Source of the DNA: Candidatus Doudnabacteria bacterium | GTDB taxonomy: Bacteria; Patescibacteriota; Doudnabacteria; UBA920 | Length of the DNA: 64,000 nt | Direction of reading: 5' to 3' | Assembly: GCA_016788665.1 (NCBI GenBank) | Contig: JAEUSF010000001.1 | Coordinates: 48,222-112,221 of the forward strand | Shown: positions 1 through 64,000 of the stretch, one piece after another | Layout: each line of letters begins with the position of its first letter | Position numbering within the stretch: the first letter of the stretch is position 1 | Position numbers and translations under genes: made by a program | The notes under the pieces: generated by a model | The model's database searches: none | What the model saw: the letters and a program-made list of their open reading frames with translations, nothing else | Told to the model about the DNA's origin: nothing

Positions 1-1055
1 ATAATATTTTTGCTTTTTAAGGTTTTAGATAAGGTAAATAGAATAAAAAAAGTAAAACTTATGAGACCCGTTAGTCCTGTTTCCGTCCAAAAATTTAAAA
101 AAATATTATGAGGATAGTTGTGGGGTGGAAGAGTTTTGTCAGAAATTAAGTTGTTATATTCTTTTGCATAGCCGCCTAACCCTAAGCCGAATATTGGAGA
201 GCTTTTAATTGCTTTAATTCCGCTTTGCCATAGAGTTATGCGTGAAGAAGCAGACTTTTCCCCAGTAAAAGGAGAGAAGAGTTTTGTTTTTATGCTGGGA
301 GTGGCTAGGGCTATAATTATACCAATTGTTATGACTATAGCTGCGGTTTGGCGGATTTTTTTGTCTCCGGTCCATATGGCATAAAATGTAAGAGCGCCTA
401 CTATTCCTAACCAGCCTGCGCGGGAAAATGAAAATATGAGCCCCGTAATTCCAAAGAGCCAGGCTAGTATTTTTAAATTTGGGAAAGTTCGCGTCTTTGT
501 GCTTAATAATAAATCAGGTATTAAAAGCGCTAAGAGCGGAGCAATAAAAAGTGCGTAAAAATTAGGATGTAGAAAAAAGCTAACCGATCTTTTTAATTCA
601 ATGTCGTTGCCTTGAAAAAGAATTGGCAAGCCAAAGTTTGTAAAGTATTGGAAAATTGCGTACATACCGCATACAGAGACTGTAAAATATATTAAATTTA
701 TAAGTTTTTGTTTTTTTAAATTGTCGGTGAAAATATATTTTCCTATAACAAATAAAGAGACTGGTTGAACAAAAAGCACAAAAAATTGACCTAGGTTTTT
801 TATAGGCTCTCCTTGTACAAAAAGCGAGATTAGTCCAGAAAGCAAAAAAAGACCCACAAAAAAGTTTTCACGAAACAGTTTTTTTACAAACTGAAAAAAC
901 AAACCCAAGGCGTTCTGTTTTAAAAGCTGCAAAAAAAACATTAGCCAGACTGCTAAAACTCCCAGCATTAAAAAGTTGCCAGGAATGCCGAGCAAATTTA
1001 TTTTTATGAAATAAAGTGGTGAGATAAGCAGGCTAAGTAGAAATATATATAGCAT
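1..1055 (-). CDS. O-antigen ligase (Wzy_C)-like polytopic membrane protein, 3' end truncated by window start
   Basis: Not in the ORF track. Manual minus-strand translation from ATG at 1053-1055 (MLYIFLLSLLISPLYFIKINLLGIPGN...FSFSRAGWLG...HPHNIFLNFWTETGLTG...) runs without stop to position 1. It is hydrophobic, with SRAGW and H.HN...E.G motifs typical of Wzy_C/WaaL-family ligases. Confidence 0.5.
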   Translation of the reverse strand, partial: MLYIFLLSLLISPLYFIKINLLGIPGNFLMLGVLAVWLMFFLQLLKQNALGLFFQFVKKLFRENFFVGLFLLSGLISLFVQGEPIKNLGQFFVLFVQPVSLFVIGKYIFTDNLKKQKLINLIYFTVSVCGMYAIFQYFTNFGLPILFQGNDIELKRSVSFFLHPNFYALFIAPLLALLIPDLLLSTKTRTFPNLKILAWLFGITGLIFSFSRAGWLGIVGALTFYAIWTGDKKIRQTAAIVITIGIIIALATPSIKTKLFSPFTGEKSASSRITLWQSGIKAIKSSPIFGLGLGGYAKEYNNLISDKTLPPHNYPHNIFLNFWTETGLTGLISFTFFILFTLSKTLKSKNI

Positions 1056-1056
1056 A

Positions 1057-3651
1057 CTAAAAATTGTTGCCTGGAATTTCGTAATTTAGAATAATACTGG
1101 TATCAGCGGAATTGCCTGTTACGTCCACCGCTTTGGCTGCTATTGTGTGTTTGCCGTTTCCATAGTTATCTGGCAAATCAAAAATATATGGAATGGAATT
1201 TATGCTCTTTATAAAATTGCCGTCCACCGAAATATCTATTCTGGCAATGTTATTTTCTCCAGTTGCTGCTATTTCTATTCGGACTGGCAGGCTGAAGACC
1301 GAAGAGTTATCTTCGGGTGAGTTTATACTTATAGCGGGTGGATTGCCTATATTTGTTGGGGTTGTTGAACCGTTCAGTGAGGCAGGGTAACCAAAGCCAT
1401 TTTTTAAGGCCCAGCCATTTACTGCATTTTCCCAATTTTGATTTTTTGGATTCTCGCTTTTATAAACTAAGTATGTGCGGTAGATTATTTGATTAGGGGG
1501 TGTTAGAGGTGTGGCTGGCTGCCCGGTAAAAGAATCTATCTCGACCGCTTTATGTACGTCGTCGTATTCAGTAGGGATACTGTAGCTGGCAAAAATTTCT
1601 GTCTTTGTAGTTGGAGTAAGTTGAGTTGGAAGTTTGCCCGAAACACTGTCAACAACAATTTCTTGAATACCCGAAGGTCTTTCAAATCGTTCGACAGGAG
1701 TGTCTTTTAGGGCGTTGGTCATAAACTCTTTCCAGATTGGTGCGGCAACAATGACACCGTCAGCTCCCCTCTTCATAAGACATTTAGGGTTTTTACTTCC
1801 ACAATTATTTCCACTCCATACTCCTGCTGCCAATGACGGAGTAAATCCCATAGTCCAGCCGTCGTGCCAGTCGTTTGTGGTGCCGGTTTTAGCTGCTACG
1901 GGTCTTCCTGGTAGTGTTAGTGGTGAGTTGGAGCCGAATACGTAGCTCCGGGCATTGTTATCTGACATAATATCTGTCAGTTCATAAACTGCCTGTGGGT
2001 CTAAAACTTCTTGGGGCTTATTTTGAAATTCTTCGACTATTTGATTGCTTCTGTCTTGTATTTTTAGAATAAAAGTAGTGGCATTTTTTACGCCCTTGTT
2101 TGCCAAAGTTGCATATGCGCTTGTGTGGTCAACCAGTTTTACTTCGCATCCTCCCAATACCAACGAAAGGCCACAATTAGACAGGGGGCTGGTTATGCCA
2201 AGTTTTTTAGCTGTCTCTGTGGCATTATCTACTCCGACTAATGCCAGAGTTTTTACGGCAGGTATGTTTAAACTGCCTGCTAAGGCTTGTCTCATAGAGA
2301 TGGGTCCCCTTTCAGAACCATCGTAATTTTGAGGTATATAGTCTTTGTTATTAAACTTTCCGAAATTTGTTGTGACATCCATTAACATACTCGCTGGGGC
2401 ATATTTGTGTTCTTTGTCGAAAGCGGTTACATATACATATGGCTTAAAACTGGAACCAGGCTGTCTGGGGGCAGTGGCTACGTTGAATTGAGGTTCAAAC
2501 AGACAATTGTCACCAGATTTGCAGCTTTCTGGTGAAGATGTTCCAAAATAGTTTTTACTGCCCACCAGAGCCAAAATTTGGCCTGTCTTTGGTTCAATAG
2601 CAACCAAGCTGGAGTTGTTGGCGTTGTATTTTTTAGCGTTATTTTCTGCATACTTATTAACAGCATCCTCAGCGATTTTTTGTAATTTTGGGTCTAGTGT
2701 CGTGTACACTTTTAAACCACCTTCTTGCAAGGTTTTCTCACCAAACTTTTCAGCCAAATAGTCTTCCACCATAAAGACAAAATGAGGCGCGGTTATAGAA
2801 GTTCTTATGTTGCTAAAAGCCACCTTTTCTTCCTTGGCTTGTTTTTCCTGTTCCTGGCTTATGTAACCATCTTCCCGCATTCGCTGCAAAATGTAATTTT
2901 TTCTACCATCTAAAGTTGTTCTGTTGGGGCCGAATGGGTTGTAGCGGCTAGGAGATTGTGGTAAGGCTGCAAGATAAGCTGCCTCTGCTAAGCTTAAGTC
3001 TTTGGCGTGTTTTCCAAAATATCCTTGGCTGGCTGCTTCGGCTCCGTAAGTGTTTTTTCCGTAGGGAATTTCGTTAAGGTACATTTGCAATATTTCATCT
3101 TTTGTAAACCTGGTTTCCATAGCCACGCTTAAAATAACCTCTCTAGGTTTTCTGTCCCATGCGCTGTAGTTTATTAAAATTGCATTTTTTACCAGCTGTT
3201 GTGTTATGGTGCTGCCCCCTCCCCCACTCCTGTCCAAATTCACGGCCAGTCTGAAAACCGCCCTGCCTATTCCTGTGAAAGAAATGCCATGATGTTTATA
3301 GAAATCTTTATCTTCTATGGCAATAGTGGCCTTTTTCAAGTACTCGGAAATTTCTTCAGATGGCACCAGAGTTCTTTTTACTTCGCCGTGTATTTCGTAT
3401 AGCAAGGAGTTGTCGCGAGCATAAATCTTTGTGCTTTCGGCAACTTGTCTTTCTACTAGTTTGCCCGGGTCAGGTAGGTCTTTAGAGTAATATAAAAACA
3501 GTACGGCGAACAAAAATATTCCAACCGCTGCAGTTCTAAAAAACCAAAGTGCTAAAGTTTTTATATTCCACTTAAAACTTCGTCCTTTGGATTTTTTAAA
3601 TTTTATTTTTTTCCCAGCCTTGTCTTTGCTCTCAAAGCTATATATCCGCAT
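1057..3651 (-). CDS. mrcA: class A penicillin-binding protein (bifunctional glycosyltransferase GT51 / transpeptidase), PBP1A-like
   Basis: N-terminal TM, GT51 motifs (GGSTITQQLVKN, RKxxE), transpeptidase SSFKP (SxxK) and KTGTT motifs, C-terminal extension. Confidence 0.85.
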   Translation of the reverse strand: MRIYSFESKDKAGKKIKFKKSKGRSFKWNIKTLALWFFRTAAVGIFLFAVLFLYYSKDLPDPGKLVERQVAESTKIYARDNSLLYEIHGEVKRTLVPSEEISEYLKKATIAIEDKDFYKHHGISFTGIGRAVFRLAVNLDRSGGGGSTITQQLVKNAILINYSAWDRKPREVILSVAMETRFTKDEILQMYLNEIPYGKNTYGAEAASQGYFGKHAKDLSLAEAAYLAALPQSPSRYNPFGPNRTTLDGRKNYILQRMREDGYISQEQEKQAKEEKVAFSNIRTSITAPHFVFMVEDYLAEKFGEKTLQEGGLKVYTTLDPKLQKIAEDAVNKYAENNAKKYNANNSSLVAIEPKTGQILALVGSKNYFGTSSPESCKSGDNCLFEPQFNVATAPRQPGSSFKPYVYVTAFDKEHKYAPASMLMDVTTNFGKFNNKDYIPQNYDGSERGPISMRQALAGSLNIPAVKTLALVGVDNATETAKKLGITSPLSNCGLSLVLGGCEVKLVDHTSAYATLANKGVKNATTFILKIQDRSNQIVEEFQNKPQEVLDPQAVYELTDIMSDNNARSYVFGSNSPLTLPGRPVAAKTGTTNDWHDGWTMGFTPSLAAGVWSGNNCGSKNPKCLMKRGADGVIVAAPIWKEFMTNALKDTPVERFERPSGIQEIVVDSVSGKLPTQLTPTTKTEIFASYSIPTEYDDVHKAVEIDSFTGQPATPLTPPNQIIYRTYLVYKSENPKNQNWENAVNGWALKNGFGYPASLNGSTTPTNIGNPPAISINSPEDNSSVFSLPVRIEIAATGENNIARIDISVDGNFIKSINSIPYIFDLPDNYGNGKHTIAAKAVDVTGNSADTSIILNYEIPGNNF

Positions 3652-3708
3652 GGCTTAATTATAGAGTATTATGTATAATGTATCTAGTATAATGTAAAGT
3701 GCATATTT

Positions 3709-4896
3709 ATGTCATCTAATATAATTGAAGAAATTTTAACCCGGGGTGTTGAGGAAGTTATTGACAAAGAGCAGTTAAAAATTGCCCTAATGTCAAAAAA
3801 AAGTCTTAGAATTAAGCTTGGTATTGACCCCACTTCTCCCAATATTCATATAGGTAGGGCTGTGGTCTTATGGAAGCTTAGAGCGCTACAGGAACTGGGT
3901 CACAAGGTGGTTTTTATTGTGGGTGATTTCACCGGCCAAATTGGCGACACCTCTGACAAAGATTCCGAGAGACCCATGTTGTCAGATGAGCAGATAAAAA
4001 ATAATATTAAAACTTATTTTAAACAGGCAGGAAAAATTATAGATGCTAAAAAAGCAGAGATGCATTATAATTCTCGGTGGTTAAAGAAGTTGGGTTTCTT
4101 AGAGATTGGAAAAATTGCCGACTTGTTTGGTCTCCATGAGTTTGAGGCGAGGGAAAATATTTCTCGAAGGCTAAAAAGTGGAAAAAGAGTTTCTTTAAGA
4201 GAACTGCTCTATCCTCTAATGCAAGGTTATGACAGTGTTGCGGTTAAGGCCGATGTAGAACTTGGCGGGACGGACCAAAGGTTTAATTTGCTTGCGGGTA
4301 GGGTGATTCAACCGTATTATGGCCAAAAACCCCAAAATATTTTAATGACCACCCTAATGGAAGGAACAGATGGTAGAAAAATGTCTTCTTCTTGGGGAAA
4401 TGTAATAAATATTACCGACTCCTCAAAAGACATGTTTGGTAAAGTCATGTCGGTGGGAGATGGTCTTATAAAAAAATATTTTGTTTTAGCGACCCGAGTG
4501 TCTTTAGACAAGGTAGAAGAGATTTTAAGTTTGAACAAAAATCCCAGAGACCAAAAACTTCTATTGGCTCAAGAAATTACTTCTTTATATTATGGTCCTA
4601 AAGTTGCAGAGTCGGAAAAAGAAGCGTTTATAAAACAGTTTACAAAAGGAGAGTTGCCGGAAGAGATTGAAAAACGGAAAATTACTGGTAAATTGTTGCC
4701 GGCTGGGCAGTATAAGTTGTCTAAATTACTAAAAGAAACCGGGCTTGTTTCTAGCACAGGAGAGTCTAGAAGATTAATAGACCAAAAAGGTGTAAAAGTA
4801 AATAATGTGGTTAGCGGGGATGTTGATTTAGTTATAGATGGTAAACAAGAGTATTTGTTGCAAGTTGGAAAAAGACGGTTTCTAAAAATAGTATAA
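3709..4896 (+). CDS. tyrS: tyrosyl-tRNA synthetase with C-terminal S4 domain
   Basis: Class I HIGH-like region (PTSPNIHIGRAV), KMSSS (KMSKS variant), C-terminal S4-like RRLIDQKGVKVNN. Confidence 0.8.
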   Translation: MSSNIIEEILTRGVEEVIDKEQLKIALMSKKSLRIKLGIDPTSPNIHIGRAVVLWKLRALQELGHKVVFIVGDFTGQIGDTSDKDSERPMLSDEQIKNNIKTYFKQAGKIIDAKKAEMHYNSRWLKKLGFLEIGKIADLFGLHEFEARENISRRLKSGKRVSLRELLYPLMQGYDSVAVKADVELGGTDQRFNLLAGRVIQPYYGQKPQNILMTTLMEGTDGRKMSSSWGNVINITDSSKDMFGKVMSVGDGLIKKYFVLATRVSLDKVEEILSLNKNPRDQKLLLAQEITSLYYGPKVAESEKEAFIKQFTKGELPEEIEKRKITGKLLPAGQYKLSKLLKETGLVSSTGESRRLIDQKGVKVNNVVSGDVDLVIDGKQEYLLQVGKRRFLKIV

Positions 4897-4910
4897 TAAA
4901 AATTTAAAAA

Positions 4911-4947
4911 CCCTCCCGTTTCTGCCGATTGGCAGGGGGAGGGTTTT
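4911..4947 (+). terminator. rho-independent terminator after tyrS
   Basis: ccctccc...gggaggg stem followed by TTTT. Confidence 0.7.
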
Positions 4948-5216
4948 GCTAACGCTATTTTCTTGTTTACATTTCGGAAGAGGTGCTGCCCTCTTCTTTT
5001 TCTTCGGTGCCTTCTGTTACTACGCCGCCGTCATTGGTGGCTCCACCCATTGGTTCGTCGTCAAAAAACATATTGTTTCTCCTGTAGTTTCTTTAAAAGA
5101 AACTTTAAAGATTAAATTTTACAATTCTCCGACGAAGAAGAACTGTATAAAAATTATAACATAGCTAATTTTGGTGTCTACTAAAATATTAATTTGTCTG
5201 TTGATAAGATGGTAAT

Positions 5217-5708
5217 TTAAAGATATTTGGAGTTTCTGTAAAAATGACCTGCACATAATGCTACCGCCAAGGCATCTGCCGCGTCGTCGGGTTTGGGAAT
5301 TTTCTTAAGCTTGAAAGTTTTTTGCACCATGTACTGAACTTGTTTTTTCTCCGCTTTTCCATAACCGCAAATAAAGTTTTTTACTTGCAAAGGTGTGTAT
5401 TCTAAGACTGGTAAAGAATTTGTTTGGCAAATATATAAAGCAACTCCGCGGGCTTGTGCTACAGTTATTGCAGTTTTTTGATTTGATGTAAAAAAAAGTT
5501 TTTCAACTCCTACGGCTTCAGGAGAGTATTTTTTTATAATATCCTTTATGTCGTCACCCAATATTTTAAGACGCTCTGCGTCGCTTAAAGTTTTTTTTGT
5601 TTCAATAACCCCAAAGTCAACCAGTTTAAATTCGCCTGATTTTTTATGGCTTTCTATTATTCCGTAGCCGGTCGTGGCGGTGCCGGGGTCGATACCGAGA
5701 ATGATCAT
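5217..5708 (-). CDS. ruvC: crossover junction endodeoxyribonuclease RuvC
   Basis: MIILGIDPGTATTGYGII N-terminus and catalytic acidic residues; about 160 aa. Confidence 0.85.
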   Translation of the reverse strand: MIILGIDPGTATTGYGIIESHKKSGEFKLVDFGVIETKKTLSDAERLKILGDDIKDIIKKYSPEAVGVEKLFFTSNQKTAITVAQARGVALYICQTNSLPVLEYTPLQVKNFICGYGKAEKKQVQYMVQKTFKLKKIPKPDDAADALAVALCAGHFYRNSKYL

Positions 5709-5807
5709 AAATCAAAGTTTAAATATGAAAATGTAAAATTACAGTCGTCACCCGAACGGCGGCTCTATGCTTTTAACTGTGATCTTACATTTTTAATTTT
5801 AGTAAGC

Positions 5808-6527
5808 TTATAAGTTAGCGCTCGTATGCACACCAATAACATCTTCGTCACTCTCTAATTCTGCAAATAAACTGTCTACTTTGGGCTTTTGTTCTTCCGT
5901 AAGATCTACTCCCTGGGAAGATTCTTTAATAATATCGGCTTTGGCAATTTTTGCTCCGACAGAAGTGAGTGCGTCTTTTATTTTTTTTAAATCAATCGGG
6001 GTAGTGTAAACTTCTAGGCCTTCTTCGGACTCTCGTACGTCATTTGCGCCGGCATCTATGGCAGCAAGCTCGATTCTTTCTAAACTATTGTCTCGTTTAA
6101 CCAATATTTGTCCCTTGGTTTCAAATTGCCAGGCAACAGAGTTTTGTGCGCCTATGCTGCCGCCATGTTTTGAAAAAATATGTCTAATATTTTGGTAAGT
6201 CCTGTTGGTGTTATCGGTCGCGGTCTCTACTAAAAAGGCTGTACCAAAAGGTCCATACCCTTCGTAAATTGCCTCGGTAATGCTGCCAGCTCCCCCACCC
6301 ATAGCCGCTTTAATGGCTCGTTCAATGTTGTCGTTTGGCATGCCCTGATCTTTGGCGTAGTCTATTGTGCTCTTTAGTTTATAATTTACGCTTGGGTCCC
6401 CACTTCCCCCGCCTTCCTTTACGGCAATGCTTATTTTTTTCCCAAGTTTAGAATATAAAAGCCCGCGCTTTTGGTCGAGTGCGCCTTTGCTGCGTTTTAT
6501 TTGTGACCATTTAGAATGACCGGACAT
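5808..6527 (-). CDS. yebC: YebC/PmpR family DNA-binding transcriptional regulator
   Basis: MSGHSKWSQIKRSKGALDQKRG N-terminus, diagnostic of the YebC/TACO1 family. Confidence 0.85.
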   Translation of the reverse strand: MSGHSKWSQIKRSKGALDQKRGLLYSKLGKKISIAVKEGGGSGDPSVNYKLKSTIDYAKDQGMPNDNIERAIKAAMGGGAGSITEAIYEGYGPFGTAFLVETATDNTNRTYQNIRHIFSKHGGSIGAQNSVAWQFETKGQILVKRDNSLERIELAAIDAGANDVRESEEGLEVYTTPIDLKKIKDALTSVGAKIAKADIIKESSQGVDLTEEQKPKVDSLFAELESDEDVIGVHTSANL

Positions 6528-6556
6528 GTTCAGAATTAAGAAGTAAGAATTATGAA

Positions 6557-7225
6557 TTAAGATTTGAAACTAATGATAACAGTAATCTCCCCTTTTATGC
6601 TTGGTTTTTCTTGAAGTTGGTGGATTACATCTAGCGGGTTGCCGCGAATGAATTCTTCGTGGAGTTTGGTAAGTTCTCTTGCTACAACTACGTTAGCTGT
6701 GGGAAATGCATTTGCTATGTAAGAAAGGGTTTTTAAAATTCTTTCCGGAGATTCATAAAAAATTGCTGTGGCTTCTGCTGCTTCCGCGGCTTGTAAGGCA
6801 GAAACGGTTTTTGCAGCTGTCTTTTGCAAAAATCCGAGAAACATAAAACGGTCGGTGGGCAGGCCCGAGGCAGAAAGCGCTGCTATGGCAGCATTGGCGC
6901 CAGGGATTGGAATTACTTGTACGTTTTGGTTAACGCATTCTCTAACCAGTCTAAACCCCGGGTCGCTTATGCCAGGAGTTCCGGCATCGGTAATAAATGC
7001 ACCGTTTTGTTTGGAGAGTCTTCGGGCTAGTTCTTTAACTACTTGCTGCTCGTTATGTTCTGCGAATTGGAATATTTCTTTATTTCTGATATCTAAATGT
7101 TGAAGCAACCTATTTGAATAACCAGGATTTTCTGCAACTATAAAATCGCACGCTTTTAAGGTTTCTATCGCGCGTAAGGTTATATCCCCCAGGTTCCCTA
7201 TTGGTGTTGCAACAACGTAAAGCAT
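6557..7225 (-). CDS. rsmI: 16S rRNA (cytidine1402-2'-O)-methyltransferase
   Basis: MLYVVATPIGNLGDITLRAIETL...DFIVAE, tetrapyrrole-methylase fold typical of RsmI. Confidence 0.85.
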   Translation of the reverse strand: MLYVVATPIGNLGDITLRAIETLKACDFIVAENPGYSNRLLQHLDIRNKEIFQFAEHNEQQVVKELARRLSKQNGAFITDAGTPGISDPGFRLVRECVNQNVQVIPIPGANAAIAALSASGLPTDRFMFLGFLQKTAAKTVSALQAAEAAEATAIFYESPERILKTLSYIANAFPTANVVVARELTKLHEEFIRGNPLDVIHQLQEKPSIKGEITVIISFKS

Positions 7226-7268
7226 TTGATTTAAAAGAATTAAAGGATTTAAATGACTGACAAGATTA

Positions 7269-7571
7269 TTAGAAATTATTTGAATGCTTGCTAATAGATG
7301 TTGACCTTGATGCTGTCATGACAGCTGTTAGTTCGTCAGCTTCTTTTAATAAAGATTCAACTGTTACCTCGTTTAAAATATTGGAAGCAACCATAAGTTC
7401 TAACCAGCCTAATGTTTCGTCTGGCTCTTTTACCACAGTCCCCATTTTCAAAATAAAATCTTTTGGTAATTTACTCCTACAAGCAGCTCTGTAGTTACTG
7501 TATATGTCAGTACCCGATCTTAAAATTTGATCCCCTATTTTTCTAACCACTAACCCATGATTTTTCTCCAA
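7269..7571 (-). CDS. four-helix-bundle protein (23S rRNA intervening-sequence protein family, TIGR02436/PF05635-like)
   Basis: SNYRAA..S...DFI.K....E..ET..WLEL pattern shared with the second copy at 46749-47093; flanked by inverted repeats (see findings). Confidence 0.55.
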   Translation of the reverse strand: MEKNHGLVVRKIGDQILRSGTDIYSNYRAACRSKLPKDFILKMGTVVKEPDETLGWLELMVASNILNEVTVESLLKEADELTAVMTASRSTSISKHSNNF

Positions 7572-7690
7572 ATATTGTACAAGTTTAACAATCCTTACCG
7601 CAAACTTTTTGGTTCTTTCTTTTAATTCGTCGCGTGTTATAGGGTGTAATCATTTAAATCTTTTAAATGATGTCGACCTTTTAAATCATA

Positions 7691-7963
7691 CTACTCGTCA
7701 GTAGGTTCTAGTCCAAACATTTCTTCTATAAGCTGGTACTTATTATGGAGCATTTCTCGGTAATCTCCTAATTCCCATTTAGAGTCACCTTCCGCTTGGT
7801 CGTAGTCGTCTTGAGTTTTTTTCAGTTCCTCATTTATTTCTTCTAGGATTTCGTAAGCCTGATCTTCGGTTTGAGGGGCTTGGTCCATCCATTCTTCAAA
7901 AGTTAGATTTAAAAGTTTTTCGTACTTTTCTTGATATATGTTTCTAAGTTTGTCTTGGTCCAT
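7691..7963 (-). CDS. small acidic hypothetical protein (90 aa)
   Basis: Complete ORF, highly acidic (many D/E), no recognised domain. Confidence 0.4.
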   Translation of the reverse strand: MDQDKLRNIYQEKYEKLLNLTFEEWMDQAPQTEDQAYEILEEINEELKKTQDDYDQAEGDSKWELGDYREMLHNKYQLIEEMFGLEPTDE

Positions 7964-8548
7964 AAGTAGTGTTTATGCGGATCTGCGGATTGGTCGCGGA
8001 TATGCTGATGTCTATGGATTATGCATCAGTAGGAATCCGTTTATCCGTGTACAATCAGTAGGTCCGTGTTAATTTAGTAGCTCATTTATTTTACAATAAA
8101 ATTTGAAAATGAAAAACCCCTTGCATATCCACTAAGTGGTCATGACAAGAGGTTTTTGAAAAGCTGAAAATAAGAGTCTATAGCCGTGCGATTCACCGCA
8201 CAGCCAATTGTCCAAAAAATGAGGACAAAATGAGCACGGCTTGTGCTTTAGTTTTTTTATTCGATTGTATTTTGTTTTTGTTTCATTCTCCTTTTGGAGA
8301 AGAAAATTGCTTTTCTATATACAGTATAGCAGATTTTTGTCCGCTTGTCTAGAGTCTTTTTGCTAAATTATGAAGGTTATCAAAAATGATGTTGGTAATT
8401 TTTTGTAGTCTCCTTAGTCAAAATCGTATTTTTTACTTCAAAATCGAAAAGTTTGCTTTTTAAATCTTTAAATTGCCGGAAATTTGCGTGAATTTGATCA
8501 GTGTTATCATAGAATATAACTGCCAATTTTATTTTTTTTGAAAGCATA

Positions 8549-10012
8549 CTATATCCAATCAAAATTAATTGCTGCTAGATCGTCAAAAGTTATGGTTTTG
8601 CTTAGTTTCTCTGAAGCGGGTATATATTTTTGAGAAAAATAGTCGTAAAGGTCAGCGGTGGCTACCGAAAGAAGTTTGTTAAATTCCATTTTAAAAACTT
8701 GGTCTAAATATTCTTTAGTCATACCATTTTGAGCTATTATATCTGCAGCGTATAAAGCCCTAATTTGTTCGTTTATGCGTCCAAAAAAGATTGCTATGCC
8801 AGCTATAAACCCTGTCGTGTCGACTTCATTTATAAGGTCGTGCTCGGTGGAATATTCGGTGTTTTCTAAACTTTTTAACCACGCTTGTCTAAAGTGTTCT
8901 AAGTAGACCGTTGAGCCATAGCCCGTAAGAGGTTTTACTCCGGCATAAAAGTTTAAAACAGAAAAAATGGTAAAAAGACTAGGGTAAATTTCTTTTTTTT
9001 CCAGCAATTCAATCACAATGTCTGGTTTAAGTTCTATGCTTAAATGTTTAAAGCGTTCGTCCTCCGGCACAAGCTTATTGCCTTGGATGTACATCCTTAA
9101 AGAGCGGGGTTCGTTTGGATATTTTCGCCAAAAGAAATGTGTGCCTTTTTTTTCTTTTTCGTTCCAAGCGACCACTATGCCTCGAAAGTTATTTATTACC
9201 TTATTTCTGAGATTTTCTTCAAACAAAGAGGCGGAAACAAAATTGTCCTCTCTTAATATTTGCTTTAAGCATTCTGCTATAAGCTCCTCTTGAGTAATAT
9301 ATATAAGTTCAGGTAGACGCTTTCTTACAGAGCCTTCAAAAATTAAAGGCCAAGTATTTTTTACAATTAAGCTAACTTGATCGTTATAATTTGTACAACT
9401 TTCAAAATTTATATTATTTACTAAACTTTGGTATTTATCTAAAAAGTTTTTTTCCGACTCGTTAAATACGTTCCATCGTTTTATATTCTTTAAGCGGTCT
9501 ACAAAATTAAAGTCCCTTTTTGGTATAAAGTAAGAACAGTACTCTCTTTCGTTAGCGCTAAATAAAGGAACAGTTTTTCCATGAAATTGAAAACCACTTT
9601 TGCTGAAATAATTGTTAGGCGGTACATCGCCACTGGAAATTACTATGGTGGCAGATTGCCTGCGGCTTCCCTGTATTTTTGAAACGCTACTTATTACGTT
9701 TGAGGAAACTAAAATTGGGTGGTTAAGTATTTGGTGGTGATCTGCAATATTAAAAGATAAATTTTCTTCCAATTCAACTCTTAACTGGTTAATGGCGTCA
9801 GGTCCAAATAATGCAGTGATTTTATTTAGCAAAATTTTTTTTATTAAGCCTTGTCTAGTTTTGTGTATATTAGAAACTTTGAAATTATACAACTTATCAG
9901 AGTAAATATTGACCGGGTCTTTGACATCTAAAAAGCGTGCAAAAAGCGGCACATAATGTTTTATCTGTTCTATAATTTTTTCTTTTTCCAAAATAATTTT
10001 GTCGGTATCCAT
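8549..10012 (-). CDS. hypothetical protein (487 aa), no recognised domain
   Basis: Long uninterrupted ORF in the AT-rich context; no P-loop or other diagnostic motif seen. Confidence 0.5.
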   Translation of the reverse strand: MDTDKIILEKEKIIEQIKHYVPLFARFLDVKDPVNIYSDKLYNFKVSNIHKTRQGLIKKILLNKITALFGPDAINQLRVELEENLSFNIADHHQILNHPILVSSNVISSVSKIQGSRRQSATIVISSGDVPPNNYFSKSGFQFHGKTVPLFSANEREYCSYFIPKRDFNFVDRLKNIKRWNVFNESEKNFLDKYQSLVNNINFESCTNYNDQVSLIVKNTWPLIFEGSVRKRLPELIYITQEELIAECLKQILREDNFVSASLFEENLRNKVINNFRGIVVAWNEKEKKGTHFFWRKYPNEPRSLRMYIQGNKLVPEDERFKHLSIELKPDIVIELLEKKEIYPSLFTIFSVLNFYAGVKPLTGYGSTVYLEHFRQAWLKSLENTEYSTEHDLINEVDTTGFIAGIAIFFGRINEQIRALYAADIIAQNGMTKEYLDQVFKMEFNKLLSVATADLYDYFSQKYIPASEKLSKTITFDDLAAINFDWI

Positions 10013-10083
10013 GTCTGAATTGTAAAGAAAATATATATTATTTACAATATTCCAAATAAAAATCCGCCTAACGCGGATTTTTA

Positions 10084-10160
10084 TGGTGGGCGTGCCTGGA
10101 CTCGAACCAGGGACCCCGAAGGTATAAGCTTCGTGCTCTAACCAGCTGAGCTACACGCCC
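10084..10160 (-). tRNA. tRNA-Ile, anticodon UAU (reads AUA), CCA encoded
   Basis: Manual fold: GGGCGTG/TA/GCTC-AGCTGGTTA-GAGC/A/CGAAG-CTTATAC-CTTCG/GGGTC/CCTGG-TTCGAGT-CCAGG/CACGCCC/A/CCA. The D-arm is the canonical Ile type and the anticodon loop is CUUAUAC. Confidence 0.8.
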
Positions 10161-10320
10161 CCTACTACGCACCAGGCTTCGTAGGGCGAGCCTTATGCAA
10201 CAGGTTGTATTTAGTTAACCGCTTGTCCTCCGAAGCTTTACGCGAAGGAGGAAGCTACACGCCCATTGATAGATATTATAGTCGATGTATTACAAAGCAT
10301 CAAGTGTGTGTCTGTAAATA

Positions 10321-10346
10321 AAAAGGCACCCCTTAGGTGCCTTTTT
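10321..10346 (-). terminator. palindromic hairpin terminator downstream of gyrA (works on both strands)
   Basis: aaaaGGCACCccttaGGTGCCttttt. Confidence 0.65.
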
Positions 10347-10387
10347 ATTGTTTAGCTACTAGCCGCTCCCTACTTGCTACCAGCTTT

Positions 10388-12853
10388 TTAAATTACCGTT
10401 GCGCTGGCAACTTTGTCGCCTTCGTCGAGTCTCATGACTCTTACGCCCTGCGTAGCTCTGCCCAAGGTGGAGACTGCGTTTAAAGGTGTTCTAATAGTTT
10501 GTCCTGTTCTAGAAATAAGAACTAGGTCATGTTCTTCGCTGGAATTAAGTATGGACATGCTCACTATTTTACCGGTTTTCGGGGTAACCTTTAGTGTTTT
10601 TATACCGCTACCCGACCGTTTTTGGATTTTATAGTCAGTTAGCTTGCTCTTTTTTCCAAGACCGTTTTCTGTAATTACCAATACTTCTAAGTCTTTTACA
10701 TCTACGCCCTTTTTTATAACATCCATAGAAATAATTTGGTCGTCCTTTTTTATGCGCATGCCGGTAACTCCACTGGCGCCGCGGCCCATGGGACGAACAT
10801 CTTTTTCGCCAAATCTTATTGCCTGACCGTTTTCTGTGGAGAGAATTATTTGGTCGTCCCCCGTAGAAAATTCTACCCACTTAAGTTCGTCGCCGTATTT
10901 GAGGTTTATGGCAATCATTCCGCTTCTTCTGACTTTGGTGAACTCTTCCCTGTCGGTTTTCTTTATAAGTCCATTTTTGGTAGCCATGACAAGATATTTA
11001 GCTCCGTCTTTTTTGGAAAGAGTTAGTACGGCCTGTGCGGTTTCACCTTGGCTAAGTTCAAGAAAATTGACTAGAGCCTGGCCTTTAGAGACACGTGAGC
11101 CTTCAGGGAGCTCGTATACCTTGGTGAGAAAAACTCTACCTTTGTTAGTAAAGAAAAGTATGTCGTCATGAGTGTTGGAAGAAATAAGTTTTTCTACAAC
11201 ATCTTCTTCTTTTAGGGTTTGACCGATTACCCCTTTTCCACCGCGCGCCTGCTGCCTGTAGGTGTCTGGCGCTAAGCGTTTTACATAACCGGATTTGGTG
11301 ATGGTAATAATAACATTGCTTTCAGGGATAAGGTCTTCGGCGCTAAATGTGCCAATTGCATTTTTTACGACCTGAGTTCGGCGTTCGTCGCCAAACCTTG
11401 CCTTAAGGTCCTCTACTTCCTTTTTTATTATTGAGAGGATTTTTTTGTTTGACTTAAGTACTCCTTCCAAGTCTTCTATTAAAATTTTCTTTTCTTTTAG
11501 TTCGTCCTCTATTTTTTTTCTTTCGAGGCCTGCCAAAGTTTGCAGACGCATGTCTAGAATCGCATTTGACTGAATGTCGGTTAACTTGAATTTTTTCATC
11601 AAGTTTTCGTGTGCTTCGTCTCGGTTGACCGATTTCTTTATGGTATTGATTATGGCATCTATGTTGTCCAGCGCTTTTTTTAAGCCTTCCAAAATATGGG
11701 CGCGCTCTTTTGCCTTTTTAAGTTCGAATTCCGTTCTGCGTCGAATAACAATTTGCCTGTGCTCCAAATATTTTTCTAAAATAGTTTTCAGGTTTAGCAC
11801 ATGAGGCTCTATCCCGTCTACTAAAGCCAGCGTATTCATATGAAAAGTTTCCTGCATTTGGGTGAAGGAAAAAAGCTGGTTTAAAATTTTATTGGCAAGC
11901 GCGTCTTTTTTTAGGTCAATAACAATTCTCACGCCATCTTTGTCAGACTCGTCTCTTACGTCTCTTATGCCTTCAAGCTTTTTGTCTCGGACTAAGTCGG
12001 CAATTTTTTCTAAAAGAGTGGCTTTGTTTACTCGGTATGGTATTTCGTGTACTAGGATTTGATATGCGCCGGTTTTGGTTTCTACGATTTCTGTTTTGGC
12101 ACGCATAACAATACTGCCTTTTCCGGTAGCATATGCGTTCTTTATGGCCGCAACGTCGTAAATTATACCTCCTGTTGGAAAATCTGGACCTTGTATAAAT
12201 TCAAGGAGGTCTTCTACTGTGCTTTCAGGTTCGTCAATAAGCCTGATAATTGCATTTGCCAGCTCAGTAAGGTTGTGGGGCGGTATATCTGTCGCCATAC
12301 CCACTGCAATACCTAAGGTGCCATTTAAAAGCAAGTTAGGAAGTTTGCCTGGGAGCACTGCCGGCTCCTTACGTGTTGCATCGTAGTTGTCTCGCCAGTT
12401 TACAGTTTCTTTGTCCAAATCTACTAAAAGTTCTTCTGCCAAGGCGGACATTCTGGCTTCCGTGTACCTCATAGCGGCAGCCCTGTCTCCATCCATGGAA
12501 CCAAAGTTACCTTGCCCGTCTATGAGCGGATAGCGCATGGCAAATTCCTGTGCCATATGCACCATGGCGTCATACACTGCGGAGTCACCATGAGGGTGAT
12601 ATTTTCCAAGCACGTCACCGACTACGGCTGCGCTTTTTCTGAATTTTACATTATGTCGCAGGCCAAGTTCGTGCATTACGTATAAAATACGTCTGTGAAC
12701 CGGTTTAAGTCCGTCGCGTACGTCTGGCAGGGCGCGGCTGACTATTACGCTCATAGCATAATCTAAATACGACTCCTGCATTTCTTTTTCAATCGTACGG
12801 GCCTTTACAAGACCGATATCGTGCGAAATTTGTTCTTTTGCGTCTTTAGGCAT
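10388..12853 (-). CDS. gyrA: DNA gyrase subunit A
   Basis: [21 protein letters not shown], catalytic Tyr region, C-terminal beta-pinwheel repeats; 821 aa. Confidence 0.95.
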
Positions 12854-12858
12854 AGGTT

Positions 12859-13404
12859 CTATTTACTCGTTTTCTTAATATCTTTTTTTGTAAAATTTAA
12901 AATTTCAAAGTTTTTTATGTGGTGGTTTAGGTTGGTTTGGATTTGGGAAACAGAGGTTATTGCTTCTGTTAAATAAAAATTATTTAGTTGAGAAGGTTTG
13001 GTAGAAAAGAGGTCGGATAAATTGGTGGGCGGTAAATTTAAAATATTTGCCCAGTAATTAATGTCTTCAGCAAATCCTACCAGACTTTTACCGTGAGAAT
13101 GGCTCTTGTTTAAGGGCCTAAAGGCTTTCTTTATGGACCTGGCTTGTGTGTCCATGGTAAGCCCTGCTTGAGTATGTTCAATTTTTAAGGGATTGTGTTC
13201 CTGAAAAGGTGTGTGCTGTTTGAATTTTCGCGCGTCGTGAAAAGTTTTGTATTCACTAAGTGTTTCTCTGAGTTTGCTTAGGAACAAATTGCATTTGTCC
13301 AAAAAAATTTTAGCTCTTTCCAGTTGACCAGGTTGCTTAAACGCTTCGGTTATTCGAAAGTAGGTGTTTTGGTATTCTGTCTGTGGTGAATGTTGTTCTC
13401 TCAT
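12859..13404 (-). CDS. hypothetical protein (181 aa)
   Basis: ORF 5 nt upstream of gyrA on the same strand, overlapped by ATGA with the next small ORF; no recognised motif. Confidence 0.45.
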
Positions 13405-13613
13405 TTATTTTCGTTATACATTTTTTCCCCTTGGATTTTAACTTCTTTTGCTTGTTGTTTAAAAAAACTTGAAGCACGGTTTAGGTTGGGGCCCATGCGA
13501 TTAAATAATATCCAAATAGTTAGTAAAAAAATAACAACTACAATTATAATCGCCCACAGTAATCGGATCTTTTGTTCTCGGGGTTTATTTTGAATGGTTT
13601 TTATTAAAGACAT
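13401..13613 (-). CDS. small single-pass membrane protein (70 aa)
   Basis: One hydrophobic helix (LLWAIIIVVVIFLLTIWILF); 4-nt start/stop overlap with the downstream ORF suggests translational coupling. Confidence 0.4.
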   Translation of the reverse strand: MSLIKTIQNKPREQKIRLLWAIIIVVVIFLLTIWILFNRMGPNLNRASSFFKQQAKEVKIQGEKMYNENK

Positions 13614-13698
13614 TTAAATGCAGAATGAAGAATCGAGAATGCAGAAGCACAAGGAATGATTTTTTTACTTCTGCATTTTGCATTCTAAATTTTTTAAT

Positions 13699-14325
13699 TT
13701 ACCTCAGCGCTTCTAATGCGACCAGTTTAAAACCCTCTTCTGTTAAATCTTTTTTCTTTATTGTTAGCTTGTCAGTTTCTTCTTTTTTGCCGCCCATTTC
13801 CTTTATAAATTTTTCTAAAGGGTCCAGGTCAAAAATTAGATCTTTAGACTTGTAGTGCGAAGGGATTACAATTTTTGGTTCGAGTTCGTTAACTACCTTT
13901 GCGGCTTGAGAAGCTGAAAGTACGGTATTGCCGCCAACTGGCAAAATTAAAATATCAATTTCGCCCAGGTCCTCAATTTCCGACTCCTTCATATTCCATT
14001 CTTTTATATGAGTTAAATTCAAAATTCGCATGTCCTCAGCTTCAATAAGAAAAACAGTTATAAACTTGCCTTCTTGGTCTAAGGGGAAACCGGAAATACT
14101 TGCCCCTTTTATGTCGTAGTCGCCAGGGTCAGTGACTCTAAAAGGCTCCCCGGAAACGCCGGAGTCTTGGCTGTATGCTTTGTTATTTTTTTCCGCGAGC
14201 ATTAAGATGTCCGCTGCTCCTCGCGGAGAGACCAGCCCCGTGTCTTTATGGAAAGGGTCGGTAATAATTGTTGCTTCTTTTGTGGTAATTTTAAAGGATG
14301 AAAGACCAAAATATTGTATTTGCAT
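13699..14325 (-). CDS. MBL-fold (UPF0173-like) protein with degenerate metal-binding motif
   Basis: MQIQYFGLSSFKI...DPF... resembles UPF0173 metallo-beta-lactamase-fold hydrolases, but the HxHxDH motif is replaced by LMLAEKNN. Confidence 0.5.
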   Translation of the reverse strand: MQIQYFGLSSFKITTKEATIITDPFHKDTGLVSPRGAADILMLAEKNNKAYSQDSGVSGEPFRVTDPGDYDIKGASISGFPLDQEGKFITVFLIEAEDMRILNLTHIKEWNMKESEIEDLGEIDILILPVGGNTVLSASQAAKVVNELEPKIVIPSHYKSKDLIFDLDPLEKFIKEMGGKKEETDKLTIKKKDLTEEGFKLVALEALR

Positions 14326-14453
14326 ATAGTCGGATCTACGAATGTAAAGAGTCTACGAAAACCTATGAATTAAATAATTTTAATTACTAAATCTATACGA
14401 ATTATATACAAATTTGGGCAAAAAGAAAAGGCAAAAAATGCCTTTAGTGAGAG

Positions 14454-14672
14454 TTAAAAAAGCTCAAGTTGCATTGGCTGGATGGTCCCGCAGGTGTTGC
14501 AAATACAGCGCATGGGATTTCTTTGCGCCGTCTCCCAAATTTGCCTGCCCCCGTATTTAAGCCAAGCGGTAGCGTTTTCCCCGGGAGGCTTTAAGCTTTC
14601 GTCGTTGCAAGGTACAACCGTGCCTTTGCATGGTTGTCCGTTACTGGACCATGTCATAGGGCATTTTACCAT
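14454..14672 (-). CDS. small Cys-rich protein (72 aa), GC-rich, probable horizontally acquired gene
   Basis: Perfect SD (AGGAGG, 4-nt spacer) before ATG at 14670-14672. An intrinsic terminator hairpin (aaaaggcaaaaaatgccttt) lies about 14423-14445. GC is far above neighbours, and there are 6 Cys including a CxCxxC. Confidence 0.5.
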   Translation of the reverse strand: MVKCPMTWSSNGQPCKGTVVPCNDESLKPPGENATAWLKYGGRQIWETAQRNPMRCICNTCGTIQPMQLELF

Positions 14673-15022
14673 AGCTCCTCCTGCCGAGATTATGGCAAAA
14701 ACTAATTTTGAGTCACCTTGTATTCAATTCTCGCTCGGCTAGTCTTTTGAAAAATAGGGGTTTTAAGGGCTTGCTTTTTTTTGTAAAATAGGTATAATAT
14801 TAGAGCTTATTTGCACAAGCGCTATTTAAATAATTAACAACAAATAAGCTTAAAGCAAGGCGCTTGATTAATAATTAACCAATGTATAATCGTATTTAAT
14901 TTAACGCAACGATAAATTGATCGTTGTTTTTTATTCACTTTAAATAAATATTCGGTTATAAAATAATCTGTTCGGCCCTTTATGGCAGGCGGATTACGAA
15001 CGTCATTGGTAAAAACATTTTT

Positions 15023-16207
15023 ATGGAAGAAGTAATACAAACTCCGGTAGCATCCCCTATTCACCAGGCCACATACTCTGACGAGGCTAAGGTAGCCAGT
15101 ACCATGCAGGACTTAATTTCCTCTGGTGTGGAAATTAAAGTTTTAAAACCTGGTGACATGGTGGAAGGTGTTTTAATTTCCGCCGGTAAAAACGAAGTCT
15201 ATATAGATTTGGAAGGTTATGGTGTTGGAGTAGTTCGTGGTCGCGAATTGTACGACGACCAAGCTTCTATTGCCGCTTTAAACCCGGGTGATAAGCTTTT
15301 GGTTTCAGTGGTGGAATCGGAAAATAAGGAAGGCTTGGTAGAATTGTCCTTAAGGCAGGCTGGACAAAGTCGGGTTTGGCAGACATTGAAGGAAAAAGTT
15401 GAAAGTAAAGAAGTTGTGCGTACTAAAATTTTAGAAGCCAATAAAGGTGGTCTTATGGTAGAAATTAGCGGAGTAATTGGTTTTTTGCCGGTTTCCCAGC
15501 TTTCCATAGAGCATTACCCGCGCGTTGAAGATGGTGATAAAAGTAAAATTTTGGGCGCGCTTAAGTCCTACATTGGTCAGTTGTTCGATGTTCAAATAAT
15601 TACTGCAGAACCTGACGAAGAAAAGCTTATTGTGAGTGAAAAAGCTGTTATGGAAAAAGAAATGGAAGGCAAGCTTTCTAAACTCAAAATCGGCGATATC
15701 GTTGAAGGAGCTGTTACAGGGGTTGTTGATTTCGGTGCCTTTGTTAAATTCGGAGAACTAGAAGGGCTTGTGCATATTAGCGAGCTTGCTTGGCAGCGTA
15801 TAGACAATCCAAAGGATATTATAAAAGTTGGCGACAACGTTCGCTGTAAAGTTATTTCCATAGACAAGGGGCGTGTTTCTTTGTCTATAAAACAACTTTC
15901 TCAGGATCCTTGGTTGGAAGCGGTAAAAAAATACCAAATAGGCCAGGTAGTAAAAGGTAAGGTTAGCAAAATTATGCCATTTGGAGTCTTTGTTGAGTTG
16001 GACAAAGATATACAAGGATTAGCTCATATAATGGAGTTATCACACGACGCCGTTAAAAGTGCTGAAAATATTTTAAAAACGGGTGAAGAAAAAGAATTTA
16101 AAATTATTTCAATTGAACCAGGCGAGCATAGGTTAGGGCTTTCTTTAAAAGCTTTAACTGAGGCTCCTAAAACAGAAGAGGTTGTAGCAGAGGAAAAGGT
16201 GGAATAG
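15023..16207 (+). CDS. rpsA: 30S ribosomal protein S1 (short, 4 S1 domains)
   Basis: Repeated S1 OB-fold motifs (GDMVEGVL..., GDIVEGAVTGVVDFGAFVKF..., GQVVKGKVSKIMPFGVFVEL...). Confidence 0.9.
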   Translation: MEEVIQTPVASPIHQATYSDEAKVASTMQDLISSGVEIKVLKPGDMVEGVLISAGKNEVYIDLEGYGVGVVRGRELYDDQASIAALNPGDKLLVSVVESENKEGLVELSLRQAGQSRVWQTLKEKVESKEVVRTKILEANKGGLMVEISGVIGFLPVSQLSIEHYPRVEDGDKSKILGALKSYIGQLFDVQIITAEPDEEKLIVSEKAVMEKEMEGKLSKLKIGDIVEGAVTGVVDFGAFVKFGELEGLVHISELAWQRIDNPKDIIKVGDNVRCKVISIDKGRVSLSIKQLSQDPWLEAVKKYQIGQVVKGKVSKIMPFGVFVELDKDIQGLAHIMELSHDAVKSAENILKTGEEKEFKIISIEPGEHRLGLSLKALTEAPKTEEVVAEEKVE

Positions 16208-16215
16208 TAAAAATA

Positions 16216-16258
16216 AAAACGGCTTTGTATTCGCCAGATGGCGAACAAAGCCGTTTTT
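16216..16258 (+). terminator. rho-independent terminator after rpsA
   Basis: aaaacggctttgttcgcc agatg ggcgaacaaagccgtttttaa. Confidence 0.75.
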
Positions 16259-16291
16259 AAATTTGTACATAACCTTGGTAAACCGATTGGT

Positions 16292-16519
16292 TTACATCAT
16301 AGGTTTAGAGCTCATTTCACCTGCGCACATTTTGCAGGTCTGTTTGTGAGTAACTAATTCGTAAACTGCAGATAAGGCTACTAAGACGTAGACAACTTTT
16401 GACAAAGCAGAGCCTGCGCCAAAAATCATATCTACTAGGTTATAACCGAAGGCATGCAAACCCCAGTTAAGGCCTCCAATAATAACTAATATCCATGCTA
16501 CCATATGTAATGCTTTCAT
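16292..16519 (-). CDS. DUF378 family small membrane protein
   Basis: MKALHMVAWILVIIGGLNWGLHAFGYNLVDMIFG matches the DUF378 signature (IGGLNWGL). Confidence 0.65.
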   Translation of the reverse strand: MKALHMVAWILVIIGGLNWGLHAFGYNLVDMIFGAGSALSKVVYVLVALSAVYELVTHKQTCKMCAGEMSSKPMM

Positions 16520-16633
16520 GGATTCTCACCCCCTCTCGGATTTTTTGTTTCTTTTATAAGCATTTTTAACTATAAGTATTATAGCACACTATAAAACCCC
16601 TTTATTATAAGGGGTTTTATAGTTTGAAAAGGT

Positions 16634-18019
16634 TTACCAGCCAAAGAGTTTTCCAACATCCTCGGAGGTTTCTCTTCTTTTTGCTATTTTTATTTCGCCG
16701 TTTTGGGCAATGAGTTTAGCAGGAGAAGAAAGAAGGCAGTGGTGGCTTGCAAGGGCGTCTTGGTATGCGCCTGTGTCGAAGACCGCAATATATAATTCGT
16801 CACAATCGGCAAGTCTGGGAAGGAGAATATATTCTCCCCCGGCAGTATATCTGTCGTCGCTGTCGCAAGAAGAGCCGGCTAACCAAACTTGTTGAAGTTT
16901 ATGGGTGTTCATGTAGTTTACCGGAACCATATGCCACTTTTGGTGAATAGCCCAAGTGTCCAAAAGGTCATTCATAAAACTTCCGTCAATTACGTACCAC
17001 TTTTTATTGTTCTTTTCGCTTACATTTTTTTCGGCAAGAACTTTATAAATGGTAATTTGTGCCGGGGCAGCAACATAGCTTCCCCATTCTACTATTAAGT
17101 TAGGATGTTTAAGTTGTAAACGGTCTGATTCTTTTTTTGCAGTTTTAACTATTTGTTGAATAAGGCTTTTGCCGCTGTAAAAATGTTTTTTCTTTTCGAA
17201 GGGTACGCCCGCTCCCCCACCTATATCCAAAGTGTCTAAACCGGGATTTTTTTCCTTTAAGGTTTTAAATAGGCTTAAAGCCCTTTTCATAGGTTTTACA
17301 AAACCTTCGATAGTTTCGATTTGTTTGGAGATGTGGTAATGCAGGGTTGAGAGGTTTTTTATTTTACCTATTTTAAGTAGCTCCTCTTCGGTAAAACCAA
17401 AGCGGTTAAATTTTTTGTCCCAATGCGCCTGAACTTTAATATCTAAGTTTACGCGTATTCCGACTTCTCCCTTAAATTTCTTCAGTCTCTCGAGCTCGTT
17501 ATAGTCTTCTATTATAGGTACCACAATTAAGCCCTTGCCCCGAAGCTCTTCTATTAAGCTTATATATTTTTCAGTTTTGGGTCCGTTACATATAACTCTT
17601 ATTTTGGCATTAAATTTGTCTTGTTCTATCATTCTTTTCACAAGGAAAAGTTCGTTAGCGGACGCCACGTCTAAATTTGCACCTTCCGCTACAGCTGGAA
17701 GGACAAATTCTTTAGTTTGGTTAGCTTTCATGGCGTAGTGATAGTAAAACCTGCCTTTGTAGCCCAGGACTTTAATGTACGCATTAAAGGTTTCTATAAG
17801 GTCACGAACTCTATTTTCTATAATGGTGGGAAAAACTATCTCGGTTGGAGAGCCATATTTTTTTACAACATCAAAAATATTGTACTGATAGTTCCCTTCC
17901 CTGAAAATTAGTTCGCCGTCGGGGCCAATGTCAAAGTTTTGGGTGTTCACTTCTTCAAGTCCCATTCGCCAAAACTTTTTAAAACCATTTTTCCTTTTTG
18001 CAGCAGACTTTGTTGTCAT
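16634..18019 (-). CDS. PLP-dependent decarboxylase, Orn/DAP/Arg decarboxylase family (fold III)
   Basis: YAMKAN PLP-lysine motif (YHYAMKANQ), GGGAGVPF glycine-rich loop, CDSDD substrate-specificity region. Confidence 0.7.
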   Translation of the reverse strand: MTTKSAAKRKNGFKKFWRMGLEEVNTQNFDIGPDGELIFREGNYQYNIFDVVKKYGSPTEIVFPTIIENRVRDLIETFNAYIKVLGYKGRFYYHYAMKANQTKEFVLPAVAEGANLDVASANELFLVKRMIEQDKFNAKIRVICNGPKTEKYISLIEELRGKGLIVVPIIEDYNELERLKKFKGEVGIRVNLDIKVQAHWDKKFNRFGFTEEELLKIGKIKNLSTLHYHISKQIETIEGFVKPMKRALSLFKTLKEKNPGLDTLDIGGGAGVPFEKKKHFYSGKSLIQQIVKTAKKESDRLQLKHPNLIVEWGSYVAAPAQITIYKVLAEKNVSEKNNKKWYVIDGSFMNDLLDTWAIHQKWHMVPVNYMNTHKLQQVWLAGSSCDSDDRYTAGGEYILLPRLADCDELYIAVFDTGAYQDALASHHCLLSSPAKLIAQNGEIKIAKRRETSEDVGKLFGW

Positions 18020-18328
18020 TTGTTCTAGGCTTAGATATTTTTACCCAATAAGTGTTTAAAGGATAAAAAGGTTTAATATATAATAATTAACTGCTAATTC
18101 TATAATACTTTAGGCAATTTGTCAAGTCCTGTGGAAGGATATGAGCCAAAATAAAAACACGCATTCATTGTAATTAGCGTGCGTTTAAGGCGAGCCATTG
18201 ATTTGACCTTTTTGTTTTTGAGAATTTAAATATATTGTTTTTTAATTTTTCCAATGAGTAGACTTTGAAAATTATACGAGTAATTTAACACTCAAAAAAC
18301 TACTTGTCAATTTTTTAGGTAAGATTTA

Positions 18329-18415
18329 TGGTGCCCAGGGAGGGAATCGAACCCTCAATCCCTTGCGGGCGACGGATTTTAAGTCCGTAGCGTATACCAG
18401 TTCCGCCACCTGGGC
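18329..18415 (-). tRNA. tRNA-Leu, anticodon UAA, long variable arm, CCA encoded
   Basis: Manual fold: acceptor GCCCAGG/CCTGGGC, anticodon stem ACGGA/TCCGT with loop CTTAAAA, T-arm GAGGG-TTCGATT-CCCTC. Confidence 0.85.
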
Positions 18416-18552
18416 ATATATTTACTTAGTCCTGCTTCGCATGAAGCTACGTAGGACACTTCTTCGTTTGCGATATTTAAGTATTATCGAAAAAGAACCA
18501 TATGAATAGCAATGCTTGCACTTCATAGTTCCTTTTGGAAGGAACGAAGAAG

Positions 18553-18627
18553 TGGAGGTGCAGATGGGAATCGAACCCATGCATTGCGGTTTTGCAGACC
18601 GCCGCGTTACCACTTCGCCACTGCACC
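18553..18627 (-). tRNA. tRNA-Cys, anticodon GCA, CCA encoded
   Basis: GGTGCAG...GCGGT-CTGCAAA-ACCGC...ATGGG-TTCGATT-CCCAT-CTGCACC-T-CCA. Confidence 0.85.
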
Positions 18628-18632
18628 GAAAT

Positions 18633-18878
18633 TTATGTATCTATATATTTTATTTTTAACAATTCTTTTTGCTGTCCGCTTTTATAAAACTTTTCCTTTT
18701 TCATGGCTTCGCTTCTGGTCAGACAAGTTTCATAACTCAATAGTTTCCATGGTCTGTAACCTTTGGTGGATTTAACTCTGCCTTTGTTATGCTGAGTATA
18801 CCTTAGTTGAACATTTTCGCATGATCCAATATAGACGTCGCCATTCTGAAGGCTTTTAAGAAAGTATACGTAATACAT
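18633..18878 (-). CDS. small GIY-YIG nuclease family protein (YhbQ/UPF0213-like)
   Basis: MYYVYFLKSLQNGDVYIGSCENVQLRYTQHNKGRVKSTKGYRPWKLLSYE...EAMKKEKFYKS carries the GIY...YIG...R...E...N motifs. The ORF-track version (to 18980) reads through a tRNA-Cys fragment; I prefer the internal ATG at 18876-18878, preceded by TATAAT. Confidence 0.7.
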   Translation of the reverse strand: MYYVYFLKSLQNGDVYIGSCENVQLRYTQHNKGRVKSTKGYRPWKLLSYETCLTRSEAMKKEKFYKSGQQKELLKIKYIDT

Positions 18879-18936
18879 AGAAACATTATACTTTTGTAGG
18901 TTTTGTCCCCCTACGGGGGATCTGCCGTAGGCATGA

Positions 18937-18974
18937 CAGACCGCCGCGTTACCACTTCGCCACTGCACCGAAAT
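18937..18974 (-). repeat. exact 38-bp duplicate of tRNA-Cys 5' end (5 nt upstream + nt 1-33), followed by a GC hairpin
   Basis: 18937-18974 is identical to 18595-18632. After the break in the anticodon loop comes TCATGCCTACGGCAGATCCCCCGTAGGGGGA, then 7 more tRNA-matching nt (CAAAACC). Confidence 0.8.
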
Positions 18975-19021
18975 GTACAATGAGGTAATTTTACTTCATT
19001 TGAATTTTTTTTTCAATACTA

Positions 19022-19049
19022 AAACCCGTCACTTGTGTGACGGGTTTTA
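19022..19049 (-). terminator. terminator hairpin
   Basis: aaaacccgtcacttgtgtgacgggtttt. Confidence 0.7.
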
Positions 19050-19053
19050 TAGC

Positions 19054-19746
19054 CTATTTGGCAATAGCTAATTGCGGAAAGGTTGTAAGATTAGAATTTT
19101 GGGTTGCCATATAAGCTGCCAAAGTTCTTTCTTCCTGCGCAAGACTGGTTAATGCCATAAGTTCGGCGTACTTTTTTTTGGAACCATTTACCCAGGCATC
19201 AGATCCAGGGTAAACATAAATTCCGCGCATTTTTTCGAAAGTTGTATACTTTTCTTTATAAATAGGTTTCTCAAGAAGTTTACACATGTCTACAAACCAA
19301 TCTAACTTGGTCTTGTATTTTCTCCAAGCCGGATGACCTGGTTCTACGCCAATACCGCTACAGTTGTTGTCAGCACAGCGTCTTCCGAAGTTGCTTTCTA
19401 CCCAGGAAATAGCTAATGCACGCTGCCATTGAGGCTGCTTTGTAATTTCGCTTGAATAGGCGGACAACGGAGAATTATGGTCTTCTAAATAGTCTTTAAG
19501 TCGAATTGTTAAAGGATCGTTACTAGTAATTTCTTCTATAGTAAGTAATTTTTGGTTTTCGTCAGTACTGTCTTTAAACAGGACTGAGGGGTCTTGGATA
19601 TTAAAAACTAAGGCAGTTTTATTCTTAGAAGTCTGGTTAGCTAAAGCCAGATGAGGATTCATGGCTGGCAATAAAGCTAATATAGCGACCAAAGCGCCAA
19701 AGGTGCTCTGGTTAATGGCAGACTTTAAGTTGAAAAGAGCTTTCAT
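19054..19746 (-). CDS. secreted hypothetical protein with signal peptide
   Basis: N-terminal signal (ALVAILALLPAMNPHLALA). The ISWVESNFG segment weakly resembles lysozyme-like/glucosaminidase folds; this is a low-confidence functional guess. Confidence 0.45.
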   Translation of the reverse strand: MKALFNLKSAINQSTFGALVAILALLPAMNPHLALANQTSKNKTALVFNIQDPSVLFKDSTDENQKLLTIEEITSNDPLTIRLKDYLEDHNSPLSAYSSEITKQPQWQRALAISWVESNFGRRCADNNCSGIGVEPGHPAWRKYKTKLDWFVDMCKLLEKPIYKEKYTTFEKMRGIYVYPGSDAWVNGSKKKYAELMALTSLAQEERTLAAYMATQNSNLTTFPQLAIAK

Positions 19747-20118
19747 TCTTATATCAGACTCCTTTCTTCCCTCTTGCTTTGAGTAAACAAAACAAGGTTG
19801 ATTATTTAAGGAACATTAGGTCCAGTAATGGACCAACCCAAACCATTCGACACGATTATTTATATAAAAGCAATATGGTCTGGGTAAATAAAAAAGTGCA
19901 GGTAGCACTTTCTTAATGTAAGTATACGCTTTTTAGCGCTTTTTTTCAAGCCCTTTTTGTCTATTTTTAGCTTAAATAAGCGAAAATACATTTATTTAGT
20001 TTTAAAAACAGCCAAAATCAGCCCTCTTATATAAGCCAAAATCTGACTAAGTTTAGAAAGGGAGAATTGTGTTCAGATAGTGTTAAATACCTTTACTTAA
20101 GCCAAAAGGCAAGGCGGA

Positions 20119-20769
20119 CTACAAAATTTTTATGTCAATTTCCCCATAGCTTTTAACAACTATATCGGCGTTTGCAATTTTTTGGGTTTCGAATGTGGTT
20201 CCAAGCCCCACGCAAAACATGTTTGCGCGTTTTGCTGCCTCTATACCTCTTGGTGAGTCCTCTATTACCACACATTCTTCTGGAAGCGAGCCCGTTTCTT
20301 TGGCGGCAAAGAGAAAAATAGCCGGGTCTGGTTTAGATTTGTTTTCTACTTTTGATATGCCAAATACCTTATTTTCAAAAAGTTTAAAGAGGCCAAGCTT
20401 TTGGTCTATCATTTTAAGAAAATCGTCGTTCGATGAGGTAGCTATGCAGGTTTTAAAACCCAGTTCCTTAATTTGTCTGTAAAAGTCTAAGAAACCGGGT
20501 ATAAACCCGATATTGTTTTGAAAGCTTTGGTCGAGGAGGCTTTTTCTTTCTCCATACAAAGTTTCTAGGTCCCCTGTAAAATTATATTTTTCTTTTAGAA
20601 CTCTAGTACCTTCTTTAATTTCTCTGCCCACCAGCAAGTCTTTTATTTCCTCTAACTTATAGGCAGTCCCGTGTCGCTTTAGAAATTCAAAATCTGCTTT
20701 CATGTAGACTTTTTCGGTGTCTACAACCACCCCGTCCATATCAAAAATTATTGTTGTATATTTTGGCAT
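20119..20769 (-). CDS. HAD-IA family hydrolase (beta-phosphoglucomutase-like phosphatase)
   Basis: Motif I IIFDMDGVVVDT; motifs II-IV (S/T, K, DD) present. Confidence 0.75.
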   Translation of the reverse strand: MPKYTTIIFDMDGVVVDTEKVYMKADFEFLKRHGTAYKLEEIKDLLVGREIKEGTRVLKEKYNFTGDLETLYGERKSLLDQSFQNNIGFIPGFLDFYRQIKELGFKTCIATSSNDDFLKMIDQKLGLFKLFENKVFGISKVENKSKPDPAIFLFAAKETGSLPEECVVIEDSPRGIEAAKRANMFCVGLGTTFETQKIANADIVVKSYGEIDIKIL

Positions 20770-20881
20770 AAAAATAGTTTAGCAGAAGCTGGTAAAACAA
20801 AAAAACTCCCATTGTTAGTTTTTAGTCCGCTTTATTCTTTGTCTATAATTAATGAGATTTAATTGAATAATAAATTATTTA

Positions 20882-21376
20882 TTATTTTTGAATTTTAAAG
20901 GAAGCAGCGCTTTGCCCCGCAGTTATTATATTATTACCGTTTGCGGAATATAATTGTATGCCTAATTTATAATCTCCGGGTTTTACGGAGTGGGTTTGCC
21001 AATTGGAACAGACTAAAAGCCCGTCCCACTTGAAGCTGGTTTTCGAATTTGCCAATGCTGTTGCGTCGCCACCTTTACTGCAGTCTGAATTGTTGGTTAT
21101 GCTGCCTAAAGCTTCCTCGCCGTTAGACGAAAGGAGTCTAAGATAAATTGTCGCATTCGTAGGAGGGTTTAACACGCTCCAAGACAGTGGTATATCAGCG
21201 CCCTCTCCTTGGGTAAATATTGAACCGCTTGGTAATACATTAGAAATCATGGCTTCAGGAGTTGTGGACGCGTTTTGGTTGACTATAGATTGTTTTTGAG
21301 TTTGTTGGGTCAAGCCGCACCCTGCTCCTAACACAGCAATTATAGAAAGAAAAAATAATAATTTTTTTATAAACAT
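20882..21376 (-). CDS. putative lipoprotein / secreted protein
   Basis: Preferred start MFIKKLLFFLSIIAVLGAGCGLTQ has a signal peptide and lipobox-like LGAGC; the ORF-track N-terminal extension to 21493 is unlikely. Confidence 0.5.
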   Translation of the reverse strand: MFIKKLLFFLSIIAVLGAGCGLTQQTQKQSIVNQNASTTPEAMISNVLPSGSIFTQGEGADIPLSWSVLNPPTNATIYLRLLSSNGEEALGSITNNSDCSKGGDATALANSKTSFKWDGLLVCSNWQTHSVKPGDYKLGIQLYSANGNNIITAGQSAASFKIQK

Positions 21377-21671
21377 GAGTATGTGGTTATATGACCTAAA
21401 CTTTACGACATTGAAAGTATAACAAAAAACTTTTGGTAGTAACAGGTGTTTTGAAAATAGCAAACTCCGCGTCCGGAAGGTTGTTGGCCGCACTAAATTT
21501 GTGGAAATAAATTACCAAGCAAGCTTGGGACCACTTTCGTTTGATTCCTCTTTCACGCCATAAACTAAAAGAAATCGCCCCACCCATAAAGGGTGAGGCG
21601 TTTTCTTTTGGAGCTGCCTAGTTAAGGATGTTAGAACTATGGTTATGGGAAACAGTAAGTCCTTAGAGGTG

Positions 21672-23948
21672 TTAAAATTTTTCTTTTAAAGAATAAAACA
21701 TGTCATCAATTTGTTTGTACTCGGAAGAATCAGTACTCGACGAAGTTCTATAGTCTTCTGGGTCTATATCCACATATTTTTCATTTTCTAGCTCATGTAC
21801 CTTATGCTCTAGCTGTTTTTCAATTTCTTTAATATCAACTTCTAACTCCTCGCTTATTTCTCTAAAATCAGTTTTTAAATCCTCGTAGGAGCCTTCAGAA
21901 ACGTAATCAATTTCGTTTTCTAGTATATCATTTATTGAACTTTTTATTTCATCAGACAATTTAATTTTTTTATATTCCTCGGGAAAAATTTCCGCAAATT
22001 TAATAAAATATTTTACATCCTCAATTGACTCCATCGTTTTAGAAAAGAAATCGACAATGCCAGTTTTATCAAATTTGGTGAAAGGAGCAATTATTTCTAG
22101 TATATCAATATAAAAATTTTTATCTTCCCCTTTAATTTTATTATATTCAATATGTCCAAATATTTTAAAAACAAAATTCTGCCATTCCAAATCTTCGTTT
22201 AAACTCAAATTATTGATTGCTAATTTGAGTTTATATAAAATACTCGTCGACCTCCTAGCCCAATAATAAATAGCGTCAGCGCTAAAAGAATGTACAGTTC
22301 TTATCAAATGAGAGATTTTAAAATCAGAAAGTCCATTTTTTATATTTTCTTTAATTGTTTTAACTTGTTTTTTGCTTAGGATTATTTTTTCATTGCTCTC
22401 TTCATTAACCGAAAAAACTGTAAAAAATTGATTCAAAAAAATAACGTTCGTGATTAGGTCGTCAACTAAATCGGAATCTCTTTTTAGGTAATTTAGCAAA
22501 AAATCTTTGATTGAAGGATTTTGGAAGTCAATATATATTTGACCTCTTCCATCTCTTTTTGAAGATATGAATGTATTTTCAAGCTCCTTAATAGAGTCTT
22601 TTAATGAAAAGGAGTTAAAAGTAAAATTGTATTTTTTTGAATATTTTTGGGCAAATTTTATAAATGCTTCCTTTAAATCTTCAAATAACGCTGGGCCTCC
22701 CATAGAAAGCAAAACCATTAGTAAGCATTTGGAAAAATTAGTAATTTGCTTTTCATAACTGTGTTTCCATATCAATTCAGGGTTGTCTAGGTAATTAATA
22801 AATTTGTCAAAAAATTTTAAAGGCTTTATATTTTCCCAAATGCTAGGATTTGTAATAGTTTCAATTATCCTAGGATTATAATTGGGATGGTTAATAATAC
22901 CCATATAGTTTTTGTCCTCAAGGATGTTTTCTATATAGGGCTTGCTTATGTTTGAAAAATATAGATGATTGTATAAAATTCTTGACTTAACAAGTTTATT
23001 ATATTTTGATAAATCCAAAATACATTTTGCCAATTGAAGATTTTTATTATCTAGGCGTTCATAATTTACCAGGGCTTGATTTAAAATATATTCTCTTGTA
23101 GTCAGAATTAAGATTTTATTTTTAGATTTATTAACCAAGTCAATAAATTTAATTATTCTTTCATCCTCGTTGTTAGATATTTTATTTTCTAAAAAATTAG
23201 TTCCCAAAAAATCATCAAAAAGAAAAATTTGTTTTCTTTCAGGATTTAGAGCCTTGTATCCCTCCCCAATGTTATCAGATAAGTACACAAAATCTTCAAA
23301 GTCATTAGCCAAAAAATGATATACCAGTATTCTAGCCAATGTCGTTTTGCCTATACCTGGTATTCCCGATATTATTACGTACTTTTTTTTACTTAAGATT
23401 TCGAGAGCTTCGTTATAACTATCGTTCTCAACATACACTTTAATATTCTCTTTAATTGATTCTTCCTCGAAACTCGATTGATTGTATACTTTACTTTGTA
23501 CCAACTTTTCAAGAATAGAAGTACTAGATAACCATAACTTGAAATGTCTTTTTTCTACATCGGGGAATTTTCCGAGTAAATTATTTAAATCGCTTCTGCT
23601 GAAGATGTCATTAGGAGAAATGATTATAGGCTTACATAAATCAAAAATAGTTTGTTTTTGTTTTCGTGATAAAGGTGAGGATGTTGTTAGTATATATCTT
23701 TTTGGTTTAAGTTTAATCGCTTTTCCGGCCTCTTTTTTTATATTTGAAATTAAGGAATTATAATTTTCGTATCTTTTACACTGCACAATAATTGTTTCCT
23801 CTTTGTCTTGATAGCAACGTAAATCAATTCCACCATCTCGACCAGCAATAAAACTTTCCAGACGAATATTAAGGAATTTTTGAAGCAAGTCCCTAGACAG
23901 AACCTCAAATTCAATCGACGATAAATTTAAAAAATTATAAATATCCAT
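21672..23948 (-). CDS. Avs-like antiviral STAND protein: N-terminal Mrr-like PD-(D/E)xK nuclease + STAND (NB-ARC-type) NTPase + helical C-terminal domain
   Basis: Residues about 10-70: FEVLSRDLL...GRDGGIDLR...IIVQCKRY (Mrr_cat-like, D...QxK). Walker A VIISGIPGIGKTTLARIL, Walker B KQIFLFDDFLG, then ILILTTREYIL (NB-ARC/STAND TTR motif). About 430 aa helical C-terminus. 3-nt gap to the upstream OLD gene. Confidence 0.8.
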   Translation of the reverse strand: MDIYNFLNLSSIEFEVLSRDLLQKFLNIRLESFIAGRDGGIDLRCYQDKEETIIVQCKRYENYNSLISNIKKEAGKAIKLKPKRYILTTSSPLSRKQKQTIFDLCKPIIISPNDIFSRSDLNNLLGKFPDVEKRHFKLWLSSTSILEKLVQSKVYNQSSFEEESIKENIKVYVENDSYNEALEILSKKKYVIISGIPGIGKTTLARILVYHFLANDFEDFVYLSDNIGEGYKALNPERKQIFLFDDFLGTNFLENKISNNEDERIIKFIDLVNKSKNKILILTTREYILNQALVNYERLDNKNLQLAKCILDLSKYNKLVKSRILYNHLYFSNISKPYIENILEDKNYMGIINHPNYNPRIIETITNPSIWENIKPLKFFDKFINYLDNPELIWKHSYEKQITNFSKCLLMVLLSMGGPALFEDLKEAFIKFAQKYSKKYNFTFNSFSLKDSIKELENTFISSKRDGRGQIYIDFQNPSIKDFLLNYLKRDSDLVDDLITNVIFLNQFFTVFSVNEESNEKIILSKKQVKTIKENIKNGLSDFKISHLIRTVHSFSADAIYYWARRSTSILYKLKLAINNLSLNEDLEWQNFVFKIFGHIEYNKIKGEDKNFYIDILEIIAPFTKFDKTGIVDFFSKTMESIEDVKYFIKFAEIFPEEYKKIKLSDEIKSSINDILENEIDYVSEGSYEDLKTDFREISEELEVDIKEIEKQLEHKVHELENEKYVDIDPEDYRTSSSTDSSEYKQIDDMFYSLKEKF

Positions 23949-23951
23949 AAA

Positions 23952-25913
23952 TTAAAGAGACTGGAATAAAGTAGTTATAACGCTAGGTATGTTTTGTTTG
24001 TCTTTAATTACAGATTTTATTAATTTGCCACTTTTTTCTCCCTTACTTGGCAGGCAGGCTTTTTTCTCTTTATTACTATCAAGATAAACTTTGTCACTTA
24101 GTAGCTTGTAAAACTTATGTTCTCTATCATTCTTTAAATCTTTTCTAATTTCTCTAAAAACACTCTCGTCATAATTAAGACCGCAACACTCTTTTAAAAC
24201 TTCAATCCAAACGCTGTCGTCTATGGAATCTTCTAAGTCATAAGTCCCAATCAAAGTAATATTTTTAGCGGATAAAGCTGAATCAGAGTCAAGCAGGTAA
24301 TAAACATGTTCTTCGCTTTTTTGAAAGTTTTTTAAAAGCTCTTCAAACATAGTTTTATTTTTTTTACATTCATCTTTCCCCCCTAGATTAATAAGTTGAA
24401 TTGAATCCTGCATTAGTGTTCTTCCAAAATACAACTCATAAAAATAAGGTATTAAAATTTCTTCGGTGGGTCCTTCTACACACAAAAATTTATCGTAAAA
24501 TAAGAAGTCGCTACTTTTAACTTTTAATGAGTTTAGGACATCTTCAACATTAGAGCATTCTAAAATTTCAGAATAACCATCTTTCAAAGTAAAACGTTTT
24601 ATATTTTTAATGTTCAGTCTGTCAACAAAAATTGTCGAATGAGTGCTAACAAAAACTTGATAATAACTTTGAGATAATTTTTTTAAAATATTATATAAAT
24701 CTCTTTGAGCAGCAGGGTATAGATGAATTTCTGGTTCATCAAAACACCATAGAAATTTTTTTCTAATATCTTCAGTCGTTATTTTTTGTAAACTTGCCCA
24801 TTTAATAAATGCAAACCAAATCTGTTTTTTTACTCCCTCTCCTTGTGACTCCAGTCTTATATCACCATCACTACTAGTTTTATTTATCATAATATCTGAA
24901 ACATTTTCCTCAATATTAAAACTAACTGCTGCTTTTATGGCAGTAATATTTGGGAGTTCTTCAAAAAGATTGCCGGCTTTCCCTGCAAGTTCTTGATTTA
25001 CTTCTTGTGTAACGGTTTCACTGAGTTCCTTTGCACTTGTTTGCAGCGTATTTTTATATCCTTCTATTTTTGAAGCCATTGAATCAGCCGCAAGTTTTTC
25101 GACATCTTTTAGAGTTACGTTCCAGTCAATATAACGACAAACTGGGAAAAACCCCTTATCTTTTTTTACAAAATCTTTGTGCTCAGCCCAGCTTAGCTCC
25201 ACATCACTTTTACTATAAATTGCCCTAATCAATTCAATGTTTTTAAATCTCCCTTTTTTATTTTCGTTTACAACTTCATCATTTGAAATATCCAATTCAC
25301 CCTTTTTATCTTTTAAAAAAGTTTGATTTTGACTCCAAAGCTGTAATGGATTCGATTTTGTTTCTTTAAGGCAAACAAAATATTTACCCGAGGAATTTTC
25401 CTTTGTAAATTGCTTGAGTATATATAGTTTATTTTCGGTTAAACTTTCTATGCTCCACTTAAGTATGTTAGTCGAGCTTTCGACAAAATCTTCACTAATA
25501 TCTTTTTCTTCAATTTTAAACTCCCCGATTATTGTCGTTGTGTTTTCAGTAAAATTAAAGATGGGTAAATTTAACTTTTCAAAGATTGAGTTATAATCTA
25601 ACTCGCTTATGCCCGTGTTTGAAATATCTGAAGTTAATTGGCCTTCTTTCGCAATATGAAAAGTACTATCCGTTTCTAATAGTAAACAAATGGCTTTTAA
25701 AAAAACAGATTTTCCAGCATCATTTATGCCAATGAAAACATTTGGAATATCCGGCTGTAAATCGACTATGACGTTTTTACAACTTTTGTAATTTATAATA
25801 GCCAAACGTTCTAAAATCATATTGATATTTTTTATTAAAGGCACCGCTGAATCAATTATAGGCTTAATTTTGCGAACAAACAAGTATAAATTTGTACAAT
25901 TTTTTAAGAACAT
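23952..25913 (-). CDS. OLD-family (overcoming lysogenization defect) nuclease: ABC/AAA_15-type ATPase + Toprim
   Basis: Walker A FIGINDAGKSVFLKAI; long coiled insertion; Walker B/D-loop LWCFDEPEIHLYPAAQ; Toprim glutamate FLCVEGPTEEILIP and DxD YLLDSDS. A probable true start is the internal ATG at 25818-25820 (MILERLAIINYK...). Confidence 0.85.
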   Translation of the reverse strand: MFLKNCTNLYLFVRKIKPIIDSAVPLIKNINMILERLAIINYKSCKNVIVDLQPDIPNVFIGINDAGKSVFLKAICLLLETDSTFHIAKEGQLTSDISNTGISELDYNSIFEKLNLPIFNFTENTTTIIGEFKIEEKDISEDFVESSTNILKWSIESLTENKLYILKQFTKENSSGKYFVCLKETKSNPLQLWSQNQTFLKDKKGELDISNDEVVNENKKGRFKNIELIRAIYSKSDVELSWAEHKDFVKKDKGFFPVCRYIDWNVTLKDVEKLAADSMASKIEGYKNTLQTSAKELSETVTQEVNQELAGKAGNLFEELPNITAIKAAVSFNIEENVSDIMINKTSSDGDIRLESQGEGVKKQIWFAFIKWASLQKITTEDIRKKFLWCFDEPEIHLYPAAQRDLYNILKKLSQSYYQVFVSTHSTIFVDRLNIKNIKRFTLKDGYSEILECSNVEDVLNSLKVKSSDFLFYDKFLCVEGPTEEILIPYFYELYFGRTLMQDSIQLINLGGKDECKKNKTMFEELLKNFQKSEEHVYYLLDSDSALSAKNITLIGTYDLEDSIDDSVWIEVLKECCGLNYDESVFREIRKDLKNDREHKFYKLLSDKVYLDSNKEKKACLPSKGEKSGKLIKSVIKDKQNIPSVITTLFQSL

Positions 25914-25953
25914 CGTAGTATAAATTTGATTATTTGATTAACTAATCAAGCTA

Positions 25954-26148
25954 ATGCAACACGGCGGACAAAGACCAAATTCGGGTCGTCCCAAAGGTAG
26001 TAAATCGAAAAATACCCTAGAGCGTGAAGCCCTAAGGCAATTTATATTTGACGAGGTTAAACGGAACCAAAAGAAAATTGTCGCTGCGTTAATCCGCCAA
26101 GCCACAAAAGGGCAAAGAAAAGGTGTCAGGTACAATTTTAGCAAATGA
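25954..26148 (+). CDS. small basic DNA-binding-like protein with phage terminase-small-subunit-type N-terminal motif
   Basis: MQHGGQRPNSGRPKGSKSKNT... (GRPKGS motif common in phage TerS/HTH proteins). Divergent from the OLD-STAND operon across an inverted-repeat operator. Confidence 0.4.
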   Translation: MQHGGQRPNSGRPKGSKSKNTLEREALRQFIFDEVKRNQKKIVAALIRQATKGQRKGVRYNFSK

Positions 26149-26209
26149 CCTTTCGGCTTCGCTCAGGCTCCAAAGAAAAAATTTCCAAAAAATGTGGAAG
26201 TTTTTTCTT

Positions 26210-26231
26210 TGGAGCGGCTAAGGGGAATCGA
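26210..26231 (-). repeat. 22-bp direct repeat of the tRNA-Gly 3' end (pseudo-tRNA fragment / att-like)
   Basis: tggagcggctaaggggaatcga is identical to 26418-26439. Confidence 0.8.
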
Positions 26232-26417
26232 CCCGCCCACGGTGGATTTTCAACTCCCTTTGGTTGTTTCAAATCTCACCTAACGCGGGCCCGTCACTAC
26301 CAAAAACTGCGCTCGCTCGCTTTTGGTTTCCGCCTTTGGCGGAACCGTTCCCGTTCGATTCCTCCAAGCCATTACAAACAAAAAATCCGATTACCGTAAA
26401 GGCAATCAGATTTTTTG

Positions 26418-26491
26418 TGGAGCGGCTAAGGGGAATCGAACCCCTATCCTCTCCATGGCAAGGAGAAGTTCTACCATTGAACCATAGCCGC
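26418..26491 (-). tRNA. tRNA-Gly, anticodon GCC
   Basis: GCGGCTA...TCTCC-TTGCCAT-GGAGA...GGGGG-TTCGATT-CCCCT-TAGCCGC-T-CCA. Confidence 0.85.
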
Positions 26492-26536
26492 AAGTAATAA
26501 CTATTTTATCAATTCTATTTAATTTGGCAAATTTTT

Positions 26537-26611
26537 TGGTGCCGCGGGTCAGGATCGAACTGACGACACGACGCTCTTCAGGCGTCTGCTCTACCACTGA
26601 GCTACCGCGGC
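26537..26611 (-). tRNA. tRNA-Phe, anticodon GAA
   Basis: GCCGCGG-TA-GCTC-AGTGGTA-GAGC...GACGC-CTGAAGA-GCGTC...GTCAG-TTCGATC-CTGAC-CCGCGGC-A-CCA. Confidence 0.85.
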
Positions 26612-26614
26612 TTG

Positions 26615-26847
26615 TTTAACTTGTTTTTTAAAAGCCTTCTTCCAGCTGCTGTTTTTAAATACAATTCTCTTTTTCTAGCTTCGTCGAATGTATTAAGTTC
26701 TTCAGTATAAACTATTTTAATATTTTCCATTCTTGAAGTGGTTTAAGTATGTCCGTATTTGTGTTCTTTAAGACGTCTTTCCAGATCCTTAGTCATTCCT
26801 TTGTATAGCTTACCATCTTTATCTCTCAATACATATACAGTATACAT
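26615..26847 (-). pseudogene. frameshifted GIY-YIG nuclease gene (second copy of the tRNA-associated cassette)
   Basis: Minus strand from ATG 26845-26847: MYTVYVLRDKDGKLYKGMTKDLERRLKEHKYGHT then stop. Shifted frames continue ..KPLQEWKILK.. and ..VYTEELNTFDEARKRELYLKTAAGRRLLKNKLNK, the same family as 18633-18878. Confidence 0.65.
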
Positions 26848-26862
26848 AGTTATATAGGTATT

Positions 26863-26929
26863 GGCGTCTGCTCCCCGCCCGACTGAACGGCTTCAGTCGT
26901 TCGGGCGGGTACCACTGAGCTACCGCGGC
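26863..26929 (-). repeat. truncated tRNA-Phe 5' duplicate (nt 1-20 + 37-bp GC hairpin + nt 21-31)
   Basis: 26910-26929 equals tRNA-Phe 5' end (taccactgagctaccgcggc). Hairpin cccgcccgactgaacggcttcagtcgttcgggcggg; then ggcgtctgctc matches the next 11 tRNA nt. Confidence 0.75.
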
Positions 26930-27072
26930 TCGTTTGGATTACTATGAGCCCGCACTACGCCTTGATTACATCTAGGCTTCGGCGCGCAGCCTTCGCAATA
27001 ATACAACTTTCGATAAATCTTCAAACTTGGTTTACGCTTTTTGGCGTAAGCCAGCCGAAGCTTTAGCGAAGG

Positions 27073-27149
27073 CTGGTGGGCAATAAAGGATTCGAACCTT
27101 TGGCCTTCTCGGTGTAAACGAGACGCTCTAACCAACTGAGCTAATTGCC
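27073..27149 (-). tRNA. tRNA-Val, anticodon UAC
   Basis: GGGCAAT...TCTCG-TTTACAC-CGAGA...AAAGG-TTCGAAT-CCTTT-ATTGCCC-A-CCA. Confidence 0.85.
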
Positions 27150-27341
27150 CGTAATAATTTCAATGCCTCAGAGACGAGACTTGTATAAGCAGATTTAATT
27201 TTATGACGCTTGTCCGCTATAGCCACTTAAGCGACAGCGGCGGAAGCTAATTGCCCTAAGTTTATATACTAAATGTTTTTTAAGCCACAAATCTTTTTTC
27301 GCCTGCTGTAATTAGCGTAAAAAACTTGCCCAAATACTATA

Positions 27342-27659
27342 TCAAGAAAGAGCTTTTTTAGCAAGGCTCTCGGAGAGCTTTGCTAGCGTTTCTATGCTGT
27401 CTTCCGGACTCGTTTTGCACTTTCTGGTTTGTCCGCAAATAAGGCATTTATGGGTTAGTATATATTCACCTTTTCTATATTCAACATGAATAGGTTCCAT
27501 TTGGCCTTCACATTTTTCTGCCCTGTCACCTGGGTTAATGTCCACGTGCTTGCTCCATAGGCATTGGGGACAATGATTGGTATAACCACTACCCTTAACT
27601 TTAGCTCCACAGTTTTTGCAAGCAAAATTTTCAATTCTTTTTTGAAACATTTTTACCAT
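27342..27659 (-). CDS. RNHCP domain zinc-binding protein
   Basis: FACKNCGAKV...GYTNHCPQCLWSKHVD matches the RNHCP (PF12647) signature. Confidence 0.65.
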   Translation of the reverse strand: MVKMFQKRIENFACKNCGAKVKGSGYTNHCPQCLWSKHVDINPGDRAEKCEGQMEPIHVEYRKGEYILTHKCLICGQTRKCKTSPEDSIETLAKLSESLAKKALS

Positions 27660-27745
27660 AAAAAGATTATATCAAAATAAATAACATACTTAAACTTATT
27701 TTACCTAAGCAATAAAAAATTCCTGGTATGTCCAGGAATTTTTTA

Positions 27746-27831
27746 TGGTGCCCGAGGAGGGACTCGAACCCTCAAGCCGTGAAGGCACACGCACCTCAAG
27801 CGTGCGCGTATACCAATTCCGCCACCCGGGC
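27746..27831 (-). tRNA. tRNA-Leu, anticodon GAG, long variable arm
   Basis: GCCCGGG...CACGC-TTGAGGT-GCGTG-GCCTTCACGGCT-TGAGG-GTTCGAGT-CCCTC-CTCGGGC-A-CCA. Confidence 0.85.
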
Positions 27832-27898
27832 TAAGCTATTTATTTTTTAACCTGCTTATTATAATATATCTATATAAATAAATCTAGACTAAAAATAC

Positions 27899-28471
27899 AT
27901 GTATATACCAGTTATATTAGGTTCTGTTAGAGAAGGCAGAAGAAGTATTGACCCTGCTAAGTTAATGGTAGAGAGGATTAAGGCAATGGGGCACGAGTCA
28001 GTCTTGGTTGATTTCAAAGAAATGCCACTGCCTTTTTTTGACTCGGCTGTGGTTCCAGTGGCAATGAAGGGTGTGTATCCAAACGAAAATGCTCAAAAGT
28101 GGAGCGGTATAGCTCTTAAGGCAGACGCGTTTGTTTTAGTTGTTTCTGAATATAACCACGGATATAGTGCGGTTTTAAAAAACGCATTAGATTGGCTGTA
28201 TATGGAGTTTTCTAAAAAGCCTTTTGGCATGGTAGGCGTTTCGGACGGTAAGTTTGGAGCCATGAGGGCAATGGAACAACTCAGGTCGGTTATAGAGAAT
28301 TTTGGAGCGTTTGCTATAAGGGAAGTTGTACCCTTTGGGCCGGTTCAAGACGCATTCGACCAAAGCGGAAAACTTATAGACGAGTCCTATAACAAAAAAA
28401 TTGAAGGCTTGTTAACCAATTTGGTTGAGTTTGCAGGAGCAATGAAGCCAATAAGACCGAACTTAAATTAA
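27899..28471 (+). CDS. NAD(P)H-dependent FMN reductase family oxidoreductase
   Basis: MYIPVILGSVREGRRS... flavodoxin-like fold typical of SsuE/ArsH-type reductases. Confidence 0.75.
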   Translation: MYIPVILGSVREGRRSIDPAKLMVERIKAMGHESVLVDFKEMPLPFFDSAVVPVAMKGVYPNENAQKWSGIALKADAFVLVVSEYNHGYSAVLKNALDWLYMEFSKKPFGMVGVSDGKFGAMRAMEQLRSVIENFGAFAIREVVPFGPVQDAFDQSGKLIDESYNKKIEGLLTNLVEFAGAMKPIRPNLN

Positions 28472-28545
28472 AAATGCAAAATTCAGAATGCAAAATGGTA
28501 GGTGCTCTGTTATACATTTTGCATTTTTAATTTGTAATTTTGCAT

Positions 28546-29550
28546 TTAAATAACTTTCCACTTCCCCACTTCGTCTTTTACAAGTTTTCCTGCTACAGAA
28601 AAACCCGCAGCCAGCTTGTGTCCACCCCCTCCAAATATTCTTGCTACTTCTGAAACATCTATCCCCTTTTGTAGTTCGCTTCTCAGGCTTCCTTTTATTA
28701 CTCCGCCATCTTGTTTTAAAAACATGGCGAATTTGGCCTCAGGAACTGCGTTCAAGGTTTCTACAAAGCCTTCAAAGGCGTTTTGAGGAAGGCTAGAGTC
28801 AAGTTTTTTTATATCATCCTCTGCCATAATCGAATAGATGATTTTAGTTTTTTCATCGTAATAGGTATTTTTTAAAGCATTCCCCCAGGCTGCAAAGCTC
28901 TTTGGGGTTTTGTTTTTGTACGTATTTTTTATTATTAGACTTAGGTTGGCTCCGCGGCTTAAGAGTTCTCCCGCTGCTTTGAGCGTTGAGCTTTGCGTAT
29001 TACTGTGCCTGAAAGATCCTGTGTCGGTTATAATGCCGGTTAAAAGACAAGTGGAAATATCTTTGGTAATTTCCCAGTCGCAAAATTTAAAAAAATCATA
29101 AACCAATTCGGCAACGGAAGATTTTTTAGCGTCAACCATGTTTATATGACCGAAGAGTTTGTTGTCGTGGTGGTGATCTATGTTTATAAAGGGCAGGTTT
29201 AGTTCTAAAATATTTAGACTTCCGCAGCGTTTTTTTTCTCCGCAGCCGCATGCAATAACTAAGTCGAAATTCTCATGCTCAATATCGTCCTTGATTGTAT
29301 GACTGCCTGGCATAAATTGCAAAGACTCCGGGACGCCTTTTTTTATAGCGCATTCCACCCGCTTTCCCATTTTTTCCAGTTGCAGCTTAAGTGCCAGGAC
29401 GCTTCCCCCGTCGTCCCCGTCCATGTGCTCGTGCATGGTAAGTAAAACGGAGCTAGTGGCTTCCATTGCTTGTTTCGCTTTGTTAAATTGTTCAAGTATG
29501 TTTAAAGACATAGTAAAAATTTCAAATACCAAATTTAACATTTCAAACAA
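28546..29550 (-). CDS. nrnA: DHH/DHHA1 phosphoesterase, NrnA-like nanoRNase/pAp phosphatase
   Basis: DHH motif (INIDHHHDN), DHHA1 GGGH (FGGGGHKLAAGF). The N-terminal 13 aa of the ORF-track call are encoded by an intergenic repeat; an alternative start is ATG 29509-29511 (MSLNILEQ...). Confidence 0.8.
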   Translation of the reverse strand: MFEMLNLVFEIFTMSLNILEQFNKAKQAMEATSSVLLTMHEHMDGDDGGSVLALKLQLEKMGKRVECAIKKGVPESLQFMPGSHTIKDDIEHENFDLVIACGCGEKKRCGSLNILELNLPFINIDHHHDNKLFGHINMVDAKKSSVAELVYDFFKFCDWEITKDISTCLLTGIITDTGSFRHSNTQSSTLKAAGELLSRGANLSLIIKNTYKNKTPKSFAAWGNALKNTYYDEKTKIIYSIMAEDDIKKLDSSLPQNAFEGFVETLNAVPEAKFAMFLKQDGGVIKGSLRSELQKGIDVSEVARIFGGGGHKLAAGFSVAGKLVKDEVGKWKVI

Positions 29551-29611
29551 AATGCAAATGCCAAAGTATAATTCAAATACTAGGAATTAATTTGAGATTT
29601 GTAATTTGAAA

Positions 29612-29968
29612 TTACTTTTCTTCCTCGTGAATTTTTCGAATAAGCTTGTCCACGTGTTCTACATATCTGGGGCTGGTGTCGAGGTGAAAGCTTATGCGTG
29701 GAAATATTTTGGTGTTCATGGAGCCGTTTAGGCGGCCTTGAATTTCAAATATATTATTTTCCAAAATTTTTAAAATGTGGGCGTCGTCCCCGCCAAGTAT
29801 GGAGACCCATATTTTTGCCCATTTCATGTCTTTGCTAGTTTCAACTTTGGAAATAGTAAGAAGCCCATTTTCGCCTTGGAGGGTTTCGTGCAGGACTGGG
29901 CCAAGTACGTGTTCTATGAGCGAGTTAACTTTAGCTATACGGTTTGCTGGCTTTTGTAATTTTTTCAT
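29612..29968 (-). CDS. rbfA: ribosome-binding factor A
   Basis: 118 aa, KH-like RbfA sequence immediately downstream of infB (conserved infB-rbfA order). Confidence 0.85.
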   Translation of the reverse strand: MKKLQKPANRIAKVNSLIEHVLGPVLHETLQGENGLLTISKVETSKDMKWAKIWVSILGGDDAHILKILENNIFEIQGRLNGSMNTKIFPRISFHLDTSPRYVEHVDKLIRKIHEEEK

Positions 29969-30091
29969 AAAATTATTTTAACATTGACTACGTATTCTAC
30001 ATAAATTTTTTCGTTTTAGCAAGGCTAATAAAAAACCCGCCCTTAGGGTAAAAGAACGGATTTTTTTTATAGACTCAATCGCTTTTGTACT

Positions 30092-32020
30092 TTACAAAGT
30101 TTTAAGTTTTATTTTTTCTTCGTAAGCCTCTATAACGTCGCCCTCTTCTATTTTTACTTGGGTTTTAAGTTTGGTTCCGAATTCTTCACCCATATGTACA
30201 TTTTTAGCGGCGGCTTTGTTATGCTGTAGTTCTTCTATTTCGGCTTTGCCTATTTCAGCGCCGTCTCGGTAAATTGTGATTTTGGAAACTTTGGTTAGCT
30301 GTCCTTCTTCTACTCTTCCGCCAATTATAATTTGCCCTTTTTCTCTTCGGAAAATTGCCAGTATTTTGGCTTTGCCCATAATTATTTTTTCAGTTTCTGG
30401 GGTAAAGAGTTTTATGACCGCACTGGTAACATCTTCTATGAGTTCGTATATGACTTCGTAAGTGTCTATAATTACGTTTTTTTGTTTAGCCAAGTTTTCT
30501 GCACGAGGACTTATTTTATTTCTAAAGTTTAGAACGGCAGCTTTTCCGTTGGTTGCGGTCATTATGTCGTTTTCGCTTATTTCGCCGACCCCTTCTGACA
30601 AAATATTTATTTTAACTTCGTCGTTTTTTAGTTTGGCAATAGATTGTTTTATGGCTTCTAGGCTTCCTGCTACATCTGCCTTTAAAACTAAATTTAAAGA
30701 TTTTGTCTTTATGTCGCCTTGTATTTGGCTTTTTGACTGAAGCTTGTGACTTTGAAGTTTACGTTTTGTTATGACAGCTATTTGCTTGGCTTCGTCTAAG
30801 CTGGACAGGGACTGTACAATGTCCCCTGCCTGAGGAACTTCGGAAAGACCTGAAATTTGAGCTGGGGTGGAAGGAGTGGCTTCTTTAAGTCTTCGGCCTG
30901 TTTCGTCTTCCAGTGAGCGTATGCGTCCGAAAGCAGCTCCGGCAGAGACAATGTCTCCAACTTTAAGTGTGCCGTTTTGTATTATAACTGAAGCAGTAGC
31001 GCCTTTACCCTGTGTAAGTTTAGATTCAATAACTGTACCAATGGTTTTGCCTGAAGGGTTGGCGGTAAAATTTTCAACTTCTGCTGTGAGCAATATCATT
31101 TCGAGTAAGTTGTCTATACCTTTGTTTTGTTTGGCAGAAATTTCAACTGCTATGGTTTTGCCTCCCCATTCTTCGGTTAGAACCCCTGCTCCCGCGAGCT
31201 CCTGTTTTGCTCTCATAACATTGGCGTCTGGTTTGTCGACTTTGTTTATGGCGACTATCATCGGAGTGTTCGAAAACTTGGCGCGGTTTATGACTTCTAG
31301 TGTCTGAGGTCTTACTCCGTCGTCTGCTGCTATAACTAAAACAATTATGTCGGTAACATTGGCACCTCTGGCCCGCATTTCCGAAAAAGCTTCGTGACCT
31401 GGCGTGTCTAAAAAGGTTATTTGTTTACCATTGTGTTTTATTTGGTAAGCGCCAATGTGTTGGGTTATTCCGCCGCTTTCACCGTCTGCTACTTTTGTTT
31501 TTCTTATGGTGTCCAAAAGGGTAGTTTTTCCGTGGTCAACATGGCCCATTATTGCAACAATTGGAGGACGGGATTTTAAGTTGGCCTGTAATTCGGTTTT
31601 TAAAACCTCGTGTAAAAAACCAATTCCAAAATGTTGTTGTGTGTTATCGGCTTGGCTGCTAACTTCAAAACCCAAATCTTGTGCGACTATGCTGGCGGTG
31701 TCGAAATCAATCTCTTCGTTTATGGTAGCCATTACGCCATTTTTTATTAACTCCTTTATAACGTCGACGACGGGGATGTTAAGTGAAACGGCAAAATCCC
31801 TAACTTTTATAAAAGTTGGGAGCTTGATGGTTTTAACCGAAACAGTTTCTTCTGGTGCCGCTGCTTTTTTTACTATTCCAAGCGCGTCGGCAATTTTTTT
31901 TGCAAGCGCATTGTCTATTTTGTTAGCTCTGGGCGATATAAAAAAACCTTTCTCTTTTGCTTTCACGCGGAGGTCTTGTATGGAAATATTTAATTGGGAC
32001 GAAAGCGAAGAGAGGTCCAT
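30092..32020 (-). CDS. infB: translation initiation factor IF-2
   Basis: GTPase motifs ([21 protein letters not shown]) and C-terminal IF2 beta-barrel domains. Confidence 0.95.
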
Positions 32021-32143
32021 TTAGTTAAATGCAAAATTATAAATGCGAAATGCAGAGTGAAATTTCTATAACTTGTTTACAGTATCATAAAAGTATAATA
32101 AAATCAAGTATTTTTGCATAAAAAAAACCGCTTGAATTTTACT

Positions 32144-33568
32144 TCAGGCGGGTTGCGCTTTTGCGATTTTAATTAGATGCCCAACAGGAGTTGGGTACTG
32201 ACGGGTGTAACACGCATAGCAGTACCTTGTATCTTGTCCGTCGTTAACCGCCGTTTGGAGTTTTTCCAAAGGGAGATAACCCAAGCTATTTGCTCCCAGG
32301 AATTTTCGCGTTTCGTCCAGCGACATGCGGTTTGCAATAAGTTTGCTTTCGCTCGGGGTGTCTACTCCGTAGAAGCACGAACCTGTGGTGGGCGGGCACG
32401 AAATACGGACGTGCACTTCGGTAGCACCGCTTTCTCGAACCATACCTACTATTTTTGCCAGCGTGGTGCCGCGCACAATTGAGTCGTCGACCAGGACAAC
32501 TCTTTTGCCTTTAAGGAGTTGATGTACCGGGTTAAACTTGTTTTGTACTTGTTCGTCGCGGTAACGCTCGTCTCCTTCAATGAATGTCCTGCCAACGTAG
32601 TGGTTTCGGATGATTCCTCTAACTAAAGGAATCCTGGATTCCATGGAGTAGCCTTCTGCAGCCGCAATGCCTGAGTCGGGCACGGCGACCACAGCGTCGG
32701 CTTCCACAGTGTGGGTTTGGGCTAGGAAGCGGCCCATGGTTTGGCGGTCCTGCATTACAAACCGTCCAAACACGACTGAGTCGGGTCTGGAAAAGTACAC
32801 GTGCTCGAAGACGCAACGCGACTCTGGGGCGGGGCCTCCATACGAGTCTGAAGAACTCGTGTTGTGAGAGGAAAAAAATATCTCACCAGGCTGAATTTCC
32901 CGCACGTACTTAGCGCCAAGATGGTCTAGGGCGCAGGTTTCCGAGGCAATGACTTGGAAAGTTCGCCTCCCGTTGTCAAAGCCTACTCCCAAGACTAGTG
33001 GTTTAAAACCGTGTTTGTCTCGGATGGCGTAGACGCCTTCGGTGGAAAGAATGACTAGCGCGAACGCTCCCTCGACTTCTAAGAGCGCCTCTTTTATTGC
33101 CGCGAGTAAATTGGGAGCTTTGGCATGAGCGATGAGCAGCAGTATGACTTCCGAGTCGCTCGTGCTTACCGGGGTTATGTCCCTGAGCGCTAAACGAACT
33201 CTCAGTTCGTCGGTGTTCGTAACGTTACCGTTGTGGGCCAATGCAATTGGCCCAAACCTTGACTCGAAGTAAAACGGCTGGGCGTTTAGAACTGCCTTGT
33301 CGCCACTTTTTTCGCCTTGGGTTGCGTAGCGGTTATGCCCAATTGCAAACTGGCCTTTAAGTTCCTTGGTTACGCTGGGAGTCAGGGCATTTCTAACCAA
33401 GCCGAGCCCTTTTTGGACTTTTATTTTTTCGTCCCCTAAGACGGCCACGCCGGCGGCTTCTTGGCCGCGGTGCTGCAGTTGAAACAGCCCGTCGGCAGCT
33501 ATTCTTCCGGCTTCCGGGTGTCCGCAGACACCCACAACTCCGCATTCTTCCTTGAACTTGTCGAACAT
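32144..33568 (-). CDS. purF: amidophosphoribosyltransferase
   Basis: N-terminal nucleophile Cys (ECGVVGV), class II amidotransferase domain, type I PRTase motif VVLVDDSIVRGTT, C-terminal Cys cluster. Confidence 0.85.
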   Translation of the reverse strand: MFDKFKEECGVVGVCGHPEAGRIAADGLFQLQHRGQEAAGVAVLGDEKIKVQKGLGLVRNALTPSVTKELKGQFAIGHNRYATQGEKSGDKAVLNAQPFYFESRFGPIALAHNGNVTNTDELRVRLALRDITPVSTSDSEVILLLIAHAKAPNLLAAIKEALLEVEGAFALVILSTEGVYAIRDKHGFKPLVLGVGFDNGRRTFQVIASETCALDHLGAKYVREIQPGEIFFSSHNTSSSDSYGGPAPESRCVFEHVYFSRPDSVVFGRFVMQDRQTMGRFLAQTHTVEADAVVAVPDSGIAAAEGYSMESRIPLVRGIIRNHYVGRTFIEGDERYRDEQVQNKFNPVHQLLKGKRVVLVDDSIVRGTTLAKIVGMVRESGATEVHVRISCPPTTGSCFYGVDTPSESKLIANRMSLDETRKFLGANSLGYLPLEKLQTAVNDGQDTRYCYACYTRQYPTPVGHLIKIAKAQPA

Positions 33569-33595
33569 CTCTTTATCCCCCTCTGAGTTTTGGAA

Positions 33596-33720
33596 TACAA
33601 AAACCCCGCTACTTGCGGGGGCTTAAGAGGTTACACTGCGGCCTTGGACATAAGTCTTGGGCCGATGTGAAAATCTCATAGGCAGGCATTATAACAAAAG
33701 TTTAGTTTTAGGCAAAGTTT
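33596..33720 (-). promoter_or_regulatory. purF promoter (TTTGCC-17-TATAAT) and leader intrinsic terminator (candidate attenuator/riboswitch)
   Basis: Minus orientation: cTTTGCCtaaaactaaacttttgtTATAATg, then about a 115-nt leader ending gcccccgcaagtagcggggttttt, about 25 nt before the purF RBS GAGGGGGA. Confidence 0.55.
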
Positions 33721-33728
33721 TTTAAAGG

Positions 33729-34463
33729 TTAAAGCCTATTCCAAATAAAATTGAAAATGGATTGTAAACCGGCAGAAATTTCTTTGCTTCGGATTATTAC
33801 TCCCACCGGTTCGCTGTCTTCCCTGTATACAGCAAAAGAAACATTGTTGCCGTATATATTTATACCTAACGGCATGGAAAAAAACTTTTCTTCAACATTT
33901 TTTACTTCTCTTAGCTCATGCGTGTCGGATTTCATTTTAAAAATGCCGGCCGTTTTGGGACCGCTAATTAGCATTTTGAGAGGAATTTTTTTTCTCACTC
34001 TCGCCCATATGTAGTCTTTTTTTATGTACTTAGATATTTCGGGTTGTATTTTTTCTATGCCAACAATTTCTAGAATTGGCTCCCCTTGTTCAATGTGGTC
34101 TTGGTAAACTTTTTTTATTCCCTCTATGCCTTCATATAGGGAAATTTTGGGTCGCGATTTTGCCGTGAGCATTAAAGATTGCAGAAGTGGAATTTGGTTT
34201 TGTAAGGCTTCAAGCTCCAACTTTTTTGCCTCCAAAAACTTTTGCGGGTCTTCGGGGACTAAAAATTGTCTCTTGCCTTTTATGCTTTTGGAAATTAGAC
34301 CCTTTTCAAACAGTTTGGGAATAACTTCGTAAAGGGTTGGTCTTTTAATACCCGCTTTTTCCGCCAGCTGTTTGTGGAGAGATTCTCCTAGTTCTAAGGC
34401 GGCCAGGTAAATTTGGCTTTCTGTTTTAGATAAGCCTAAGTTTTCAAGAATTTTTGAATTCAT
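33729..34463 (-). CDS. TrmB family transcriptional regulator
   Basis: N-terminal winged HTH (LGLSKTESQIYLAALELGESL...GIKRPTLYEVIPKLFEKGLI), TrmB-like C-terminal domain. Confidence 0.65.
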   Translation of the reverse strand: MNSKILENLGLSKTESQIYLAALELGESLHKQLAEKAGIKRPTLYEVIPKLFEKGLISKSIKGKRQFLVPEDPQKFLEAKKLELEALQNQIPLLQSLMLTAKSRPKISLYEGIEGIKKVYQDHIEQGEPILEIVGIEKIQPEISKYIKKDYIWARVRKKIPLKMLISGPKTAGIFKMKSDTHELREVKNVEEKFFSMPLGINIYGNNVSFAVYREDSEPVGVIIRSKEISAGLQSIFNFIWNRL

Positions 34464-34569
34464 GTAAAAAGTGTAGTATTTTTTGACACTTTTGTAAAGT
34501 AGAATGGCTAATTATCTGTTGGCAATACATAATTAGTCGTCACTAAGTGACGACGGAAAGGAGGATTTA

Positions 34570-34929
34570 ATGGTTTCGAATATCCCGATTCTTACAAATC
34601 CGCAAATGCCGGGTGTCAGTGTGTTGCCGTTCGGAACGGTTAGAGCTGGCCTGCCTCAAAGTGTTCTGGTTAGAATGGAGCCTTGTGCTGTTATCCCAGG
34701 ACATGTTCATGAAGTGGATGCAGAAATGTATCCCGTCAGCGGCTCAGCGTGCCTGATTGCAGACGATTCAAATTTCAGTGGGCGTCTGGTCTGTGTCGGG
34801 AACCAGGTCAAGTTTGCCGCCAGGCGACTTCACGGCTTTGTTGCCGGGCCCGAAGGTTTTTCTTTCGTGTCCGTTAACGGAGGGATTGTCGACGCAGAGC
34901 CTGGTCGTTGGGATATTACTTTCGTCTAG
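34570..34929 (+). CDS. cupin domain protein, GC-rich (probable HGT)
   Basis: Perfect RBS gaaAGGAGGatttaATG. A cupin His cluster (GHVHEVDAEMYPVSGSA). GC about 52% versus about 37% for neighbours. An own terminator (ccggcagagcataagcatctgccgg) follows at about 34944-34980. Confidence 0.6.
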   Translation: MVSNIPILTNPQMPGVSVLPFGTVRAGLPQSVLVRMEPCAVIPGHVHEVDAEMYPVSGSACLIADDSNFSGRLVCVGNQVKFAARRLHGFVAGPEGFSFVSVNGGIVDAEPGRWDITFV

Positions 34930-35032
34930 TCAATCTGTAACAAAAAAACCGGCAGAGCATAAGCATCTGCCGGTCATTTTATTATTTAAATTTGAATTCC
35001 GTGCTATCTGGATTTGTCTGTGCATTTACGAA

Positions 35033-35875
35033 CTAAAAGGTTCTATTTTTTCCAACAATCATTCTAAGCCTTTGGGGAATTATTTCTACTGTGGCCGGAA
35101 ATTTAGCAACTATGCGGCCCAGCATAGAAAGTGGTAGTCCGCGTGGTTCCAAAAATTCTATTTTCTTGCATTTTATAATTGTGGACTTGGGTACGTTTTC
35201 TAACACACCTTCCGCTATATCTTTTTTGTAGCGGAAAATCTCCATTTTGTTTAAAGGTTCCAAAATTAGAAGGTCCATATTGCTGTCCGTGGGGTTGGCT
35301 ATTTTTTGGTTTTTACTGGAAGTCGAGCGAATGTTTACGGCCAGTCCGCCTAAGGCTTCTAGGTCAATGGTATAAGAGTCATCTATTCTAACTTTTAAAC
35401 TCTTGGGTTCGCTAGAAAGAAGCTTGAGTCCTGACCAAAAACCTGTCGATTTTATATTTTGACTCATTACTCCAAATTCTAATGAAGAAATAAAGTAGTT
35501 ACCTGAGATTTTGCACAAATCTATTCGTTCAATGCGTCTGGCGGCTATGGTTTTTACAGCTCCCAGTAAGTCGCCTATGCCTAAAATTTTAGACAAAAAA
35601 GATTGGTCGTCTAAAGGTACGAAGCCTAAGGTGAAGTCGCGGCCCTTGAGGGCGGCTAGTAAAAGGTTAAAAGTATCGTCACTGCCACAGGCTACTAGAG
35701 TCTTGCAAGCTCTTTGGCTGGCAATTTCTACCAAGTCTTGAACCGACCTTAAGGGTGTCACGCGGGCTACTTCTCCTCCAATTTTAAATTCGGCTAAAAG
35801 ACCCGAAAGCTGAGTTTGAAGCCTTTCGAATTTTTCTATAGGTATATTGCCTTGGTCTAAAATATAGTAGTACAC
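35033..35875 (-). CDS. diacylglycerol kinase catalytic-domain family lipid kinase (YegS/BmrU-like)
   Basis: DAGK_cat-like N-terminus (LVACGSDDTFNLLLAAL; degenerate GGDGT). Confidence 0.55.
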   Translation of the reverse strand: MYYYILDQGNIPIEKFERLQTQLSGLLAEFKIGGEVARVTPLRSVQDLVEIASQRACKTLVACGSDDTFNLLLAALKGRDFTLGFVPLDDQSFLSKILGIGDLLGAVKTIAARRIERIDLCKISGNYFISSLEFGVMSQNIKSTGFWSGLKLLSSEPKSLKVRIDDSYTIDLEALGGLAVNIRSTSSKNQKIANPTDSNMDLLILEPLNKMEIFRYKKDIAEGVLENVPKSTIIKCKKIEFLEPRGLPLSMLGRIVAKFPATVEIIPQRLRMIVGKNRTF

Positions 35876-35964
35876 AAATAAATTTCAAATATCAAATGCC
35901 AAATTTCAAATAAATACTTGGCATGATTTTGAATTTGAAATTTGTAATTTGTAATTTTATATTA

Positions 35965-36363
35965 TTATTCCCCTTCTACTTCTGCCTGGGGGCTTTTTTT
36001 GCCATTGCCGTTACCATTGCTCCCCATGCTGCATTTGCCTGAAAATTGAGCTCCGTCTTCTACGCGCAAAATTTGGCAAGTAATATCGCCTGTTACTTTG
36101 GCTGTGCTTTGGAATACTAGGTGGCCTGAAATTTTTAAATTTCCCAATATTTCTCCGCCGATTACTCCATTGCCCGCTACTATATCGGCGCTAATTTTTG
36201 CTCCCTCGTTTACATAAACGCTCTGAGTAGTTTTTACCTTTCCTGCTACCTGTCCTTCTATTTTTATATTGCCTTCGCTATTTAAGTCGCCTTGAATTTT
36301 TACCGAAGGGCCTACGACGGTTTCTGCTGCGGCGTTTAAATTGTCGTCTAATGTGCTGTTCAT
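35965..36363 (-). CDS. bactofilin family cytoskeletal protein
   Basis: Repeated beta-helix pattern (IEGQVAGKVKT..VYVNEGAKISADIVAGNGVIGGEILGNLKISGHLV). Confidence 0.8.
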   Translation of the reverse strand: MNSTLDDNLNAAAETVVGPSVKIQGDLNSEGNIKIEGQVAGKVKTTQSVYVNEGAKISADIVAGNGVIGGEILGNLKISGHLVFQSTAKVTGDITCQILRVEDGAQFSGKCSMGSNGNGNGKKSPQAEVEGE

Positions 36364-36460
36364 AATAAATTCCTTATGGCTGCAAAAATACTAAATTCGC
36401 ATAATGCGGTACGAAAATAAAAATAGATTTCCGTATTTTTTTGTAGTTCAGGCAGCTTGT

Positions 36461-36961
36461 TTATTTACTAATCAAATTTTTATGGTGAGTATTGGCTCTT
36501 TCTATGGCTTGTAGTTCTTCTTGTGTTAGCTGTATGTCGCATTTACCTTCTGTTATTTGTTTGGCATAAATTCGGTTTTGTTCTCTTCCGTGAATTGAGG
36601 TTATAATCATGCCCGTGTTATGAGCGTCTAAGAGCGCTATTACAAAACTTAAATTTCCGCTTGCTCCGTCAAAAGGATTGAACTTTACTACCCCAGCTTT
36701 TTGAATTCCTAGCAGTTGGTCGTTTTTTAAATTTTTTATGCGGTTTTCTAAAATAAGTTGGTTGCTCTGAAGAGTGTGAAGGCCTTCGGTAAGTTCGTGA
36801 ATTACGGCTTCTAGGTCTTTTGAGGTGCTACCAGTAAAAAAAATTTTTCTAAGTGCGTTTAGGCTTCGGAGTTGCAAAAGTGACCAGGTTGCCAAACCCA
36901 GAGCCAGAATTCCAACAAATATTCCAATAAAACCAATATAATTTATGCCCATAGCCTGCAT
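36461..36961 (-). CDS. DUF4446-like membrane-anchored protein
   Basis: N-terminal TM and FNPFDGASGNLSFVIALLDAHNTGMIITSIHGR...IYAK resemble DUF4446. Confidence 0.45.
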   Translation of the reverse strand: MQAMGINYIGFIGIFVGILALGLATWSLLQLRSLNALRKIFFTGSTSKDLEAVIHELTEGLHTLQSNQLILENRIKNLKNDQLLGIQKAGVVKFNPFDGASGNLSFVIALLDAHNTGMIITSIHGREQNRIYAKQITEGKCDIQLTQEELQAIERANTHHKNLISK

Positions 36962-37042
36962 ATTGTAGCATTGACGCTGGTTGCTTTCAACTAAGCAAAA
37001 TGTTATTATTTATTGGAATTCTATTAAATGTAATAAACTTTT

Positions 37043-37240
37043 ATGTCTAATAAAAATACTTCCCAGTCTTTTAAAGCGGCAGGCTCCGAGCACGTAGCGG
37101 AATATGGCGTTATAAAGCACGATTTGGTCAAAGTTGTAATTCTGAATGCGGTTTATTTGGCAGCCATAGTGGCTTTGTATTTAAGTAACAAACAAAGCGG
37201 TTTCCTGGAAAAATGGTTTGCAAAAGTGTTTAATTTTTAA
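37043..37240 (+). CDS. small membrane protein (65 aa)
   Basis: Hydrophobic helix (VVILNAVYLAAIVALYL) and a dedicated terminator (aaagccagaactactaagggttctggtttttt) at 37247-37287. Confidence 0.35.
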   Translation: MSNKNTSQSFKAAGSEHVAEYGVIKHDLVKVVILNAVYLAAIVALYLSNKQSGFLEKWFAKVFNF

Positions 37241-37301
37241 ATATATAAAATAAAAGCCAGAACTACTAAGGGTTCTGGTTTTTTGTTTGGCGGCAGTGAG
37301 C

Positions 37302-37445
37302 TTATGTGTTGGCTTTGGTGGTGGTTTTTTCCTGCGCACACTTCGGGCACTTGGGCACTTTGCCAATATAACCTCGTATTTTCAGTCTCCCGTGCTTGGG
37401 GCAGCTAAATGTCCTTAGCCCTAGGTAGTTGTGAAGAGCCCGCAT
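37302..37445 (-). CDS. small zinc-ribbon protein (47 aa)
   Basis: Preferred start MRALHNYLG... is preceded by RBS aaaGGGGGGtccaaATG. CPxH...CPKC four-ligand zinc ribbon; the ORF-track N-terminal extension is rejected. Confidence 0.4.
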   Translation of the reverse strand: MRALHNYLGLRTFSCPKHGRLKIRGYIGKVPKCPKCAQEKTTTKANT

Positions 37446-37595
37446 TTGGACCCCCCTTTCTTTTGTTCCTGTCTGTAGTTTAGCAAAATTCAAAAAGGTG
37501 CAAAATAAAGGGTAAAAATTTGCATTTAATATAGTTGCGTGAAAATATTTTATTGCTATAATATATAGCATATACGCTATATTAAATATATCAAT

Positions 37596-39107
37596 ATGTC
37601 AGAAACTAAAAAAATAGGGCAGTTTATTTCGGAGCTTAGGCAGGAAAGAGGTTTGACGCAAGGTGAGTTGGCGCAAGCATTAAAAACCACACAGTCCGCC
37701 GTTGCAAGAATGGAAAAAGGTCAGCAAAATTTTTCTACAGAAATGCTTAGTAAAATAAGCAAAGTACTAAACAAGGAAATTATTACTTTGGCGGGGCAGA
37801 GCGTGAATTTTAAAGTTGAGGGCGGGCATAAATTAAAAGGCAGAATTGTTACGAACACTTCAAAGAATGCCGCCTTGGGTCTCTTGTGTGCTTCTCTGTT
37901 AAACCGCGGGGTTACAACTCTAAAAAATGTTCCTAAAATAGAAGAGGTTTTCAGAATTTTGGAAGTTATAAATAGCATTGGGGTAAAAACCGAATGGAAA
38001 AATTCTGACTTGGTTATAGTGCCTCCGAAAAAGTTTAGTATAGAAGGGCTTAATTACGAAGCGGCAATAAAAACCCGCAGCGTTATTATGCTTATGGGGC
38101 CCTTAATACATTTTGTTAAAAAATTCTCACTCCCCTTTGCAGGCGGGTGTAAGCTTGGGGAGCGAACTGTCGCACCCCATTTGTTTGCTTTGGAAAGTTT
38201 GGGAGTGGAAATAAAAACTGTGCATGATCATTACGATGTCGAAGCTAAGAAGTTAAAACCGGCAGAAATTGTTTTGTATGAAATGGGTGACACCGTTACA
38301 GAAAATGCTCTTATGGCTGCAGCGCTTGTGCCTGGTAAGACCACAATAAAATATGCATCGGCAAATTATATGGTTCAAGATATGTGTTTGTTTTTGGAGC
38401 ACATGGGGGTCAAAATCGAAGGAGTGGGTACTACCACTTTAATGGTGTGGGGTAAAGAAAAAATAGACGAAGATGTGGAGTTTAGCGTTATGGAAGACCC
38501 TATAGAGTCAATGATGTTTTTGTCATTGGCTGCTGTAACCAATTCGTCTATTGTGATAGAGCGTTGCCCAATAGATTTTTTGGAGCTTGAATTGTATAAA
38601 ATGCGCAAAATGGGTTTTAAATATAAAATTATAAAAAGTTATAAATCTGGTAATGCCCATACCAATTTGGCAGATATCCAAACTTTTGAGTCCTCGCTGG
38701 TGGCCTTGGGTGAAAAAATTCATCCTCTGCCTTCAAATAGCGGCATAAACATAGACAATTTGCCATTCTTTGTGCCTATAGCGGCAAAAGCTAAAGGTAA
38801 AACTTTAATTCACGATTGGGTATATGAGAATCGTGCTATATATTATTTGGAGCTAAATAAGCTTAGGGCAAATATAAGTTTGGCAGATGCTCATAGGGTT
38901 TATGTTGAAGGACCGACTAAGTTTAAGGCGGCGGAAGTTATTTGTCCGCCCGCACTTCGTCCGGCGGTAATTATTTTAATTACTATGTTGGCGGCTGAGG
39001 GTACCAGTATTTTGCGAAATGTTTATTCCATTGCACGCGGATACGAAGATCTGGCTAGTCGACTTAAGTCCCTTGGTGCTAAAATAGAAGTATTGAAAGG
39101 TATATAA
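37596..39107 (+). CDS. murA: UDP-N-acetylglucosamine 1-carboxyvinyltransferase with N-terminal XRE-type HTH domain fusion
   Basis: Residues 1-62 form a complete HTH_XRE (FISELRQERGLTQGELAQAL...). Residue about 70 onward is canonical MurA (KLKGRIVTNTSKNAALGLLCA...; active-site Cys in FAGGCKLGERTVAPH). TATAAT promoter upstream. Confidence 0.85.
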   Translation: MSETKKIGQFISELRQERGLTQGELAQALKTTQSAVARMEKGQQNFSTEMLSKISKVLNKEIITLAGQSVNFKVEGGHKLKGRIVTNTSKNAALGLLCASLLNRGVTTLKNVPKIEEVFRILEVINSIGVKTEWKNSDLVIVPPKKFSIEGLNYEAAIKTRSVIMLMGPLIHFVKKFSLPFAGGCKLGERTVAPHLFALESLGVEIKTVHDHYDVEAKKLKPAEIVLYEMGDTVTENALMAAALVPGKTTIKYASANYMVQDMCLFLEHMGVKIEGVGTTTLMVWGKEKIDEDVEFSVMEDPIESMMFLSLAAVTNSSIVIERCPIDFLELELYKMRKMGFKYKIIKSYKSGNAHTNLADIQTFESSLVALGEKIHPLPSNSGINIDNLPFFVPIAAKAKGKTLIHDWVYENRAIYYLELNKLRANISLADAHRVYVEGPTKFKAAEVICPPALRPAVIILITMLAAEGTSILRNVYSIARGYEDLASRLKSLGAKIEVLKGI

Positions 39108-39152
39108 AATTTTTGTAATTCTGGTTTCATAATCCGGAGTTATGTTTAAGGT

Positions 39153-39728
39153 ATGGACTCTTTTTTAACAACACATTTGGCAGAATGGGGCAATTTTCCT
39201 TATTTGTTAGTTTTTTTCGGAATGCTTATAGAAGGTAATTTAACTTTATTTGCCTCAGGTGTTTTGCTGTCTCAGGGGGTGTTTGACCCGTTGCCTATTC
39301 TTCTTACTACTTTTGCCGGAGCTTTTGCGGAAGACTTCTTATGGTATAGGTTAGGTTTTAGGGTAAAGCAACATACTCATAGAACCGCTGAGTGGGCTGC
39401 AAAAATTACAAATTCGTTTTCAGGGCATTTAAAAAAGAAAAATTTTCGCACCCTGCTTATTTCCAACTTTGTTTATGGTATTCATAGGGCTGTACTTTTT
39501 AGAGCTGGTATGGAAAAATTTCAGTCAAAAAAGTTTTTTAGAAATGTAGCTGTAAGTTTGTTAATTTGGATAGCATTAGTAGGCGGACTTGGTTACTCAG
39601 CCGGAGCTTCGGTGGGACTTTTGCAAGAATATTTTAAGTTTGCTCAAATTTTACTTTTGGTTTTGGTTATTTTATTTCTGCTATTTGAGAGATATGTTGT
39701 CTCAGGGAGACTTAGAAAACGGTTATAA
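39153..39728 (+). CDS. dedA: DedA/VTT family membrane protein
   Basis: LLVFFGMLIEGNLTLFASGVL...FAGAFAEDFLWYRLG matches the DedA signature. Confidence 0.8.
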   Translation: MDSFLTTHLAEWGNFPYLLVFFGMLIEGNLTLFASGVLLSQGVFDPLPILLTTFAGAFAEDFLWYRLGFRVKQHTHRTAEWAAKITNSFSGHLKKKNFRTLLISNFVYGIHRAVLFRAGMEKFQSKKFFRNVAVSLLIWIALVGGLGYSAGASVGLLQEYFKFAQILLLVLVILFLLFERYVVSGRLRKRL

Positions 39729-39730
39729 AA

Positions 39731-39771
39731 AATTGAGACCTTTGCTACTAGCAAAGGTCTCAATTTTTTTT
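39731..39771 (+). terminator. rho-independent terminator after dedA
   Basis: gagacctttgcta cta gcaaaggtctc + T-tract. Confidence 0.75.
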
Positions 39772-39829
39772 TGGATGGTGTGAATGACTATAAAGGAAGG
39801 AAAAGATTATATTTTTATCCAGTTGCCTT

Positions 39830-39903
39830 TGGTGGACTCACCGGGAATCGAACCCGGGCCTCAGCAATGCGAATGCCGTGTAATACCACTTTACTATGAG
39901 CCC
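39830..39903 (-). tRNA. tRNA-Ala, anticodon CGC (G3:U70 present)
   Basis: GGGCTCA...CGGCA-TTCGCAT-TGCTG...CCGGG-TTCGATT-CCCGG-TGAGTCC-A-CCA. Confidence 0.85.
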
Positions 39904-40112
39904 GACAAGGGTAACAGGACCACTGGAATATGGTCTTTTTTGTGAAGAAAGTAATAACTTATTAATTTTAGAACATTATGTTATAGTAGTAAAACTACAT
40001 AATGTAGAATGTTTACGCAGGCACTACGGAGTTTTGTTTTTGGGTTATTGTCTGAATATTATTCAGACAACCTGCCCACTGCTTTACCGTAAACTATAAA
40101 CAACTTTAATCT

Positions 40113-40583
40113 ATGTATAAAATTACAATTATAACTTTGGGAAAATTTAAAGAAAAAGCATACAAGGAGTTGGAAAGCGAATTTTTAAAGCGCCTATCCC
40201 CTTTTGCTAAAGTAAAGATTATTGAATTGCCTGAAATTCCGTATTTTAAAAATGCTGACACAGAAAGAATAAAAGAAAAAGAGGCAGAAAAAATTGTTCA
40301 GGCTATTCCAGACGGAGCGGTTGTTATTCTACTTGAAGAAAAAGGCACTTTGCGAAATTCTAAGGACTTTTCAGTGTTTTTGGAAAGGATTGGAAGTATT
40401 GGTAACGAAATTGTTTTTGTTATAGGTAGTGGCTTAGGCCTACATAAGTCTCTTAAGGAGTATTCGAATTATTCAATTTCGCTCTCCCCTCTTACTTTTT
40501 TACATAACATGGCAAGAGTAATACTCGAGGAACAAATCTATAGAGCTGTTACCATAATAAACGGAAAAGAATATCATAAATAA
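40113..40583 (+). CDS. rlmH: 23S rRNA (pseudouridine1915-N3)-methyltransferase RlmH
   Basis: 156-aa SPOUT protein, MYKITIITLGK...VFVIGSGLGL. Confidence 0.85.
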   Translation: MYKITIITLGKFKEKAYKELESEFLKRLSPFAKVKIIELPEIPYFKNADTERIKEKEAEKIVQAIPDGAVVILLEEKGTLRNSKDFSVFLERIGSIGNEIVFVIGSGLGLHKSLKEYSNYSISLSPLTFLHNMARVILEEQIYRAVTIINGKEYHK

Positions 40584-40640
40584 TATTTTAAAACGGTTTT
40601 GCTAGGTAGGTTTTAAAATATATTTTGAGACAGGTTTTGC

Positions 40641-42062
40641 TTAAATCCCCTTTTGGGGATTTTTTATTCCAGCAATAATTACTAGAGTTCCCCATAGTAA
40701 TAGTTGCGCTTGGTTTAACGTGTAAAAATAGTGGTCAAATTGCATCAAAAATAAGAAACATAGCAAAATGCACAGAATCAAAGCATTTTCTGTGAGGGTG
40801 TTATCTGCTTTAAAAGTAATAAAGAGTTTTTTTAGAGCACTAAAAAAAATAAATAAAATTATAAGTAATCCTGGAATTCCTAACTCAGCTCCAGCGAGAA
40901 CAAAATAATTATGTATAGGTTGCTTTTCCCACGAATTTAATGATCTGCCTGAGTATTGCTCCATGTGTAACACACTCTCCCCCACACCCAAACCCCAAAT
41001 TGGGTTGGATTTAATTGCTGCCAGGCCAATTTTTATATATTCCTTTCGCTCGGCTGAGGCAGCGTCTGAGATAGTTACTCTTGTTGCAATTAATGAGGAA
41101 AATATTAGGCCCAAAGTGACAAAAGTTAGTGTAGGAATAATAAACTCTTTTGCCCATGGGACTCTCTTATTTTTTAAGTAAGCGGTCAAAAAAAGTAATA
41201 AAATGCCAAATATAGCTGCTATTATGGCCGCTCTGGAAAAAGTTAGCAGTAGACCAAGTGAGTTTACGAAATAAACCAAGGTTAAAGCGATTGTTTGGTA
41301 AAGTTTGGTGCTGCGAAATAAGAAATAACTGCATATTAAAAGTGAAATGGCCAAAAAAGCGCCCAAAACGTTTGGGTGAGGAAAGGTGCCATAAGCTCGC
41401 ATATACACGCCGTCCGCTAAGGCTATTTTCGCTACACCCTGCATAGTTGGTAAGATTTTTGATTCTCCCACAAAATACAAACCTAGGGATTTTTGAAGAA
41501 AAAACTGAAGAATGGCAAGAAATCCTTGAAAAAACGAAAAAAATAGAAAACCCTTTAAAATTGGTTGGAGGGTGAATGTTGCATGCGAAACAATAAATTT
41601 TATAGTTTCATATGCAACATAAACAATAATCAGCCATCTTATACTGTAAAAAGTCTGAAAAGAATAAAAAGCGCTATTGTTCAAAAAAATCTCTAAAATA
41701 AGCCAGATAATAAGAATAATATATGAATACTTATACAGCTTATTGGAGGGTTTTGTGTCATTTTCTTCTTGTGCAGGAGGATTGTTTAAAGAGTCGTAAA
41801 TCCCACGTGGGAATTTGTAGCTAATTAGTAGCCCAGTAATTAAAATATCGCTTAAATAAAAGGAAATTGTTGTAAAATCCGAATATTCTCCCAAATTATA
41901 ACTTTGGGGCGTTACGAACACCCACCTGACTGAGAAAAACAAAGAAATAAAAAGTAGAGTAATGAATATATTCTTGTATTGACAAATTATATACTTTATT
42001 GTGTGATGCATTCGAATTAAGTTAGGGCAGATATTTTTCGATTCGTGTAACCATTTTACCAC
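40641..42062 (-). CDS. O-antigen ligase (Wzy_C) family polytopic membrane protein
   Basis: Many TM helices, TFSRAAIIAAIFG and HNYFVLAGAELGIPGL motifs (Wzy_C). Confidence 0.6.
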   Translation of the reverse strand: MVKWLHESKNICPNLIRMHHTIKYIICQYKNIFITLLFISLFFSVRWVFVTPQSYNLGEYSDFTTISFYLSDILITGLLISYKFPRGIYDSLNNPPAQEENDTKPSNKLYKYSYIILIIWLILEIFLNNSAFYSFQTFYSIRWLIIVYVAYETIKFIVSHATFTLQPILKGFLFFSFFQGFLAILQFFLQKSLGLYFVGESKILPTMQGVAKIALADGVYMRAYGTFPHPNVLGAFLAISLLICSYFLFRSTKLYQTIALTLVYFVNSLGLLLTFSRAAIIAAIFGILLLFLTAYLKNKRVPWAKEFIIPTLTFVTLGLIFSSLIATRVTISDAASAERKEYIKIGLAAIKSNPIWGLGVGESVLHMEQYSGRSLNSWEKQPIHNYFVLAGAELGIPGLLIILFIFFSALKKLFITFKADNTLTENALILCILLCFLFLMQFDHYFYTLNQAQLLLWGTLVIIAGIKNPQKGI

Positions 42063-42134
42063 GAACAGTTTTCTGATATAATTTTGATTGTTATTGTTGT
42101 ACCTTGTAGTTTAGTTTGACCCTTCGCCTGGTCT

Positions 42135-42209
42135 GCTCTTGTAGTTCAATGGATAGAACAGCGCCGTCCTAAGGCGTGGATGTAGGTTCGATTCCTACCG
42201 AGAGCACCA
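42135..42209 (+). tRNA. tRNA-Arg, anticodon CCU
   Basis: GCTCTTG-TA-GTTC-AATGGATA-GAAC-A-GCGCC-GTCCTAA-GGCGT...GTAGG-TTCGATT-CCTAC-CGAGAGC-A-CCA. Confidence 0.8.
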
Positions 42210-42371
42210 TAGGCGTGGGGTTATAACAAAATAGTGGAATTATTGCACAATTTATTTTTTGTTTGGAACTGTATAGTTTGTTGGTATGTTGCAGAAAATG
42301 CATCCAAATGTGCAGCTAGTAGTTACCACTTATAACGGCTTATTTAAAAGAAAAATTAATCCTAAAACAAA

Positions 42372-42704
42372 ATGATAGATCCAGAATTACAACATTATTT
42401 GTCCGGCATTAATCAGCATTTGGGCGAAATTAAAAAAAACCAAAAGGTTGGTGTTTGGAGAGCATTTTTTAATGGGGTCTTTGGTGCGTTGGGGTATGCT
42501 GTAGGACTGGCTATTGTTGTTGGAATTTTAGGGTGGATATTAAAGGAAACGGGTTATTTGGGAAAGTTTAGACAACAAGCAAGGGACTTTCAATCAATTA
42601 TAAATGAGTTAAAAAATTTAAGACAACCATTTAACGAAACAGGGGAGAGTGTAATTACATTGCCGGATGGAAGGGAAGTAAAGGTTATTTCTCCCACAGA
42701 GTAA
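42372..42704 (+). CDS. hypothetical small membrane protein (110 aa)
   Basis: One or two TM helices (FFNGVFGALGYAVGLAIVVGILGWIL); no known motif. Confidence 0.45.
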   Translation: MIDPELQHYLSGINQHLGEIKKNQKVGVWRAFFNGVFGALGYAVGLAIVVGILGWILKETGYLGKFRQQARDFQSIINELKNLRQPFNETGESVITLPDGREVKVISPTE

Positions 42705-42760
42705 AATCTTGAAGTATTTCGCAATATAAGTTAAAATTATTTGAGTTAATTGTAATAAAT

Positions 42761-42834
42761 GGGCCAATAGTATAGTGGTAATACACATCCATGGCATGGA
42801 TGGGTTCCGGGTTCGATTCCCGGTTGGTCCACCA
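42761..42834 (+). tRNA. tRNA-Ala, anticodon GGC (G3:U70)
   Basis: GGGCCAA...CATCC-ATGGCAT-GGATG...CCGGG-TTCGATT-CCCGG-TTGGTCC-A-CCA. Confidence 0.85.
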
Positions 42835-43015
42835 GCCTTTCAGCCTTCGTAGCCGGTAATTAGATTTAAGTTTTATCGTTTTGTTTTGCATTACTTACAA
42901 CATAAGCATTTAAACCAAGTTTGCTTCGACTAAGTGGGCGCTAAAGCTTTTGGCTGGCTTGCGCCAAATGCGGAAGCTTGAGTAAAAGGTTTGTCGAAGG
43001 TTGTTTTGTAAAAAA

Positions 43016-43089
43016 CGGGATGTAGTATACCGGTAGTACGCGCGCTTCGGGTGCGTGAAGACAGGGTTCGATTCCCTGCATCCCGACCA
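43016..43089 (+). tRNA. tRNA-Pro, anticodon CGG
   Basis: CGGGATG...CGCGC-TTCGGGT-GCGTG-AAGA-CAGGG-TTCGATT-CCCTG-CATCCCG-A-CCA. Confidence 0.85.
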
Positions 43090-43319
43090 GACTTCGCTGA
43101 AGCTACGTCTGGCCTTTGGCCAGCAAGCAATCCTAAAAGATTTATCGAAGCTTGGTTGGGTAACTAACGAAGTCTGTGTCCACCGAAGCCCCGCCAGGGC
43201 GGGGCGTAGGCGGACTATTCAATGTGGATCAAAAGTTTTTAGAAAGCTAATATTGGTGAGTGTTAGAACCCCCTAAAAGGGGGTTTTAATATGCTTCAAT
43301 ATAATGTTAAAATTAACCT

Positions 43320-44081
43320 ATGAATGAACAAATGGTTATAGAAAAGCAATTGTTAAGTTTTGTGTGCAAAGGAAACAAAAGTGGACGTGCGGTTTTGTTT
43401 TTGCACGGTTGGAGAAGTCAAAAGGAGGTTTGGCAGGGGACTTTTGATGCATTGTTAAAAGAACATCCTGAATTTTGTATTATTGCTTTAGATTTGCCGG
43501 GCTTTGGGAGTTCGTCTTTACCAGTAGGGGATTGGAAGGTTGGGGATTATGCTGACTTGGTTGCAGAATTCATAAAAAAAATGGAATTAAAGGACTTGGT
43601 TTTAGTTGGGCATTCTTTTGGGGGGAGAGTGGCGGTTAAACTGTCTTCAGTGCGAACTGATTTGGTAAAAAGGCTAGTGTTGGTAGATGCAGCCGGTTTT
43701 GTAATGCAAAAAGCAAAGAAAGATGCCTTAAATCTAGCTGCGAAGATTGTTAAGCCTTTGTTTAAACCAAAGTTTATGCAAGGTTTAAGAAAAAAAATTT
43801 ATAAGAGCTTGGGCGCGGAAGACTATGTGGAAACGCCTGAGTTAAGGCAAGTGTACTTAAATGCTGTAAATGAGGATTTGACTCCAAATTTAAAAAGAAT
43901 TTTACAGCCTACTTTAATTGTGTTTGGAGAAAACGATGCTGATACACCCGTAGCATACGGTAAGCAAATGAATAGTCTGATTTTAAACTCAAAATTGCAG
44001 ATTATAAAAAATGCCGGCCATTTTAGTTTTGTAGATAAGCCCAATGAGTTTGTAAATTTATTGAATGATTTTATAAGTTAA
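43320..44081 (+). CDS. alpha/beta fold hydrolase
   Basis: HGW..S nucleophile-elbow GHSFGG, typical alpha/beta-hydrolase layout. Confidence 0.75.
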   Translation: MNEQMVIEKQLLSFVCKGNKSGRAVLFLHGWRSQKEVWQGTFDALLKEHPEFCIIALDLPGFGSSSLPVGDWKVGDYADLVAEFIKKMELKDLVLVGHSFGGRVAVKLSSVRTDLVKRLVLVDAAGFVMQKAKKDALNLAAKIVKPLFKPKFMQGLRKKIYKSLGAEDYVETPELRQVYLNAVNEDLTPNLKRILQPTLIVFGENDADTPVAYGKQMNSLILNSKLQIIKNAGHFSFVDKPNEFVNLLNDFIS

Positions 44082-44083
44082 TC

Positions 44084-45547
44084 TTGTGTTCTTGCCTGCC
44101 AAATTCTAAGGTGAAAAATATGAAAATTTTTAACGTAATAAAATACCAGCTTTATTTGCTTCAGCTGGAAAATTATGAACTGGTTCGTTATTTTGTTTTG
44201 CTTTTTAAAAAAGGCATATTACCGCCGGTTGGATTACGAAAAAGCCTTGTTTGGACTAAGAAAGCCCTATTGCTTTTTAGTTTGGCTGTTGCTACCCATT
44301 TGGTATTGCCAGCTGTTGTTTTCTTTTATTTTACTTCAGGGCTTTCGGTGGTAAGTGTTAGGTATTATGCATTGTGCGCCTTACTGCTTACTGCCTACTA
44401 TTTATTACAGTTTCTATACTTTATACTTTATACTTTATACTCTGTTTTATTCTGGCCGCTGGATTTCATAGTGAAGCAAATAATTATCAAAAAAGCTAAG
44501 TTCAAAGTAAAATATCTTGGTTCCCGAATAAAAATAATAGGTATTGCTGGTAGTTATGGTAAAACTACCATGAAGCATGCGCTTACTAAAGTACTGGGTG
44601 AAAAGTTTAAAGTGCTCAGTACCCCGGAAAGTGTAAATACTTCAATCGGTGTAGCAAGGTGGATACTAAAAGAAGTAGATGAGTCAGCTCAAATTTTAAT
44701 AATTGAAATGGGGGAGCATTACCGAGGTGACATTGAGGCGCTTTGTAAAATAGCCAGGCCAGATATTTCTGTTATAACCGGCATTAACGAAGCACATTTG
44801 GAGCGTATGGGCAGTTTGGACGAAATTGCGTCGACGGTTTTTGAGGCGGTGAGTTATTCAAAACCGGGAGCCGTAATTGTACTAAATGGTGACGACAAGA
44901 ATGTTATGGGTCTTTACAAGGAATTTGTTTGGAAAGACCATAGAGTGGAGAAGTTTCAAATTTCAAATTTCAAATTTCAAAAATTTAACGCCGAAGAGCT
45001 TTTTTGGACGGGTAACCATCCTGAAGCAGGGGAAATAAAAATACATTTATTAGGCGAGTACGCTTTGGGGTATGCAGATGCGGCAATTCAGGTTGCTAAA
45101 AGCTTTGTTATTTCTTGGGAAGAAGTAAGAAGGGGTATAGAAAAAATAAAGCCAGTAGAACATAGGTTGCAACCAATTAGGTCGGCGGGTGATTTGTTGA
45201 TAATTGACGATGCTTACAATGGTAATCCAGAGGGCGCAAGTGAGGCTATTAGGGTTTTGTCACGCATTGAAAATCGAAGGAAAGTTTATATTACTCCTGG
45301 ACTTGTAGAGATGGGCAAGGCGACGAAAGAAGTGCATATTGAAATAGGTGAGCAGTTAGTTGGTGTAGCAGATATAGTAGTGCTAATTAAAAACAGCGTA
45401 ACACCGAGTATAGAATTAGGAATTAAGAATAGAACAGAAATTATTTGGTTTAACACAGCTCAGGAAGCACACTCAAAACTGAGTACTATTTTAAAGCCGG
45501 GAGATGTGGTGGTATTCCAAAATGACTGGGGAGATAACTATGTTTGA
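44084..45547 (+). CDS. murF: UDP-N-acetylmuramoyl-tripeptide--D-alanyl-D-alanine ligase (MurF) with hydrophobic N-terminal extension
   Basis: Mur ligase motifs GIAGSYGKTT, PDISVITGINEAHLERMGSLDEI, DAYNGNP, PGLVEMG. The N-terminal about 120 aa is predicted TM, unlike the canonical MurF N-domain. Contains heptamer tandem repeats. Confidence 0.8.
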   Translation: MCSCLPNSKVKNMKIFNVIKYQLYLLQLENYELVRYFVLLFKKGILPPVGLRKSLVWTKKALLLFSLAVATHLVLPAVVFFYFTSGLSVVSVRYYALCALLLTAYYLLQFLYFILYTLYSVLFWPLDFIVKQIIIKKAKFKVKYLGSRIKIIGIAGSYGKTTMKHALTKVLGEKFKVLSTPESVNTSIGVARWILKEVDESAQILIIEMGEHYRGDIEALCKIARPDISVITGINEAHLERMGSLDEIASTVFEAVSYSKPGAVIVLNGDDKNVMGLYKEFVWKDHRVEKFQISNFKFQKFNAEELFWTGNHPEAGEIKIHLLGEYALGYADAAIQVAKSFVISWEEVRRGIEKIKPVEHRLQPIRSAGDLLIIDDAYNGNPEGASEAIRVLSRIENRRKVYITPGLVEMGKATKEVHIEIGEQLVGVADIVVLIKNSVTPSIELGIKNRTEIIWFNTAQEAHSKLSTILKPGDVVVFQNDWGDNYV

Positions 45548-46709
45548 AATATCAAATATCAAATATCAAATATCAAAGTTAAGGCATGTCTTTACAAGGC
45601 CTAGAGTAAGCTACGAGCCGCTTATTGAAGTGAGGATTTCTAAAGAGGCGATTTTGCATAATCTAAAAACTTATAGAGAAGCTTATCCAAAGTTTGGATT
45701 CGTGCCAGTTTTAAAAAGCAATGCCTATGGGCATGGGTTAGTAGAGGTTGCGAGTATTTTAGACAAAGAGAATGCGCCGTTTTTTATGGTGGATTCTTTT
45801 TATGAAGCTTTGGTTTTAAGAAGAGCAGGAATTAAAACCAAAATTTTGGTGTTAGGCTACGCTACGCTTGAGCAAATAAATAAAAATAATTTAAAAGATG
45901 TAAGCTTTGCGATTATAGACTTAGAGCAGTTAAAAAATATTTCAGCTAACTTAATAAGGAAAACTTTTTTTCATTTAAAAATTGACACGGGAATGCACAG
46001 GCAAGGCATGTTACCTGGGCAAGTAATGGAGGCGGTAAAAATTATTCGAAGCAACAGTAATTTTATTTTGGAAGGTGTGTGTAGTCATTTTGCTGATGCG
46101 GATGGAAAAGACCAGTCTTTTTCAAAAGGACAAATAAAACTTTGGAATGAAGTTTCGAGAGATTTGCAAAATCTATTTAGTTCTATTAAATTTTTGCATT
46201 TGTCCAATACGGGTGGGGCGTTTTATTTACCCGAAATAAATGCGAACGTGGGACGTTTGGGTATTGGCCTGTATGGATTCAATACTTCCCATTTTAGCAA
46301 TTTGAACTTAAAGCCAGCTTTAGAAATGGTTTCGATTGTAACTTCCATAAAAACTATTTCCGCTGGAGAAAAAGTAGGCTACAATAATTTATATACCGCT
46401 ACGCGGCCGACTAAAATTGCAACAGTGCCAGTTGGTTATAACGAAGGTTTGGATCGCAGATTATCCGATAAGGGCTTTGTAAAAATTAATAACTCCTTTT
46501 GCCCTATTGTGGGACGTATAAGTATGAATATGTGCAGCATAGATGTTACAGAAATAAAAAATATAAAGTTAGAGGATGAAGTCGTTGTAATAAGTAGAAA
46601 TTCACAAGATAAAAATTCAGTAGAAAGTATATCGGAGCTTACGGGTCAGATACCTCATGAAATTTTGGTTGATGTGCCAGGGTATTTAAAAAGAGTTGTT
46701 AGTGGTTAA
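45540..46709 (+). CDS. alr: alanine racemase
   Basis: PLP-lysine motif VLKSNAYGHG; start ATG 45540 overlaps the murF stop (ATGTTTGA). The ORF track gives an alternative start at 45504. Confidence 0.85.
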   Translation: MFEISNIKYQISKLRHVFTRPRVSYEPLIEVRISKEAILHNLKTYREAYPKFGFVPVLKSNAYGHGLVEVASILDKENAPFFMVDSFYEALVLRRAGIKTKILVLGYATLEQINKNNLKDVSFAIIDLEQLKNISANLIRKTFFHLKIDTGMHRQGMLPGQVMEAVKIIRSNSNFILEGVCSHFADADGKDQSFSKGQIKLWNEVSRDLQNLFSSIKFLHLSNTGGAFYLPEINANVGRLGIGLYGFNTSHFSNLNLKPALEMVSIVTSIKTISAGEKVGYNNLYTATRPTKIATVPVGYNEGLDRRLSDKGFVKINNSFCPIVGRISMNMCSIDVTEIKNIKLEDEVVVISRNSQDKNSVESISELTGQIPHEILVDVPGYLKRVVSG

Positions 46710-46748
46710 ATTTGTAATTTTATAGTTTTTAATTTTTAAATAAACCCT

Positions 46749-47093
46749 ATGAACTATGATCTCGAGGAGCGTACAGCAAAGTTCGGTGAGAATATTTTAA
46801 ATTTTTTAAAAACTATTCAGGCAGATCATATAACCAAGCCTTTAATAAACCAGCTTGTTCGCTCGGCAACAAGCATAGGTGCTAATTATATGGAGGCGAA
46901 TCAAGCAAGTTCAAAAAAAGATTTTTACAATAAAATAAGAATTTCTCAAAAAGAGTCTAATGAAACCAAGCATTGGATAAGAATGTTATCAACTGTTATG
47001 GGAGAAGAAAAAGAGCAATTAAGAAATTTTTGGAAAGAAGCGCATGAATTAACATTAATTTTTGCAAAAATATCGAAAAGTAATCAAAAGTAA
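46749..47093 (+). CDS. four-helix-bundle protein (23S rRNA intervening-sequence protein family, TIGR02436)
   Basis: SIGANYMEANQASSKKDFYNKIRISQKESNETKHWIRM is the canonical signature; inserted between alr and ddl. Confidence 0.75.
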   Translation: MNYDLEERTAKFGENILNFLKTIQADHITKPLINQLVRSATSIGANYMEANQASSKKDFYNKIRISQKESNETKHWIRMLSTVMGEEKEQLRNFWKEAHELTLIFAKISKSNQK

Positions 47094-47131
47094 ATTATTT
47101 AAAAATTATAAAATTACAAATTAAAAATTAT

Positions 47132-48310
47132 ATGCACATTGGAGTTTTTTTTGGCAGCGGAAGTGTTGAACACGACATTTCTATAATTACCGCTAACTTA
47201 GTTATAAATGGGCTTAAGAGCTTAAACCATTCTGTGACTCCTGTTTATATTACCAAGCAAGGTAAGTGGATGCTGGGCGAAGAGCTTGGTGACTTAAAGC
47301 TTTTTTCTGACCCAGCCAAAAAAGTAGAAGATCAAAAAAAATATTCAGAATATTATTTAGATATGCAGGAGTCGGTGGGAAAGATGGTGTTTAAGAAAAA
47401 AGGTTTAATGGGTAAGTCAGTAGCCATAGATTTAGCTTTTCCAGCCATGCACGGGACTCTTGGTGAGGACGGGACTTTGCAAGGATTGTTTGAAATGTTC
47501 CGTCTGCCTTATGTGGGCTGCGGGGTCGCAGCGTCGGCGGTGGCAATGGATAAGGCTCTGACTAAAATTGTTATGCAGTATGCAGGTGTTAGAACAACTA
47601 AATTTAAAGTGTTGTTCAAAAATGATTGGGAGAAGGACAGCGAGTTAGAGAAAAGTAAAGTAAGAGAACTGGTTTTTCCGGTTTTTGTTAAGCCTGTACA
47701 TTTGGGTTCTTCTATAGGCATTGGTAAAGCGAAAGATGAAAAAGAATTGGAGCAAAAAATAGAAGTAGCTTTCTTTTACGATCATAAAATTGTGGTGGAA
47801 GAAGCAGTGGAAAATTTAATGGATGTTACCTGCTGTGTAATAGGAAACAATGAAACCGATACACAGGCTTCAAATTTGCAGGAGTCGGTTTATACCCAGG
47901 ACATGTTTAATTTTGAAGATAAGTATATAACCGACGGGGGTAGCCAAACAGGCAAGGCTCAAAATAAGATGGTTATTCCTGCAAGATTAAACAGCGAGCT
48001 TACTAAAAAAATTCAAGATACTGCGAAAGTGGTTTATAAAGCTGTTGAGTGTACAGGTATTGCCAGGGTAGATTTTTTAGTAAATACTAAAACTAATGAA
48101 TTTTTTGCCAATGAAATTAATCCAATGCCTGGAACGTTGTATCATCATTTGTGGAAAGCCAGCAGCGTCGAGCTTCCAGATTTGTTAACAAATCTTATTA
48201 ATTTTTCGCAGGAGCAATACAAGGAAAAGCAGAGCGTAAATTTTACATTTGAGTCGAGTGTTTTAAAAGGATTGGGCGGGAGTAAGGGTAAGCTTGGAAA
48301 GCTTGGTTAA
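47132..48310 (+). CDS. ddl: D-alanine--D-alanine ligase
   Basis: ATP-grasp architecture, N-terminal HIGVFFGSGSVEHDISIITA, C-terminal catalytic motifs. Confidence 0.9.
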   Translation: MHIGVFFGSGSVEHDISIITANLVINGLKSLNHSVTPVYITKQGKWMLGEELGDLKLFSDPAKKVEDQKKYSEYYLDMQESVGKMVFKKKGLMGKSVAIDLAFPAMHGTLGEDGTLQGLFEMFRLPYVGCGVAASAVAMDKALTKIVMQYAGVRTTKFKVLFKNDWEKDSELEKSKVRELVFPVFVKPVHLGSSIGIGKAKDEKELEQKIEVAFFYDHKIVVEEAVENLMDVTCCVIGNNETDTQASNLQESVYTQDMFNFEDKYITDGGSQTGKAQNKMVIPARLNSELTKKIQDTAKVVYKAVECTGIARVDFLVNTKTNEFFANEINPMPGTLYHHLWKASSVELPDLLTNLINFSQEQYKEKQSVNFTFESSVLKGLGGSKGKLGKLG

Positions 48311-48411
48311 ATTTATGTTTCATCGGAATTCTGCCTTTGGGTGGTGGAACACAAGCAAAATGCTGTTGGTTTAATAAAAAACATTCAACAAATTTTATTT
48401 TTTTTACAAAT

Positions 48412-48442
48412 ACAGTCCTCTATATATAATATAGAGGACTGT
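48412..48442 (+). terminator. perfect 31-bp palindrome (terminator/promoter element) between ddl and rnhB
   Basis: acagtcctctatatataatatagaggactgt; contains TATAAT. Confidence 0.5.
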
Positions 48443-48469
48443 ATTTAAATAGAGTATTATAAATTTGCA

Positions 48470-49105
48470 ATGGACATTGATTTTGAAAATAAAAAATTAC
48501 TCGACGGGTATTCGGTGGTTATTGGTTGCGATGAGGTTGGGAGAGGTTGTTTAGCTGGTCCGGTTGTCGCTTCTGCGGTAATAATGAAGCCGGGGGTTAT
48601 AGTGTCAAACTTAGAGGTTAGAAAAATTAAAGATAGTAAATTGTTAAGTGCAAAAAAAAGAGAGGAGTTGGTAAAAGTAATAGAGGAGTGTTCGATATGG
48701 AGCATTGCCGAAGTTGAAGAAGAAGTTATAGACAAAATAAATATTCATAACGCTAGTTTGCTTGCCATGAAAAAAGCGATTATGGGTTTAGTGTTTCCTC
48801 ATTTAACTTCTGGCGGTACAAATGGAGCATTTGTTTGTGTTGATGGAAAATTTGTTATCCCAGAGTTAGATATAAAGCAGCAGGCTATAGTGGGAGGAGA
48901 TAATAAAATTTTTTCCATTGCAGCTGCTTCCATAATTGCAAAAGTCTACAGAGACGAGCTTATGAACAAGCTTCATATTAAACATCCTGAATACAACTTC
49001 GCAAAACATAAAGGCTATGCAACTTTATACCATAGACAAATGATACAAAAGCATGGGCTCGCTGTGTGCCACAGACGTAGTTTTTGCAAAAAGTTATTTT
49101 TGTAA
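48470..49105 (+). CDS. rnhB: ribonuclease HII
   Basis: GCDEVGRGCLAGPVVASAV catalytic motif. Confidence 0.9.
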   Translation: MDIDFENKKLLDGYSVVIGCDEVGRGCLAGPVVASAVIMKPGVIVSNLEVRKIKDSKLLSAKKREELVKVIEECSIWSIAEVEEEVIDKINIHNASLLAMKKAIMGLVFPHLTSGGTNGAFVCVDGKFVIPELDIKQQAIVGGDNKIFSIAAASIIAKVYRDELMNKLHIKHPEYNFAKHKGYATLYHRQMIQKHGLAVCHRRSFCKKLFL

Positions 49106-49324
49106 AATTTATTTACTGATTATTAGATTCAAAAGGTCGGTAAATATTTTATTCCAATATTTATTTTATTTTACCCGCGCACCTTTTATTGACAATGGTG
49201 CTAGAAGATATTAGCTAACTTGTATAGTTAGGGGTTTGGACAGGGCGTGGCTTGTAATTTCTGAAAAGTATTCTTATTGGCTGTTTACGGTTTTAGAAAC
49301 AGTTGTTATAATGCTTAACGATTC

Positions 49325-49415
<91 letters not shown>

Positions 49416-49509
49416 GTTTCTCTTAAGCTTCCTCTGGACCGTATTCATCCACATATGTTTTAGGAGAAGTGTAAGATTTAGAGAAGGGTAATGAAGAATA
49501 TACCTGATT

Positions 49510-50091
49510 ATGAAAATTTTATTCATTAGGCATGGTAGAACCACAGGAGATGATGAAGATCGGTATGGTGGTGACTATGACGATCATCTGTCTGTTCAAG
49601 GACAAGAACAGGCTAAAATTTTAGCAGAAGAGTTAAAAAAATACCCCGTAGAGTATATTGTTTCCAGTCCTTTGATGCGTGCGCGTGAAACGGCAGAAAT
49701 AATTTCTCAAGGAAGCATACCCGTTAAGATCGAACCCCAGCTTAAGGAAAGAAATCAGTACGGTGTTCTTACAGGGAAAATTAAAAGCATAGCTAAGCAT
49801 CAACAACCTGAGCTGGTTGAGAAATTAAAAGATAGATTCGAAACCCTCCAAGGTGCTGAGTCTTACGATAAATTTGTAAATCGTATACAGCAGGCTTTTG
49901 ATATACTTATATCAAATAAAAAAAATAACTGTGTAGCGGTGGTTTGGCATGGGGGCCCCATGAAGGTTTTATTTAGAGAAATTTTAATGAAAGGTGAGGT
50001 AGAGTGTGGAGATTGTGCGTGGGTTGAGCTTGAAAATAAAAATCAAGATTTAATTATAGTTAATTCAAAGAAAATTGAATTTTTATTTTAA
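49510..50091 (+). CDS. histidine phosphatase family protein (phosphoglycerate mutase-like)
   Basis: RHG catalytic motif (ILFIRHGRT), second His in VVWHGG. Confidence 0.7.
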   Translation: MKILFIRHGRTTGDDEDRYGGDYDDHLSVQGQEQAKILAEELKKYPVEYIVSSPLMRARETAEIISQGSIPVKIEPQLKERNQYGVLTGKIKSIAKHQQPELVEKLKDRFETLQGAESYDKFVNRIQQAFDILISNKKNNCVAVVWHGGPMKVLFREILMKGEVECGDCAWVELENKNQDLIIVNSKKIEFLF

Positions 50092-50156
50092 AATAGACGC
50101 TGCTAAACTCTTTTAAGAACGGTATAAGCTTTTTATTATATTGGTGTTAATAATTT

Positions 50157-50780
50157 ATGCTCATAAAATTTAATAATATTGTTTTCGATTGGTCGGGGGT
50201 TATAAAGGATTGCGTTGAAGATCACTTATTTGTGGTAAACCACATGTTTAAGGAACTTGGCGCGCCGGAAATAACTATGGAAGAGCTCAGGGCAAATTGG
50301 GTACAGCCGTATATGCTGTTTTATAACAAATATTTACCGTCTCTAACATTGGAACAGGAGCATGATGCATACAGAAGAGCTATTGCAAAAGCGCCAAAAG
50401 CAAAGCCATACCCGGGTATAGCCGAGGCTATTAAAAGGTTTAAAGACAAAAGTATTAATATGGCGGTTGTCAGTTCCGATTTTCCTGAGACCCTTTTTCA
50501 AGAAATTGAAGTGTTTGGACTTAAAAACATATTTCTTGATGTTGTTACAAATGCTCACAATAAGTCGGATAGTCTGGGTGAATTAATTCAAAAGCATAAT
50601 TTCGTTCGGGAAGAAACTATTTTTATTGGAGATTCTAACCATGAAATAGAAGCAGGTAAAAACCAAGGAATAAAGACAGGGGCGGTAACTTGGGGTTACT
50701 CTGAGAGGGAAAGACTATTGGCTTCCATGCCCGATTTTTTGGTTAGTAGTATAAAAGAATTGGAAGACTTGGTTAAATAG
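50157..50780 (+). CDS. HAD family hydrolase (variant motif I DxS)
   Basis: IVFDWSGVIKD motif I-like, Rossmann-like HAD core, DSN motif IV. Confidence 0.55.
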   Translation: MLIKFNNIVFDWSGVIKDCVEDHLFVVNHMFKELGAPEITMEELRANWVQPYMLFYNKYLPSLTLEQEHDAYRRAIAKAPKAKPYPGIAEAIKRFKDKSINMAVVSSDFPETLFQEIEVFGLKNIFLDVVTNAHNKSDSLGELIQKHNFVREETIFIGDSNHEIEAGKNQGIKTGAVTWGYSERERLLASMPDFLVSSIKELEDLVK

Positions 50781-50845
50781 ATTTATTGTATAAATGTGTT
50801 ATTTAAAAAAACAGGCGGCAAGTCTGTTTTTTTATATCACACAAG

Positions 50846-52243
50846 GTGTTACTCGACGAAGTGAGAAAAATGCTACATAATGGAAAAAACAGATTAACGA
50901 ACAAAACCAATATGCATAAATATTATGGCGGGGAAACAGAGAGGGCTTTAAAAAATTTTCCTTTTAGTACGCATAAAGTTCGGCAAGAATTTGTACGTGC
51001 CTTGGTTTTTATAAAAAAGGCAGCTGCTTATGCAAATTTTGAGGACAAAGGTTTTGGTATGGAAATAAGCCGCGCCATCTCGAAAGCGTGCGATGAGGTT
51101 TTGGGTGGTAAGCATGAGCAGCAATTTTTATTGCCAGCCTTGCAAGGTGGTGCGGGAACTTCTGTTAATATGAATGTCAACGAAGTTCTTGCTGGTTTAG
51201 CAACCGAGATGTTAAACAAGCAAAACAAAAAGTTTAAAGTGCATCCTAACGATCATGTTAATCGTTCTATGTCGACTAATGACGCAAATCCTTCCGCTGT
51301 GAAAATAGCCGCGTTATTTTTAAAGGAGAATTTAGAACTCGCTTTGGAAAATCTTGTAAAAGTTTTTGAATTAAAAGGGGTAGAATTTAAAAAAAATAAA
51401 AAGTTAGGCCGAACTCATTTGCAAGATGCTGTGCCTACTACTTTGGGCGCTGAGTTTTTTTCATACGCGGCTACTATTCAAAGACATTTGGGCAAGATTA
51501 AAAATACCTCTGGTTTACTGCAGGAGTTAAATTTGGGCGGCACGGCAATTGGTAATTCAATAAACGCAGATGCTGTATATATTAAATCTGTTTATAAAAA
51601 TTTAAATAAGTTCACGGGGCGAAAGTTTAGGCCTGCAAAAAATTTAATGTCTCTGACTTCGAGCCAAACAGATTTTTTGGCAGTCTCCCAGGCTGTTACG
51701 TCGCTTTGCGTAGACCTTTCAAAAATTGCTAATGATATAAGACTTTTGGCTTCGGGCCCAAGAGGAGGTTTGGGTGAGATAAGTTTGAAAAAGTTGCAAA
51801 AAGGTTCTTCCATAATGCCTGGTAAGGTGAACCCTGTTTTGCCAGAGACGGTAAACCAGCTTTATTTTTTAGTTTCGGGTAACAATTTGGCAATAGAGCA
51901 TGCTGCTCACGCTTCCCAATTGGAGCTGGGGGTCATGGTTCCCGTTATTGCTGACAAGCTCTTAGAGAGTCTGAAGTTAACCACTGAGGTAATTTCTGAA
52001 TTTGCTAAAAATTGCATTGTTCCTATGGTGGCAAATGCAAAAGAGTTAGAGAAGTATTTGGAAAATTCAACAGCGTTCTCTACCTTATTTGTGCCATTGC
52101 TGGGTTACGACGTGGTAAGCGAAGTGGTTAAAAAGTCTGTGCTGGAAGGTAGGACTTTAAGGGAAGTAATGCTAGAAAAAAAACTTGTAACTAATGAGCA
52201 GTTTGAAAAGGTAATTAACAATTTTAAGAAAAATGTACATTGA
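50846..52243 (+). CDS. aspA: aspartate ammonia-lyase (fumarase/aspartase class II lyase family)
   Basis: Signature GSSIMPGKVNPVLPETVNQ...QLELGVMVPVI matches aspartase more closely than fumarase C. Confidence 0.65.
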   Translation: MLLDEVRKMLHNGKNRLTNKTNMHKYYGGETERALKNFPFSTHKVRQEFVRALVFIKKAAAYANFEDKGFGMEISRAISKACDEVLGGKHEQQFLLPALQGGAGTSVNMNVNEVLAGLATEMLNKQNKKFKVHPNDHVNRSMSTNDANPSAVKIAALFLKENLELALENLVKVFELKGVEFKKNKKLGRTHLQDAVPTTLGAEFFSYAATIQRHLGKIKNTSGLLQELNLGGTAIGNSINADAVYIKSVYKNLNKFTGRKFRPAKNLMSLTSSQTDFLAVSQAVTSLCVDLSKIANDIRLLASGPRGGLGEISLKKLQKGSSIMPGKVNPVLPETVNQLYFLVSGNNLAIEHAAHASQLELGVMVPVIADKLLESLKLTTEVISEFAKNCIVPMVANAKELEKYLENSTAFSTLFVPLLGYDVVSEVVKKSVLEGRTLREVMLEKKLVTNEQFEKVINNFKKNVH

Positions 52244-52844
52244 TTTAACAAGGCCGTTTAACGGCACTATGCCGGTATATCCTGGTGACCCATTGCCGAG
52301 CTTATTAAAGATAGCAAATTGCGATGTAGATGGATTTGAAGATCATGAGCTAAAGTCTGCAATGCACGTTGGGACCCACATGGATGCTCCGGCTCATATG
52401 ATAGCCGGAGGTAAAAAAATTTCTGAGTACGGGCCTGAAAAGTTTATTGGTCAGGCGGTTTTACTTAACGCTGCGGGGTTGTCAGAAATTTCAGAGGAAA
52501 TATTAAGTAAGGCAGATATTAGTCAGAGCGATATGGTAATTATTAAAACTGGCTGGGAAGATAAATTTTTTGAACCAGAATATTTTGCAGATTATCCAGG
52601 ATTGACAGAAAATTTTGCAAAAAAACTTTTAGGACTAGGGGTGAGTATATTAGGTTTAGATACTCCAAGTCCAGACAGATCTCCTTACGCTGTACACAAA
52701 ATTTTATTGTCTGGTGAAGTATTAATAATTGAAAATTTAACAAATTTAAAAAGGTTGCCGGAAAATAAAAAGTTCGAGCTTATTGCTTTGCCGCTTAAAT
52801 TAGAATCGAACGCCTCGTTTTGCCGCGTCGTTGCAAAAATTTAA
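52233..52844 (+). CDS. cyclase family protein (kynurenine formamidase-like)
   Basis: Putative cyclase (PF04199)-like HxGTHxDxPxH region (MHVGTHMDAPAHM). Confidence 0.6.
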   Translation: MYIDLTRPFNGTMPVYPGDPLPSLLKIANCDVDGFEDHELKSAMHVGTHMDAPAHMIAGGKKISEYGPEKFIGQAVLLNAAGLSEISEEILSKADISQSDMVIIKTGWEDKFFEPEYFADYPGLTENFAKKLLGLGVSILGLDTPSPDRSPYAVHKILLSGEVLIIENLTNLKRLPENKKFELIALPLKLESNASFCRVVAKI

Positions 52845-53944
52845 AAATGAAAAAAATTTTAATTTTATATACATCGGCCGGTTTAGGTCATAAGACCATG
52901 GCTTTTAATTTGGGTAAGCAGGCAGAGAGCAAGGGATTTGGGGTTAGTTATTTAGACGTATATGAGGCCGAGGACGGAATTTTAGTTTCTGTAGGTAGAG
53001 TTGTGTATAAACTTATTTACGAGCACTTGCCGTGGGTATGGAGGTTTGTCTATACGAACAAAAGCTTTATAAACTTTTCGTTGAAATTCAGGCTTCGGGT
53101 AGCGGCCAAAAAACATATTGAAACAAAAAAAGTAATAGATAATTTGTTGCCGGATATGATAGTAACAACTCAGACCTCAGCTTCTGCCATTGTGGCTTAC
53201 CTGAAAAAACATGGTCTTTATAAGCAGCTATTTGGCATTGCTTTTTCGGACTTTCATTTGCACAGGTTTTGGCTGTATGAGCAGGCGGATTTTTATTTGG
53301 CAAACACCTTGGAGCAGAAGGCCGAAATGATCAAATTAGGTGTGGATAAAGAAAAAATTTTTGTTTGTGGTATGAGTTTGGAAAAAGCCTCGATTGTTGC
53401 GCCGCAAGTTGTAAGGGAGAGGTTGGGTGTTGAAGTGCGCGAAAAAGTTGTTCTTTTTACGGGTGGTTCGTTAGGGTATGGTATAGATTATAAATTGGCA
53501 AGGAGGCTTTCGGAGTATGAAAATGTTAGAGTCTTTATTGTGTGTGGAAAAAACGCTCAATTTTACGAGAGCTTAAAACAAATTTTTAAAGATACTCGTG
53601 TTATGGTATATGGGTATTATGAGCCAATGAAAGAATTGTATTCTTTGGCAAATGTTTTTATTTCTAAACCAGGGGGATTGTCGGTTAGTGAAGCGTTATC
53701 CTATTTTTTACCAATTATAATTTCTGGAGTGTTGCCTGGTCAGGAAGAAAAAAATTTGGAATTCTTAAATAAGAAAGAATTGGTTGTAAAAACAGGCGAA
53801 GACCTTTTGGGTATTGTTTTAAAAGAGTTGAATACAGGCAGTTTTGCAGCAAAATTGAAAATGAATCCCAATAGACAGCTCTTGTTAGACGGAGAGGTTG
53901 GTGCGGGGGAGGTTATGGGGAATTTGCTTCACGTAAGCTCTTAA
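52820..53944 (+). CDS. GT28-family glycosyltransferase, MGDG-synthase/UgtP-like diacylglycerol glycosyltransferase
   Basis: N-terminal KILILYTSAGLGHKTMAFNL; C-terminal GT-B domain with FISKPGGLSVSEAL. A likely start is the internal MKKILILY. Confidence 0.6.
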   Translation: MPRRCKNLKMKKILILYTSAGLGHKTMAFNLGKQAESKGFGVSYLDVYEAEDGILVSVGRVVYKLIYEHLPWVWRFVYTNKSFINFSLKFRLRVAAKKHIETKKVIDNLLPDMIVTTQTSASAIVAYLKKHGLYKQLFGIAFSDFHLHRFWLYEQADFYLANTLEQKAEMIKLGVDKEKIFVCGMSLEKASIVAPQVVRERLGVEVREKVVLFTGGSLGYGIDYKLARRLSEYENVRVFIVCGKNAQFYESLKQIFKDTRVMVYGYYEPMKELYSLANVFISKPGGLSVSEALSYFLPIIISGVLPGQEEKNLEFLNKKELVVKTGEDLLGIVLKELNTGSFAAKLKMNPNRQLLLDGEVGAGEVMGNLLHVSS

Positions 53945-54054
53945 GAGTGAATATTGGGTAAAGGGACGTTATTTTAATGAAACAATAGAGTTGTTTAAAG
54001 TTTGACTAATTCGTGTGATTTGTTTATCATATTTTTGTAATTAACTTAAAATCC

Positions 54055-54612
54055 ATGCCCAAGAAAGAAAAAGCTTCGTTTTTCGGTAAAATAATGGGAG
54101 CTAGTATAACCGAGGACGAACAACCAGAACCAGTGCCTGTTTCACCTGCAGTTGAAGAAGCTGAAGAGCTTCTGGAAGAGGAGCCTGAAGAGGTTGAAGT
54201 GGTAACTGTTGAAGAAGAGGAAGTAGAAATTCCTGAACAAACCAAAACAAAAGAGCAAAATGAAGAGTGGATGTCAGATTTTGAAGGGCAGCTAAATATA
54301 GATATGTACCAGACAAAGGACAATGTTGTTGTAAAGTCTACCATTGCAGGGGTAAGGCCGGAAGATATAGATATTACAGTTGCAAACGACATGCTGACCA
54401 TCAAGGGTAGTAGAAAAAAAGAAGACTCAGTAAGCCAGGACGACTATTTTTACCAGGAATGCTACTGGGGAAATTTTTCAAGAAGTGTGATTATTCCTAT
54501 AGATATAGATAGTGAAGCTATAGAGGCAGACTTAAAAGACGGAATTTTAACAGTTATAATTCCTAAAGCGGCAAAAGCCAAAACCAAGAAAGTTAAAGTA
54601 AAAGGTTTATAG
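54055..54612 (+). CDS. Hsp20/alpha-crystallin family small heat-shock protein with acidic N-terminal extension
   Basis: ACD core (DMYQTKDNVVVKSTIAGVRPEDIDI...GILTVIIPKA); a terminator hairpin follows at 54626-54660. Confidence 0.85.
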   Translation: MPKKEKASFFGKIMGASITEDEQPEPVPVSPAVEEAEELLEEEPEEVEVVTVEEEEVEIPEQTKTKEQNEEWMSDFEGQLNIDMYQTKDNVVVKSTIAGVRPEDIDITVANDMLTIKGSRKKEDSVSQDDYFYQECYWGNFSRSVIIPIDIDSEAIEADLKDGILTVIIPKAAKAKTKKVKVKGL

Positions 54613-54803
54613 AAATGTCTTATTTAACCCCATCTCTTTGTAAGAGGAGATGGGGTTTAAAAATGGCTTAGAAAATGGTACAATCTTATTAAGAAAACAA
54701 TAAAGATCCGACTTTCTTCTTTATTCTTAAAAGAAGAATACGAGCTGCCAACTTGATTTTTGAGAAAGTTATTTGGCAAAATTTGGGTTAAAGGAAAAAT
54801 TTA

Positions 54804-57050
54804 ATGGGAAAAAATAAAAAAGAGAATAAAGAAAAAAAATTTGAAATGCCGAAAGCGCCTGAGCTTAATTTGGCATCAGAGACAAAACGAGGAATCATGG
54901 TTGTGATTTTTGTGGTGCTTTCAATTGTTAGTTTGCTCGCGGTGTTGAATGTTGCTGGTAGTTTGGGGCAGAGTTATTTGGCGCTGCTGAATTGGTTTAT
55001 GGGTGTGTTGGGATATTTTGTTCCGGCTATTTTGCTATTAGTAGCTGTGCTTTTGGCAAAACACAAAATAGCTTCCGAGGAAGGAAGTGTGGACTCCTCT
55101 TTTTATTGGAGGGTTTATCTAGGATCTTTTTTATTGACTGGAGCAATTGCGGGACTTGTGCATGTTGCTTATTTAACTTCGGGAGAAGGTGCTTTTGTTT
55201 TGGCGTCTGAGGGTAGGGGCGGTGGTATGTTGGGGGCTGTGTTTGCGAGTTGGTTGTTTAGCCATTTAGGCATGTTGGCGTCGGGTATTATATTATTTGC
55301 ACTTTTGGTAATAGGCGTTATGGTGGCGTTTGATATAGCTTTAAGTGCTTTGTGGGCGAAGAAGAAATTGCCGGGTGGTTTGGCAAGTCCGGCTGCATTA
55401 CAGGGCGTTAAAATAAACAGTATGGCAAGCCAGGGTTTTGTAAATGAAAAAGTTGTGTCAAAAAATCCTAAACTAAAAAGCAAGGAAGACGAGAGTTTGG
55501 AAGAGGAAGCGGAACAGTTGCAGACACCTAAGCCTATAGTAATAAAAACTCCACAAATACCCAGCGGGCCCCAATTGGAAAGTTTGGCAATTGCCGATAG
55601 GACAGACTGGAAGTTGCCCCAATTCGATTTGCTAGAGGATAGTAAAAATAGCGTGGACAGCGGAAATATTGAACTTAATGTTGCCATAATAAAAAAGACG
55701 CTTGGTGATTTTGGTATTGATGTCGAAATGGGAGAAGTTAATGTGGGTCCAACTGTCACGCAATATACGCTCCGTCCGACTACTGGAGTAAAGCTTTCCC
55801 AAATAGCGGCATTGCAGAACGATCTTGCCTTGGCGTTATCGGCTCAGACTATAAGAATGGAATTACCTATTCCGGGTAAGCCCCTGGTTGGTATTGAGGT
55901 TCCAAATAAAACCTCTGCCATAGTTAGACTTAGGCAGGTTTTACAAAGCGTGGAATATACAGGGCATAAGTCAAAACTTGCCTTGGCGCTAGGTCGTGAC
56001 GTGGCTGGTAAGGCAGTTGTGACTGATTTAGCCAAAATGCCACACTTATTAATAGCAGGTGCTACAGGTACGGGCAAAAGCGTTTCTATAAATTCCTTGT
56101 TTATTTCATTGCTTTATAGAAACACTCCTCAGGACGTAAAGTTTATTGTGGTTGATCCTAAAAGGGTGGAAATGACCCCATATAACGGTATACCTCATTT
56201 ATTAACTCCGGTTATAACTGACCACGAAAAAGCCGTGAATGCGTTAAAATGGGCTGTTGCTGAAATGGACAGAAGATACAAGTTATTGGCGGAAGCGGGC
56301 AAGCGAAATATTTTGGAATACAATGAAGAAAATGGTTTGCCCATGCCTTATATTGTAATTTTGGTTGACGAGTTGGCTGACTTAATGGCTGTAGCACAAG
56401 CTGATGTTGAATCTACTATTGTTCGTCTGGCTCAAATGGCTCGTGCGGTGGGTATTCATTTAGTTTTGGCAACACAGAGGCCAAGCGTGGAAGTTATTAC
56501 GGGTCTTATAAAGGCAAATATTACTTCTCGTGTAGCTTTTGCGGTTGCAAGCCAAATTGACAGCAGGACGATTTTAGATTCTTCCGGTGCCGAAAAGCTT
56601 TTGGGGAACGGGGATATGTTGTATACTTCCGCAGAGTCCAACAAACCTAAGCGTATTCAGGGCGCGTATATTGGTGAGAAAGAAGTGAAAAAAGTTGTTG
56701 ACTTCTTTAAGGCGCAAGCTGGGGCTGTGTTATACAACGAAGAGATTGTGGAAAAGCCAAAAAGAGCTATGGGTATTCCTGGCTTTGAGGGTTCTGATAG
56801 TGGTGACGGGGACGCTCTATTGGCGGAGGCAAAGGACGAGGTTATGAGGGCAGGCAAGGCCTCGGCTTCTCTTTTGCAAAGACGCTTGAGAGTTGGTTAC
56901 GCTAGGGCAGCTAGATTGCTGGACTTATTGGAACAGCAGGGAATAATTGGCCCAGGTGATGGAGCTAAGCCAAGAGAGGTTTATGGAGTTTCGTCGGCAG
57001 AAAAAGCGGAGTATGGAATAGAAGAAACTGCGTCTGAAAGCGAACAGTAA
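54804..57050 (+). CDS. ftsK: DNA translocase FtsK
   Basis: N-terminal TM segments, Walker A LLIAGATGTGKSV, RecA-like motor, C-terminal winged-helix gamma domain (LLQRRLRVGYARAARLLDLLEQ). Confidence 0.9.
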   Translation: MGKNKKENKEKKFEMPKAPELNLASETKRGIMVVIFVVLSIVSLLAVLNVAGSLGQSYLALLNWFMGVLGYFVPAILLLVAVLLAKHKIASEEGSVDSSFYWRVYLGSFLLTGAIAGLVHVAYLTSGEGAFVLASEGRGGGMLGAVFASWLFSHLGMLASGIILFALLVIGVMVAFDIALSALWAKKKLPGGLASPAALQGVKINSMASQGFVNEKVVSKNPKLKSKEDESLEEEAEQLQTPKPIVIKTPQIPSGPQLESLAIADRTDWKLPQFDLLEDSKNSVDSGNIELNVAIIKKTLGDFGIDVEMGEVNVGPTVTQYTLRPTTGVKLSQIAALQNDLALALSAQTIRMELPIPGKPLVGIEVPNKTSAIVRLRQVLQSVEYTGHKSKLALALGRDVAGKAVVTDLAKMPHLLIAGATGTGKSVSINSLFISLLYRNTPQDVKFIVVDPKRVEMTPYNGIPHLLTPVITDHEKAVNALKWAVAEMDRRYKLLAEAGKRNILEYNEENGLPMPYIVILVDELADLMAVAQADVESTIVRLAQMARAVGIHLVLATQRPSVEVITGLIKANITSRVAFAVASQIDSRTILDSSGAEKLLGNGDMLYTSAESNKPKRIQGAYIGEKEVKKVVDFFKAQAGAVLYNEEIVEKPKRAMGIPGFEGSDSGDGDALLAEAKDEVMRAGKASASLLQRRLRVGYARAARLLDLLEQQGIIGPGDGAKPREVYGVSSAEKAEYGIEETASESEQ

Positions 57051-57189
57051 ATATAATTAAATTCTAAATTGCAAATATTTGGGTGCCAGTAAAATTCGGA
57101 GTTGGCTTCTTAAGTAAGAATTAACCCTGAAACTTTCGGCTTCTGCGTATTCGTTAAAATTTGTAATTTGGTACTAAAGATTTTGATCA

Positions 57190-58134
57190 TTGGAATTTGA
57201 AACTAAAAAAATCAATAGTGAAACTTTGGGTGAGTATCTAAAAGCTGTAAGGCAGGCTTTTAGATTAACCATTCCTGATGTGGCAGAGGCAACGGGCGTT
57301 AATTCCAAGTTGGTGACGGTCTTAGAAGAAGGCAAGATGCAAAATTTGCCCGCAGATGTGTATGTAATTGGGGCTTTAAATAAGTTGGCTAAGTTTTATA
57401 ATCTTAGTGAAAGCGAGCTACAGTTTCAGTATAAGAAAGAAAGATCTATAGCGAGGCATATAACTGGTAAAACAAACCCGGCGGTTATGCAGATTACCAA
57501 TTTTTGGAAGCAGCTTGTTATAACGCCTAAGGTTTTATTGTTGCTCGGAGCTGGTTTATTTGTTGCTTTTACTGTTATTTATTTATTGTGGCAAGTTTCA
57601 GCAATTAATAGGTCGCCTGATTTGGAGATTATTAGCCCAAAAAATGAAGAAGTAGTAAAAAGTTTGTCAGTTAAAGTTGTAGGGCAGACGGACAGAGGAG
57701 CAAGTGTTTTGGTAAACGGGCAGGAAATTTTTGTAGATAATCAGGGTAAGTTTTCCAACATGTTAAGTTTGGTTCCGGGGGTCCAAGAAATTACAGTGCT
57801 TTCAAAAAATAGGTTTGGTAAAGAAAGTAAAAAGGCTGTTAAAGTCATAATTGAAAATTCAAGTGAGTTACAAAATAATCAGGTTAAACTTGAGTTAAGG
57901 TTCTCAAGCGCGGTAAATATAAAATACGTAAAGGATTCTGATCAGGCAGTTGAAAGAGATTTTAATGCTGAAGAAAATTTAGTAATCGAAGCAAAAGAAA
58001 AAATTGAGATTATAAGTGTCGGTGACGGCGGAGCGGTACAAGGCGTTTTAAATGGGCAGCCTTTAGGTCCTTTGGGAAAAAAAGGGGAGCCTTTAACAAA
58101 AGTTACTTTTTATAAAGAGTCCGGCGGGAATTAG
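57190..58134 (+). CDS. rodZ: RodZ-like cytoskeleton protein (N-terminal HTH, TM, C-terminal DUF4115-like)
   Basis: XRE-like HTH (LGEYLKAVRQAFRLTIPDVAEATGV), single TM (VLLLLGAGLFVAFTVIYLLW), beta-rich C-terminus. Confidence 0.5.
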   Translation: MEFETKKINSETLGEYLKAVRQAFRLTIPDVAEATGVNSKLVTVLEEGKMQNLPADVYVIGALNKLAKFYNLSESELQFQYKKERSIARHITGKTNPAVMQITNFWKQLVITPKVLLLLGAGLFVAFTVIYLLWQVSAINRSPDLEIISPKNEEVVKSLSVKVVGQTDRGASVLVNGQEIFVDNQGKFSNMLSLVPGVQEITVLSKNRFGKESKKAVKVIIENSSELQNNQVKLELRFSSAVNIKYVKDSDQAVERDFNAEENLVIEAKEKIEIISVGDGGAVQGVLNGQPLGPLGKKGEPLTKVTFYKESGGN

Positions 58135-58262
58135 TAAAGAGCAGGGCTGTTAAATAAAATTTTATATTTATGGGTTACACTGACAGGCAGGATTATGTGT
58201 AAGAACCATTTTAGTCTTAAAAATAGGTTTATAAAATTTAAGTAGTCTTATAAAGGAAAAAT

Positions 58263-59336
58263 ATGCCAAAAAATAATTCAAAAGCAAATTCTGTTGATAC
58301 TGGTAAGTGGAAGGCGGTTACTTCCGCACTGGACCAAATTAAGGAAAAATTTGGCGATGGAAGCATAATGAAGCTTTCCGATACAAAATCTTTAAACATA
58401 GAGACAACTCCGACCGGGTCAATATCTTTAGATTTAGCGTTGGGGGCTGGCGGGGTACCTAAGGGAAGGGTTATAGAAGTCTACGGTCCTGAGAGCAGTG
58501 GTAAAACCACGCTAACTCTTCATATGATTGCCGAGGTTCAGAAAAAGGGCGGGTTGGCAGCCTTTATTGATGCAGAGCATGCTCTGGACCCTGAGTATGC
58601 TAAACGTATAGGTGTTAAATTGGAGGATCTGCTTATTTCCCAGCCTGATAATGGCGAACAGGCTTTGGATATTTGTGAGACCTTGGTTCGTTCTAACGGC
58701 CTTGACCTAGTAGTTATTGATTCGGTAGCCGCCTTAACCCCAAGGAATGAAATAGAGGGAGAGATGGGAGACAGTCATATGGGCCTTCAGGCCAGACTTA
58801 TGAGCCAGGCCTTAAGGAAGCTAACGGCTATAATTTCTAAAACTAGTACCACAGTTATTTTTATAAACCAGATTCGCATGAAAATTGGTGTTATGTTTGG
58901 TAACCCGGAAACAACTACTGGTGGTAACGCGCTAAAGTTTTATGCAAGCGTGAGGCTGGAGGTTAGGCGAACTGCGCAAATAAAAAATGGTGACAAGATA
59001 GTGGGTAACAGAGTTAAAGTTAAGGTAGTAAAAAATAAAATTGCTCCACCGTTTAAAGTTGCAGAGTTTGATATTATGTATAACGAGGGGATTAGTGCCT
59101 CTGGTGACTTGTTAGATACTGGGGTATTGATTGGGGTTATAGAAAAGTCTGGTAATACTTATATGTTCGGGAGCGTGAAGCTTGGGGTAGGTAGGGAAAA
59201 TTCAAAAACCTTCATAAAAGAAAATCCGGTAGTAATGAAAGATATAGACGTAGCGGTTAGAGAGAAAGTTAAAAGCGGAGAAGCCGTGGTGCCAAATAAA
59301 GCTCCAGAAGAAGTTTCTGAAGAGGAGAAAGAATAA
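58263..59336 (+). CDS. recA: recombinase RecA
   Basis: [18 protein letters not shown] Walker A, L1/L2 loops, 357 aa. Confidence 0.95.
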
Positions 59337-59473
59337 GTTGGTGGTCGCAATTTGTAATCTGCGACGAAAATCTTGGTGGATACCATTATCTGCCTAATAT
59401 TTTTACTGAACAAAGTTAAACTGAAGAATCAGAAAAATCTAAAACTCAAATCGGATTTAGAACATAAAAAATT

Positions 59474-59509
59474 ACCGCCCCTTTTAGCCTTCTGGCCGAT
59501 TGGGGCGGT
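59474..59509 (-). terminator. GC hairpin terminator between recA and the convergent gene
   Basis: accgcccc ttttagccttctggccgattg gggcggt. Confidence 0.6.
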
Positions 59510-59531
59510 TTAAGTTTTGCAAAGCGAAATA

Positions 59532-60137
59532 CTAGTCTTTGGGGTGTAAAAGTGAATCCCACATGGTGGTTCCACTGTCTTCCCAGTACTCGCAACCACT
59601 ACTCCAGTTCCTCCATGTTTGTTTGATCCACGTTTCCTCGGGTGAAGGAAGGTCAAATTTCCTTATCTCAAGCAGGAGTGCTATTTGCAGTACTGCTTTG
59701 GCGACAGTTTTGGAAAATTCTTCATCGTTTTTAACATCGACCGCCCAACCTATTCCCGCTGTGCTGTAGCCGGGGATTGTGGAGCGGTTTTGCTTCTTAC
59801 GAAAAGCAATGTGGTAATGAGTTTGCCATTGAAGTTTTTCTCTAAGTATTCCGCCTTTGCGGAGTAGCTCAAGATGCTCATAGACCACCCTTCTGAAATC
59901 TTTGGGCAGTGCCCATTGCCTGAAAATCAGGAATAGCTTTGCTTCGTCTTCTTCCTCGTCCCTTTCGCACACAATCATGCACGGGTGAAATGGTGGATCA
60001 ACAAAGCCCTCCAGGTTTCCCCATCTGACGAGCTCTTGTTTATTGGATTGGGGTATGTTGGTCTCCAGTACCCCACCTTCAAGCGTTTCAAAGTTCCAAA
60101 CAATTCGGTGAATTGTTCTTTTAGTCTTTTCGCTCAT
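59532..60137 (-). CDS. hypothetical Trp-rich protein (201 aa)
   Basis: Preferred start MSEKTKRT... with RBS aaaGGGGtgcgacATG; the ORF-track N-terminal extension to 60185 is unlikely. No recognised domain. Confidence 0.45.
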   Translation of the reverse strand: MSEKTKRTIHRIVWNFETLEGGVLETNIPQSNKQELVRWGNLEGFVDPPFHPCMIVCERDEEEDEAKLFLIFRQWALPKDFRRVVYEHLELLRKGGILREKLQWQTHYHIAFRKKQNRSTIPGYSTAGIGWAVDVKNDEEFSKTVAKAVLQIALLLEIRKFDLPSPEETWIKQTWRNWSSGCEYWEDSGTTMWDSLLHPKD

Positions 60138-60280
60138 GTCGCACCCCTTTAAATTACTCTGAATTTTAAAGTGTAACAGTAACATTTAATTTGTCTATAA
60201 TTATAATTAGTATGTTAATAAAAGATTGATTTTTGTTATTAAATATAGTAATATTAGTATGTCTAAAAAAGTAGACAGAT

Positions 60281-61024
60281 ATGAAAGAATTAGCGGAAAG
60301 TTTAGAAAAATTAGGATGGCATAATAAAAAAGCCAAGGTTTACTTGGCTCTTTTGCAGGTGGGCGAAGGCAGCGTAATAGATATTGCCGACAAAGCTGGA
60401 CTTAAAAGGACTAGTGTTTATAATATTTTGCCGGAAATGGTGAGGGAAGGCATAGTTACAATCGGTTTTAAGCAGGGTAAGAAGTATTTTTATGTAGAAA
60501 ACCCTAAGAATTTAAAACAAGACTTTGCAGACAAAATAAATTACATAGACAAAATTTTGCCGGAACTTTCTGCTATTCATAATGTAATTCCATATAAACC
60601 TAAAATTTCTTATTATGAAGGTGTGGGTGGAATGAAAGAATTATATTTAGATACTTTAAACAGTTTGCACAGTGGTGATGCCATTTTAAGCTATACGGGT
60701 TTTAAAGACTATTATGAATTTATGCCCAGAGAATTTATGGATTGGTACGTAGAAGAAAGAGTAAAAAGGAGAATAAGAATAAAAATGATAGTACCGGATT
60801 CTGAAACTACGCGAGAAATACTGCCCCAGCAACAAGCGACTCTGAGGGAAATAAAAGTTGTCCAGGAAAATAAATGGCAGTTTTCCGCGGATACGGAAAT
60901 TTTCGCAAATAAAGTCGCCCTAATTTCCCACACGGAAAATTTTATCGGCGTAATTATAGAAAGTAAGGAAATAAACCTTATGCAGCGTATGGCTTTTGAA
61001 ATTATGTGGAATGGGTTAAAATAA
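60281..61024 (+). CDS. TrmB family transcriptional regulator (paralog of 33729-34463)
   Basis: N-terminal wHTH (KVYLALLQVGEGSVIDIADKAGLKRTSVYNILPEMVREGIV) and TrmB C-terminal domain. Confidence 0.65.
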   Translation: MKELAESLEKLGWHNKKAKVYLALLQVGEGSVIDIADKAGLKRTSVYNILPEMVREGIVTIGFKQGKKYFYVENPKNLKQDFADKINYIDKILPELSAIHNVIPYKPKISYYEGVGGMKELYLDTLNSLHSGDAILSYTGFKDYYEFMPREFMDWYVEERVKRRIRIKMIVPDSETTREILPQQQATLREIKVVQENKWQFSADTEIFANKVALISHTENFIGVIIESKEINLMQRMAFEIMWNGLK

Positions 61025-61030
61025 GAGCCT

Positions 61031-63358
61031 ATGTCAGAAAATAAAAAAATTTATTGCAGTTTAGATATTGAAACTTCTGGGTTTGATCCTTTAAAGGACG
61101 AAATTTTAGAAGTAGGCTTTGTAAAATTCCAAATTTCACCTGCCCGGTCTGGTCATTCAGGTGGGAATTCCGAATTTCAAATTCTTGAAGAGTGGACACG
61201 GGTGTTTAAGCCTACAAAGCCGGTGGACGCCAAAATTTTGGGACTTACCGGGATTAAACAGGCGGAATTAGACGCTGCGCCAGAATTTTCAGAGTATAAA
61301 GAAATTTTACAGAGCAAGATCTCGGGGACTGTTATAGTCGGGCATAATGTAGTTTTCGATATAAAGTTTTTGGAAGAGGTTGGAATAGTTTTTTCGGGCC
61401 AGGTTGTAGATACTCTTGACTTGGTGCAGTGGATTTTGCCTACGCACCATTCGTACAACCTAGAAAACTTGATGCACTATTTTGGGATTAAACATCCGGA
61501 TGCGCATCGTGCTTTGGCTGACGCAAAGGCTTGTTTGGAAGTCTTAAAGTGTATGCTTAAAGAATTCTCTGCGTTTAGTAGAGAATTAAAATCTAACATC
61601 TATTCACTTATAGAGCCTTTTGCGTTTGAATGGAAAGATTTGCTTAAAAAAACAAATAATAATTGGGTTGAGTTGGGGTCTGTGGTAAAGCGCAAAAATA
61701 AATCTAAAAAAGAAGATTTGCAAAAGTTAAAATTTAAGGCGGGACATATTTATAATTTTGTGCTTCAGGAAGATTGGCAAGAAGCGGTGTTAAAGAATTT
61801 AAGTTTGGTGCGAAAAAAAAGCTTAATTGTTTTTCCAAAAAAACAAGACGCGGTAAGGTTCTGGAAAGAAGAAGGTGTGGGCGTAGTTTGGGAAGGTCGT
61901 TATGCATTTGATAAAACTAAGTTTCAAGCATTTAAAAATAAAACCCTTTCACCAGAAGAGGCTAAGTTTTGTTTAAAGGTTTTGGTTTGGGAAGATACCA
62001 ATTGGCAGACTGAATCTGTATACGACTTAAACTTGAGTTTTTTTGGTGCACAATTTAAAGATTATGTGACAACGGGAACAGTGGTCAGTAATGAAAAAGA
62101 AAAAGTTTTGTCGTGCGATATAAATACTTTTTTGCTTCTTGAAAAAAATGGTGACTTTCAAAACAGGCAGATAGTGTTTGTTGGTCTGGCAGAATTTGAG
62201 CAGGCCATTTCTTCAAATTTGACGGAAAAAGTTTCCTGGAGTTATGTAAACTATATTTTAAAAACCATATATAACCCTGAAATTAATTATGGGAAAATTG
62301 AACATAAGAAGACTGTAGAAGATTTGCTAAATGCGAGCGACCTCTTTTTTGGTTTGGTTAGCGCGATACTACAGACTGATCCGCCCGGATTTTTGGATGT
62401 AAGTCTAACGGATGAATTTGTAAGTTCTGTAAATTACAATAAGGTTAAAGAGGCGGCCGCAAGTTTTGCGGCTAAGCTAAATAGTTGGGGAAAGGTGTTG
62501 GAGTCAGAGGATTTACAGAATGTGGAAAATAATTTAAACAAATTTTTTAGTCAGGAATCCAATCGGGTTAAATGGATTGAGCTTTCGGAAAAGCGCTGCG
62601 CATTTAATAATGCCCCTTTATTAATTTCCGAGTATGCGGATGAGATTTTCAAAAAACATAAAAGCAGTTTTTTTGTAGACAGTCTGGCACCGCGCCAGAC
62701 TGTAAAATATTTTGTTGATAGGTTGGGGGTAAGTTTGTGGGGCTACGAAGAAGTAAAGCTCGAGAAAGGGTCTTCGGATGATTTGTTTTCTCGTATGGCA
62801 AAAGTGACATGTCATGCTCTTTCTAAAGGGTTGGATTCGGGTGAATTGTTAAAGCTGCTTTCTGACTCGAGCCTCCCAGCGGCAGTGCTGTTTGGTTCGC
62901 CAAAAATTCTTAAAGATTTTTATTCTGAGCACTACGAGTACTTAAAGTCGTTTGCCAGTCTGTCTGTACAAAATTCCACGGGTGGAACTAATAAATTGTT
63001 TAATAACTTTAAAATTAATTCGAATGGGGTTTTGCTTGCAACAGACCGGACTATTTTAAAAGCCATTCTTAGCAATACAGAAAATAGCCGGCCCGTGAAA
63101 CTGGGTGTTAAGACTTTGGTTGTTTTACGGTTACCCTTTGATCCAGTGAGTCATCCGTATGCCCAAGCCTTGGCAGCAATATATCCCAATGCTTTTCAGG
63201 CCATGGCTTTGCCAAAAGCTTTGTATAATTTTCATAAATTAGTTACTTTTTTTAGCAGTAAAGATTTACGAAGTATTTACTTGTGCGATTTAAAGCTGGG
63301 TAAGGAGTATGCGCAAGCATTTTGCGAATATTTAGATGTTTATTCAGGCAAAGCATAA
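61031..63358 (+). CDS. dinG: DnaQ-like 3'-5' exonuclease fused to DinG-family helicase-like domain (no Walker A detected)
   Basis: DEDDh exonuclease motifs (CSLDIETSG, VGHNVVFD, HRALADA) in the N-terminal 180 aa. A long C-terminal domain resembles the DinG C-terminus (LLATDRTILKAI...) but lacks GxGKT. Confidence 0.6.
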   Translation: MSENKKIYCSLDIETSGFDPLKDEILEVGFVKFQISPARSGHSGGNSEFQILEEWTRVFKPTKPVDAKILGLTGIKQAELDAAPEFSEYKEILQSKISGTVIVGHNVVFDIKFLEEVGIVFSGQVVDTLDLVQWILPTHHSYNLENLMHYFGIKHPDAHRALADAKACLEVLKCMLKEFSAFSRELKSNIYSLIEPFAFEWKDLLKKTNNNWVELGSVVKRKNKSKKEDLQKLKFKAGHIYNFVLQEDWQEAVLKNLSLVRKKSLIVFPKKQDAVRFWKEEGVGVVWEGRYAFDKTKFQAFKNKTLSPEEAKFCLKVLVWEDTNWQTESVYDLNLSFFGAQFKDYVTTGTVVSNEKEKVLSCDINTFLLLEKNGDFQNRQIVFVGLAEFEQAISSNLTEKVSWSYVNYILKTIYNPEINYGKIEHKKTVEDLLNASDLFFGLVSAILQTDPPGFLDVSLTDEFVSSVNYNKVKEAAASFAAKLNSWGKVLESEDLQNVENNLNKFFSQESNRVKWIELSEKRCAFNNAPLLISEYADEIFKKHKSSFFVDSLAPRQTVKYFVDRLGVSLWGYEEVKLEKGSSDDLFSRMAKVTCHALSKGLDSGELLKLLSDSSLPAAVLFGSPKILKDFYSEHYEYLKSFASLSVQNSTGGTNKLFNNFKINSNGVLLATDRTILKAILSNTENSRPVKLGVKTLVVLRLPFDPVSHPYAQALAAIYPNAFQAMALPKALYNFHKLVTFFSSKDLRSIYLCDLKLGKEYAQAFCEYLDVYSGKA

Positions 63359-63481
63359 AAAATTATAGTTATCCACATACATTTTTTGTTCGTTTTAAAG
63401 TCTATTAAAATTTAGCCAAGTAAACATGTTGTAAGAATCGCTTGAGAAATCGGGCTTTTTTTGTTTTGACGCAATACAGAA

Positions 63482-63516
63482 TTGACAAAGTGCGAAAATT
63501 TTGCTAAAATTTATAT
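63482..63516 (+). promoter_or_regulatory. strong sigma70-type promoter (TTGACA-17-TAAAAT), followed by boxA-like motifs
   Basis: ttgacaaagtgcgaaaattttgctaaaat; downstream GCTCTTTAAAAAATTTAACG (63550-63569) and GCTCTTAAAG (63601-63610) resemble boxA (TGCTCTTTAACAATTTATCA). Confidence 0.55.
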
Positions 63517-64000
63517 ATACAGTTTAGAAAATTACAGAAACAAAAAGCTCTTTAAAAAATTTAACGTCCAAACCCGCCTGCATATGCACGGAGGAAATCT
63601 GCTCTTAAAGTTTAGAATTTAAGATCGGGTTTCCTTCTACTTCCCGCTCATAGCGTGCCATTCTCACGCTGATTGCAAAAACAAAAACAAAAAAAATGTA
63701 GATTGCTTCGTTCCCCAACAAGCAATTATCGAAAATCTCAAAATAAGATTTTCAAAAGTTTAGGGTCAGCTTCGGTTGACCGTAAGGGAAGTTGAAGTGC
63801 AGTTTGAAAACAGATTGGGTTTCGGACGCTTTCCTCCGCTGTTATGCGGAGAGGCTTGAAACGCCAGAGTGCTAGAAGTTGCGCAAACATTTGTGCGACG
63901 CCTAGCCGAGCAATTCAGGCTATAGCGCCTACCGCTGGTCGATTTAATTTATATTATTGCGACCCCCAAGCGGGGGCGCTTTTTCATTTGTGGAAACTTT

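Follow-up and report, generated by a model that had tools for sequence, protein, structure and literature searches.

In a 64 kb stretch of DNA from a member of the Patescibacteria/CPR (called the window throughout, meaning the whole stretch that was analyzed), the purF gene is preceded on the minus strand by a promoter-like sequence and, just ahead of the purF Shine–Dalgarno sequence, by an intrinsic terminator. The arrangement raises the question of whether this terminator controls purF or ends the transcription of the gene upstream and, if it controls purF, by what means RNA polymerase passes it. To our knowledge, gene regulation in the Patescibacteria/CPR, organisms that cannot be grown alone, is almost unexplored. 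The first-pass annotation proposed conditional read-through of the terminator, possibly by a riboswitch of the purine, ZTP or PRPP type. The two parts of this proposal are considered separately below.

The purF Locus

The purF gene (32144..33568, minus strand) encodes an amidophosphoribosyltransferase of 474 amino acids, identified by the TIGR01134 equivalog (score 455 bits, cutoff 350) and by the Pfam domains GATase_6/7 and Pribosyltran. Its ATG at 33568 is preceded by a Shine–Dalgarno sequence (AGAGGGGG, 33577..33584, minus strand, read from the sequence). The upstream neighbor is a gene for a TrmB-family regulator (trmB, 33729–34463) and the downstream neighbor is infB (30092–32020). A terminator of its own (CCGCCTGAA-gtaaaa-TTCAAGCGG followed by T8, 32120..32151, minus strand, likewise read from the sequence) overlaps the TGA stop codon of purF, and the gene is therefore taken to be monocistronic; a counterpart of this terminator was detected by a terminator scan at locus L001. 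Coregulation of purF and infB was ruled out, given the terminator of purF and a promoter-like region at infB. No further pur genes were found within the 64 kb window. Among 5.8 billion clustered proteins, the PurF protein has only two close relatives, at loci L001 (83% identical) and L044 (81%), after which the best matches, at about 53% identity, are proteins of the Acidobacteria and similar groups.

Promoter, Mini-ORF, and Terminator in the purF Leader

A consensus scan of the minus strand identified a −35 element that can be read as TTTGCC or TTGCCT (33710..33716; TTGCCT at 33715–33710 and TTTGCC one base upstream) and an extended −10 element (TGTTATAAT, 33688..33696) with the TG dinucleotide present. 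The two are separated by a spacer of 16–17 nt and together show 10 out of 12 consensus matches in addition to the TG. An extended −10 with a −35-like hexamer 16–18 bp upstream is what is expected of a sigma70-type promoter, and the site is accordingly regarded as a candidate promoter of this type. The good promoter (TTTGCC-17-TATAAT) that the first-pass annotation had placed here is thus present, and its estimate of an approximately 115-nt leader with a terminator shortly before the purF ribosome-binding site is approximately right: the leader measures about 111–113 nt and about 10 nt separate the end of the U-tract from the Shine–Dalgarno sequence.

The terminator (33594..33621, minus strand) consists of a 5′ arm (CCCCCGC, 33621–33615), the loop AAGTA, and a 3′ arm (GCGGGG, 33609–33604). 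The stem proper (CCCCGC-AAGTA-GCGGGG, 33620–33604) is followed by the U-tract TTTTTGTATT (33603–33594). With six G–C pairs, a loop of 5 nt and the tail U5GUAUU, it has the features of an intrinsic terminator (a G + C stem of at least 5 bp, a short loop and a 3′ U-tract), and it is the only terminator call with six G–C pairs between 31.5 and 36 kb. In style it is the same as the terminators found at gene ends in the same genomes. It lies 108 nt downstream of the trmB stop codon, and the window contains no other terminator between trmB and the leader. The 35–60 nt between the terminator and purF leave no room for a second promoter and none is conserved there, so that purF expression depends on passage through the terminator. 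Strings resembling a −10 element over the U-tract in some clades were rejected as a second promoter; they have neither a −35 element nor a TG and match the usual tails of terminators in these genomes, a T-tract with A/T.

Between promoter and terminator, the leader is filled by a short ATG...TAA reading frame whose stop codon abuts the terminator, a conserved feature that the first-pass annotation had missed. In the window, this mini-ORF has 18 codons (MRFSHRPKTYVQGRSVTS, 33623..33679, minus strand; ATG at 33679–33677, stop codon TAA at 33625–33623) and no Shine–Dalgarno sequence. Its ATG begins 9 nt past the −10 element (8–9 nt across the seven leaders described below), and a pyrimidine–purine step is found at the expected transcription start. 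Because of this short distance and the missing Shine–Dalgarno sequence the mini-ORF is probably leaderless or nearly so, with the ATG as the 9th–10th base after the −10 hexamer being a bit distant for an exactly leaderless start. Leaderless initiation is plausible for the lineage, since in the neighboring trmB gene a conserved −10 element (TACACT) lies 6 nt upstream of the ATG, with no Shine–Dalgarno sequence, in nine out of ten loci examined (the start in L001 is mis-set).

The Element Is Conserved and Belongs to purF

Besides the loci of the two close PurF relatives (L001 and L044), related loci, among them L048, were found by anchoring on the neighboring TrmB protein, and three more (L050, L051, and L052) through relatives of the L048 PurF protein. 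In total, seven homologous leaders were obtained, that of the window and six others (L001, L044, L048, L051, L052, and L050), each directly 5′ of purF; the number of independent lineages behind the comparison is only four to five. The four clade representatives that were scanned (window, L048, L052, and L050) score above the TIGR01134 cutoff, and PurF identity between clades, where measured, is 42–53%. Locus L048 carries a divergent purF (42% identical to that of the window) at another position in the neighborhood and a recognizably homologous leader.

All seven leaders share the extended −10 element TG(T/C)TATA(A/C)T, an invariant ATGAGA without a Shine–Dalgarno sequence at the start of the mini-ORF, and the order of mini-ORF TAA followed by a terminator. 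In each of the seven loci, a G-rich Shine–Dalgarno sequence precedes purF, whose ATG lies 54–77 nt past the mini-ORF stop. The −35-like block TTTTGC(C/A) is found in the window, L001, L044, L048, and L052 and is replaced by TTTTTA in L050; the L051 sequence is cut 5′ of the site. The extended −10 and the −35-like block are conserved while the flanking intergenic DNA diverges. Conservation at six other loci upstream of purF argues that the promoter, the leader ORF and the terminator are more than a chance constellation.

The association with purF is exclusive. In 1.1 Mb of sequence (window and loci, both strands), a profile HMM matches only the seven leaders from which it was made, and the pattern TATAMT-N7-10-ATGAGA is likewise unique to the seven purF leaders in the window and loci. 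A generic scan of both strands of the 1.1 Mb for a −10-like box, an ATG-initiated ORF of 8–40 codons and a stop abutting a terminator returned the seven leaders and a single additional site (window 10285–10317) that is probably due to chance. The element is attached to purF in four different gene arrangements. It is absent from the relatives in which trmB is followed by infB without purF (L046, L047, L049, and L056), and it is present in L050 and L052, where the gene upstream of purF is not trmB but a DAGK-like gene or an ORF of 81 amino acids. In L052, the upstream gene is terminated on its own before the purF promoter. As the element is unique to purF leaders and missing from the purF-less relatives of the trmB locus, it belongs to purF and not to trmB. 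Further searches did not enlarge the set: a metagenome pattern scan gave a single chance match inside a coding sequence (L045), a scan of viral contigs gave no instance of the leader, the TrmB-anchored loci L046, L047, L049, and L053–L059 and the PurF locus L060 contained no further leaders, and the architecture was found in none of 42 purF loci from outside the CPR (L002–L043).

These data bear directly on the first part of the earlier proposal. A promoter dedicated to the leader and its conservation in six other loci support the view that the terminator lies inside a purF leader, and such conservation implies conditional read-through. The first-pass annotation had also reasoned that, if Infernal found no match and no antiterminator pairing was possible, the hairpin would be simply the terminator of the TrmB gene. 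Neither was found (see below), but this rule misleads here, since the element occurs with purF where no trmB lies upstream (L050 and L052) and is absent from the purF-less trmB–infB relatives.

Apparent Selection on the Reading Frame and Position of Its Stop Codon

The mini-ORF is present in all seven leaders and has a length of 18 (three leaders), 20 (three leaders), or 22 codons (one leader). The encoded peptides are MRFSHRPKTYVQGRSVTS (window), MRFSHRPWSQNQGRSVTS (L001 and L044), MRHKYKHRNNFSFFQGLSVT (L048), MRHKYKHRNNFPNLQGLSVT (L051), MRHKYRQRHIFTTFYGLITS (L052), and MRYKRCKLNTDSRDLHSRAIPA (L050), and their sequence is poorly conserved across clades. A regulatory run of codons was looked for in MRFSHRPKTYVQGRSVTS, MRHKYKHRNNFSFFQGLSVT, MRHKYRQRHIFTTFYGLITS, and MRYKRCKLNTDSRDLHSRAIPA, and apart from Arg2 these peptides have no repeated codon class in common. 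The distances from the ATG to the GGYC block and from this block to the stop differ between clades by indels of 9 and 3 nt, respectively, both multiples of three. Loci L001 and L044 differ at just two mini-ORF positions, both synonymous third positions (CGG>CGA and CGC>CGT). In contrast, substitutions between L048 and L052 show no excess at third positions (7, 5, and 7 over the three codon positions). Shuffled sequences keep an open frame with a probability of 0.25–0.48 per lineage, which multiplied by 1/3 for an in-frame terminal TAA gives 0.08–0.16, and the joint probability of an open frame and an in-frame stop in the three lineages other than the discovery lineage is approximately 1e-3, a figure to be read with the common TAAAA A-tract before terminators in these genomes in mind, which makes a stem-adjacent TAA less improbable than it looks. 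With no third-position excess and poor conservation of the peptide, the case for coding rests on maintenance of the frame and not on purifying selection on the peptide; selection appears to act on the translation of a frame of such length.

[quoted passage not shown] The mini-ORF ends 1–3 nt before the terminator stem (in the window, the UAA ends 1 nt before the C-rich 5′ arm), in every clade the G + C core of the 5′ arm covers positions +4/5 to +10/11, counted from the first stop-codon base, and the stem ends 76–90 nt after the AUG. Where ordinary long genes end at these CPR loci, the terminator core begins at least 9 nt past the stop in 32 out of 33 cases, with a median of about 40 nt, and in none of the 33 terminators that follow long ORFs does it begin 0–8 nt past the stop.

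Structure of the Leader RNA

A search of the whole window against Rfam 15 at the gathering score returned tRNAs only, and at E ≤ 10 the 301 nt between 33500 and 33800 gave three weak matches, all on the opposite strand and none on the strand of the leader. An antiterminator was sought by visual inspection and constrained folding in five leaders including L001, and none was found in any of them: when either arm of the terminator is blocked, the alternative structures are 10–16 kcal/mol worse and gain just 2–3 kcal/mol of new pairing. No conserved fold supported by covariation was found across the leaders. Nor is there conserved pairing between leader and purF Shine–Dalgarno sequence; in the fold concerned, it uses bases 5′ of the predicted transcription start and is lost in L001 and L044.

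In the window, folding predicts a long imperfect hairpin across the mini-ORF (33624..33678, minus strand). Its base, UGAGA/UCUUA, joins the regions of the start and stop codons, and above it follow the helices CAC/GUG and CGGCC/GGCCG and a variable distal stem. The fold energy is −19 to −21 kcal/mol with a z-score of about −3.5 (window and L001). The distal stem differs in sequence while pairing is kept (GAC/GUC in the window, UGGU/ACCA in L001), and the loops are invariant; the CGG>CGA difference between L001 and L044, on the other hand, disrupts a stem pair without compensation. The hairpin is confined to the window, L001, and L044. It is absent from the other clades (mini-ORF z-scores of −0.16 in L048, −0.83 in L051, −0.67 in L052, and +0.69 in L050), and L048, L051, and L052 retain a helix of 6–7 bp between UGAGAC and GUCUCA. 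Because it is not shared between clades, the hairpin is treated as a clade-specific accessory and not as the core of the element.

At the nucleotide level, the leader blocks of the window and L001 are 100% identical, whereas 38% of the codons for identical amino acids differ in the adjacent purF genes; the contrast between zero synonymous changes in 14 shared leader codons and the 38% in purF has a probability of about 0.001. The window's clade is therefore under an additional constraint on the nucleotide sequence (RNA or DNA) that goes beyond coding. Its source could be a pause hairpin, a timer by which the AUG is shut once the first ribosome is on the mRNA, or a site bound by a protein or ligand. 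The block CCAAGGYCNCAGTGTAACCT is common to the window's clade and the L048 clade and is not kept in L052 or L050.

As candidate pause sites, each leader has U-runs of U3–U6, whose positions are not conserved, and in the window's clade the hairpin may act as a pause site. Other signals were considered and set aside. The idea that the G-rich 3′ arm serves purF specifically as a pause that senses GTP was rejected, given that the orientation with a C-rich 5′ arm and a G-rich 3′ arm is general in these genomes (41 out of 51 terminators). TrmB was rejected as a regulator of purF, its palindromic operator AAGTGT-N11-ACACTT occurring once in the window and only before trmB; the leader itself has just a single half-site, the heptamer AGTGTAA, which is missing from L050 and L052. 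Antitermination of the boxA type through CCUCUUAA, which we take to resemble the boxA of lambda and rrn, was considered as well, but the sequence is not conserved in other clades.

A Coupling-Type Attenuator Is the Preferred Explanation

With modest confidence, we favor the explanation that the purF leader is a transcription attenuator of the coupling type, dedicated to purF and working by ribosome occlusion as in pyrBI. The promoter would fire about 0–3 nt before the AUG, and the (near-)leaderless mini-ORF would be translated as the first cistron. If a ribosome were still translating the final codons, or stood at the stop codon, during synthesis of the 3′ arm and the U-tract by polymerase, the 5′ arm would lie inside the ribosomal mRNA channel, no hairpin would form and polymerase would continue into purF. 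If initiation failed or the ribosome lagged behind, the hairpin would form and the transcript would end after about 85 nt. As the terminator lies within 76–90 nt of the start codon, the outcome would depend on whether the first ribosome or RNA polymerase wins a kinetic race.

Experiments on Escherichia coli provide a precedent for such a mechanism. When the stop codon is brought nearer to the terminator tR2, from a distance of 28 bp to one of 5 bp, termination falls from about 90% to <10%, and this effect of the stop position is lost when translation is uncoupled (PMC4824070). The ribosome protects roughly 10–12 nt 3′ of the A site (PMC4824070), a zone into which the core of the 5′ arm falls in the purF leaders, so that a ribosome on the last codons or the UAA would be expected to hold this arm. 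A terminator less than 100 bp into an ORF remains active in E. coli, where the first ribosome has not caught up by then, unless pausing couples the two machines as in pyrBI (PMC4824070), and the pyrBI/pyrL attenuator is a natural case of such coupling (PMC5021804). With a terminator <90 nt from a probably leaderless AUG, read-through of the purF leader should therefore report early initiation and a ribosome that keeps pace with polymerase. One feature of the window's clade counts against the occlusion model: the base of the −19 to −21 kcal/mol hairpin encloses the AUG and would impede initiation once the 3′ strand has been synthesized.

The anatomy of the leader, its conservation, its exclusive tie to purF, and the absence of an antiterminator or a known riboswitch are shown by the data, whereas translation of the mini-ORF, the leaderless state of the mRNA, the direction in which purF is regulated and, most of all, the signal that is sensed are inferred. 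What sets the race could be polymerase speed and pausing (NTP supply), how efficiently leaderless initiation proceeds, or stalling of the ribosome, and the corresponding candidate signals would be polymerase speed or pausing dependent on purine NTPs, leaderless initiation dependent on IF2/GTP, and stalling during amino acid shortage. A tentative and rather doubtful extension is that the leader is a purine nucleotide-sensing counterpart of pyrBI, in which low ATP/GTP would slow or pause polymerase, the ribosome on the leaderless ORF would catch up and occlude the terminator, and purF would be switched on. In E. coli, pauses before G are strengthened by low GTP (PMC13192712).

Alternative Explanations

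That the element is unregulated is unlikely. It would then be a constitutively leaky terminator or insulator, or the gene of a small RNA or mini-protein, which also ends read-through from trmB and leaves a fixed fraction of transcription to purF. The terminator is strong and no RNA switch able to alter it was found, trmB has no other terminator before the leader in the window, and the transcript of about 85 nt in the window's clade folds in the manner of a small RNA, with a stable hairpin followed by a terminator. An element without regulatory function is hard to reconcile, however, with its constant association with purF in four gene arrangements and nowhere else, with a purF gene that has no promoter beyond the terminator and must be transcribed through it, and with an abutment of stop codon and terminator that is unlike ordinary gene ends (0/33). 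In L052, the upstream gene is already terminated before the purF promoter.

Protein-dependent attenuation or antitermination is distinctly unlikely. An RNA-binding or polymerase-modifying factor would read AUGAGA, GGYCNCAGUGUAACCU or the clade-specific hairpin, and the open frame would be incidental. Such a factor would account for leader blocks that match at 100% in the window and L001 although the purF genes have diverged at 38% of synonymous codons, for the sharing of CCAAGGYCNCAGTGTAACCT by the window and L048 clades, whose PurF proteins are just 42% identical, and for the weak constraint on the peptide sequence; the absence of an antiterminator also fits factor-dependent systems. Yet L052 and L050 have lost the conserved block and keep the ORF, the position of the stop and the terminator, and no candidate protein is consistently linked to the element, TrmB being no neighbor of purF in these two loci and having its operator only before trmB. 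Maintenance of the frame and the fixed geometry between stop codon and terminator arm are left unexplained by a protein factor.

We regard a novel riboswitch as highly unlikely. The leader RNA (in the window's clade, the hairpin with its internal loops) would bind a purine-related metabolite that stabilizes or destabilizes the terminator. The gene context fits, purF being a common riboswitch target, and so do the invariant loops, a distal stem that varies while it continues to pair, a z-score of about −3.5 and nucleotide conservation beyond the needs of coding. The riboswitch of the purine, ZTP or PRPP type put forward in the first-pass annotation nevertheless lost ground on each point examined: scans at the gathering score and at E ≤ 10 gave no Rfam family on the leader strand, no alternative pairing links the hairpin to the terminator, with arm-blocked structures being 10–16 kcal/mol worse, and no fold is shared between clades, the three other clades lacking the hairpin and folding no better than shuffled sequences. 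The G>A change in L044 that breaks the stem is uncompensated, and variation is too small for covariation to be tested. It is mainly through the clade-specific hairpin that a protein-binding site and a riboswitch keep some weight.

Finally, that the hairpin is a plain trmB terminator and the promoter-like site a chance match is scarcely credible: it is indeed the first terminator 3′ of trmB in the window, 108 nt past its stop, but it is missing where trmB runs directly into infB (L046, L047, L049, and L056), it stands before purF behind a DAGK-like gene or an 81-amino acid ORF (L050 and L052), and its extended −10 is conserved amid diverging intergenic flanks, so that an element which travels with purF and is absent from purF-less trmB–infB relatives is not merely the end of trmB.

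Implications and Comparison with Known Systems

The coupling-type attenuator that we prefer would carry attenuation by ribosome–polymerase coupling from enterobacterial pyrimidine genes to the committed step of purine synthesis and would tie it to leaderless initiation. The element is compact (about 130 nt) and conserved, and its logic can be tested through the start codon, the position of the stop and the terminator. We know of no leader-peptide attenuator for purF, and a full-text search of the literature found none. Should the purine-sensing version be true, purF would gain its first described leader-peptide attenuator and the Patescibacteria/CPR their first cis-regulatory attenuator open to experiment, with leaderless initiation as part of the sensor. 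For the scanning of genomes, the locus suggests that where a leader terminator has no Rfam match a terminator-abutting mini-ORF should be sought before a novel riboswitch or a stray terminator is assumed.

Several purine-pathway elements share with the purF leader a position 5′ of a purine gene and an intrinsic terminator at the end, namely the purine riboswitch (RF00167), ZTP/pfl, the PRPP and ppGpp riboswitches of ykkC subtype 2, the NMT1 motif, 2′-dG-II, and the purD motif. Unlike these, the purF leader has no match in sequence or structure to them, no conserved aptamer fold and no expression-platform pairing.

The classical leader-peptide attenuators trpL, hisL, leuL, thrL, and pheL have the same order of promoter, short ORF, intrinsic terminator and biosynthetic gene, and the hairpin inside the leader ORF of the window's clade could act as a 1:2 pause hairpin of the trp type. 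In contrast to the trp and his systems, the purF leader has no 2:3 antiterminator and no run of codons for a single amino acid, and a ribosome at the stop codon, which leads to termination in the logic of trp, is predicted to bring about read-through in the purF leader. In Corynebacterium, attenuators are known in which a leaderless leader peptide forms the first cistron and acts in cis on a biosynthetic gene downstream. The leaderless polycysteine short ORFs of mycobacteria are similar in that a leaderless short ORF comes first and exerts cis control over a downstream biosynthetic gene; there, the output is translational (a Shine–Dalgarno sequence is unmasked) and Cys-tRNA is sensed through runs of Cys codons (Canestrari et al., 10.1101/834739), whereas the purF leader has an intrinsic terminator and no codon run.

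In its working, the purF element appears to be most like the coupling attenuators of pyrBI (pyrL) and pyrE in E. coli and Salmonella. In these, a short leader ORF is translated into the close neighborhood of an intrinsic terminator and the ribosome blocks the hairpin, so that no antiterminator is needed (PMC5021804, PMC4824070). Read-through is set by the closeness of ribosome and polymerase and the target is a gene of nucleotide biosynthesis. The systems differ in detail: pyrL has 44 codons and a Shine–Dalgarno sequence and runs through the terminator, whereas the purF mini-ORF has 18–22 codons, is seemingly leaderless and stops 1–3 nt before the stem. In the U-runs of pyrBI, UTP-sensitive pause sites have been defined, whereas no purine-specific pause signal was identified in the purF leader. 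They also differ in distribution, pyrBI and pyrE attenuation acting on pyrimidine genes of enterobacteria and the purF leader being found in the Patescibacteria. The mechanistic class is already known; what is probably new, with the same reserve as the mechanism itself, is its leaderless form, its use for purF and its occurrence in the Patescibacteria.

Distribution and Neighborhood of purF

The purF gene (amidophosphoribosyltransferase; 32144–33568, minus strand) is an orphan, with no second purine gene found within the 64-kb window. Comparison of the window with loci L046–L052 and L056, which are other contig loci, shows that its occurrence is sporadic within the clade (several close relatives lack purF) and that its position varies within a conserved neighborhood (DUF4446-bactofilin-DAGK-...-trmB-infB-rbfA). 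The purF leader, consisting of a promoter, a mini-ORF and an intrinsic terminator, is homologous between clades although the measured between-clade PurF identities are just 42–53%. In L001, the closest relative, masked bases together with a frame shift split purF (4001–5418) into two ORFs (3968–4951 and 4936–5418); either the gene is a pseudogene there, or assembly or masking has produced an artefact.

Elsewhere in the window, a defence-like gene pair (21672–25913, minus strand) adjoins the tRNA cluster at 26421–27150 and encodes a 758 aa protein with an Mrr_cat nuclease and an nSTAND3 NTPase domain and a 653 aa OLD-family protein with AAA_15/AAA_21 and TOPRIM domains. The gene at 37596–39107 (plus strand) encodes an N-terminal HTH_3 domain fused to an enzyme of the EPSP_synthase fold (MurA/AroA-like), and the fusion is conserved at the equivalent position in relatives (L046:638–2146, L047:701–2215, L049:322–1839, and L056:2789–4312).

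Terminator Organization

Intrinsic terminators were predicted in the window and 11 loci of the Patescibacteria (51 terminators) and displayed a strong polarity, with a C-rich 5′ arm and a G-rich 3′ arm in 41 of them; many of the 51 also carry an A-tract 5′ of the stem and a TTTA-type tail. The terminator of purF itself (CCGCCTGAA/TTCAAGCGG followed by T8; 32120–32151, minus strand) contains the TGA stop codon of the gene within its 5′ arm, a layout that differs from the majority of gene ends in the compared loci. Beyond the purF leaders, the pattern of a short ATG ORF abutting a terminator was matched at a single site (10285–10347, plus strand), where a 10-codon ORF (MYYKASSVCL) precedes a bidirectional terminator between a tRNA gene and gyrA; this is probably a chance match.

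A Putative Operator Upstream of trmB

The region (34464–34498, minus strand) upstream of trmB, the gene of a TrmB-family regulator, contains a perfect palindrome, AAGTGT-N11-ACACTT (34470–34490, minus strand), that occurs only once in the window. The palindrome, which overlaps the trmB −10 element (TACACT), ends 6 nt 5′ of the ATG, and the trmB start has no Shine-Dalgarno sequence. It is kept 5′ of trmB in approximately ten relatives, including L046:4974–4994, L047:4974–4994, L048:2135–2155, L049:4589–4609, L051:2129–2149, L056:7977–7997, L059:766–786, and L001:3079–3099; its position in L001 places the trmB start of that locus at approximately 3107 rather than at the TTG at 3058. The palindrome is probably an auto-operator of TrmB, whose mRNA would be leaderless.

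Follow-up and report, generated by a model that had tools for sequence, protein, structure and literature searches.

The window, by which we mean the whole 64-kb stretch of DNA that was analysed, contains one open reading frame without internal stops between positions 37596 and 39107 that joins an XRE-type helix-turn-helix (HTH) domain to MurA, the fosfomycin target that catalyses the committed step of peptidoglycan synthesis. The gene (hereafter HTH-murA) and the segments of its product are laid out as follows.

37596..39107, plus strand: HTH-murA coding sequence, ATG at 37596, 503 amino acids and a stop codon
37596..37781, plus strand: XRE/Cro-C1-type HTH domain, residues 1-62 (Pfam HTH_3 and AF2 helices)
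37689..37715, plus strand: Thr32 (specificity position) and recognition helix Q33-E40, TQSAVARME (homolog alignment and covariation)
37770..37805, plus strand: flexible linker, residues 59-70 (AF2 pLDDT)
37806..39104, plus strand: MurA (UDP-GlcNAc 1-carboxyvinyltransferase) catalytic body, residues 71-503 (NF006873, structure superposition and active-site motifs)
38148..38150, plus strand: codon of the catalytic Cys185 in the GGCKLGER loop, aligned to the Cys loop of solved MurAs

Pfam assigned HTH_3 to residues 11-62 (E 2.4e-13; 50.3 bits, cut-off 23) and EPSP_synthase to residues 74-488 (E 4.5e-48). The single reading frame and the presence of both domains, conserved in hundreds of species, bear out the in-frame fusion of an XRE HTH to MurA put forward in the original prediction. 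The structure prediction of the full protein that had been proposed as a check was carried out with AF2 (pTM 0.79) and returned a confidently modelled HTH joined by a disordered linker to a MurA body. The HTH is modelled with helices at residues 2-17, 22-28, 33-40 and 48-58 (pLDDT 70-88), and confidence in the linker falls below a pLDDT of 50 at residues 63-67, with a mean of 53 over the 61-70 block. The neighbours of HTH-murA in the window are a small membrane ORF and genes for DUF4446, bactofilin, VTT/DedA and RlmH proteins.

Distribution of the fusion

NCBI lists an identical protein from a Candidatus Doudnabacteria MAG. Both Pfam domains were found in 120 of the 120 best homologs (67-89% identity, 499-535 amino acids), and a relative is encoded by at least 580 species-representative genomes; the best 80 of these at least 580 relatives belong to many classes of the Patescibacteria, or Candidate Phyla Radiation (CPR), and to the Actinomycetota, whose fusion-bearing genomes have a GC content of 70-72%. 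A separate search recovered the fusion from isolate genomes across named, cultured Nocardioides species, where the gene is surrounded by transporters and a phosphodiesterase. The comparison with orthologs that had been called for therefore yielded the same architecture in NCBI, JGI, ENA and Logan assemblies, and the HTH fusion is the normal form of MurA over much of the CPR. An assembly-specific stop or frameshift behind the fusion is very unlikely because the fusion is conserved in hundreds of species, and the broader notion that an HTH gene and murA were joined artificially during sequencing or assembly, in favour of which nothing was found, is refuted with near certainty by the independent assemblies, the species-representative genomes and the Nocardioides isolates.

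Four relatives (L063, L064, L069 and L078) lack the HTH. No HTH was found at these loci in any frame or on either strand, and the scenario of a gene split in orthologs fails because these HTH-less relatives have no HTH gene nearby: the domain is absent or has been lost, not split off. Stand-alone close relatives of the HTH were also considered. The small proteins with 55-66% identity that emerged from the representative search are mostly truncated or frameshifted fusions, since most of them run on into MurA sequence.

The palindrome upstream of the fusion gene

What is new here is an 18-bp palindrome, with the consensus TATA-K-CA-Y-AT-R-TG-M-TATA, that lies just upstream of HTH-murA in most loci. 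At the window gene it stands among the following elements.

37535..37540, plus strand: weak -35-like hexamer TTGCGT, tentative (3/6 match to TTGACA, 16 nt upstream of TATAAT)
37557..37562, plus strand: -10 hexamer TATAAT, read from the sequence, directly abutting the putative operator
37564..37581, no strand assigned: 18-bp palindromic putative operator TATAGCATATACGCTATA, symmetric except for one mismatch, with its end 14 nt upstream of the ATG
37578..37583, plus strand: second -10-like hexamer TATATT, supplied by the palindrome's right end, likewise in most homologous loci

The window copy is the sole site scoring at least 13 of 15 in the 64-kb window, and no further operator site was found there, though murF, alr and ddl are present; Markov-shuffled sequence gave 0.2 sites at a score of at least 13 and none at 14 or above. 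The closest relative of the window gene, L081, carries the identical 18-mer. A minus-strand ORF at 37302..37571 that overlaps the putative operator is probably spurious, having merely a weak match in this closest relative. A consensus promoter scan called no plus-strand promoter at the window gene because the -35 element is weak.

Across the loci, the site is tightly linked to the gene. Within the 653 kb searched, 56 of the 58 sites scoring at least 13 fall within 250 nt upstream of it, in zones that make up about 3% of that sequence, and 65 of 74 HTH-bearing loci possess an upstream site scoring at least 12. Three of the HTH-less loci (L063, L064 and L078) have no site of at least 12, and the fourth, L069, has a lone weak match about 4.7 kb downstream of the murA start. 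The gap between the end of the site and the start codon has a median of 11 nt, a TG occupies the extended -10 position in 54/58 loci, and a -10-like hexamer is formed in 40/58. The right half of the palindrome is the predicted extended -10 element of a promoter that belongs to the gene itself and is nearly leaderless.

The sequence of the site also covaries with that of the protein. Among the 76 half-sites of proteins in which Ser precedes the Gln that initiates the recognition helix, 69 have T at base 5 and none has G; where Thr takes this place, base 5 is G in 49/52. The window gene conforms to the latter type (Thr32 and G), and intermediate hybrid sites exist. When mapped on a tree inferred from the MurA domain only, the pattern needs about six independent switches between Ser/T and Thr/G, one of which corresponds to the window's own clade (the window gene, L081 and L082), nested among Ser/T-type relatives.

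We consider it improbable that the palindrome is a mere strong, possibly bidirectional extended -10 promoter, or the site of some other XRE regulator, with the MurA HTH binding something else or nothing. Both the coincidence of the right half-site with an extended -10 element and the divergent genes found on both sides of the site in some loci would suit a promoter. Furthermore, another factor could in principle occupy the palindrome because unrelated XRE antitoxin-like proteins use it: small genes of this kind carry the very same TATAGCATATATGCTATA site. A promoter alone, however, would leave the symmetric left half superfluous in the many one-sided loci, and it sits poorly with the HTH-less L069, which has kept the promoter (-10) half of the site and lost the left half. 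Against promoter and foreign regulator alike stand the tracking of the MurA-HTH residue by base 5 over some six independent switches and the persistence of the site in Actinomycetota of 70-72% GC, where it occurs exclusively at this gene.

The enzyme body and the helix-turn-helix domain

HTH-MurA scored 324 bits against the NCBIfam MurA subfamily model NF006873 (cut-off 297) and 316 bits against the strict MurA equivalog TIGR01072, and it is assigned to a divergent MurA clade because the latter score lies below the cut-off of 393. Its best solved match is the MurA structure 5ujs (E 9e-56), in which GGCAIGQRPI aligns with GGCKLGERTV of the fusion protein; the catalytic Cys is therefore present, at Cys185, in agreement with the original prediction that it had been retained. 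All 83 homologs examined, Actinomycetota included, have a Cys at this position, and the active-site motifs K-N, D-N-L-P-F-F, E-N-R and L-R-P are conserved among homologs. The AF2 model has the two-lobed enolpyruvyl-transferase fold, with target-normalised TM-scores of 0.82-0.91 against 45 solved MurA and NikO chains. The best explanation of these data is that HTH-MurA is a catalytically competent MurA, as predicted from its sequence and modelled fold. Canonical stand-alone MurA (E. coli and E. cloacae MurA, MurAA and MurAB of Gram-positive bacteria) has the same fold (TM-score up to 0.91), catalytic Cys loop and active-site residues, but is only 25-30% identical to HTH-MurA, which stays below the strict equivalog cut-off, and has no N-terminal HTH.

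This divergence would be compatible with a protein that acts mainly as a transcription factor and senses ligands through its MurA fold, with catalysis left to a separate canonical MurA, at least in the Actinomycetota. The Cys/Arg catalytic loop has been lost in at least one member of the family, P0148. We nevertheless give this proposal little credence, given the Cys found in every homolog examined and the conserved active-site motifs. In addition, no second MurA homolog was detected within the 64-kb window, and the MurA body is 88-90% identical between Nocardioides species, which is about the level of an essential enzyme.

Both its sequence score and its helical fold place the N-terminal domain in the XRE/Cro-C1 HTH class. 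Among solved structures, its nearest relatives are XRE proteins that bind DNA (SinR, C.AhdI, ClgR, PezA, 434 repressor and HipB), and its best NCBIfam match outside MurA is TIGR03070 (couple_hipB), with a score of 40.7 that lies below the cut-off of 71.65. In an alignment of 15 homologs, T31, Q33-R38, E40, G42, Q44 and N45 are invariant, and conservation of the recognition helix equals that of the catalytic core. HipB and Y4mF-type XRE antitoxins invite comparison beyond this fold. HipB-type antitoxins are autorepressors acting on palindromes that overlap their own promoters, and the HipB operator, TATCC-N8-GGATA, is likewise an 18-bp TAT...ATA palindrome. In contrast to these antitoxins, HTH-MurA carries its HTH on a 430-aa enzyme, and no toxin gene was found among the neighbours of HTH-murA, which sets it apart from the HipB and Y4mF types.

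The original prediction had also drawn attention to a second protein of the window with a similar N-terminal HTH.

57190..58134: RodZ-like protein with an HTH_25 domain (Pfam)

The ETKKI segment is indeed common to both proteins, but the suggested kinship did not hold: the MurA HTH and the RodZ-like ORF are 31% identical over 68 aa, a likeness that reflects the generic XRE fold only. Consistent with this, a tblastn search of the 64-kb window with the MurA HTH returned nothing but itself at E <= 1. RodZ resembles HTH-MurA in its link to the cell wall and in the XRE-fold HTH at its N-terminus. It possesses a transmembrane segment, and its HTH binds MreB and is not known to bind DNA. The HTH of RodZ is of the HTH_25 type, whereas HTH-MurA has an HTH_3 domain that leads directly into the MurA body and thus falls outside the RodZ family. 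It is accordingly very unlikely that the HTH is a RodZ-like protein-protein module, devoid of DNA binding, that tethers MurA to the cytoskeleton or the cell-wall machinery. The RodZ-like protein in the same window and the divergent mreB gene next to HTH-murA in one lineage of the CPR do point in this direction. A tethering module, however, would not account for a palindrome that is specific to the gene and disappears along with the HTH, nor for the covariation, and it is at odds with closest solved relatives that are all DNA binders.

A putative autoregulatory enzyme

Taken together, genome comparison shows a conserved fusion, a site linked to the fusion gene, an overlap of this site with the predicted promoter and covariation between protein and DNA. 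The suggestion of autoregulation made in the original prediction thereby gains support from the gene specificity of the palindrome, its overlap with the extended -10 element, the covariation and the absence of the site where the HTH is missing. The class of HTH concerned does use this palindrome: among 120 metagenome loci fetched with nothing but the palindrome, 74 adjoin XRE-type HTH genes. On these comparative grounds the palindrome qualifies as the putative cognate site of an XRE-type HTH, and HTH-MurA, which unites an enzyme and a DNA-binding domain in one polypeptide and has a putative operator at its own promoter, has the attributes of a trigger enzyme. We consider it probable that HTH-MurA is bifunctional, serving both as MurA and as autorepressor of its own promoter through the 18-bp palindrome; given the comparative evidence for binding at that promoter, the enzyme most likely regulates its own synthesis.

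In the mechanism that we propose, a flexible linker of about 10 residues tethers the XRE-type HTH to MurA, and the HTH would bind the palindrome as a dimer. Abundant MurA would then occupy the site and block RNA polymerase, presumably repressing rather than activating transcription, so that peptidoglycan synthesis would be under negative autoregulation at its first committed step. The usual view of MurA as a monomer was counted against dimeric binding. The points counted against autorepression were the weak -35 element, the 9 of 74 loci without a site scoring at least 12 and the use of the palindrome by other XRE proteins.

The textbook trigger enzyme is BirA, the biotin protein ligase and repressor of the bio operon. 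Like HTH-MurA, it combines an N-terminal HTH and an enzyme in one polypeptide, and its palindromic operator overlaps a promoter of its own pathway. The two differ in enzyme fold and pathway and in the HTH, which is a winged helix in BirA and of XRE type in HTH-MurA. Moreover, the dimerisation and DNA binding of BirA are driven by the intermediate biotinyl-AMP, whereas a ligand switch in HTH-MurA is putative. PutA and NadR also have a DNA-binding domain fused to a metabolic enzyme, and in both the state of the enzyme feeds back on transcription of pathway genes. PutA differs in its ribbon-helix-helix domain and its switch by membrane association, NadR in serving NAD salvage, and neither is known to act in peptidoglycan synthesis.

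We infer that the MurA ligands UDP-GlcNAc, PEP and UDP-MurNAc might modulate DNA binding. A full metabolite-gated scheme is tentative, and we regard it as possible but on balance doubtful: the open or ligand-bound closed state of the MurA body (UDP-GlcNAc, PEP adduct, UDP-MurNAc) would control dimerisation or the availability of the HTH, so that occupation of the murA promoter, and in some lineages of the glmS, murB, murC and mreB promoters, would report precursor supply, with committed enzyme and sensor-regulator residing in one polypeptide.

The known control of MurA is post-translational, by ClpCP/ReoM proteolysis in Firmicutes and by UDP-MurNAc feedback, and we know of no regulation of MurA through a built-in DNA-binding domain. 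In the parts of the literature accessible to our search, no description of an HTH-MurA fusion was found. If the autorepressor reading is correct, a MurA with its own operator-binding domain would represent a new and very direct regulatory solution. The genomes of CPR organisms are small and encode few regulators, and to our knowledge almost nothing is known about how they control their genes. The occurrence of the fusion in cultured Nocardioides opens the prediction to bench testing, and the covariation of Ser/Thr with T/G provides a ready-made specificity swap.

The regulator may also control a small cell-wall precursor regulon, which is hinted at because the same site is found at divergent murB or mreB or before glmS. 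Some CPR lineages share the site between HTH-murA and divergent murB or mreB, and in Paceibacteria-type CPR the same 18-mer as the window copy lies upstream of glmS. The Kaiserbacteria genome CP060229.1 is one in which the glmS site is present. The six glmS loci that were fetched are all of Paceibacteria type; two of the six are without a site, and the site is of the G type. The identical site before glmS suggests a route by which precursor supply could be coordinated with the committed step.

The HTH-MurA protein and its relatives

The original prediction described an XRE-type helix-turn-helix (HTH) domain fused in frame to a MurA with its catalytic cysteine retained, and both points are borne out for the following gene:

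37596..39107, + strand: HTH-murA, one open reading frame of 503 aa free of internal stops

Pfam assigns residues 11-62 to HTH_3 (E 2.4e-13) and residues 74-488 to the EPSP_synthase/MurA fold (E 4.5e-48). The catalytic loop GGCAIGQR of solved MurAs aligns with GGCKLGER, whose Cys185 corresponds to E. coli Cys115. Among NCBIfam models, the protein scores above the cut-off of the MurA subfamily model NF006873 and under that of the strict MurA equivalog TIGR01072, and it is therefore placed in a divergent MurA clade. By the tests made, it belongs to both the MurA and XRE families; the same membership tests rejected a RodZ identity and a toxin-linked antitoxin identity. A search of the 64-kb window returned no second MurA homolog.

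The AlphaFold2 model (mean pLDDT 85.6, pTM 0.79) contains a confident four-helix HTH (residues 2-58), a low-confidence linker (pLDDT <50 at residues 63-67) and a MurA body matching solved MurAs with a target-normalised TM-score of up to 0.91. With such a linker between HTH and body, the modeled HTH looks tethered to the enzyme rather than docked onto it.

A protein identical to the window HTH-MurA is on record for a Candidatus Doudnabacteria MAG, and all of the 120 best homologs (67-89% identity) carry both domains. A one-genome-per-species scan identified at least 580 relatives, the best 80 of which cover MAGs labelled Doudna-, Lipton-, Taylor-, Nomura-, Kerfeld-, Uhr- and Gracilibacteria, Paceibacterota and Saccharibacteria, although some of these labels may be imprecise. 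The scan reached the Actinomycetota at 54-56% identity, including Nocardioides halotolerans DSM 19273, and a search with the Nocardioides protein showed that named species across this genus share the fusion (87-98% identity), annotated as MurA or "helix-turn-helix domain-containing protein". HTH-murA is considered native to the Actinomycetota because the loci there are high in GC (60-72%; about 70-72% in Nocardioides-type loci).

In four CPR loci (L063, L064, L069 and L078), a MurA of the same clade lacks the HTH. No HTH was found anywhere in these loci, so the domain is absent rather than split off, and the alternative of an HTH encoded by a separate gene in orthologs finds no support. Candidate stand-alone relatives of the HTH, small proteins sharing 55-66% identity with it, were mostly truncated or frameshifted fusions. 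In the divergent homolog P0148 (501 aa), IPLIDLEFNN replaces the GGC.LG.R catalytic loop and His replaces the LRP arginine; with these substitutions, P0148 may have lost its catalytic activity and act purely as a regulator.

A palindrome embedded in the HTH-murA promoter

The upstream regions of almost all loci contain an 18-bp palindrome, TAT-N-K-CA-Y-AT-R-TG-M-N-ATA, which is kept even in high-GC Actinomycetota (e.g. TTATCTCACATATGAGTTA in Nocardioides). Sites were scored on 12 fixed positions and three symmetry pairs (maximum 15), ignoring half-site base 5. In the window, the relevant features are:

37564..37581: predicted operator TATAGCATATACGCTATA, the sole window site scoring at least 13, against 0.2 such sites (and none at 14 or above) in Markov-shuffled sequence
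37557..37562: TATAAT, abutting the predicted operator

Of the 58 sites scoring at least 13 in 653 kb of loci, 56 lie no more than 250 nt before the gene, a zone making up about 3% of the sequence scanned. Of the two sites outside this zone, one (L051) lies ahead of a two-gene operon in which HTH-murA is last. A site scoring at least 12 occupies the pre-gene zone in 65/74 HTH-bearing loci. Seven loci lack a recognisable in-frame HTH motif, and all of them lack a strong site. The sole match among these seven, a weak one, lies about 4.7 kb downstream of the murA start in L069, which retains the promoter half TATGCTATA next to a decayed left half. In L083, which encodes a 76% identical homolog, about 180 nt of GC-rich sequence (about 1330..1500) lie between the operator (TATATCATATACGATATA at 1300) and HTH-murA; this stretch contains long-range inverted repeats (ccacggctaaagcc ... 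ggctttagccgtgg) and looks like an inserted repeat or structured element.

In 58 loci, the start codon follows the end of the site after a median of 11 nt. The last four site bases and the next two read TATAAT, TATACT or TATATT in 39/58 loci (40/58 for any hexamer whose second base is A and sixth base T), and the extended -10 position holds TG in 54/58. In the window, the right end of the palindrome forms TATATT and the -35 element is weak; a generic promoter scan called no promoter on the + strand before HTH-murA. With the -10 overlapping the site and so short a distance to the start codon, the HTH-murA mRNA is predicted to have little or no leader, and occupancy of the palindrome by a protein would mask the -10 element.

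The invariant Gln opening the recognition helix is directly preceded by Ser or Thr; judging by the alignment offsets, this residue and the Gln presumably align with T27-Q28 of 434 repressor. In Ser-type proteins half-site base 5 is T in 69/76 half-sites, C in 7 and G in 0; in Thr-type proteins it is G in 49/52, a pairing confirmed in the two closest relatives of the window. On a neighbour-joining tree of the MurA domain alone, about six changes at this residue are needed, each accompanied by the operator change: the window, L081 and L082 (Thr with G) are nested among Ser/T-type relatives, L055 (Ser with T) is sister to L194 (Thr with G), and in L011 and L053, inside the large Thr/G clade, the residue has gone back to Ser, paired with T or C. 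The hybrid sites of L037, L022 and L040 look like intermediates. This covariation is the pattern expected if MurA's own HTH reads the bases directly, and occupancy of the site by another protein would be hard to reconcile with it.

Probable autoregulation and candidate targets

The site is not restricted to HTH-murA. A metagenome scan by DNA alone with the query TATAGCRTATAYGCTATA retrieved 120 loci, in 7 of which a tblastn-detectable HTH plus MurA adjoins the site; inspection added L122 and L153 (HTH-murA divergent across the site) and L196. XRE-family HTH genes adjoin it in 74/120, directly in 48 of these, a cluster to which the HTH-MurAs belong, and with a Gp49/RelE-like toxin ORF beside the site in the other 26, and in 13 of these 26 an HTH match is detectable some 400 nt downstream of the site. 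These neighbours suggest that the palindrome is the cognate operator of a whole, broader XRE subfamily whose helix is similar (TKQSVISRLE). This strengthens the case for an HTH operator and also means that the site is not unique to MurA. In unrelated metagenome contigs, TATAGCATATATGCTATA precedes numerous small XRE antitoxin-like genes (93-104 aa) whose helix reads GTKQSVISRLESG (e.g. L085, L088, L094, L107 and L110, among L085-L204), as well as Gp49/RelE-like toxin plus HTH operons (toxin-first in L086, L103 and L204).

The gene-tied site, its promoter overlap and the residue-base covariation lend support to the autoregulation proposed in the original prediction. The best-supported reading of these sequence patterns is that HTH-MurA would be an enzyme and autorepressor in one polypeptide, similar to the trigger enzymes BirA, PutA and NadR, with its own XRE/HipB-like HTH acting on the promoter-embedded predicted operator; repression is deduced from the overlap with the promoter. 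The solved structures matched by the model include MurAs carrying UDP-MurNAc and a covalent PEP adduct, which makes it plausible that DNA binding could be controlled by the ligand state. The portions of the literature searched contained no description of the fusion or its operator.

Other cell-wall genes also adjoin the palindrome and may belong to a regulon. A single site lies between HTH-murA and divergent mreB (L192, L122, L153 and L073) or divergent murB (L194, G-type; L028 and L046, T-type), and 9 nt before murC in one palindrome-retrieved locus (L200); such shared or murC-side palindromes occur with both operator types in several CPR lineages. Six palindrome-retrieved loci (L093, L101, L151, L167, L176 and L195) of Paceibacteria-type CPR have the site TATAGCATATACGCTATA 10-16 nt before glmS. 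Among six further glmS loci picked by protein homology alone (labelled Paceibacteria, Kaiserbacteria and Nomurabacteria), three (L205, L206 and L207) carry the window's own 18-mer in the same orientation, and L209 differs from it in the last base alone; these four sites end 12-22 nt before the ATG, and the glmS site is flanked by a -35-like TGGTA and a TATAAC -10. At the level of lineage, these loci match the Thr/G-type HTH-MurA clade. glmS is a candidate target in trans that would link UDP-GlcNAc supply to MurA, although a different XRE protein could be responsible for this site.

Neighbouring features of the window

An 89-aa ORF (37302..37571, - strand) with a CPKH...CPKC motif starts inside the predicted operator, which is overlapped by two minus-strand promoter-like matches; a terminator-like hairpin (37278..37257) lies after the ORF. 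Because its conservation in the closest relative is only weak (34% identity), this ORF is unlikely to be a gene. Directly upstream of HTH-murA, a 65-aa ORF (37043..37240, + strand) with a hydrophobic C-terminal half matches no Pfam family and is kept in L001-L004, L007, L008 and L081-L083 at 45-85% identity. The order bactofilin, DUF4446, small ORF, HTH-murA, VTT/DedA-like, RlmH is conserved in the closest relatives. No palindrome precedes murF, alr or ddl in the window, where they form a cell-wall gene cluster (44084..48310, + strand); the murF model match starts at residue 148 of its ORF, which leaves the N-terminal region unassigned. In the RodZ-like ORF (57190..58134, + strand; TTG start, 314 aa), HTH_25 is joined to a Glucodextran_B-like beta domain (E 1.3e-13), which is not a usual companion of RodZ-type HTHs.

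Follow-up and report, generated by a model that had tools for sequence, protein, structure and literature searches.

Heptanucleotide tandem arrays within the murF and alr genes of a Candidatus Doudnabacteria bacterium and its relatives

Introduction

Why are perfect tandem repeats of a seven-nucleotide unit found inside genes for essential cell-wall enzymes, where a change of one unit would shift the reading frame? The question is raised by a stretch of 64,000 nucleotides from a Candidatus Doudnabacteria bacterium (GCA_016788665.1 JAEUSF010000001.1:48222-112221), here called the window. An initial annotation had described three such repeats in murF and alr, and had suggested either invasion of the coding sequence by a repeat element or a slippage-prone contingency tract.

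Heptameric repeats are over-represented in bacteria, and a tie to the footprint of the polymerase active site has been proposed (PMC4692102). The arrays of Xanthomonas (GGGAATC) mostly have 4 units and form inverted pairs, and their sequence differs from one related species to another (Rehm et al., 2015; PMC4692102). The same paper cites Mrazek (2007) and cyanobacterial work and gives GGGGA(C/T)T in Nostoc and three tandem heptanucleotides in Calothrix PCC7601. The excess has been known since 2007 and is reported almost solely for intergenic DNA. A literature search for heptamer repeats in the Candidate Phyla Radiation or Patescibacteria returned none. Heptamer over-representation as such is already known; its presence in this phylum, and without a change of length inside a structured essential enzyme, appears to be undescribed.

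Results

Three perfect arrays in murF and alr

The 64 kb window was searched for perfect repeats with Tandem Repeats Finder (TRF) and with a separate period/lag scan. The three heptamer arrays inside murF/alr are real: all are 100% matches in TRF, at 3.9, 4.0, and 4.4 copies, and in the scan 44415-44441, 44954-44981, and 45547-45577 were the only perfect repeats with a period of at least 7 and at least 3 copies. The first had been placed at 44412-44439; the array itself was confirmed, but its position was ∼2-3 nt off, the unit at 44413-44419 (TCTATAC) having one mismatch to TTTATAC. At lag 7, six 21-nt segments with at least 17/21 self-matches were counted vs. 0.0 in 20 dinucleotide shuffles, and lags 4-6 and 8-13 gave none in the window. 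At least 14/21 self-matches were found at 287 positions at lag 7 and at 161 positions at lag 14 (a multiple of 7), compared to 11-69 at lags 4-6 and 8-13. The chance expectation for such perfect period-7 arrays in the window is none.

The murF gene (44120-45547, + strand, 475 aa) begins with the ATG at 44120 after AAGGTGA and was assigned by the ORF list, Pfam, PDB, AF2, and Foldseek. Pfam detected Mur_ligase_M and Mur_ligase_C, with a P-loop. The best PDB sequence matches were MurF (7e-33), the AF2 model had a pLDDT of 92, and the top 10 Foldseek matches were all MurF. An identical NCBI protein carries the name Candidatus Doudnabacteria MurF. The alr gene (45540-46709, + strand, 389 aa from the ATG at 45540; ORF list and Pfam) encodes Ala_racemase_N, starting at residue 33, and Ala_racemase_C. 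The initial naming of both genes is confirmed by Pfam domains and for MurF also by PDB sequence and fold matches, and the repeat-encoded peptides given for MurF and Alr match the program translations. Neither terminal inverted repeats nor target-site duplications are present in the sequence at the arrays. No RNA structure was predicted for the three arrays (z = 0.40, 0.45, and -1.08) and no Rfam family matched them, tRNAs being the only Rfam detections.

Position of the arrays in MurF and Alr

In the AF2 model, a helical hydrophobic domain of ∼135 aa replaces the canonical N-terminal domain of MurF and is followed by the Mur ligase middle and C-terminal domains. An imperfect array, (CTTACTG) x2.9 (44380-44399, + strand; TRF, lag-7 segment 44348-44451), lies in the hydrophobic helix region just 5' of the first perfect array (MurF residues ∼87-94), and CTTACTA/CTTACTG arrays are found at the matching place in the related loci L001, L006, and L008. 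The first perfect array, site A (44415-44441, + strand; TTTATAC x3.9, TATACTT in TRF; TRF and scan), encodes residues 99-108 (LYFILYTLYS) in a region modelled as helices 80-98 and 100-110. Site A encodes a predicted transmembrane helix and adds no length compared with solved MurF structures. In L022 and L023 it has the same length with single substitutions, and L017, whose MurF is 55% identical, has a perfect (TTTATAC)4.

Site D (44954-44981, + strand; TTTCAAA x4.0; TRF and scan) encodes residues 279-288 within KFQISNFKFQKF (residues 278-289). It forms a beta-hairpin of the central domain (strands 275-279 and 285-290; pLDDT 96-97 in AF2), and the segment aligns without gaps to the solved MurF of A. 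baumannii (4qdi). Site C (VLSxKYxVLST) is a further MurF segment of conserved length beneath an array. In the window, sites B and C are decayed (13/35 and 13/29), but L001, L005, L006, L017, L025, and L047 have crystalline arrays there. Such a patchwork of crystalline and decayed sites is the expectation for a stochastic process.

Site E (45412-45430, + strand; AGAATTA/GAATTAN x2.7; TRF) is a remnant encoding IELGIKN, residues 431-437. It is hypervariable among relatives: L022, L004, L018, and L047 have (GAATTAN)4, translated as IELGIKNYEL, L023 has (AAAGATT)4, and in further lineages the site holds different arrays or insertions that resemble MITEs and have inverted termini. Compared with L022, the window lacks 21 nt at this site, the only difference in length that was seen, and the boundaries of the gap are not clean unit boundaries. 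We considered the gap as proof of three-unit slippage, but the lost stretch includes 12 nt of non-repeat sequence, so the gap is no more than compatible with such an event.

The ATG of alr at 45540 overlaps the murF stop as ATGTTTGA, with GGAG 6 nt upstream. Site F (45547-45577, + strand; AAATATC x4.4; TRF and scan) encodes Alr residues 3-13, EISNIKYQISK. The array is probably translated, because no in-frame ATG, GTG, or TTG lies between 45540 and the conserved SYEPLIEV segment of Alr. Because the start codon here is upstream of the array, its translation forms an N-terminal extension of Alr, whereas in L022 and L023 the alr start is called after it. L023 has a degenerate array at this place and L022 has (GAATTAN)5, with the alr start inside or after the array. 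Most relatives have a spacer built of repeats downstream of murF, and site F is the form that it takes in this genome.

Other heptamer arrays of the window

Approximately 9 of the 15 arrays in the window are intergenic and near gene starts or ends, including two inverted pairs, and the three perfect arrays are coding. The period-7 excess falls mostly in short intergenic spacers, and the window alone contains at least 8 units. Downstream of alr, imperfect (AATTTTT) x4.3 (46709-46739, + strand) fills the spacer to a 23S_rRNA_IVP-family gene, and imperfect (TTAAAAA/AAATTAN) x4.4 (47099-47130, + strand) adjoins the start codon of ddl at 47132 (Ddl assigned by Pfam); both were detected by TRF and the lag-7 scan. 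The same two methods detected imperfect (AGAATTA) x4.4 at 6528-6567 (no strand assigned), which fills the 29-nt TP_methylase/YebC spacer and whose unit GAATTAN is also found at murF site E, and an inverted pair of AAAATGC and its complement at 28465-28542 (no strand assigned), between the convergent genes for an FMN reductase and a DHH phosphoesterase (hairpin z-score -4.05).

The other inverted pair (35880-35966, no strand assigned; hairpin z-score -3.81) occupies the DAGK-like/bactofilin spacer and consists of AAATTTC/AAATATC at 35880-35912 and the complement at 35924-35966. In L023 the orthologous spacer has an inverted pair of another unit, AAGGATT. Its units are shared with murF: TTTCAAA is a rotation of AAATTTC, AAATTTC and AAATATC are one base apart, and both are present at 35880-35912. 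The kinship of the murF/alr arrays to the intergenic heptamers, noted in the initial annotation, is upheld, and coding and intergenic arrays belong to one genome-wide heptamer repeat family. A regulon-like pattern was considered for the intergenic arrays and rejected, the neighbouring genes being unrelated (YebC, methylase, MBL-fold protein, FMN reductase, DHH protein, RbfA, DAGK-like protein, bactofilin, TyrRS). A local effect of an origin or terminus of replication was also considered: a strand switch and a GC-skew jump occur at ∼37-38 kb, but they could not be linked to the arrays.

Arrays in related loci

The lag scan was extended to 46 related loci (labelled L001 etc.), which gave 108 arrays at lag 7 vs. 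0, 27, 6, and 2 at lags 5, 8, 10, and 11. The arrays are old: at site D, (AAATTTC)4 occupies identical codons in L001, L004, L006, L024, and L026, whose MurF proteins are 56-60% identical to that of the window. L022 also carries an AAATTTC array there. The initial annotation had raised the possibility of lineage-specific insertions and had named beforehand the observation that would speak against this, peptide segments shared with distant orthologs. The two murF arrays are not such insertions: orthologs at 52-60% identity share both the peptide and the DNA array at the same codons, and site D is ungapped against the A. baumannii enzyme.

When only identical amino acids were compared, codon identity to the window was 0.38-0.46 gene-wide vs. 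57/69 at site D (11/11 in L001). Since synonymous codons at site D are far more conserved than those of the whole gene, homogenisation of the array appears to act on the nucleotide level. Different sublineages have AAATTTC, AAATATC, AAAATCA, AGATTTA, AAGTATA, CAGTATT, or AGTGAAA at site D, with units other than AAATTTC in L018, L048, L047, L049, L025, and L002. Lag-7 identity within each site D array is 0.56-0.84, and aligned identity across lineages with different units is 0.36-0.74. These values suggest that site D units turn over at constant length. In total, the 101 arrays comprise ∼55 canonical units, no single one being dominant. A few units recur (GAATTAN, AAATTTC/AAATATC, and AAGTAGC), and GAATTAN and AAATATC do so in unrelated places and phyla. 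A small shared vocabulary of units, considered as a sign of a sequence-specific element, was only partly borne out by this count.

Array density in the clade was 1.88 per kb in murF (the highest of any gene), 1.05 in the adjacent hydrolase, and 0.48 in Wzy_C, compared to 0 arrays in 15 other orthologous genes (∼47 kb), a contrast that is inflated because orthologous arrays are non-independent counts. The hydrolase array has constant length and lies on a conserved strand before the catalytic GH motif. Heptamer arrays are not murF-specific; they also occur in Wzy_C, the hydrolase, Ddl, RNase HII, and a glycosyltransferase, and a Jacksonbacteria locus has a murF without arrays and a ValRS with three.

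Discussion

Origin of the arrays

Taken as a whole, the earlier interpretation of the arrays is partly supported. We consider it probable that the arrays are self-perpetuating in-frame coding microsatellites that form part of a lineage-wide heptanucleotide population, and in this favoured reading they have no function of their own. Heptamer arrays would have become established in the coding DNA of a Doudnabacteria-like clade at a few tolerant positions. During replication or repair, the nascent strand would slip by one 7-nt unit on the short repeat, copy a few bases and realign, so that the transient misalignment replaces a unit by a copy of the adjacent one while the length is kept. Full slippage (+/-7 nt) would occur too, but would create a null allele of murF or alr and be purged. 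The outcome would be concerted evolution, with near-perfect arrays persisting while the remaining gene diverges, and a variant unit could sweep through an array, so that units change over time. Arrays may also creep onto adjacent codons where the encoded residues are acceptable, with boundaries set by protein-level selection and with units that are stop-free in all three frames. T-rich units would thus come to encode membrane helices (F, I, L, Y, T), and A-rich units a solvent-exposed hairpin or the non-conserved Alr N-terminus (K, Q, I, S, N). We infer the misalignment mechanism from sequence patterns alone. Given the strong concentration in few genes, a neutral process must invoke historical seeding and self-perpetuation, and a local or functional cause is possible. 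The units that recur across places and phyla could reflect a sequence-specific selection or process rather than chance, AT-richness and stop avoidance.

A less likely reading, to which we give perhaps one chance in five, is that coding DNA in cell-envelope genes of Patescibacteria is actively converted to heptamer arrays by a lineage-specific process that has a 7-nt register. Such a process would keep arrays crystalline at fixed positions across phylum-level divergence and replace the unit of a whole array at constant protein length; a property of the replicase or repair machinery, or a dedicated templated mechanism, could be responsible. If this were true, these genomes would provide a natural case of templated mutagenesis in which protein sequence is shaped without a change of length, and the process could account for the long-standing bacterial heptamer excess.

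It is somewhat more doubtful that the arrays are functional cis-elements, i.e., heptads read by a DNA- or RNA-binding protein that tune the Wzy-hydrolase-murF-alr-ddl cluster. One model would be the omega (ribbon-helix-helix) repressors of inc18 plasmids, which bind heptad operator/centromere arrays in which 7-bp units adjoin one another as direct or inverted copies, with one conserved heptad, WATCACW, located in promoter regions and a cognate binding protein. A conserved heptad, a promoter location and a cognate binding protein were not found for the window arrays. The other model would be the TAACTGA repeats proposed as sites of a translational regulator. These, from Beggiatoaceae, cyanobacteria, and Bacteroidetes, are also direct repeats of a heptamer (MacGregor, 2015; PMC4679880). 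They have 2-6 copies and in most cases precede a start codon by a few nucleotides, and a minority inside ORFs is translated into heptad peptides (LSVISYQ). They consist of a single unit, related heptamers are rarely repeated, and the ORF copies are at protein termini, whereas here many units lie at conserved positions in the interior of conserved domains. The intergenic arrays often abut start codons, as the TAACTGA repeats do (PMC4679880). A role in cis would also agree with the persistence of array positions over deep divergence, the conserved synonymous sites, the concentration of arrays in three adjoining envelope genes and the recurrence of some units in unrelated places. However, the ∼55 units in 101 arrays include unrelated units at one site in close relatives, which a sequence-specific binder could not follow. 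The loss of array order in part of the lineages (in the window, at sites B and C), the functionally unrelated neighbours of the intergenic arrays, the distribution in Jacksonbacteria, and the lack of RNA structure and Rfam matches at the arrays are further points against it.

An origin of the arrays by recent insertion of a small repeat element, mobile or expanding, is unlikely. Insertion fits some places: ValRS arrays in L016 coincide with 5-19 aa that are absent from T. thermophilus ValRS, murF site E has truly expanded, with varied arrays and MITE-like insertions in relatives, and the array of the murF/alr spacer is swapped for one of a different unit in L022. But sites A and D show no gain in length, the same array is found in the orthologs at 56-60% identity, terminal inverted repeats and target-site duplications are absent, and the arrays encode structured elements in the AF2 model rather than disordered inserts. 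Ortholog alignments have largely refuted this reading for 44415-44441 and 44954-44981. The ORF tandem repeats of Borgs are likewise fast-evolving perfect repeats in coding genes of an uncultivated lineage (PMC9879509). They are reported to create new intrinsically disordered regions, whereas sites A and D add no length and encode an ordered helix and hairpin.

A contingency locus, in which one-unit slippage reversibly switches MurF or Alr off in a subpopulation, is more improbable still. Seven is not a multiple of 3, and the initial annotation was correct that one-unit slippage would frameshift both genes: in simulation, a change of one or two units left MurF at 114-128 or 284-310 aa instead of 475 and Alr at 11-23 aa. 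Coding heptanucleotide switches are known, e.g., neuO of the CUS-3 prophage in E. coli K1, where (AAGACTC)n has 3-53 repeats and the frame is lost in 66% of genomes (PMC13001214). As in murF, the 7-nt unit of neuO is coding, needs a frame-keeping copy number and is translated as a heptad peptide. But neuO is an accessory surface-modification gene that is phase-OFF in two thirds of genomes, whereas here core peptidoglycan genes have arrays of 4 copies and constant length, in frame except for one indel allele (PMC13001214 for neuO). The tracts of ∼4 units are short against those of neuO and the 13-24 units of hmw1A constructs. Copy number at 44415 and 44954 is unchanged in L022 (86% identity) and L023 (80%), and the site D segment has a near-constant length in 120 homologs, 18 residues in most of the 60 variants listed. 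No array-caused frameshift was found in murF among ∼45 loci and the 120 homologs. The sole frameshifted murF (L029) was considered as an OFF allele and rejected, since its 1-nt indel lies in a non-repeat stretch outside any array. Exact-protein look-ups of MurF, Alr, and Ddl for strain variants returned no other contig, and the MurF protein is the sole member of its 90% cluster. With a constant copy number at both murF arrays and the frame kept apart from L029, the suggestion of a contingency tract is not sustained.

A programmed -1 ribosomal frameshift site at AAATTTC is highly improbable: A_AAU_UUC fits X_XXY_YYZ and the 44954 array has one unit in the frame that this requires (TCA AAT TTC), but the -1 frame reaches a stop after 6 codons, no structure follows (z = 0.45), and orthologs have non-slippery units at the same site (AAATATC, AGATTTA, AAGTATA).

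Relation to known heptamer repeats

The heptamer repeats described in other bacteria resemble those reported here in the excess of period 7 over other periods, the prevalence of ∼4 units and, for ∼9 of the 15 window arrays, the location in spacers near gene starts or ends, with inverted pairs able to form hairpins (PMC4692102). In both, orthologous positions are kept while length and sequence vary, and polymerase slippage has been proposed as the origin (PMC4692102). The arrays of this clade share head-to-tail copies and the period-7 excess with the over-represented heptamer class and do not share its single dominant unit. The known repeats are intergenic with one dominant G-rich unit per genome (PMC4692102), whereas here dozens of AT-rich units occur, and the murF arrays are length-neutral within structured parts of an essential enzyme and change their unit over time.

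If the arrays are self-perpetuating microsatellites, as we favour, an essential and structurally understood enzyme displays the heptamer process, with frame, length and fold as built-in controls. A single beta-hairpin that has carried at least 7 heptamer arrays in related lineages would be a clean signature of length-neutral concerted evolution. In this clade one may also test whether heptamer repeats are driven by the replication machinery through misalignment in a 7-nt register. In candidate-phylum proteins, KFQISNFKFQ, NYELGIKNYEL, ISNIKYQ, and similar peptides would be footprints of DNA repeats and not protein motifs. Gene callers are inconsistent on start codons around the arrays, alr being an example.

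Period-7 Arrays in murF and alr

Tandem Repeats Finder over the whole window and direct reading of 43800-46800 confirmed three perfect period-7 arrays: 3.9 copies of TTTATAC at 44415-44441, 4.0 copies of TTTCAAA (a rotation of AAATTTC) at 44954-44981, and 4.4 copies of AAATATC at 45547-45577. The initial annotation had placed the first array ∼2-3 nt off; its translations and the remaining observation stand. Perfect tandem repeats were scanned exhaustively, and in 64 kb only these three arrays have a period of at least 7 and at least three copies. When the sequence was compared with itself at a 7-nt shift (lag 7), six windows reached at least 17/21 matches, vs. a mean of 0.0 in 20 dinucleotide-preserving shuffles and none at lags 4-6 and 8-13. 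Loosening the threshold to at least 14/21 gave 287 positions at lag 7 vs. 11-69 at the remaining lags, multiples of 7 set aside. TTTATAC, AAATTTC, and AAATATC contain no stop codon in any of their seven cyclic triplets.

The murF product (44120..45547; ATG preceded by AAGGTGA) contains Mur_ligase_M and Mur_ligase_C domains, and its top PDB matches are MurF by both sequence and fold. Its first ∼135 residues form a hydrophobic helical domain, not the usual N-terminal domain (AF2 model, pLDDT 92.4). The replacement covers residues 1-136 (44120-44530) with the invariant N-terminal motif KYQLYLLQLENYEL, and this architecture is common to ∼960 homologs from Candidate Phyla Radiation genomes; structural matches to solved MurF span only ∼365 columns. 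The NCBI protein identical to the window MurF is labeled Candidatus Doudnabacteria, and the organism therefore belongs to the Candidate Phyla Radiation.

The alr ATG (45540) lies 6 nt behind GGAG and overlaps the murF stop (ATGTTTGA), and Ala_racemase_N starts only at residue 33 of Alr. Since no in-frame start codon follows 45540 until the conserved SYEPLIEV segment, the array at 45547-45577 is probably translated, as Alr residues 3-13.

Array Sites in MurF Orthologs

We compared murF loci from species-representative genomes (L001-L021) and metagenomes (L024-L046), together with DNA encoding the closest proteins (L022, 86% identity; L023, 80%; L047-L049). Ortholog alignment placed the recurrent array sites A to F in a membrane helix (A), KAKSKILNLKS (B), VLSxKYxVLST, a segment of conserved length among MurF enzymes (C), a hairpin (D), IELGIKNYEL (E), and the spacer behind murF (F). 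LYFILYTLYS, encoded by the TTTATAC array, is within predicted hydrophobic helices. The KFQISNFKFQKF segment aligns ungapped with A. baumannii MurF and is a beta-hairpin in the model (strands 275-279 and 285-290, pLDDT 96-97). The array in the hydrolase gene spans a conserved strand ahead of the catalytic GH motif, at constant length.

The same (AAATTTC)4 occupies identical codons in L001, L004, L006, L024, and L026, at a MurF identity to the window of just 56-60%. The gapless MurF alignment and the array shared with distant orthologs refute recent mobile insertion, which had initially been suggested, at the two murF arrays; peptide segments shared with distant orthologs had been named at the outset as the finding that would speak against an insertion. 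Where the amino acid matches that of the window, codons were also identical at a fraction of 0.38-0.46 gene-wide vs. 57/69 at site D; the seven distant orthologs behind this count are not phylogenetically independent, and the individual comparisons are already improbable (11/11 in L001). At the sequence level, the nucleotide uniformity of the arrays is evidently maintained by something beyond protein constraint.

The site D region (the hairpin plus three flanking residues per side) has 18 residues in most of the 60 variants printed (120 homologs). Its peptide families include KFQISNFKFQKF, RFKIEDLRLKKF, EYKVESIKYKVF, and LYQKSNIKNQKF, each with its own heptamer array (AAATTTC, AGATTTA, AAGTATA, and AAAATCA); further units are AAATATC (L018), CAGTATT (L025), and AGTGAAA (L002). 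Lag-7 identity inside each array was 0.56-0.84 vs. ∼0.2-0.3 at control lags, and alignment of lineages that differ in unit gave 0.36-0.74 identity. Such self-similarity above orthology is what concerted evolution classically leaves behind.

From the window to its relatives at 80-86% identity, sites A and D keep their length and show point differences only. Sites B and C repeat the behavior of site D, with near-perfect arrays in part of the lineages and decayed ones elsewhere (13/35 and 13/29 in the window). At site E, the window has (GAATTAN)2.7, L022 has (GAATTAN)4, and L023 has (AAAGATT)4; the murF/alr junction array is, in the same order, (AAATATC)4.4, (GAATTAN)5, and degenerate.

Two other element types were observed here. 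Palindromic MITE-like elements lie in frame at site E in several lineages (L001:11300-11420, L003, L006, L025; equivalent to window 45410-45440), with termini GTCATTGCGAGG...CTCGCAATGAC and the translation SVIARS..TKQS..APSDA.GLAMT. The post-murF spacer of many relatives contains 8-9-nt repeats with TTGACA (AAATTGACA...; L001:11537-11580, L002:2570-2610, L003:2931-2975, L006:4672-4720, L027, L028, L029, L041); in the window this position is taken by the (AAATATC) array, which belongs to another repeat class.

Distribution of Heptamer Arrays

Requiring at least 15/21 matches, we counted 15 lag-7 arrays in the window, of which ∼9 are intergenic (intergenic DNA is 13.6% of the sequence). Many of the arrays take up a short spacer or lie directly against a start codon, e.g., 46709-46739, 47099-47130, and 6528-6567. 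Inverted array pairs form strong hairpins in the spacers 28465-28542 (z = -4.05) and 35880-35966 (z = -3.81). The array at 35880 combines AAATTTC and AAATATC, the units of murF and alr, which bears out the proposed likeness to intergenic heptamers. Strong internal arrays were found in murF only, among ∼70 window genes. The three murF/alr arrays belong to a genome-wide heptamer population.

In the 46 loci L001-L046, we detected 108 lag-7 arrays vs. 0, 27, 6, and 2 at lags 5, 8, 10, and 11, with densities per kb of 0.69 in murF, 0.25 in intergenic DNA, and 0.097 in the remaining coding DNA. When only the clade sharing at least 50% MurF identity with the window was considered, densities per kb were 1.88 for murF, 1.05 for the adjacent alpha/beta-hydrolase, 0.55 for RNase HII, 0.48 for Wzy_C, 0.23 for ddl, 0.20 for alr, and 0 for 15 other orthologous genes (∼47 kb). 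No murF arrays were found among the fetched loci of more distant phyla (CPR2, Buchananbacteria, Magasanikbacteria, and others).

The Jacksonbacteria locus has three arrays in ValRS and none in murF. In L016:9151-11586 (also L037, L038, L042) these are two GAATTAC/GAATTAN arrays, encoding NYELRITNYEL and NYELGITNYEL, and one CAAGAAG array; they coincide with 5-19 aa insertions relative to T. thermophilus ValRS. Given these small insertions, mobile insertion is plausible for the ValRS arrays, and also for site E.

Possible Origin of the Arrays

Heptamer microsatellites as such are already known, and the arrays described here are not a new system. Heptameric repeats are over-represented in bacteria, and a link to the polymerase active-site footprint has been proposed (PMC4692102). 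Xanthomonas heptamers mostly form four-unit arrays and also occur as inverted pairs, and related species keep the position and vary the sequence (PMC4692102); the pattern here is consistent with this. It is also consistent with TAACTGA repeats, which lie just upstream of start codons and sometimes within ORFs (PMC4679880). We found no literature description of heptamer arrays in Patescibacteria, of length-neutral arrays at clade-conserved positions in ordered parts of an essential enzyme, or of whole-array unit turnover. As a natural experiment on a mutational bias that lacks an explanation, the murF arrays are unusually clean.

The arrays are specific for period 7, use many units, are more similar internally than to their orthologs, keep length and frame constant, and decay in a patchy manner; judging from sequence comparison, we lean toward self-perpetuating microsatellites as the best fit to this pattern. 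In this model, a transient one-unit misalignment would allow a unit to be overwritten by its neighbor's sequence. True one-unit slippage would be purged by selection, since its products are truncated (MurF of 114-310 aa, Alr of 11-23 aa). Protein selection would then filter the surviving units and positions, with the F/I/L/Y/T peptides of T-rich units placed in membrane helices and the K/Q/I/S/N peptides of A-rich units in a hairpin or free N-terminus.

That the arrays act as a functional heptad element seems unlikely: they are concentrated in three neighboring envelope genes and a few units recur, but no unit is common to all arrays, unrelated units substitute in close relatives, some lineages show decay, and the neighboring genes are unrelated. 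Phase variation by one-unit slippage, raised initially as a contingency tract, is not supported, because the tracts have four units, copy number at these sites is equal among relatives, segment length is constant, and the only murF out of frame, that of L029, owes this to a 1-nt indel away from all arrays. By contrast, neuO, the phase-variable gene of the E. coli K1 prophage CUS-3, has 3-53 repeats and is phase-OFF in 66% of genomes. Programmed frameshifting at the arrays was rejected.

Additional Observations

The L029 indel, on a metagenome contig (L029:6620-6640), is a deletion relative to L005 beside a T run, and reflects either a misassembly or a pseudogene. In L023:1486-1558, orthologous to the spacer 35880-35966, the inverted pair is built from a different unit, AAGGATT, indicating that both arms changed together. 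A 23S_rRNA_IVP-family gene (46749-47093) lies between alr and ddl with heptamer arrays on either side, and is missing from the equivalent L023 position.

At 3666-3696, (GTATAAT)x4.4, whose unit includes the -10 consensus TATAAT, takes up the greater part of the 57-nt spacer that separates divergent genes (1057..3651, minus strand; TyrRS, 3709..4896, plus strand). The start codon of a DHH-family gene (29550) is flanked by an inverted pair, with AAATTTC-like plus-strand units at 29510-29548 and their complement at 29585-29613, which could sequester the initiation region. Genes lie largely on the minus strand before ∼37000-38000 and largely on the plus strand after it, and GC skew jumps there from ∼0 to +0.2-0.3; the switch may mark a replication origin or nothing more than an operon boundary. 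The low-GC block at 22000-26000 (0.28-0.31 vs. 0.38 overall), with two large minus-strand ORFs (21672..23948 and 23952..25913), may be foreign DNA. The ORFs listed in 42685-43276, probably spurious, share sequence with the tRNA genes at 42761-42831 and 43016-43086.
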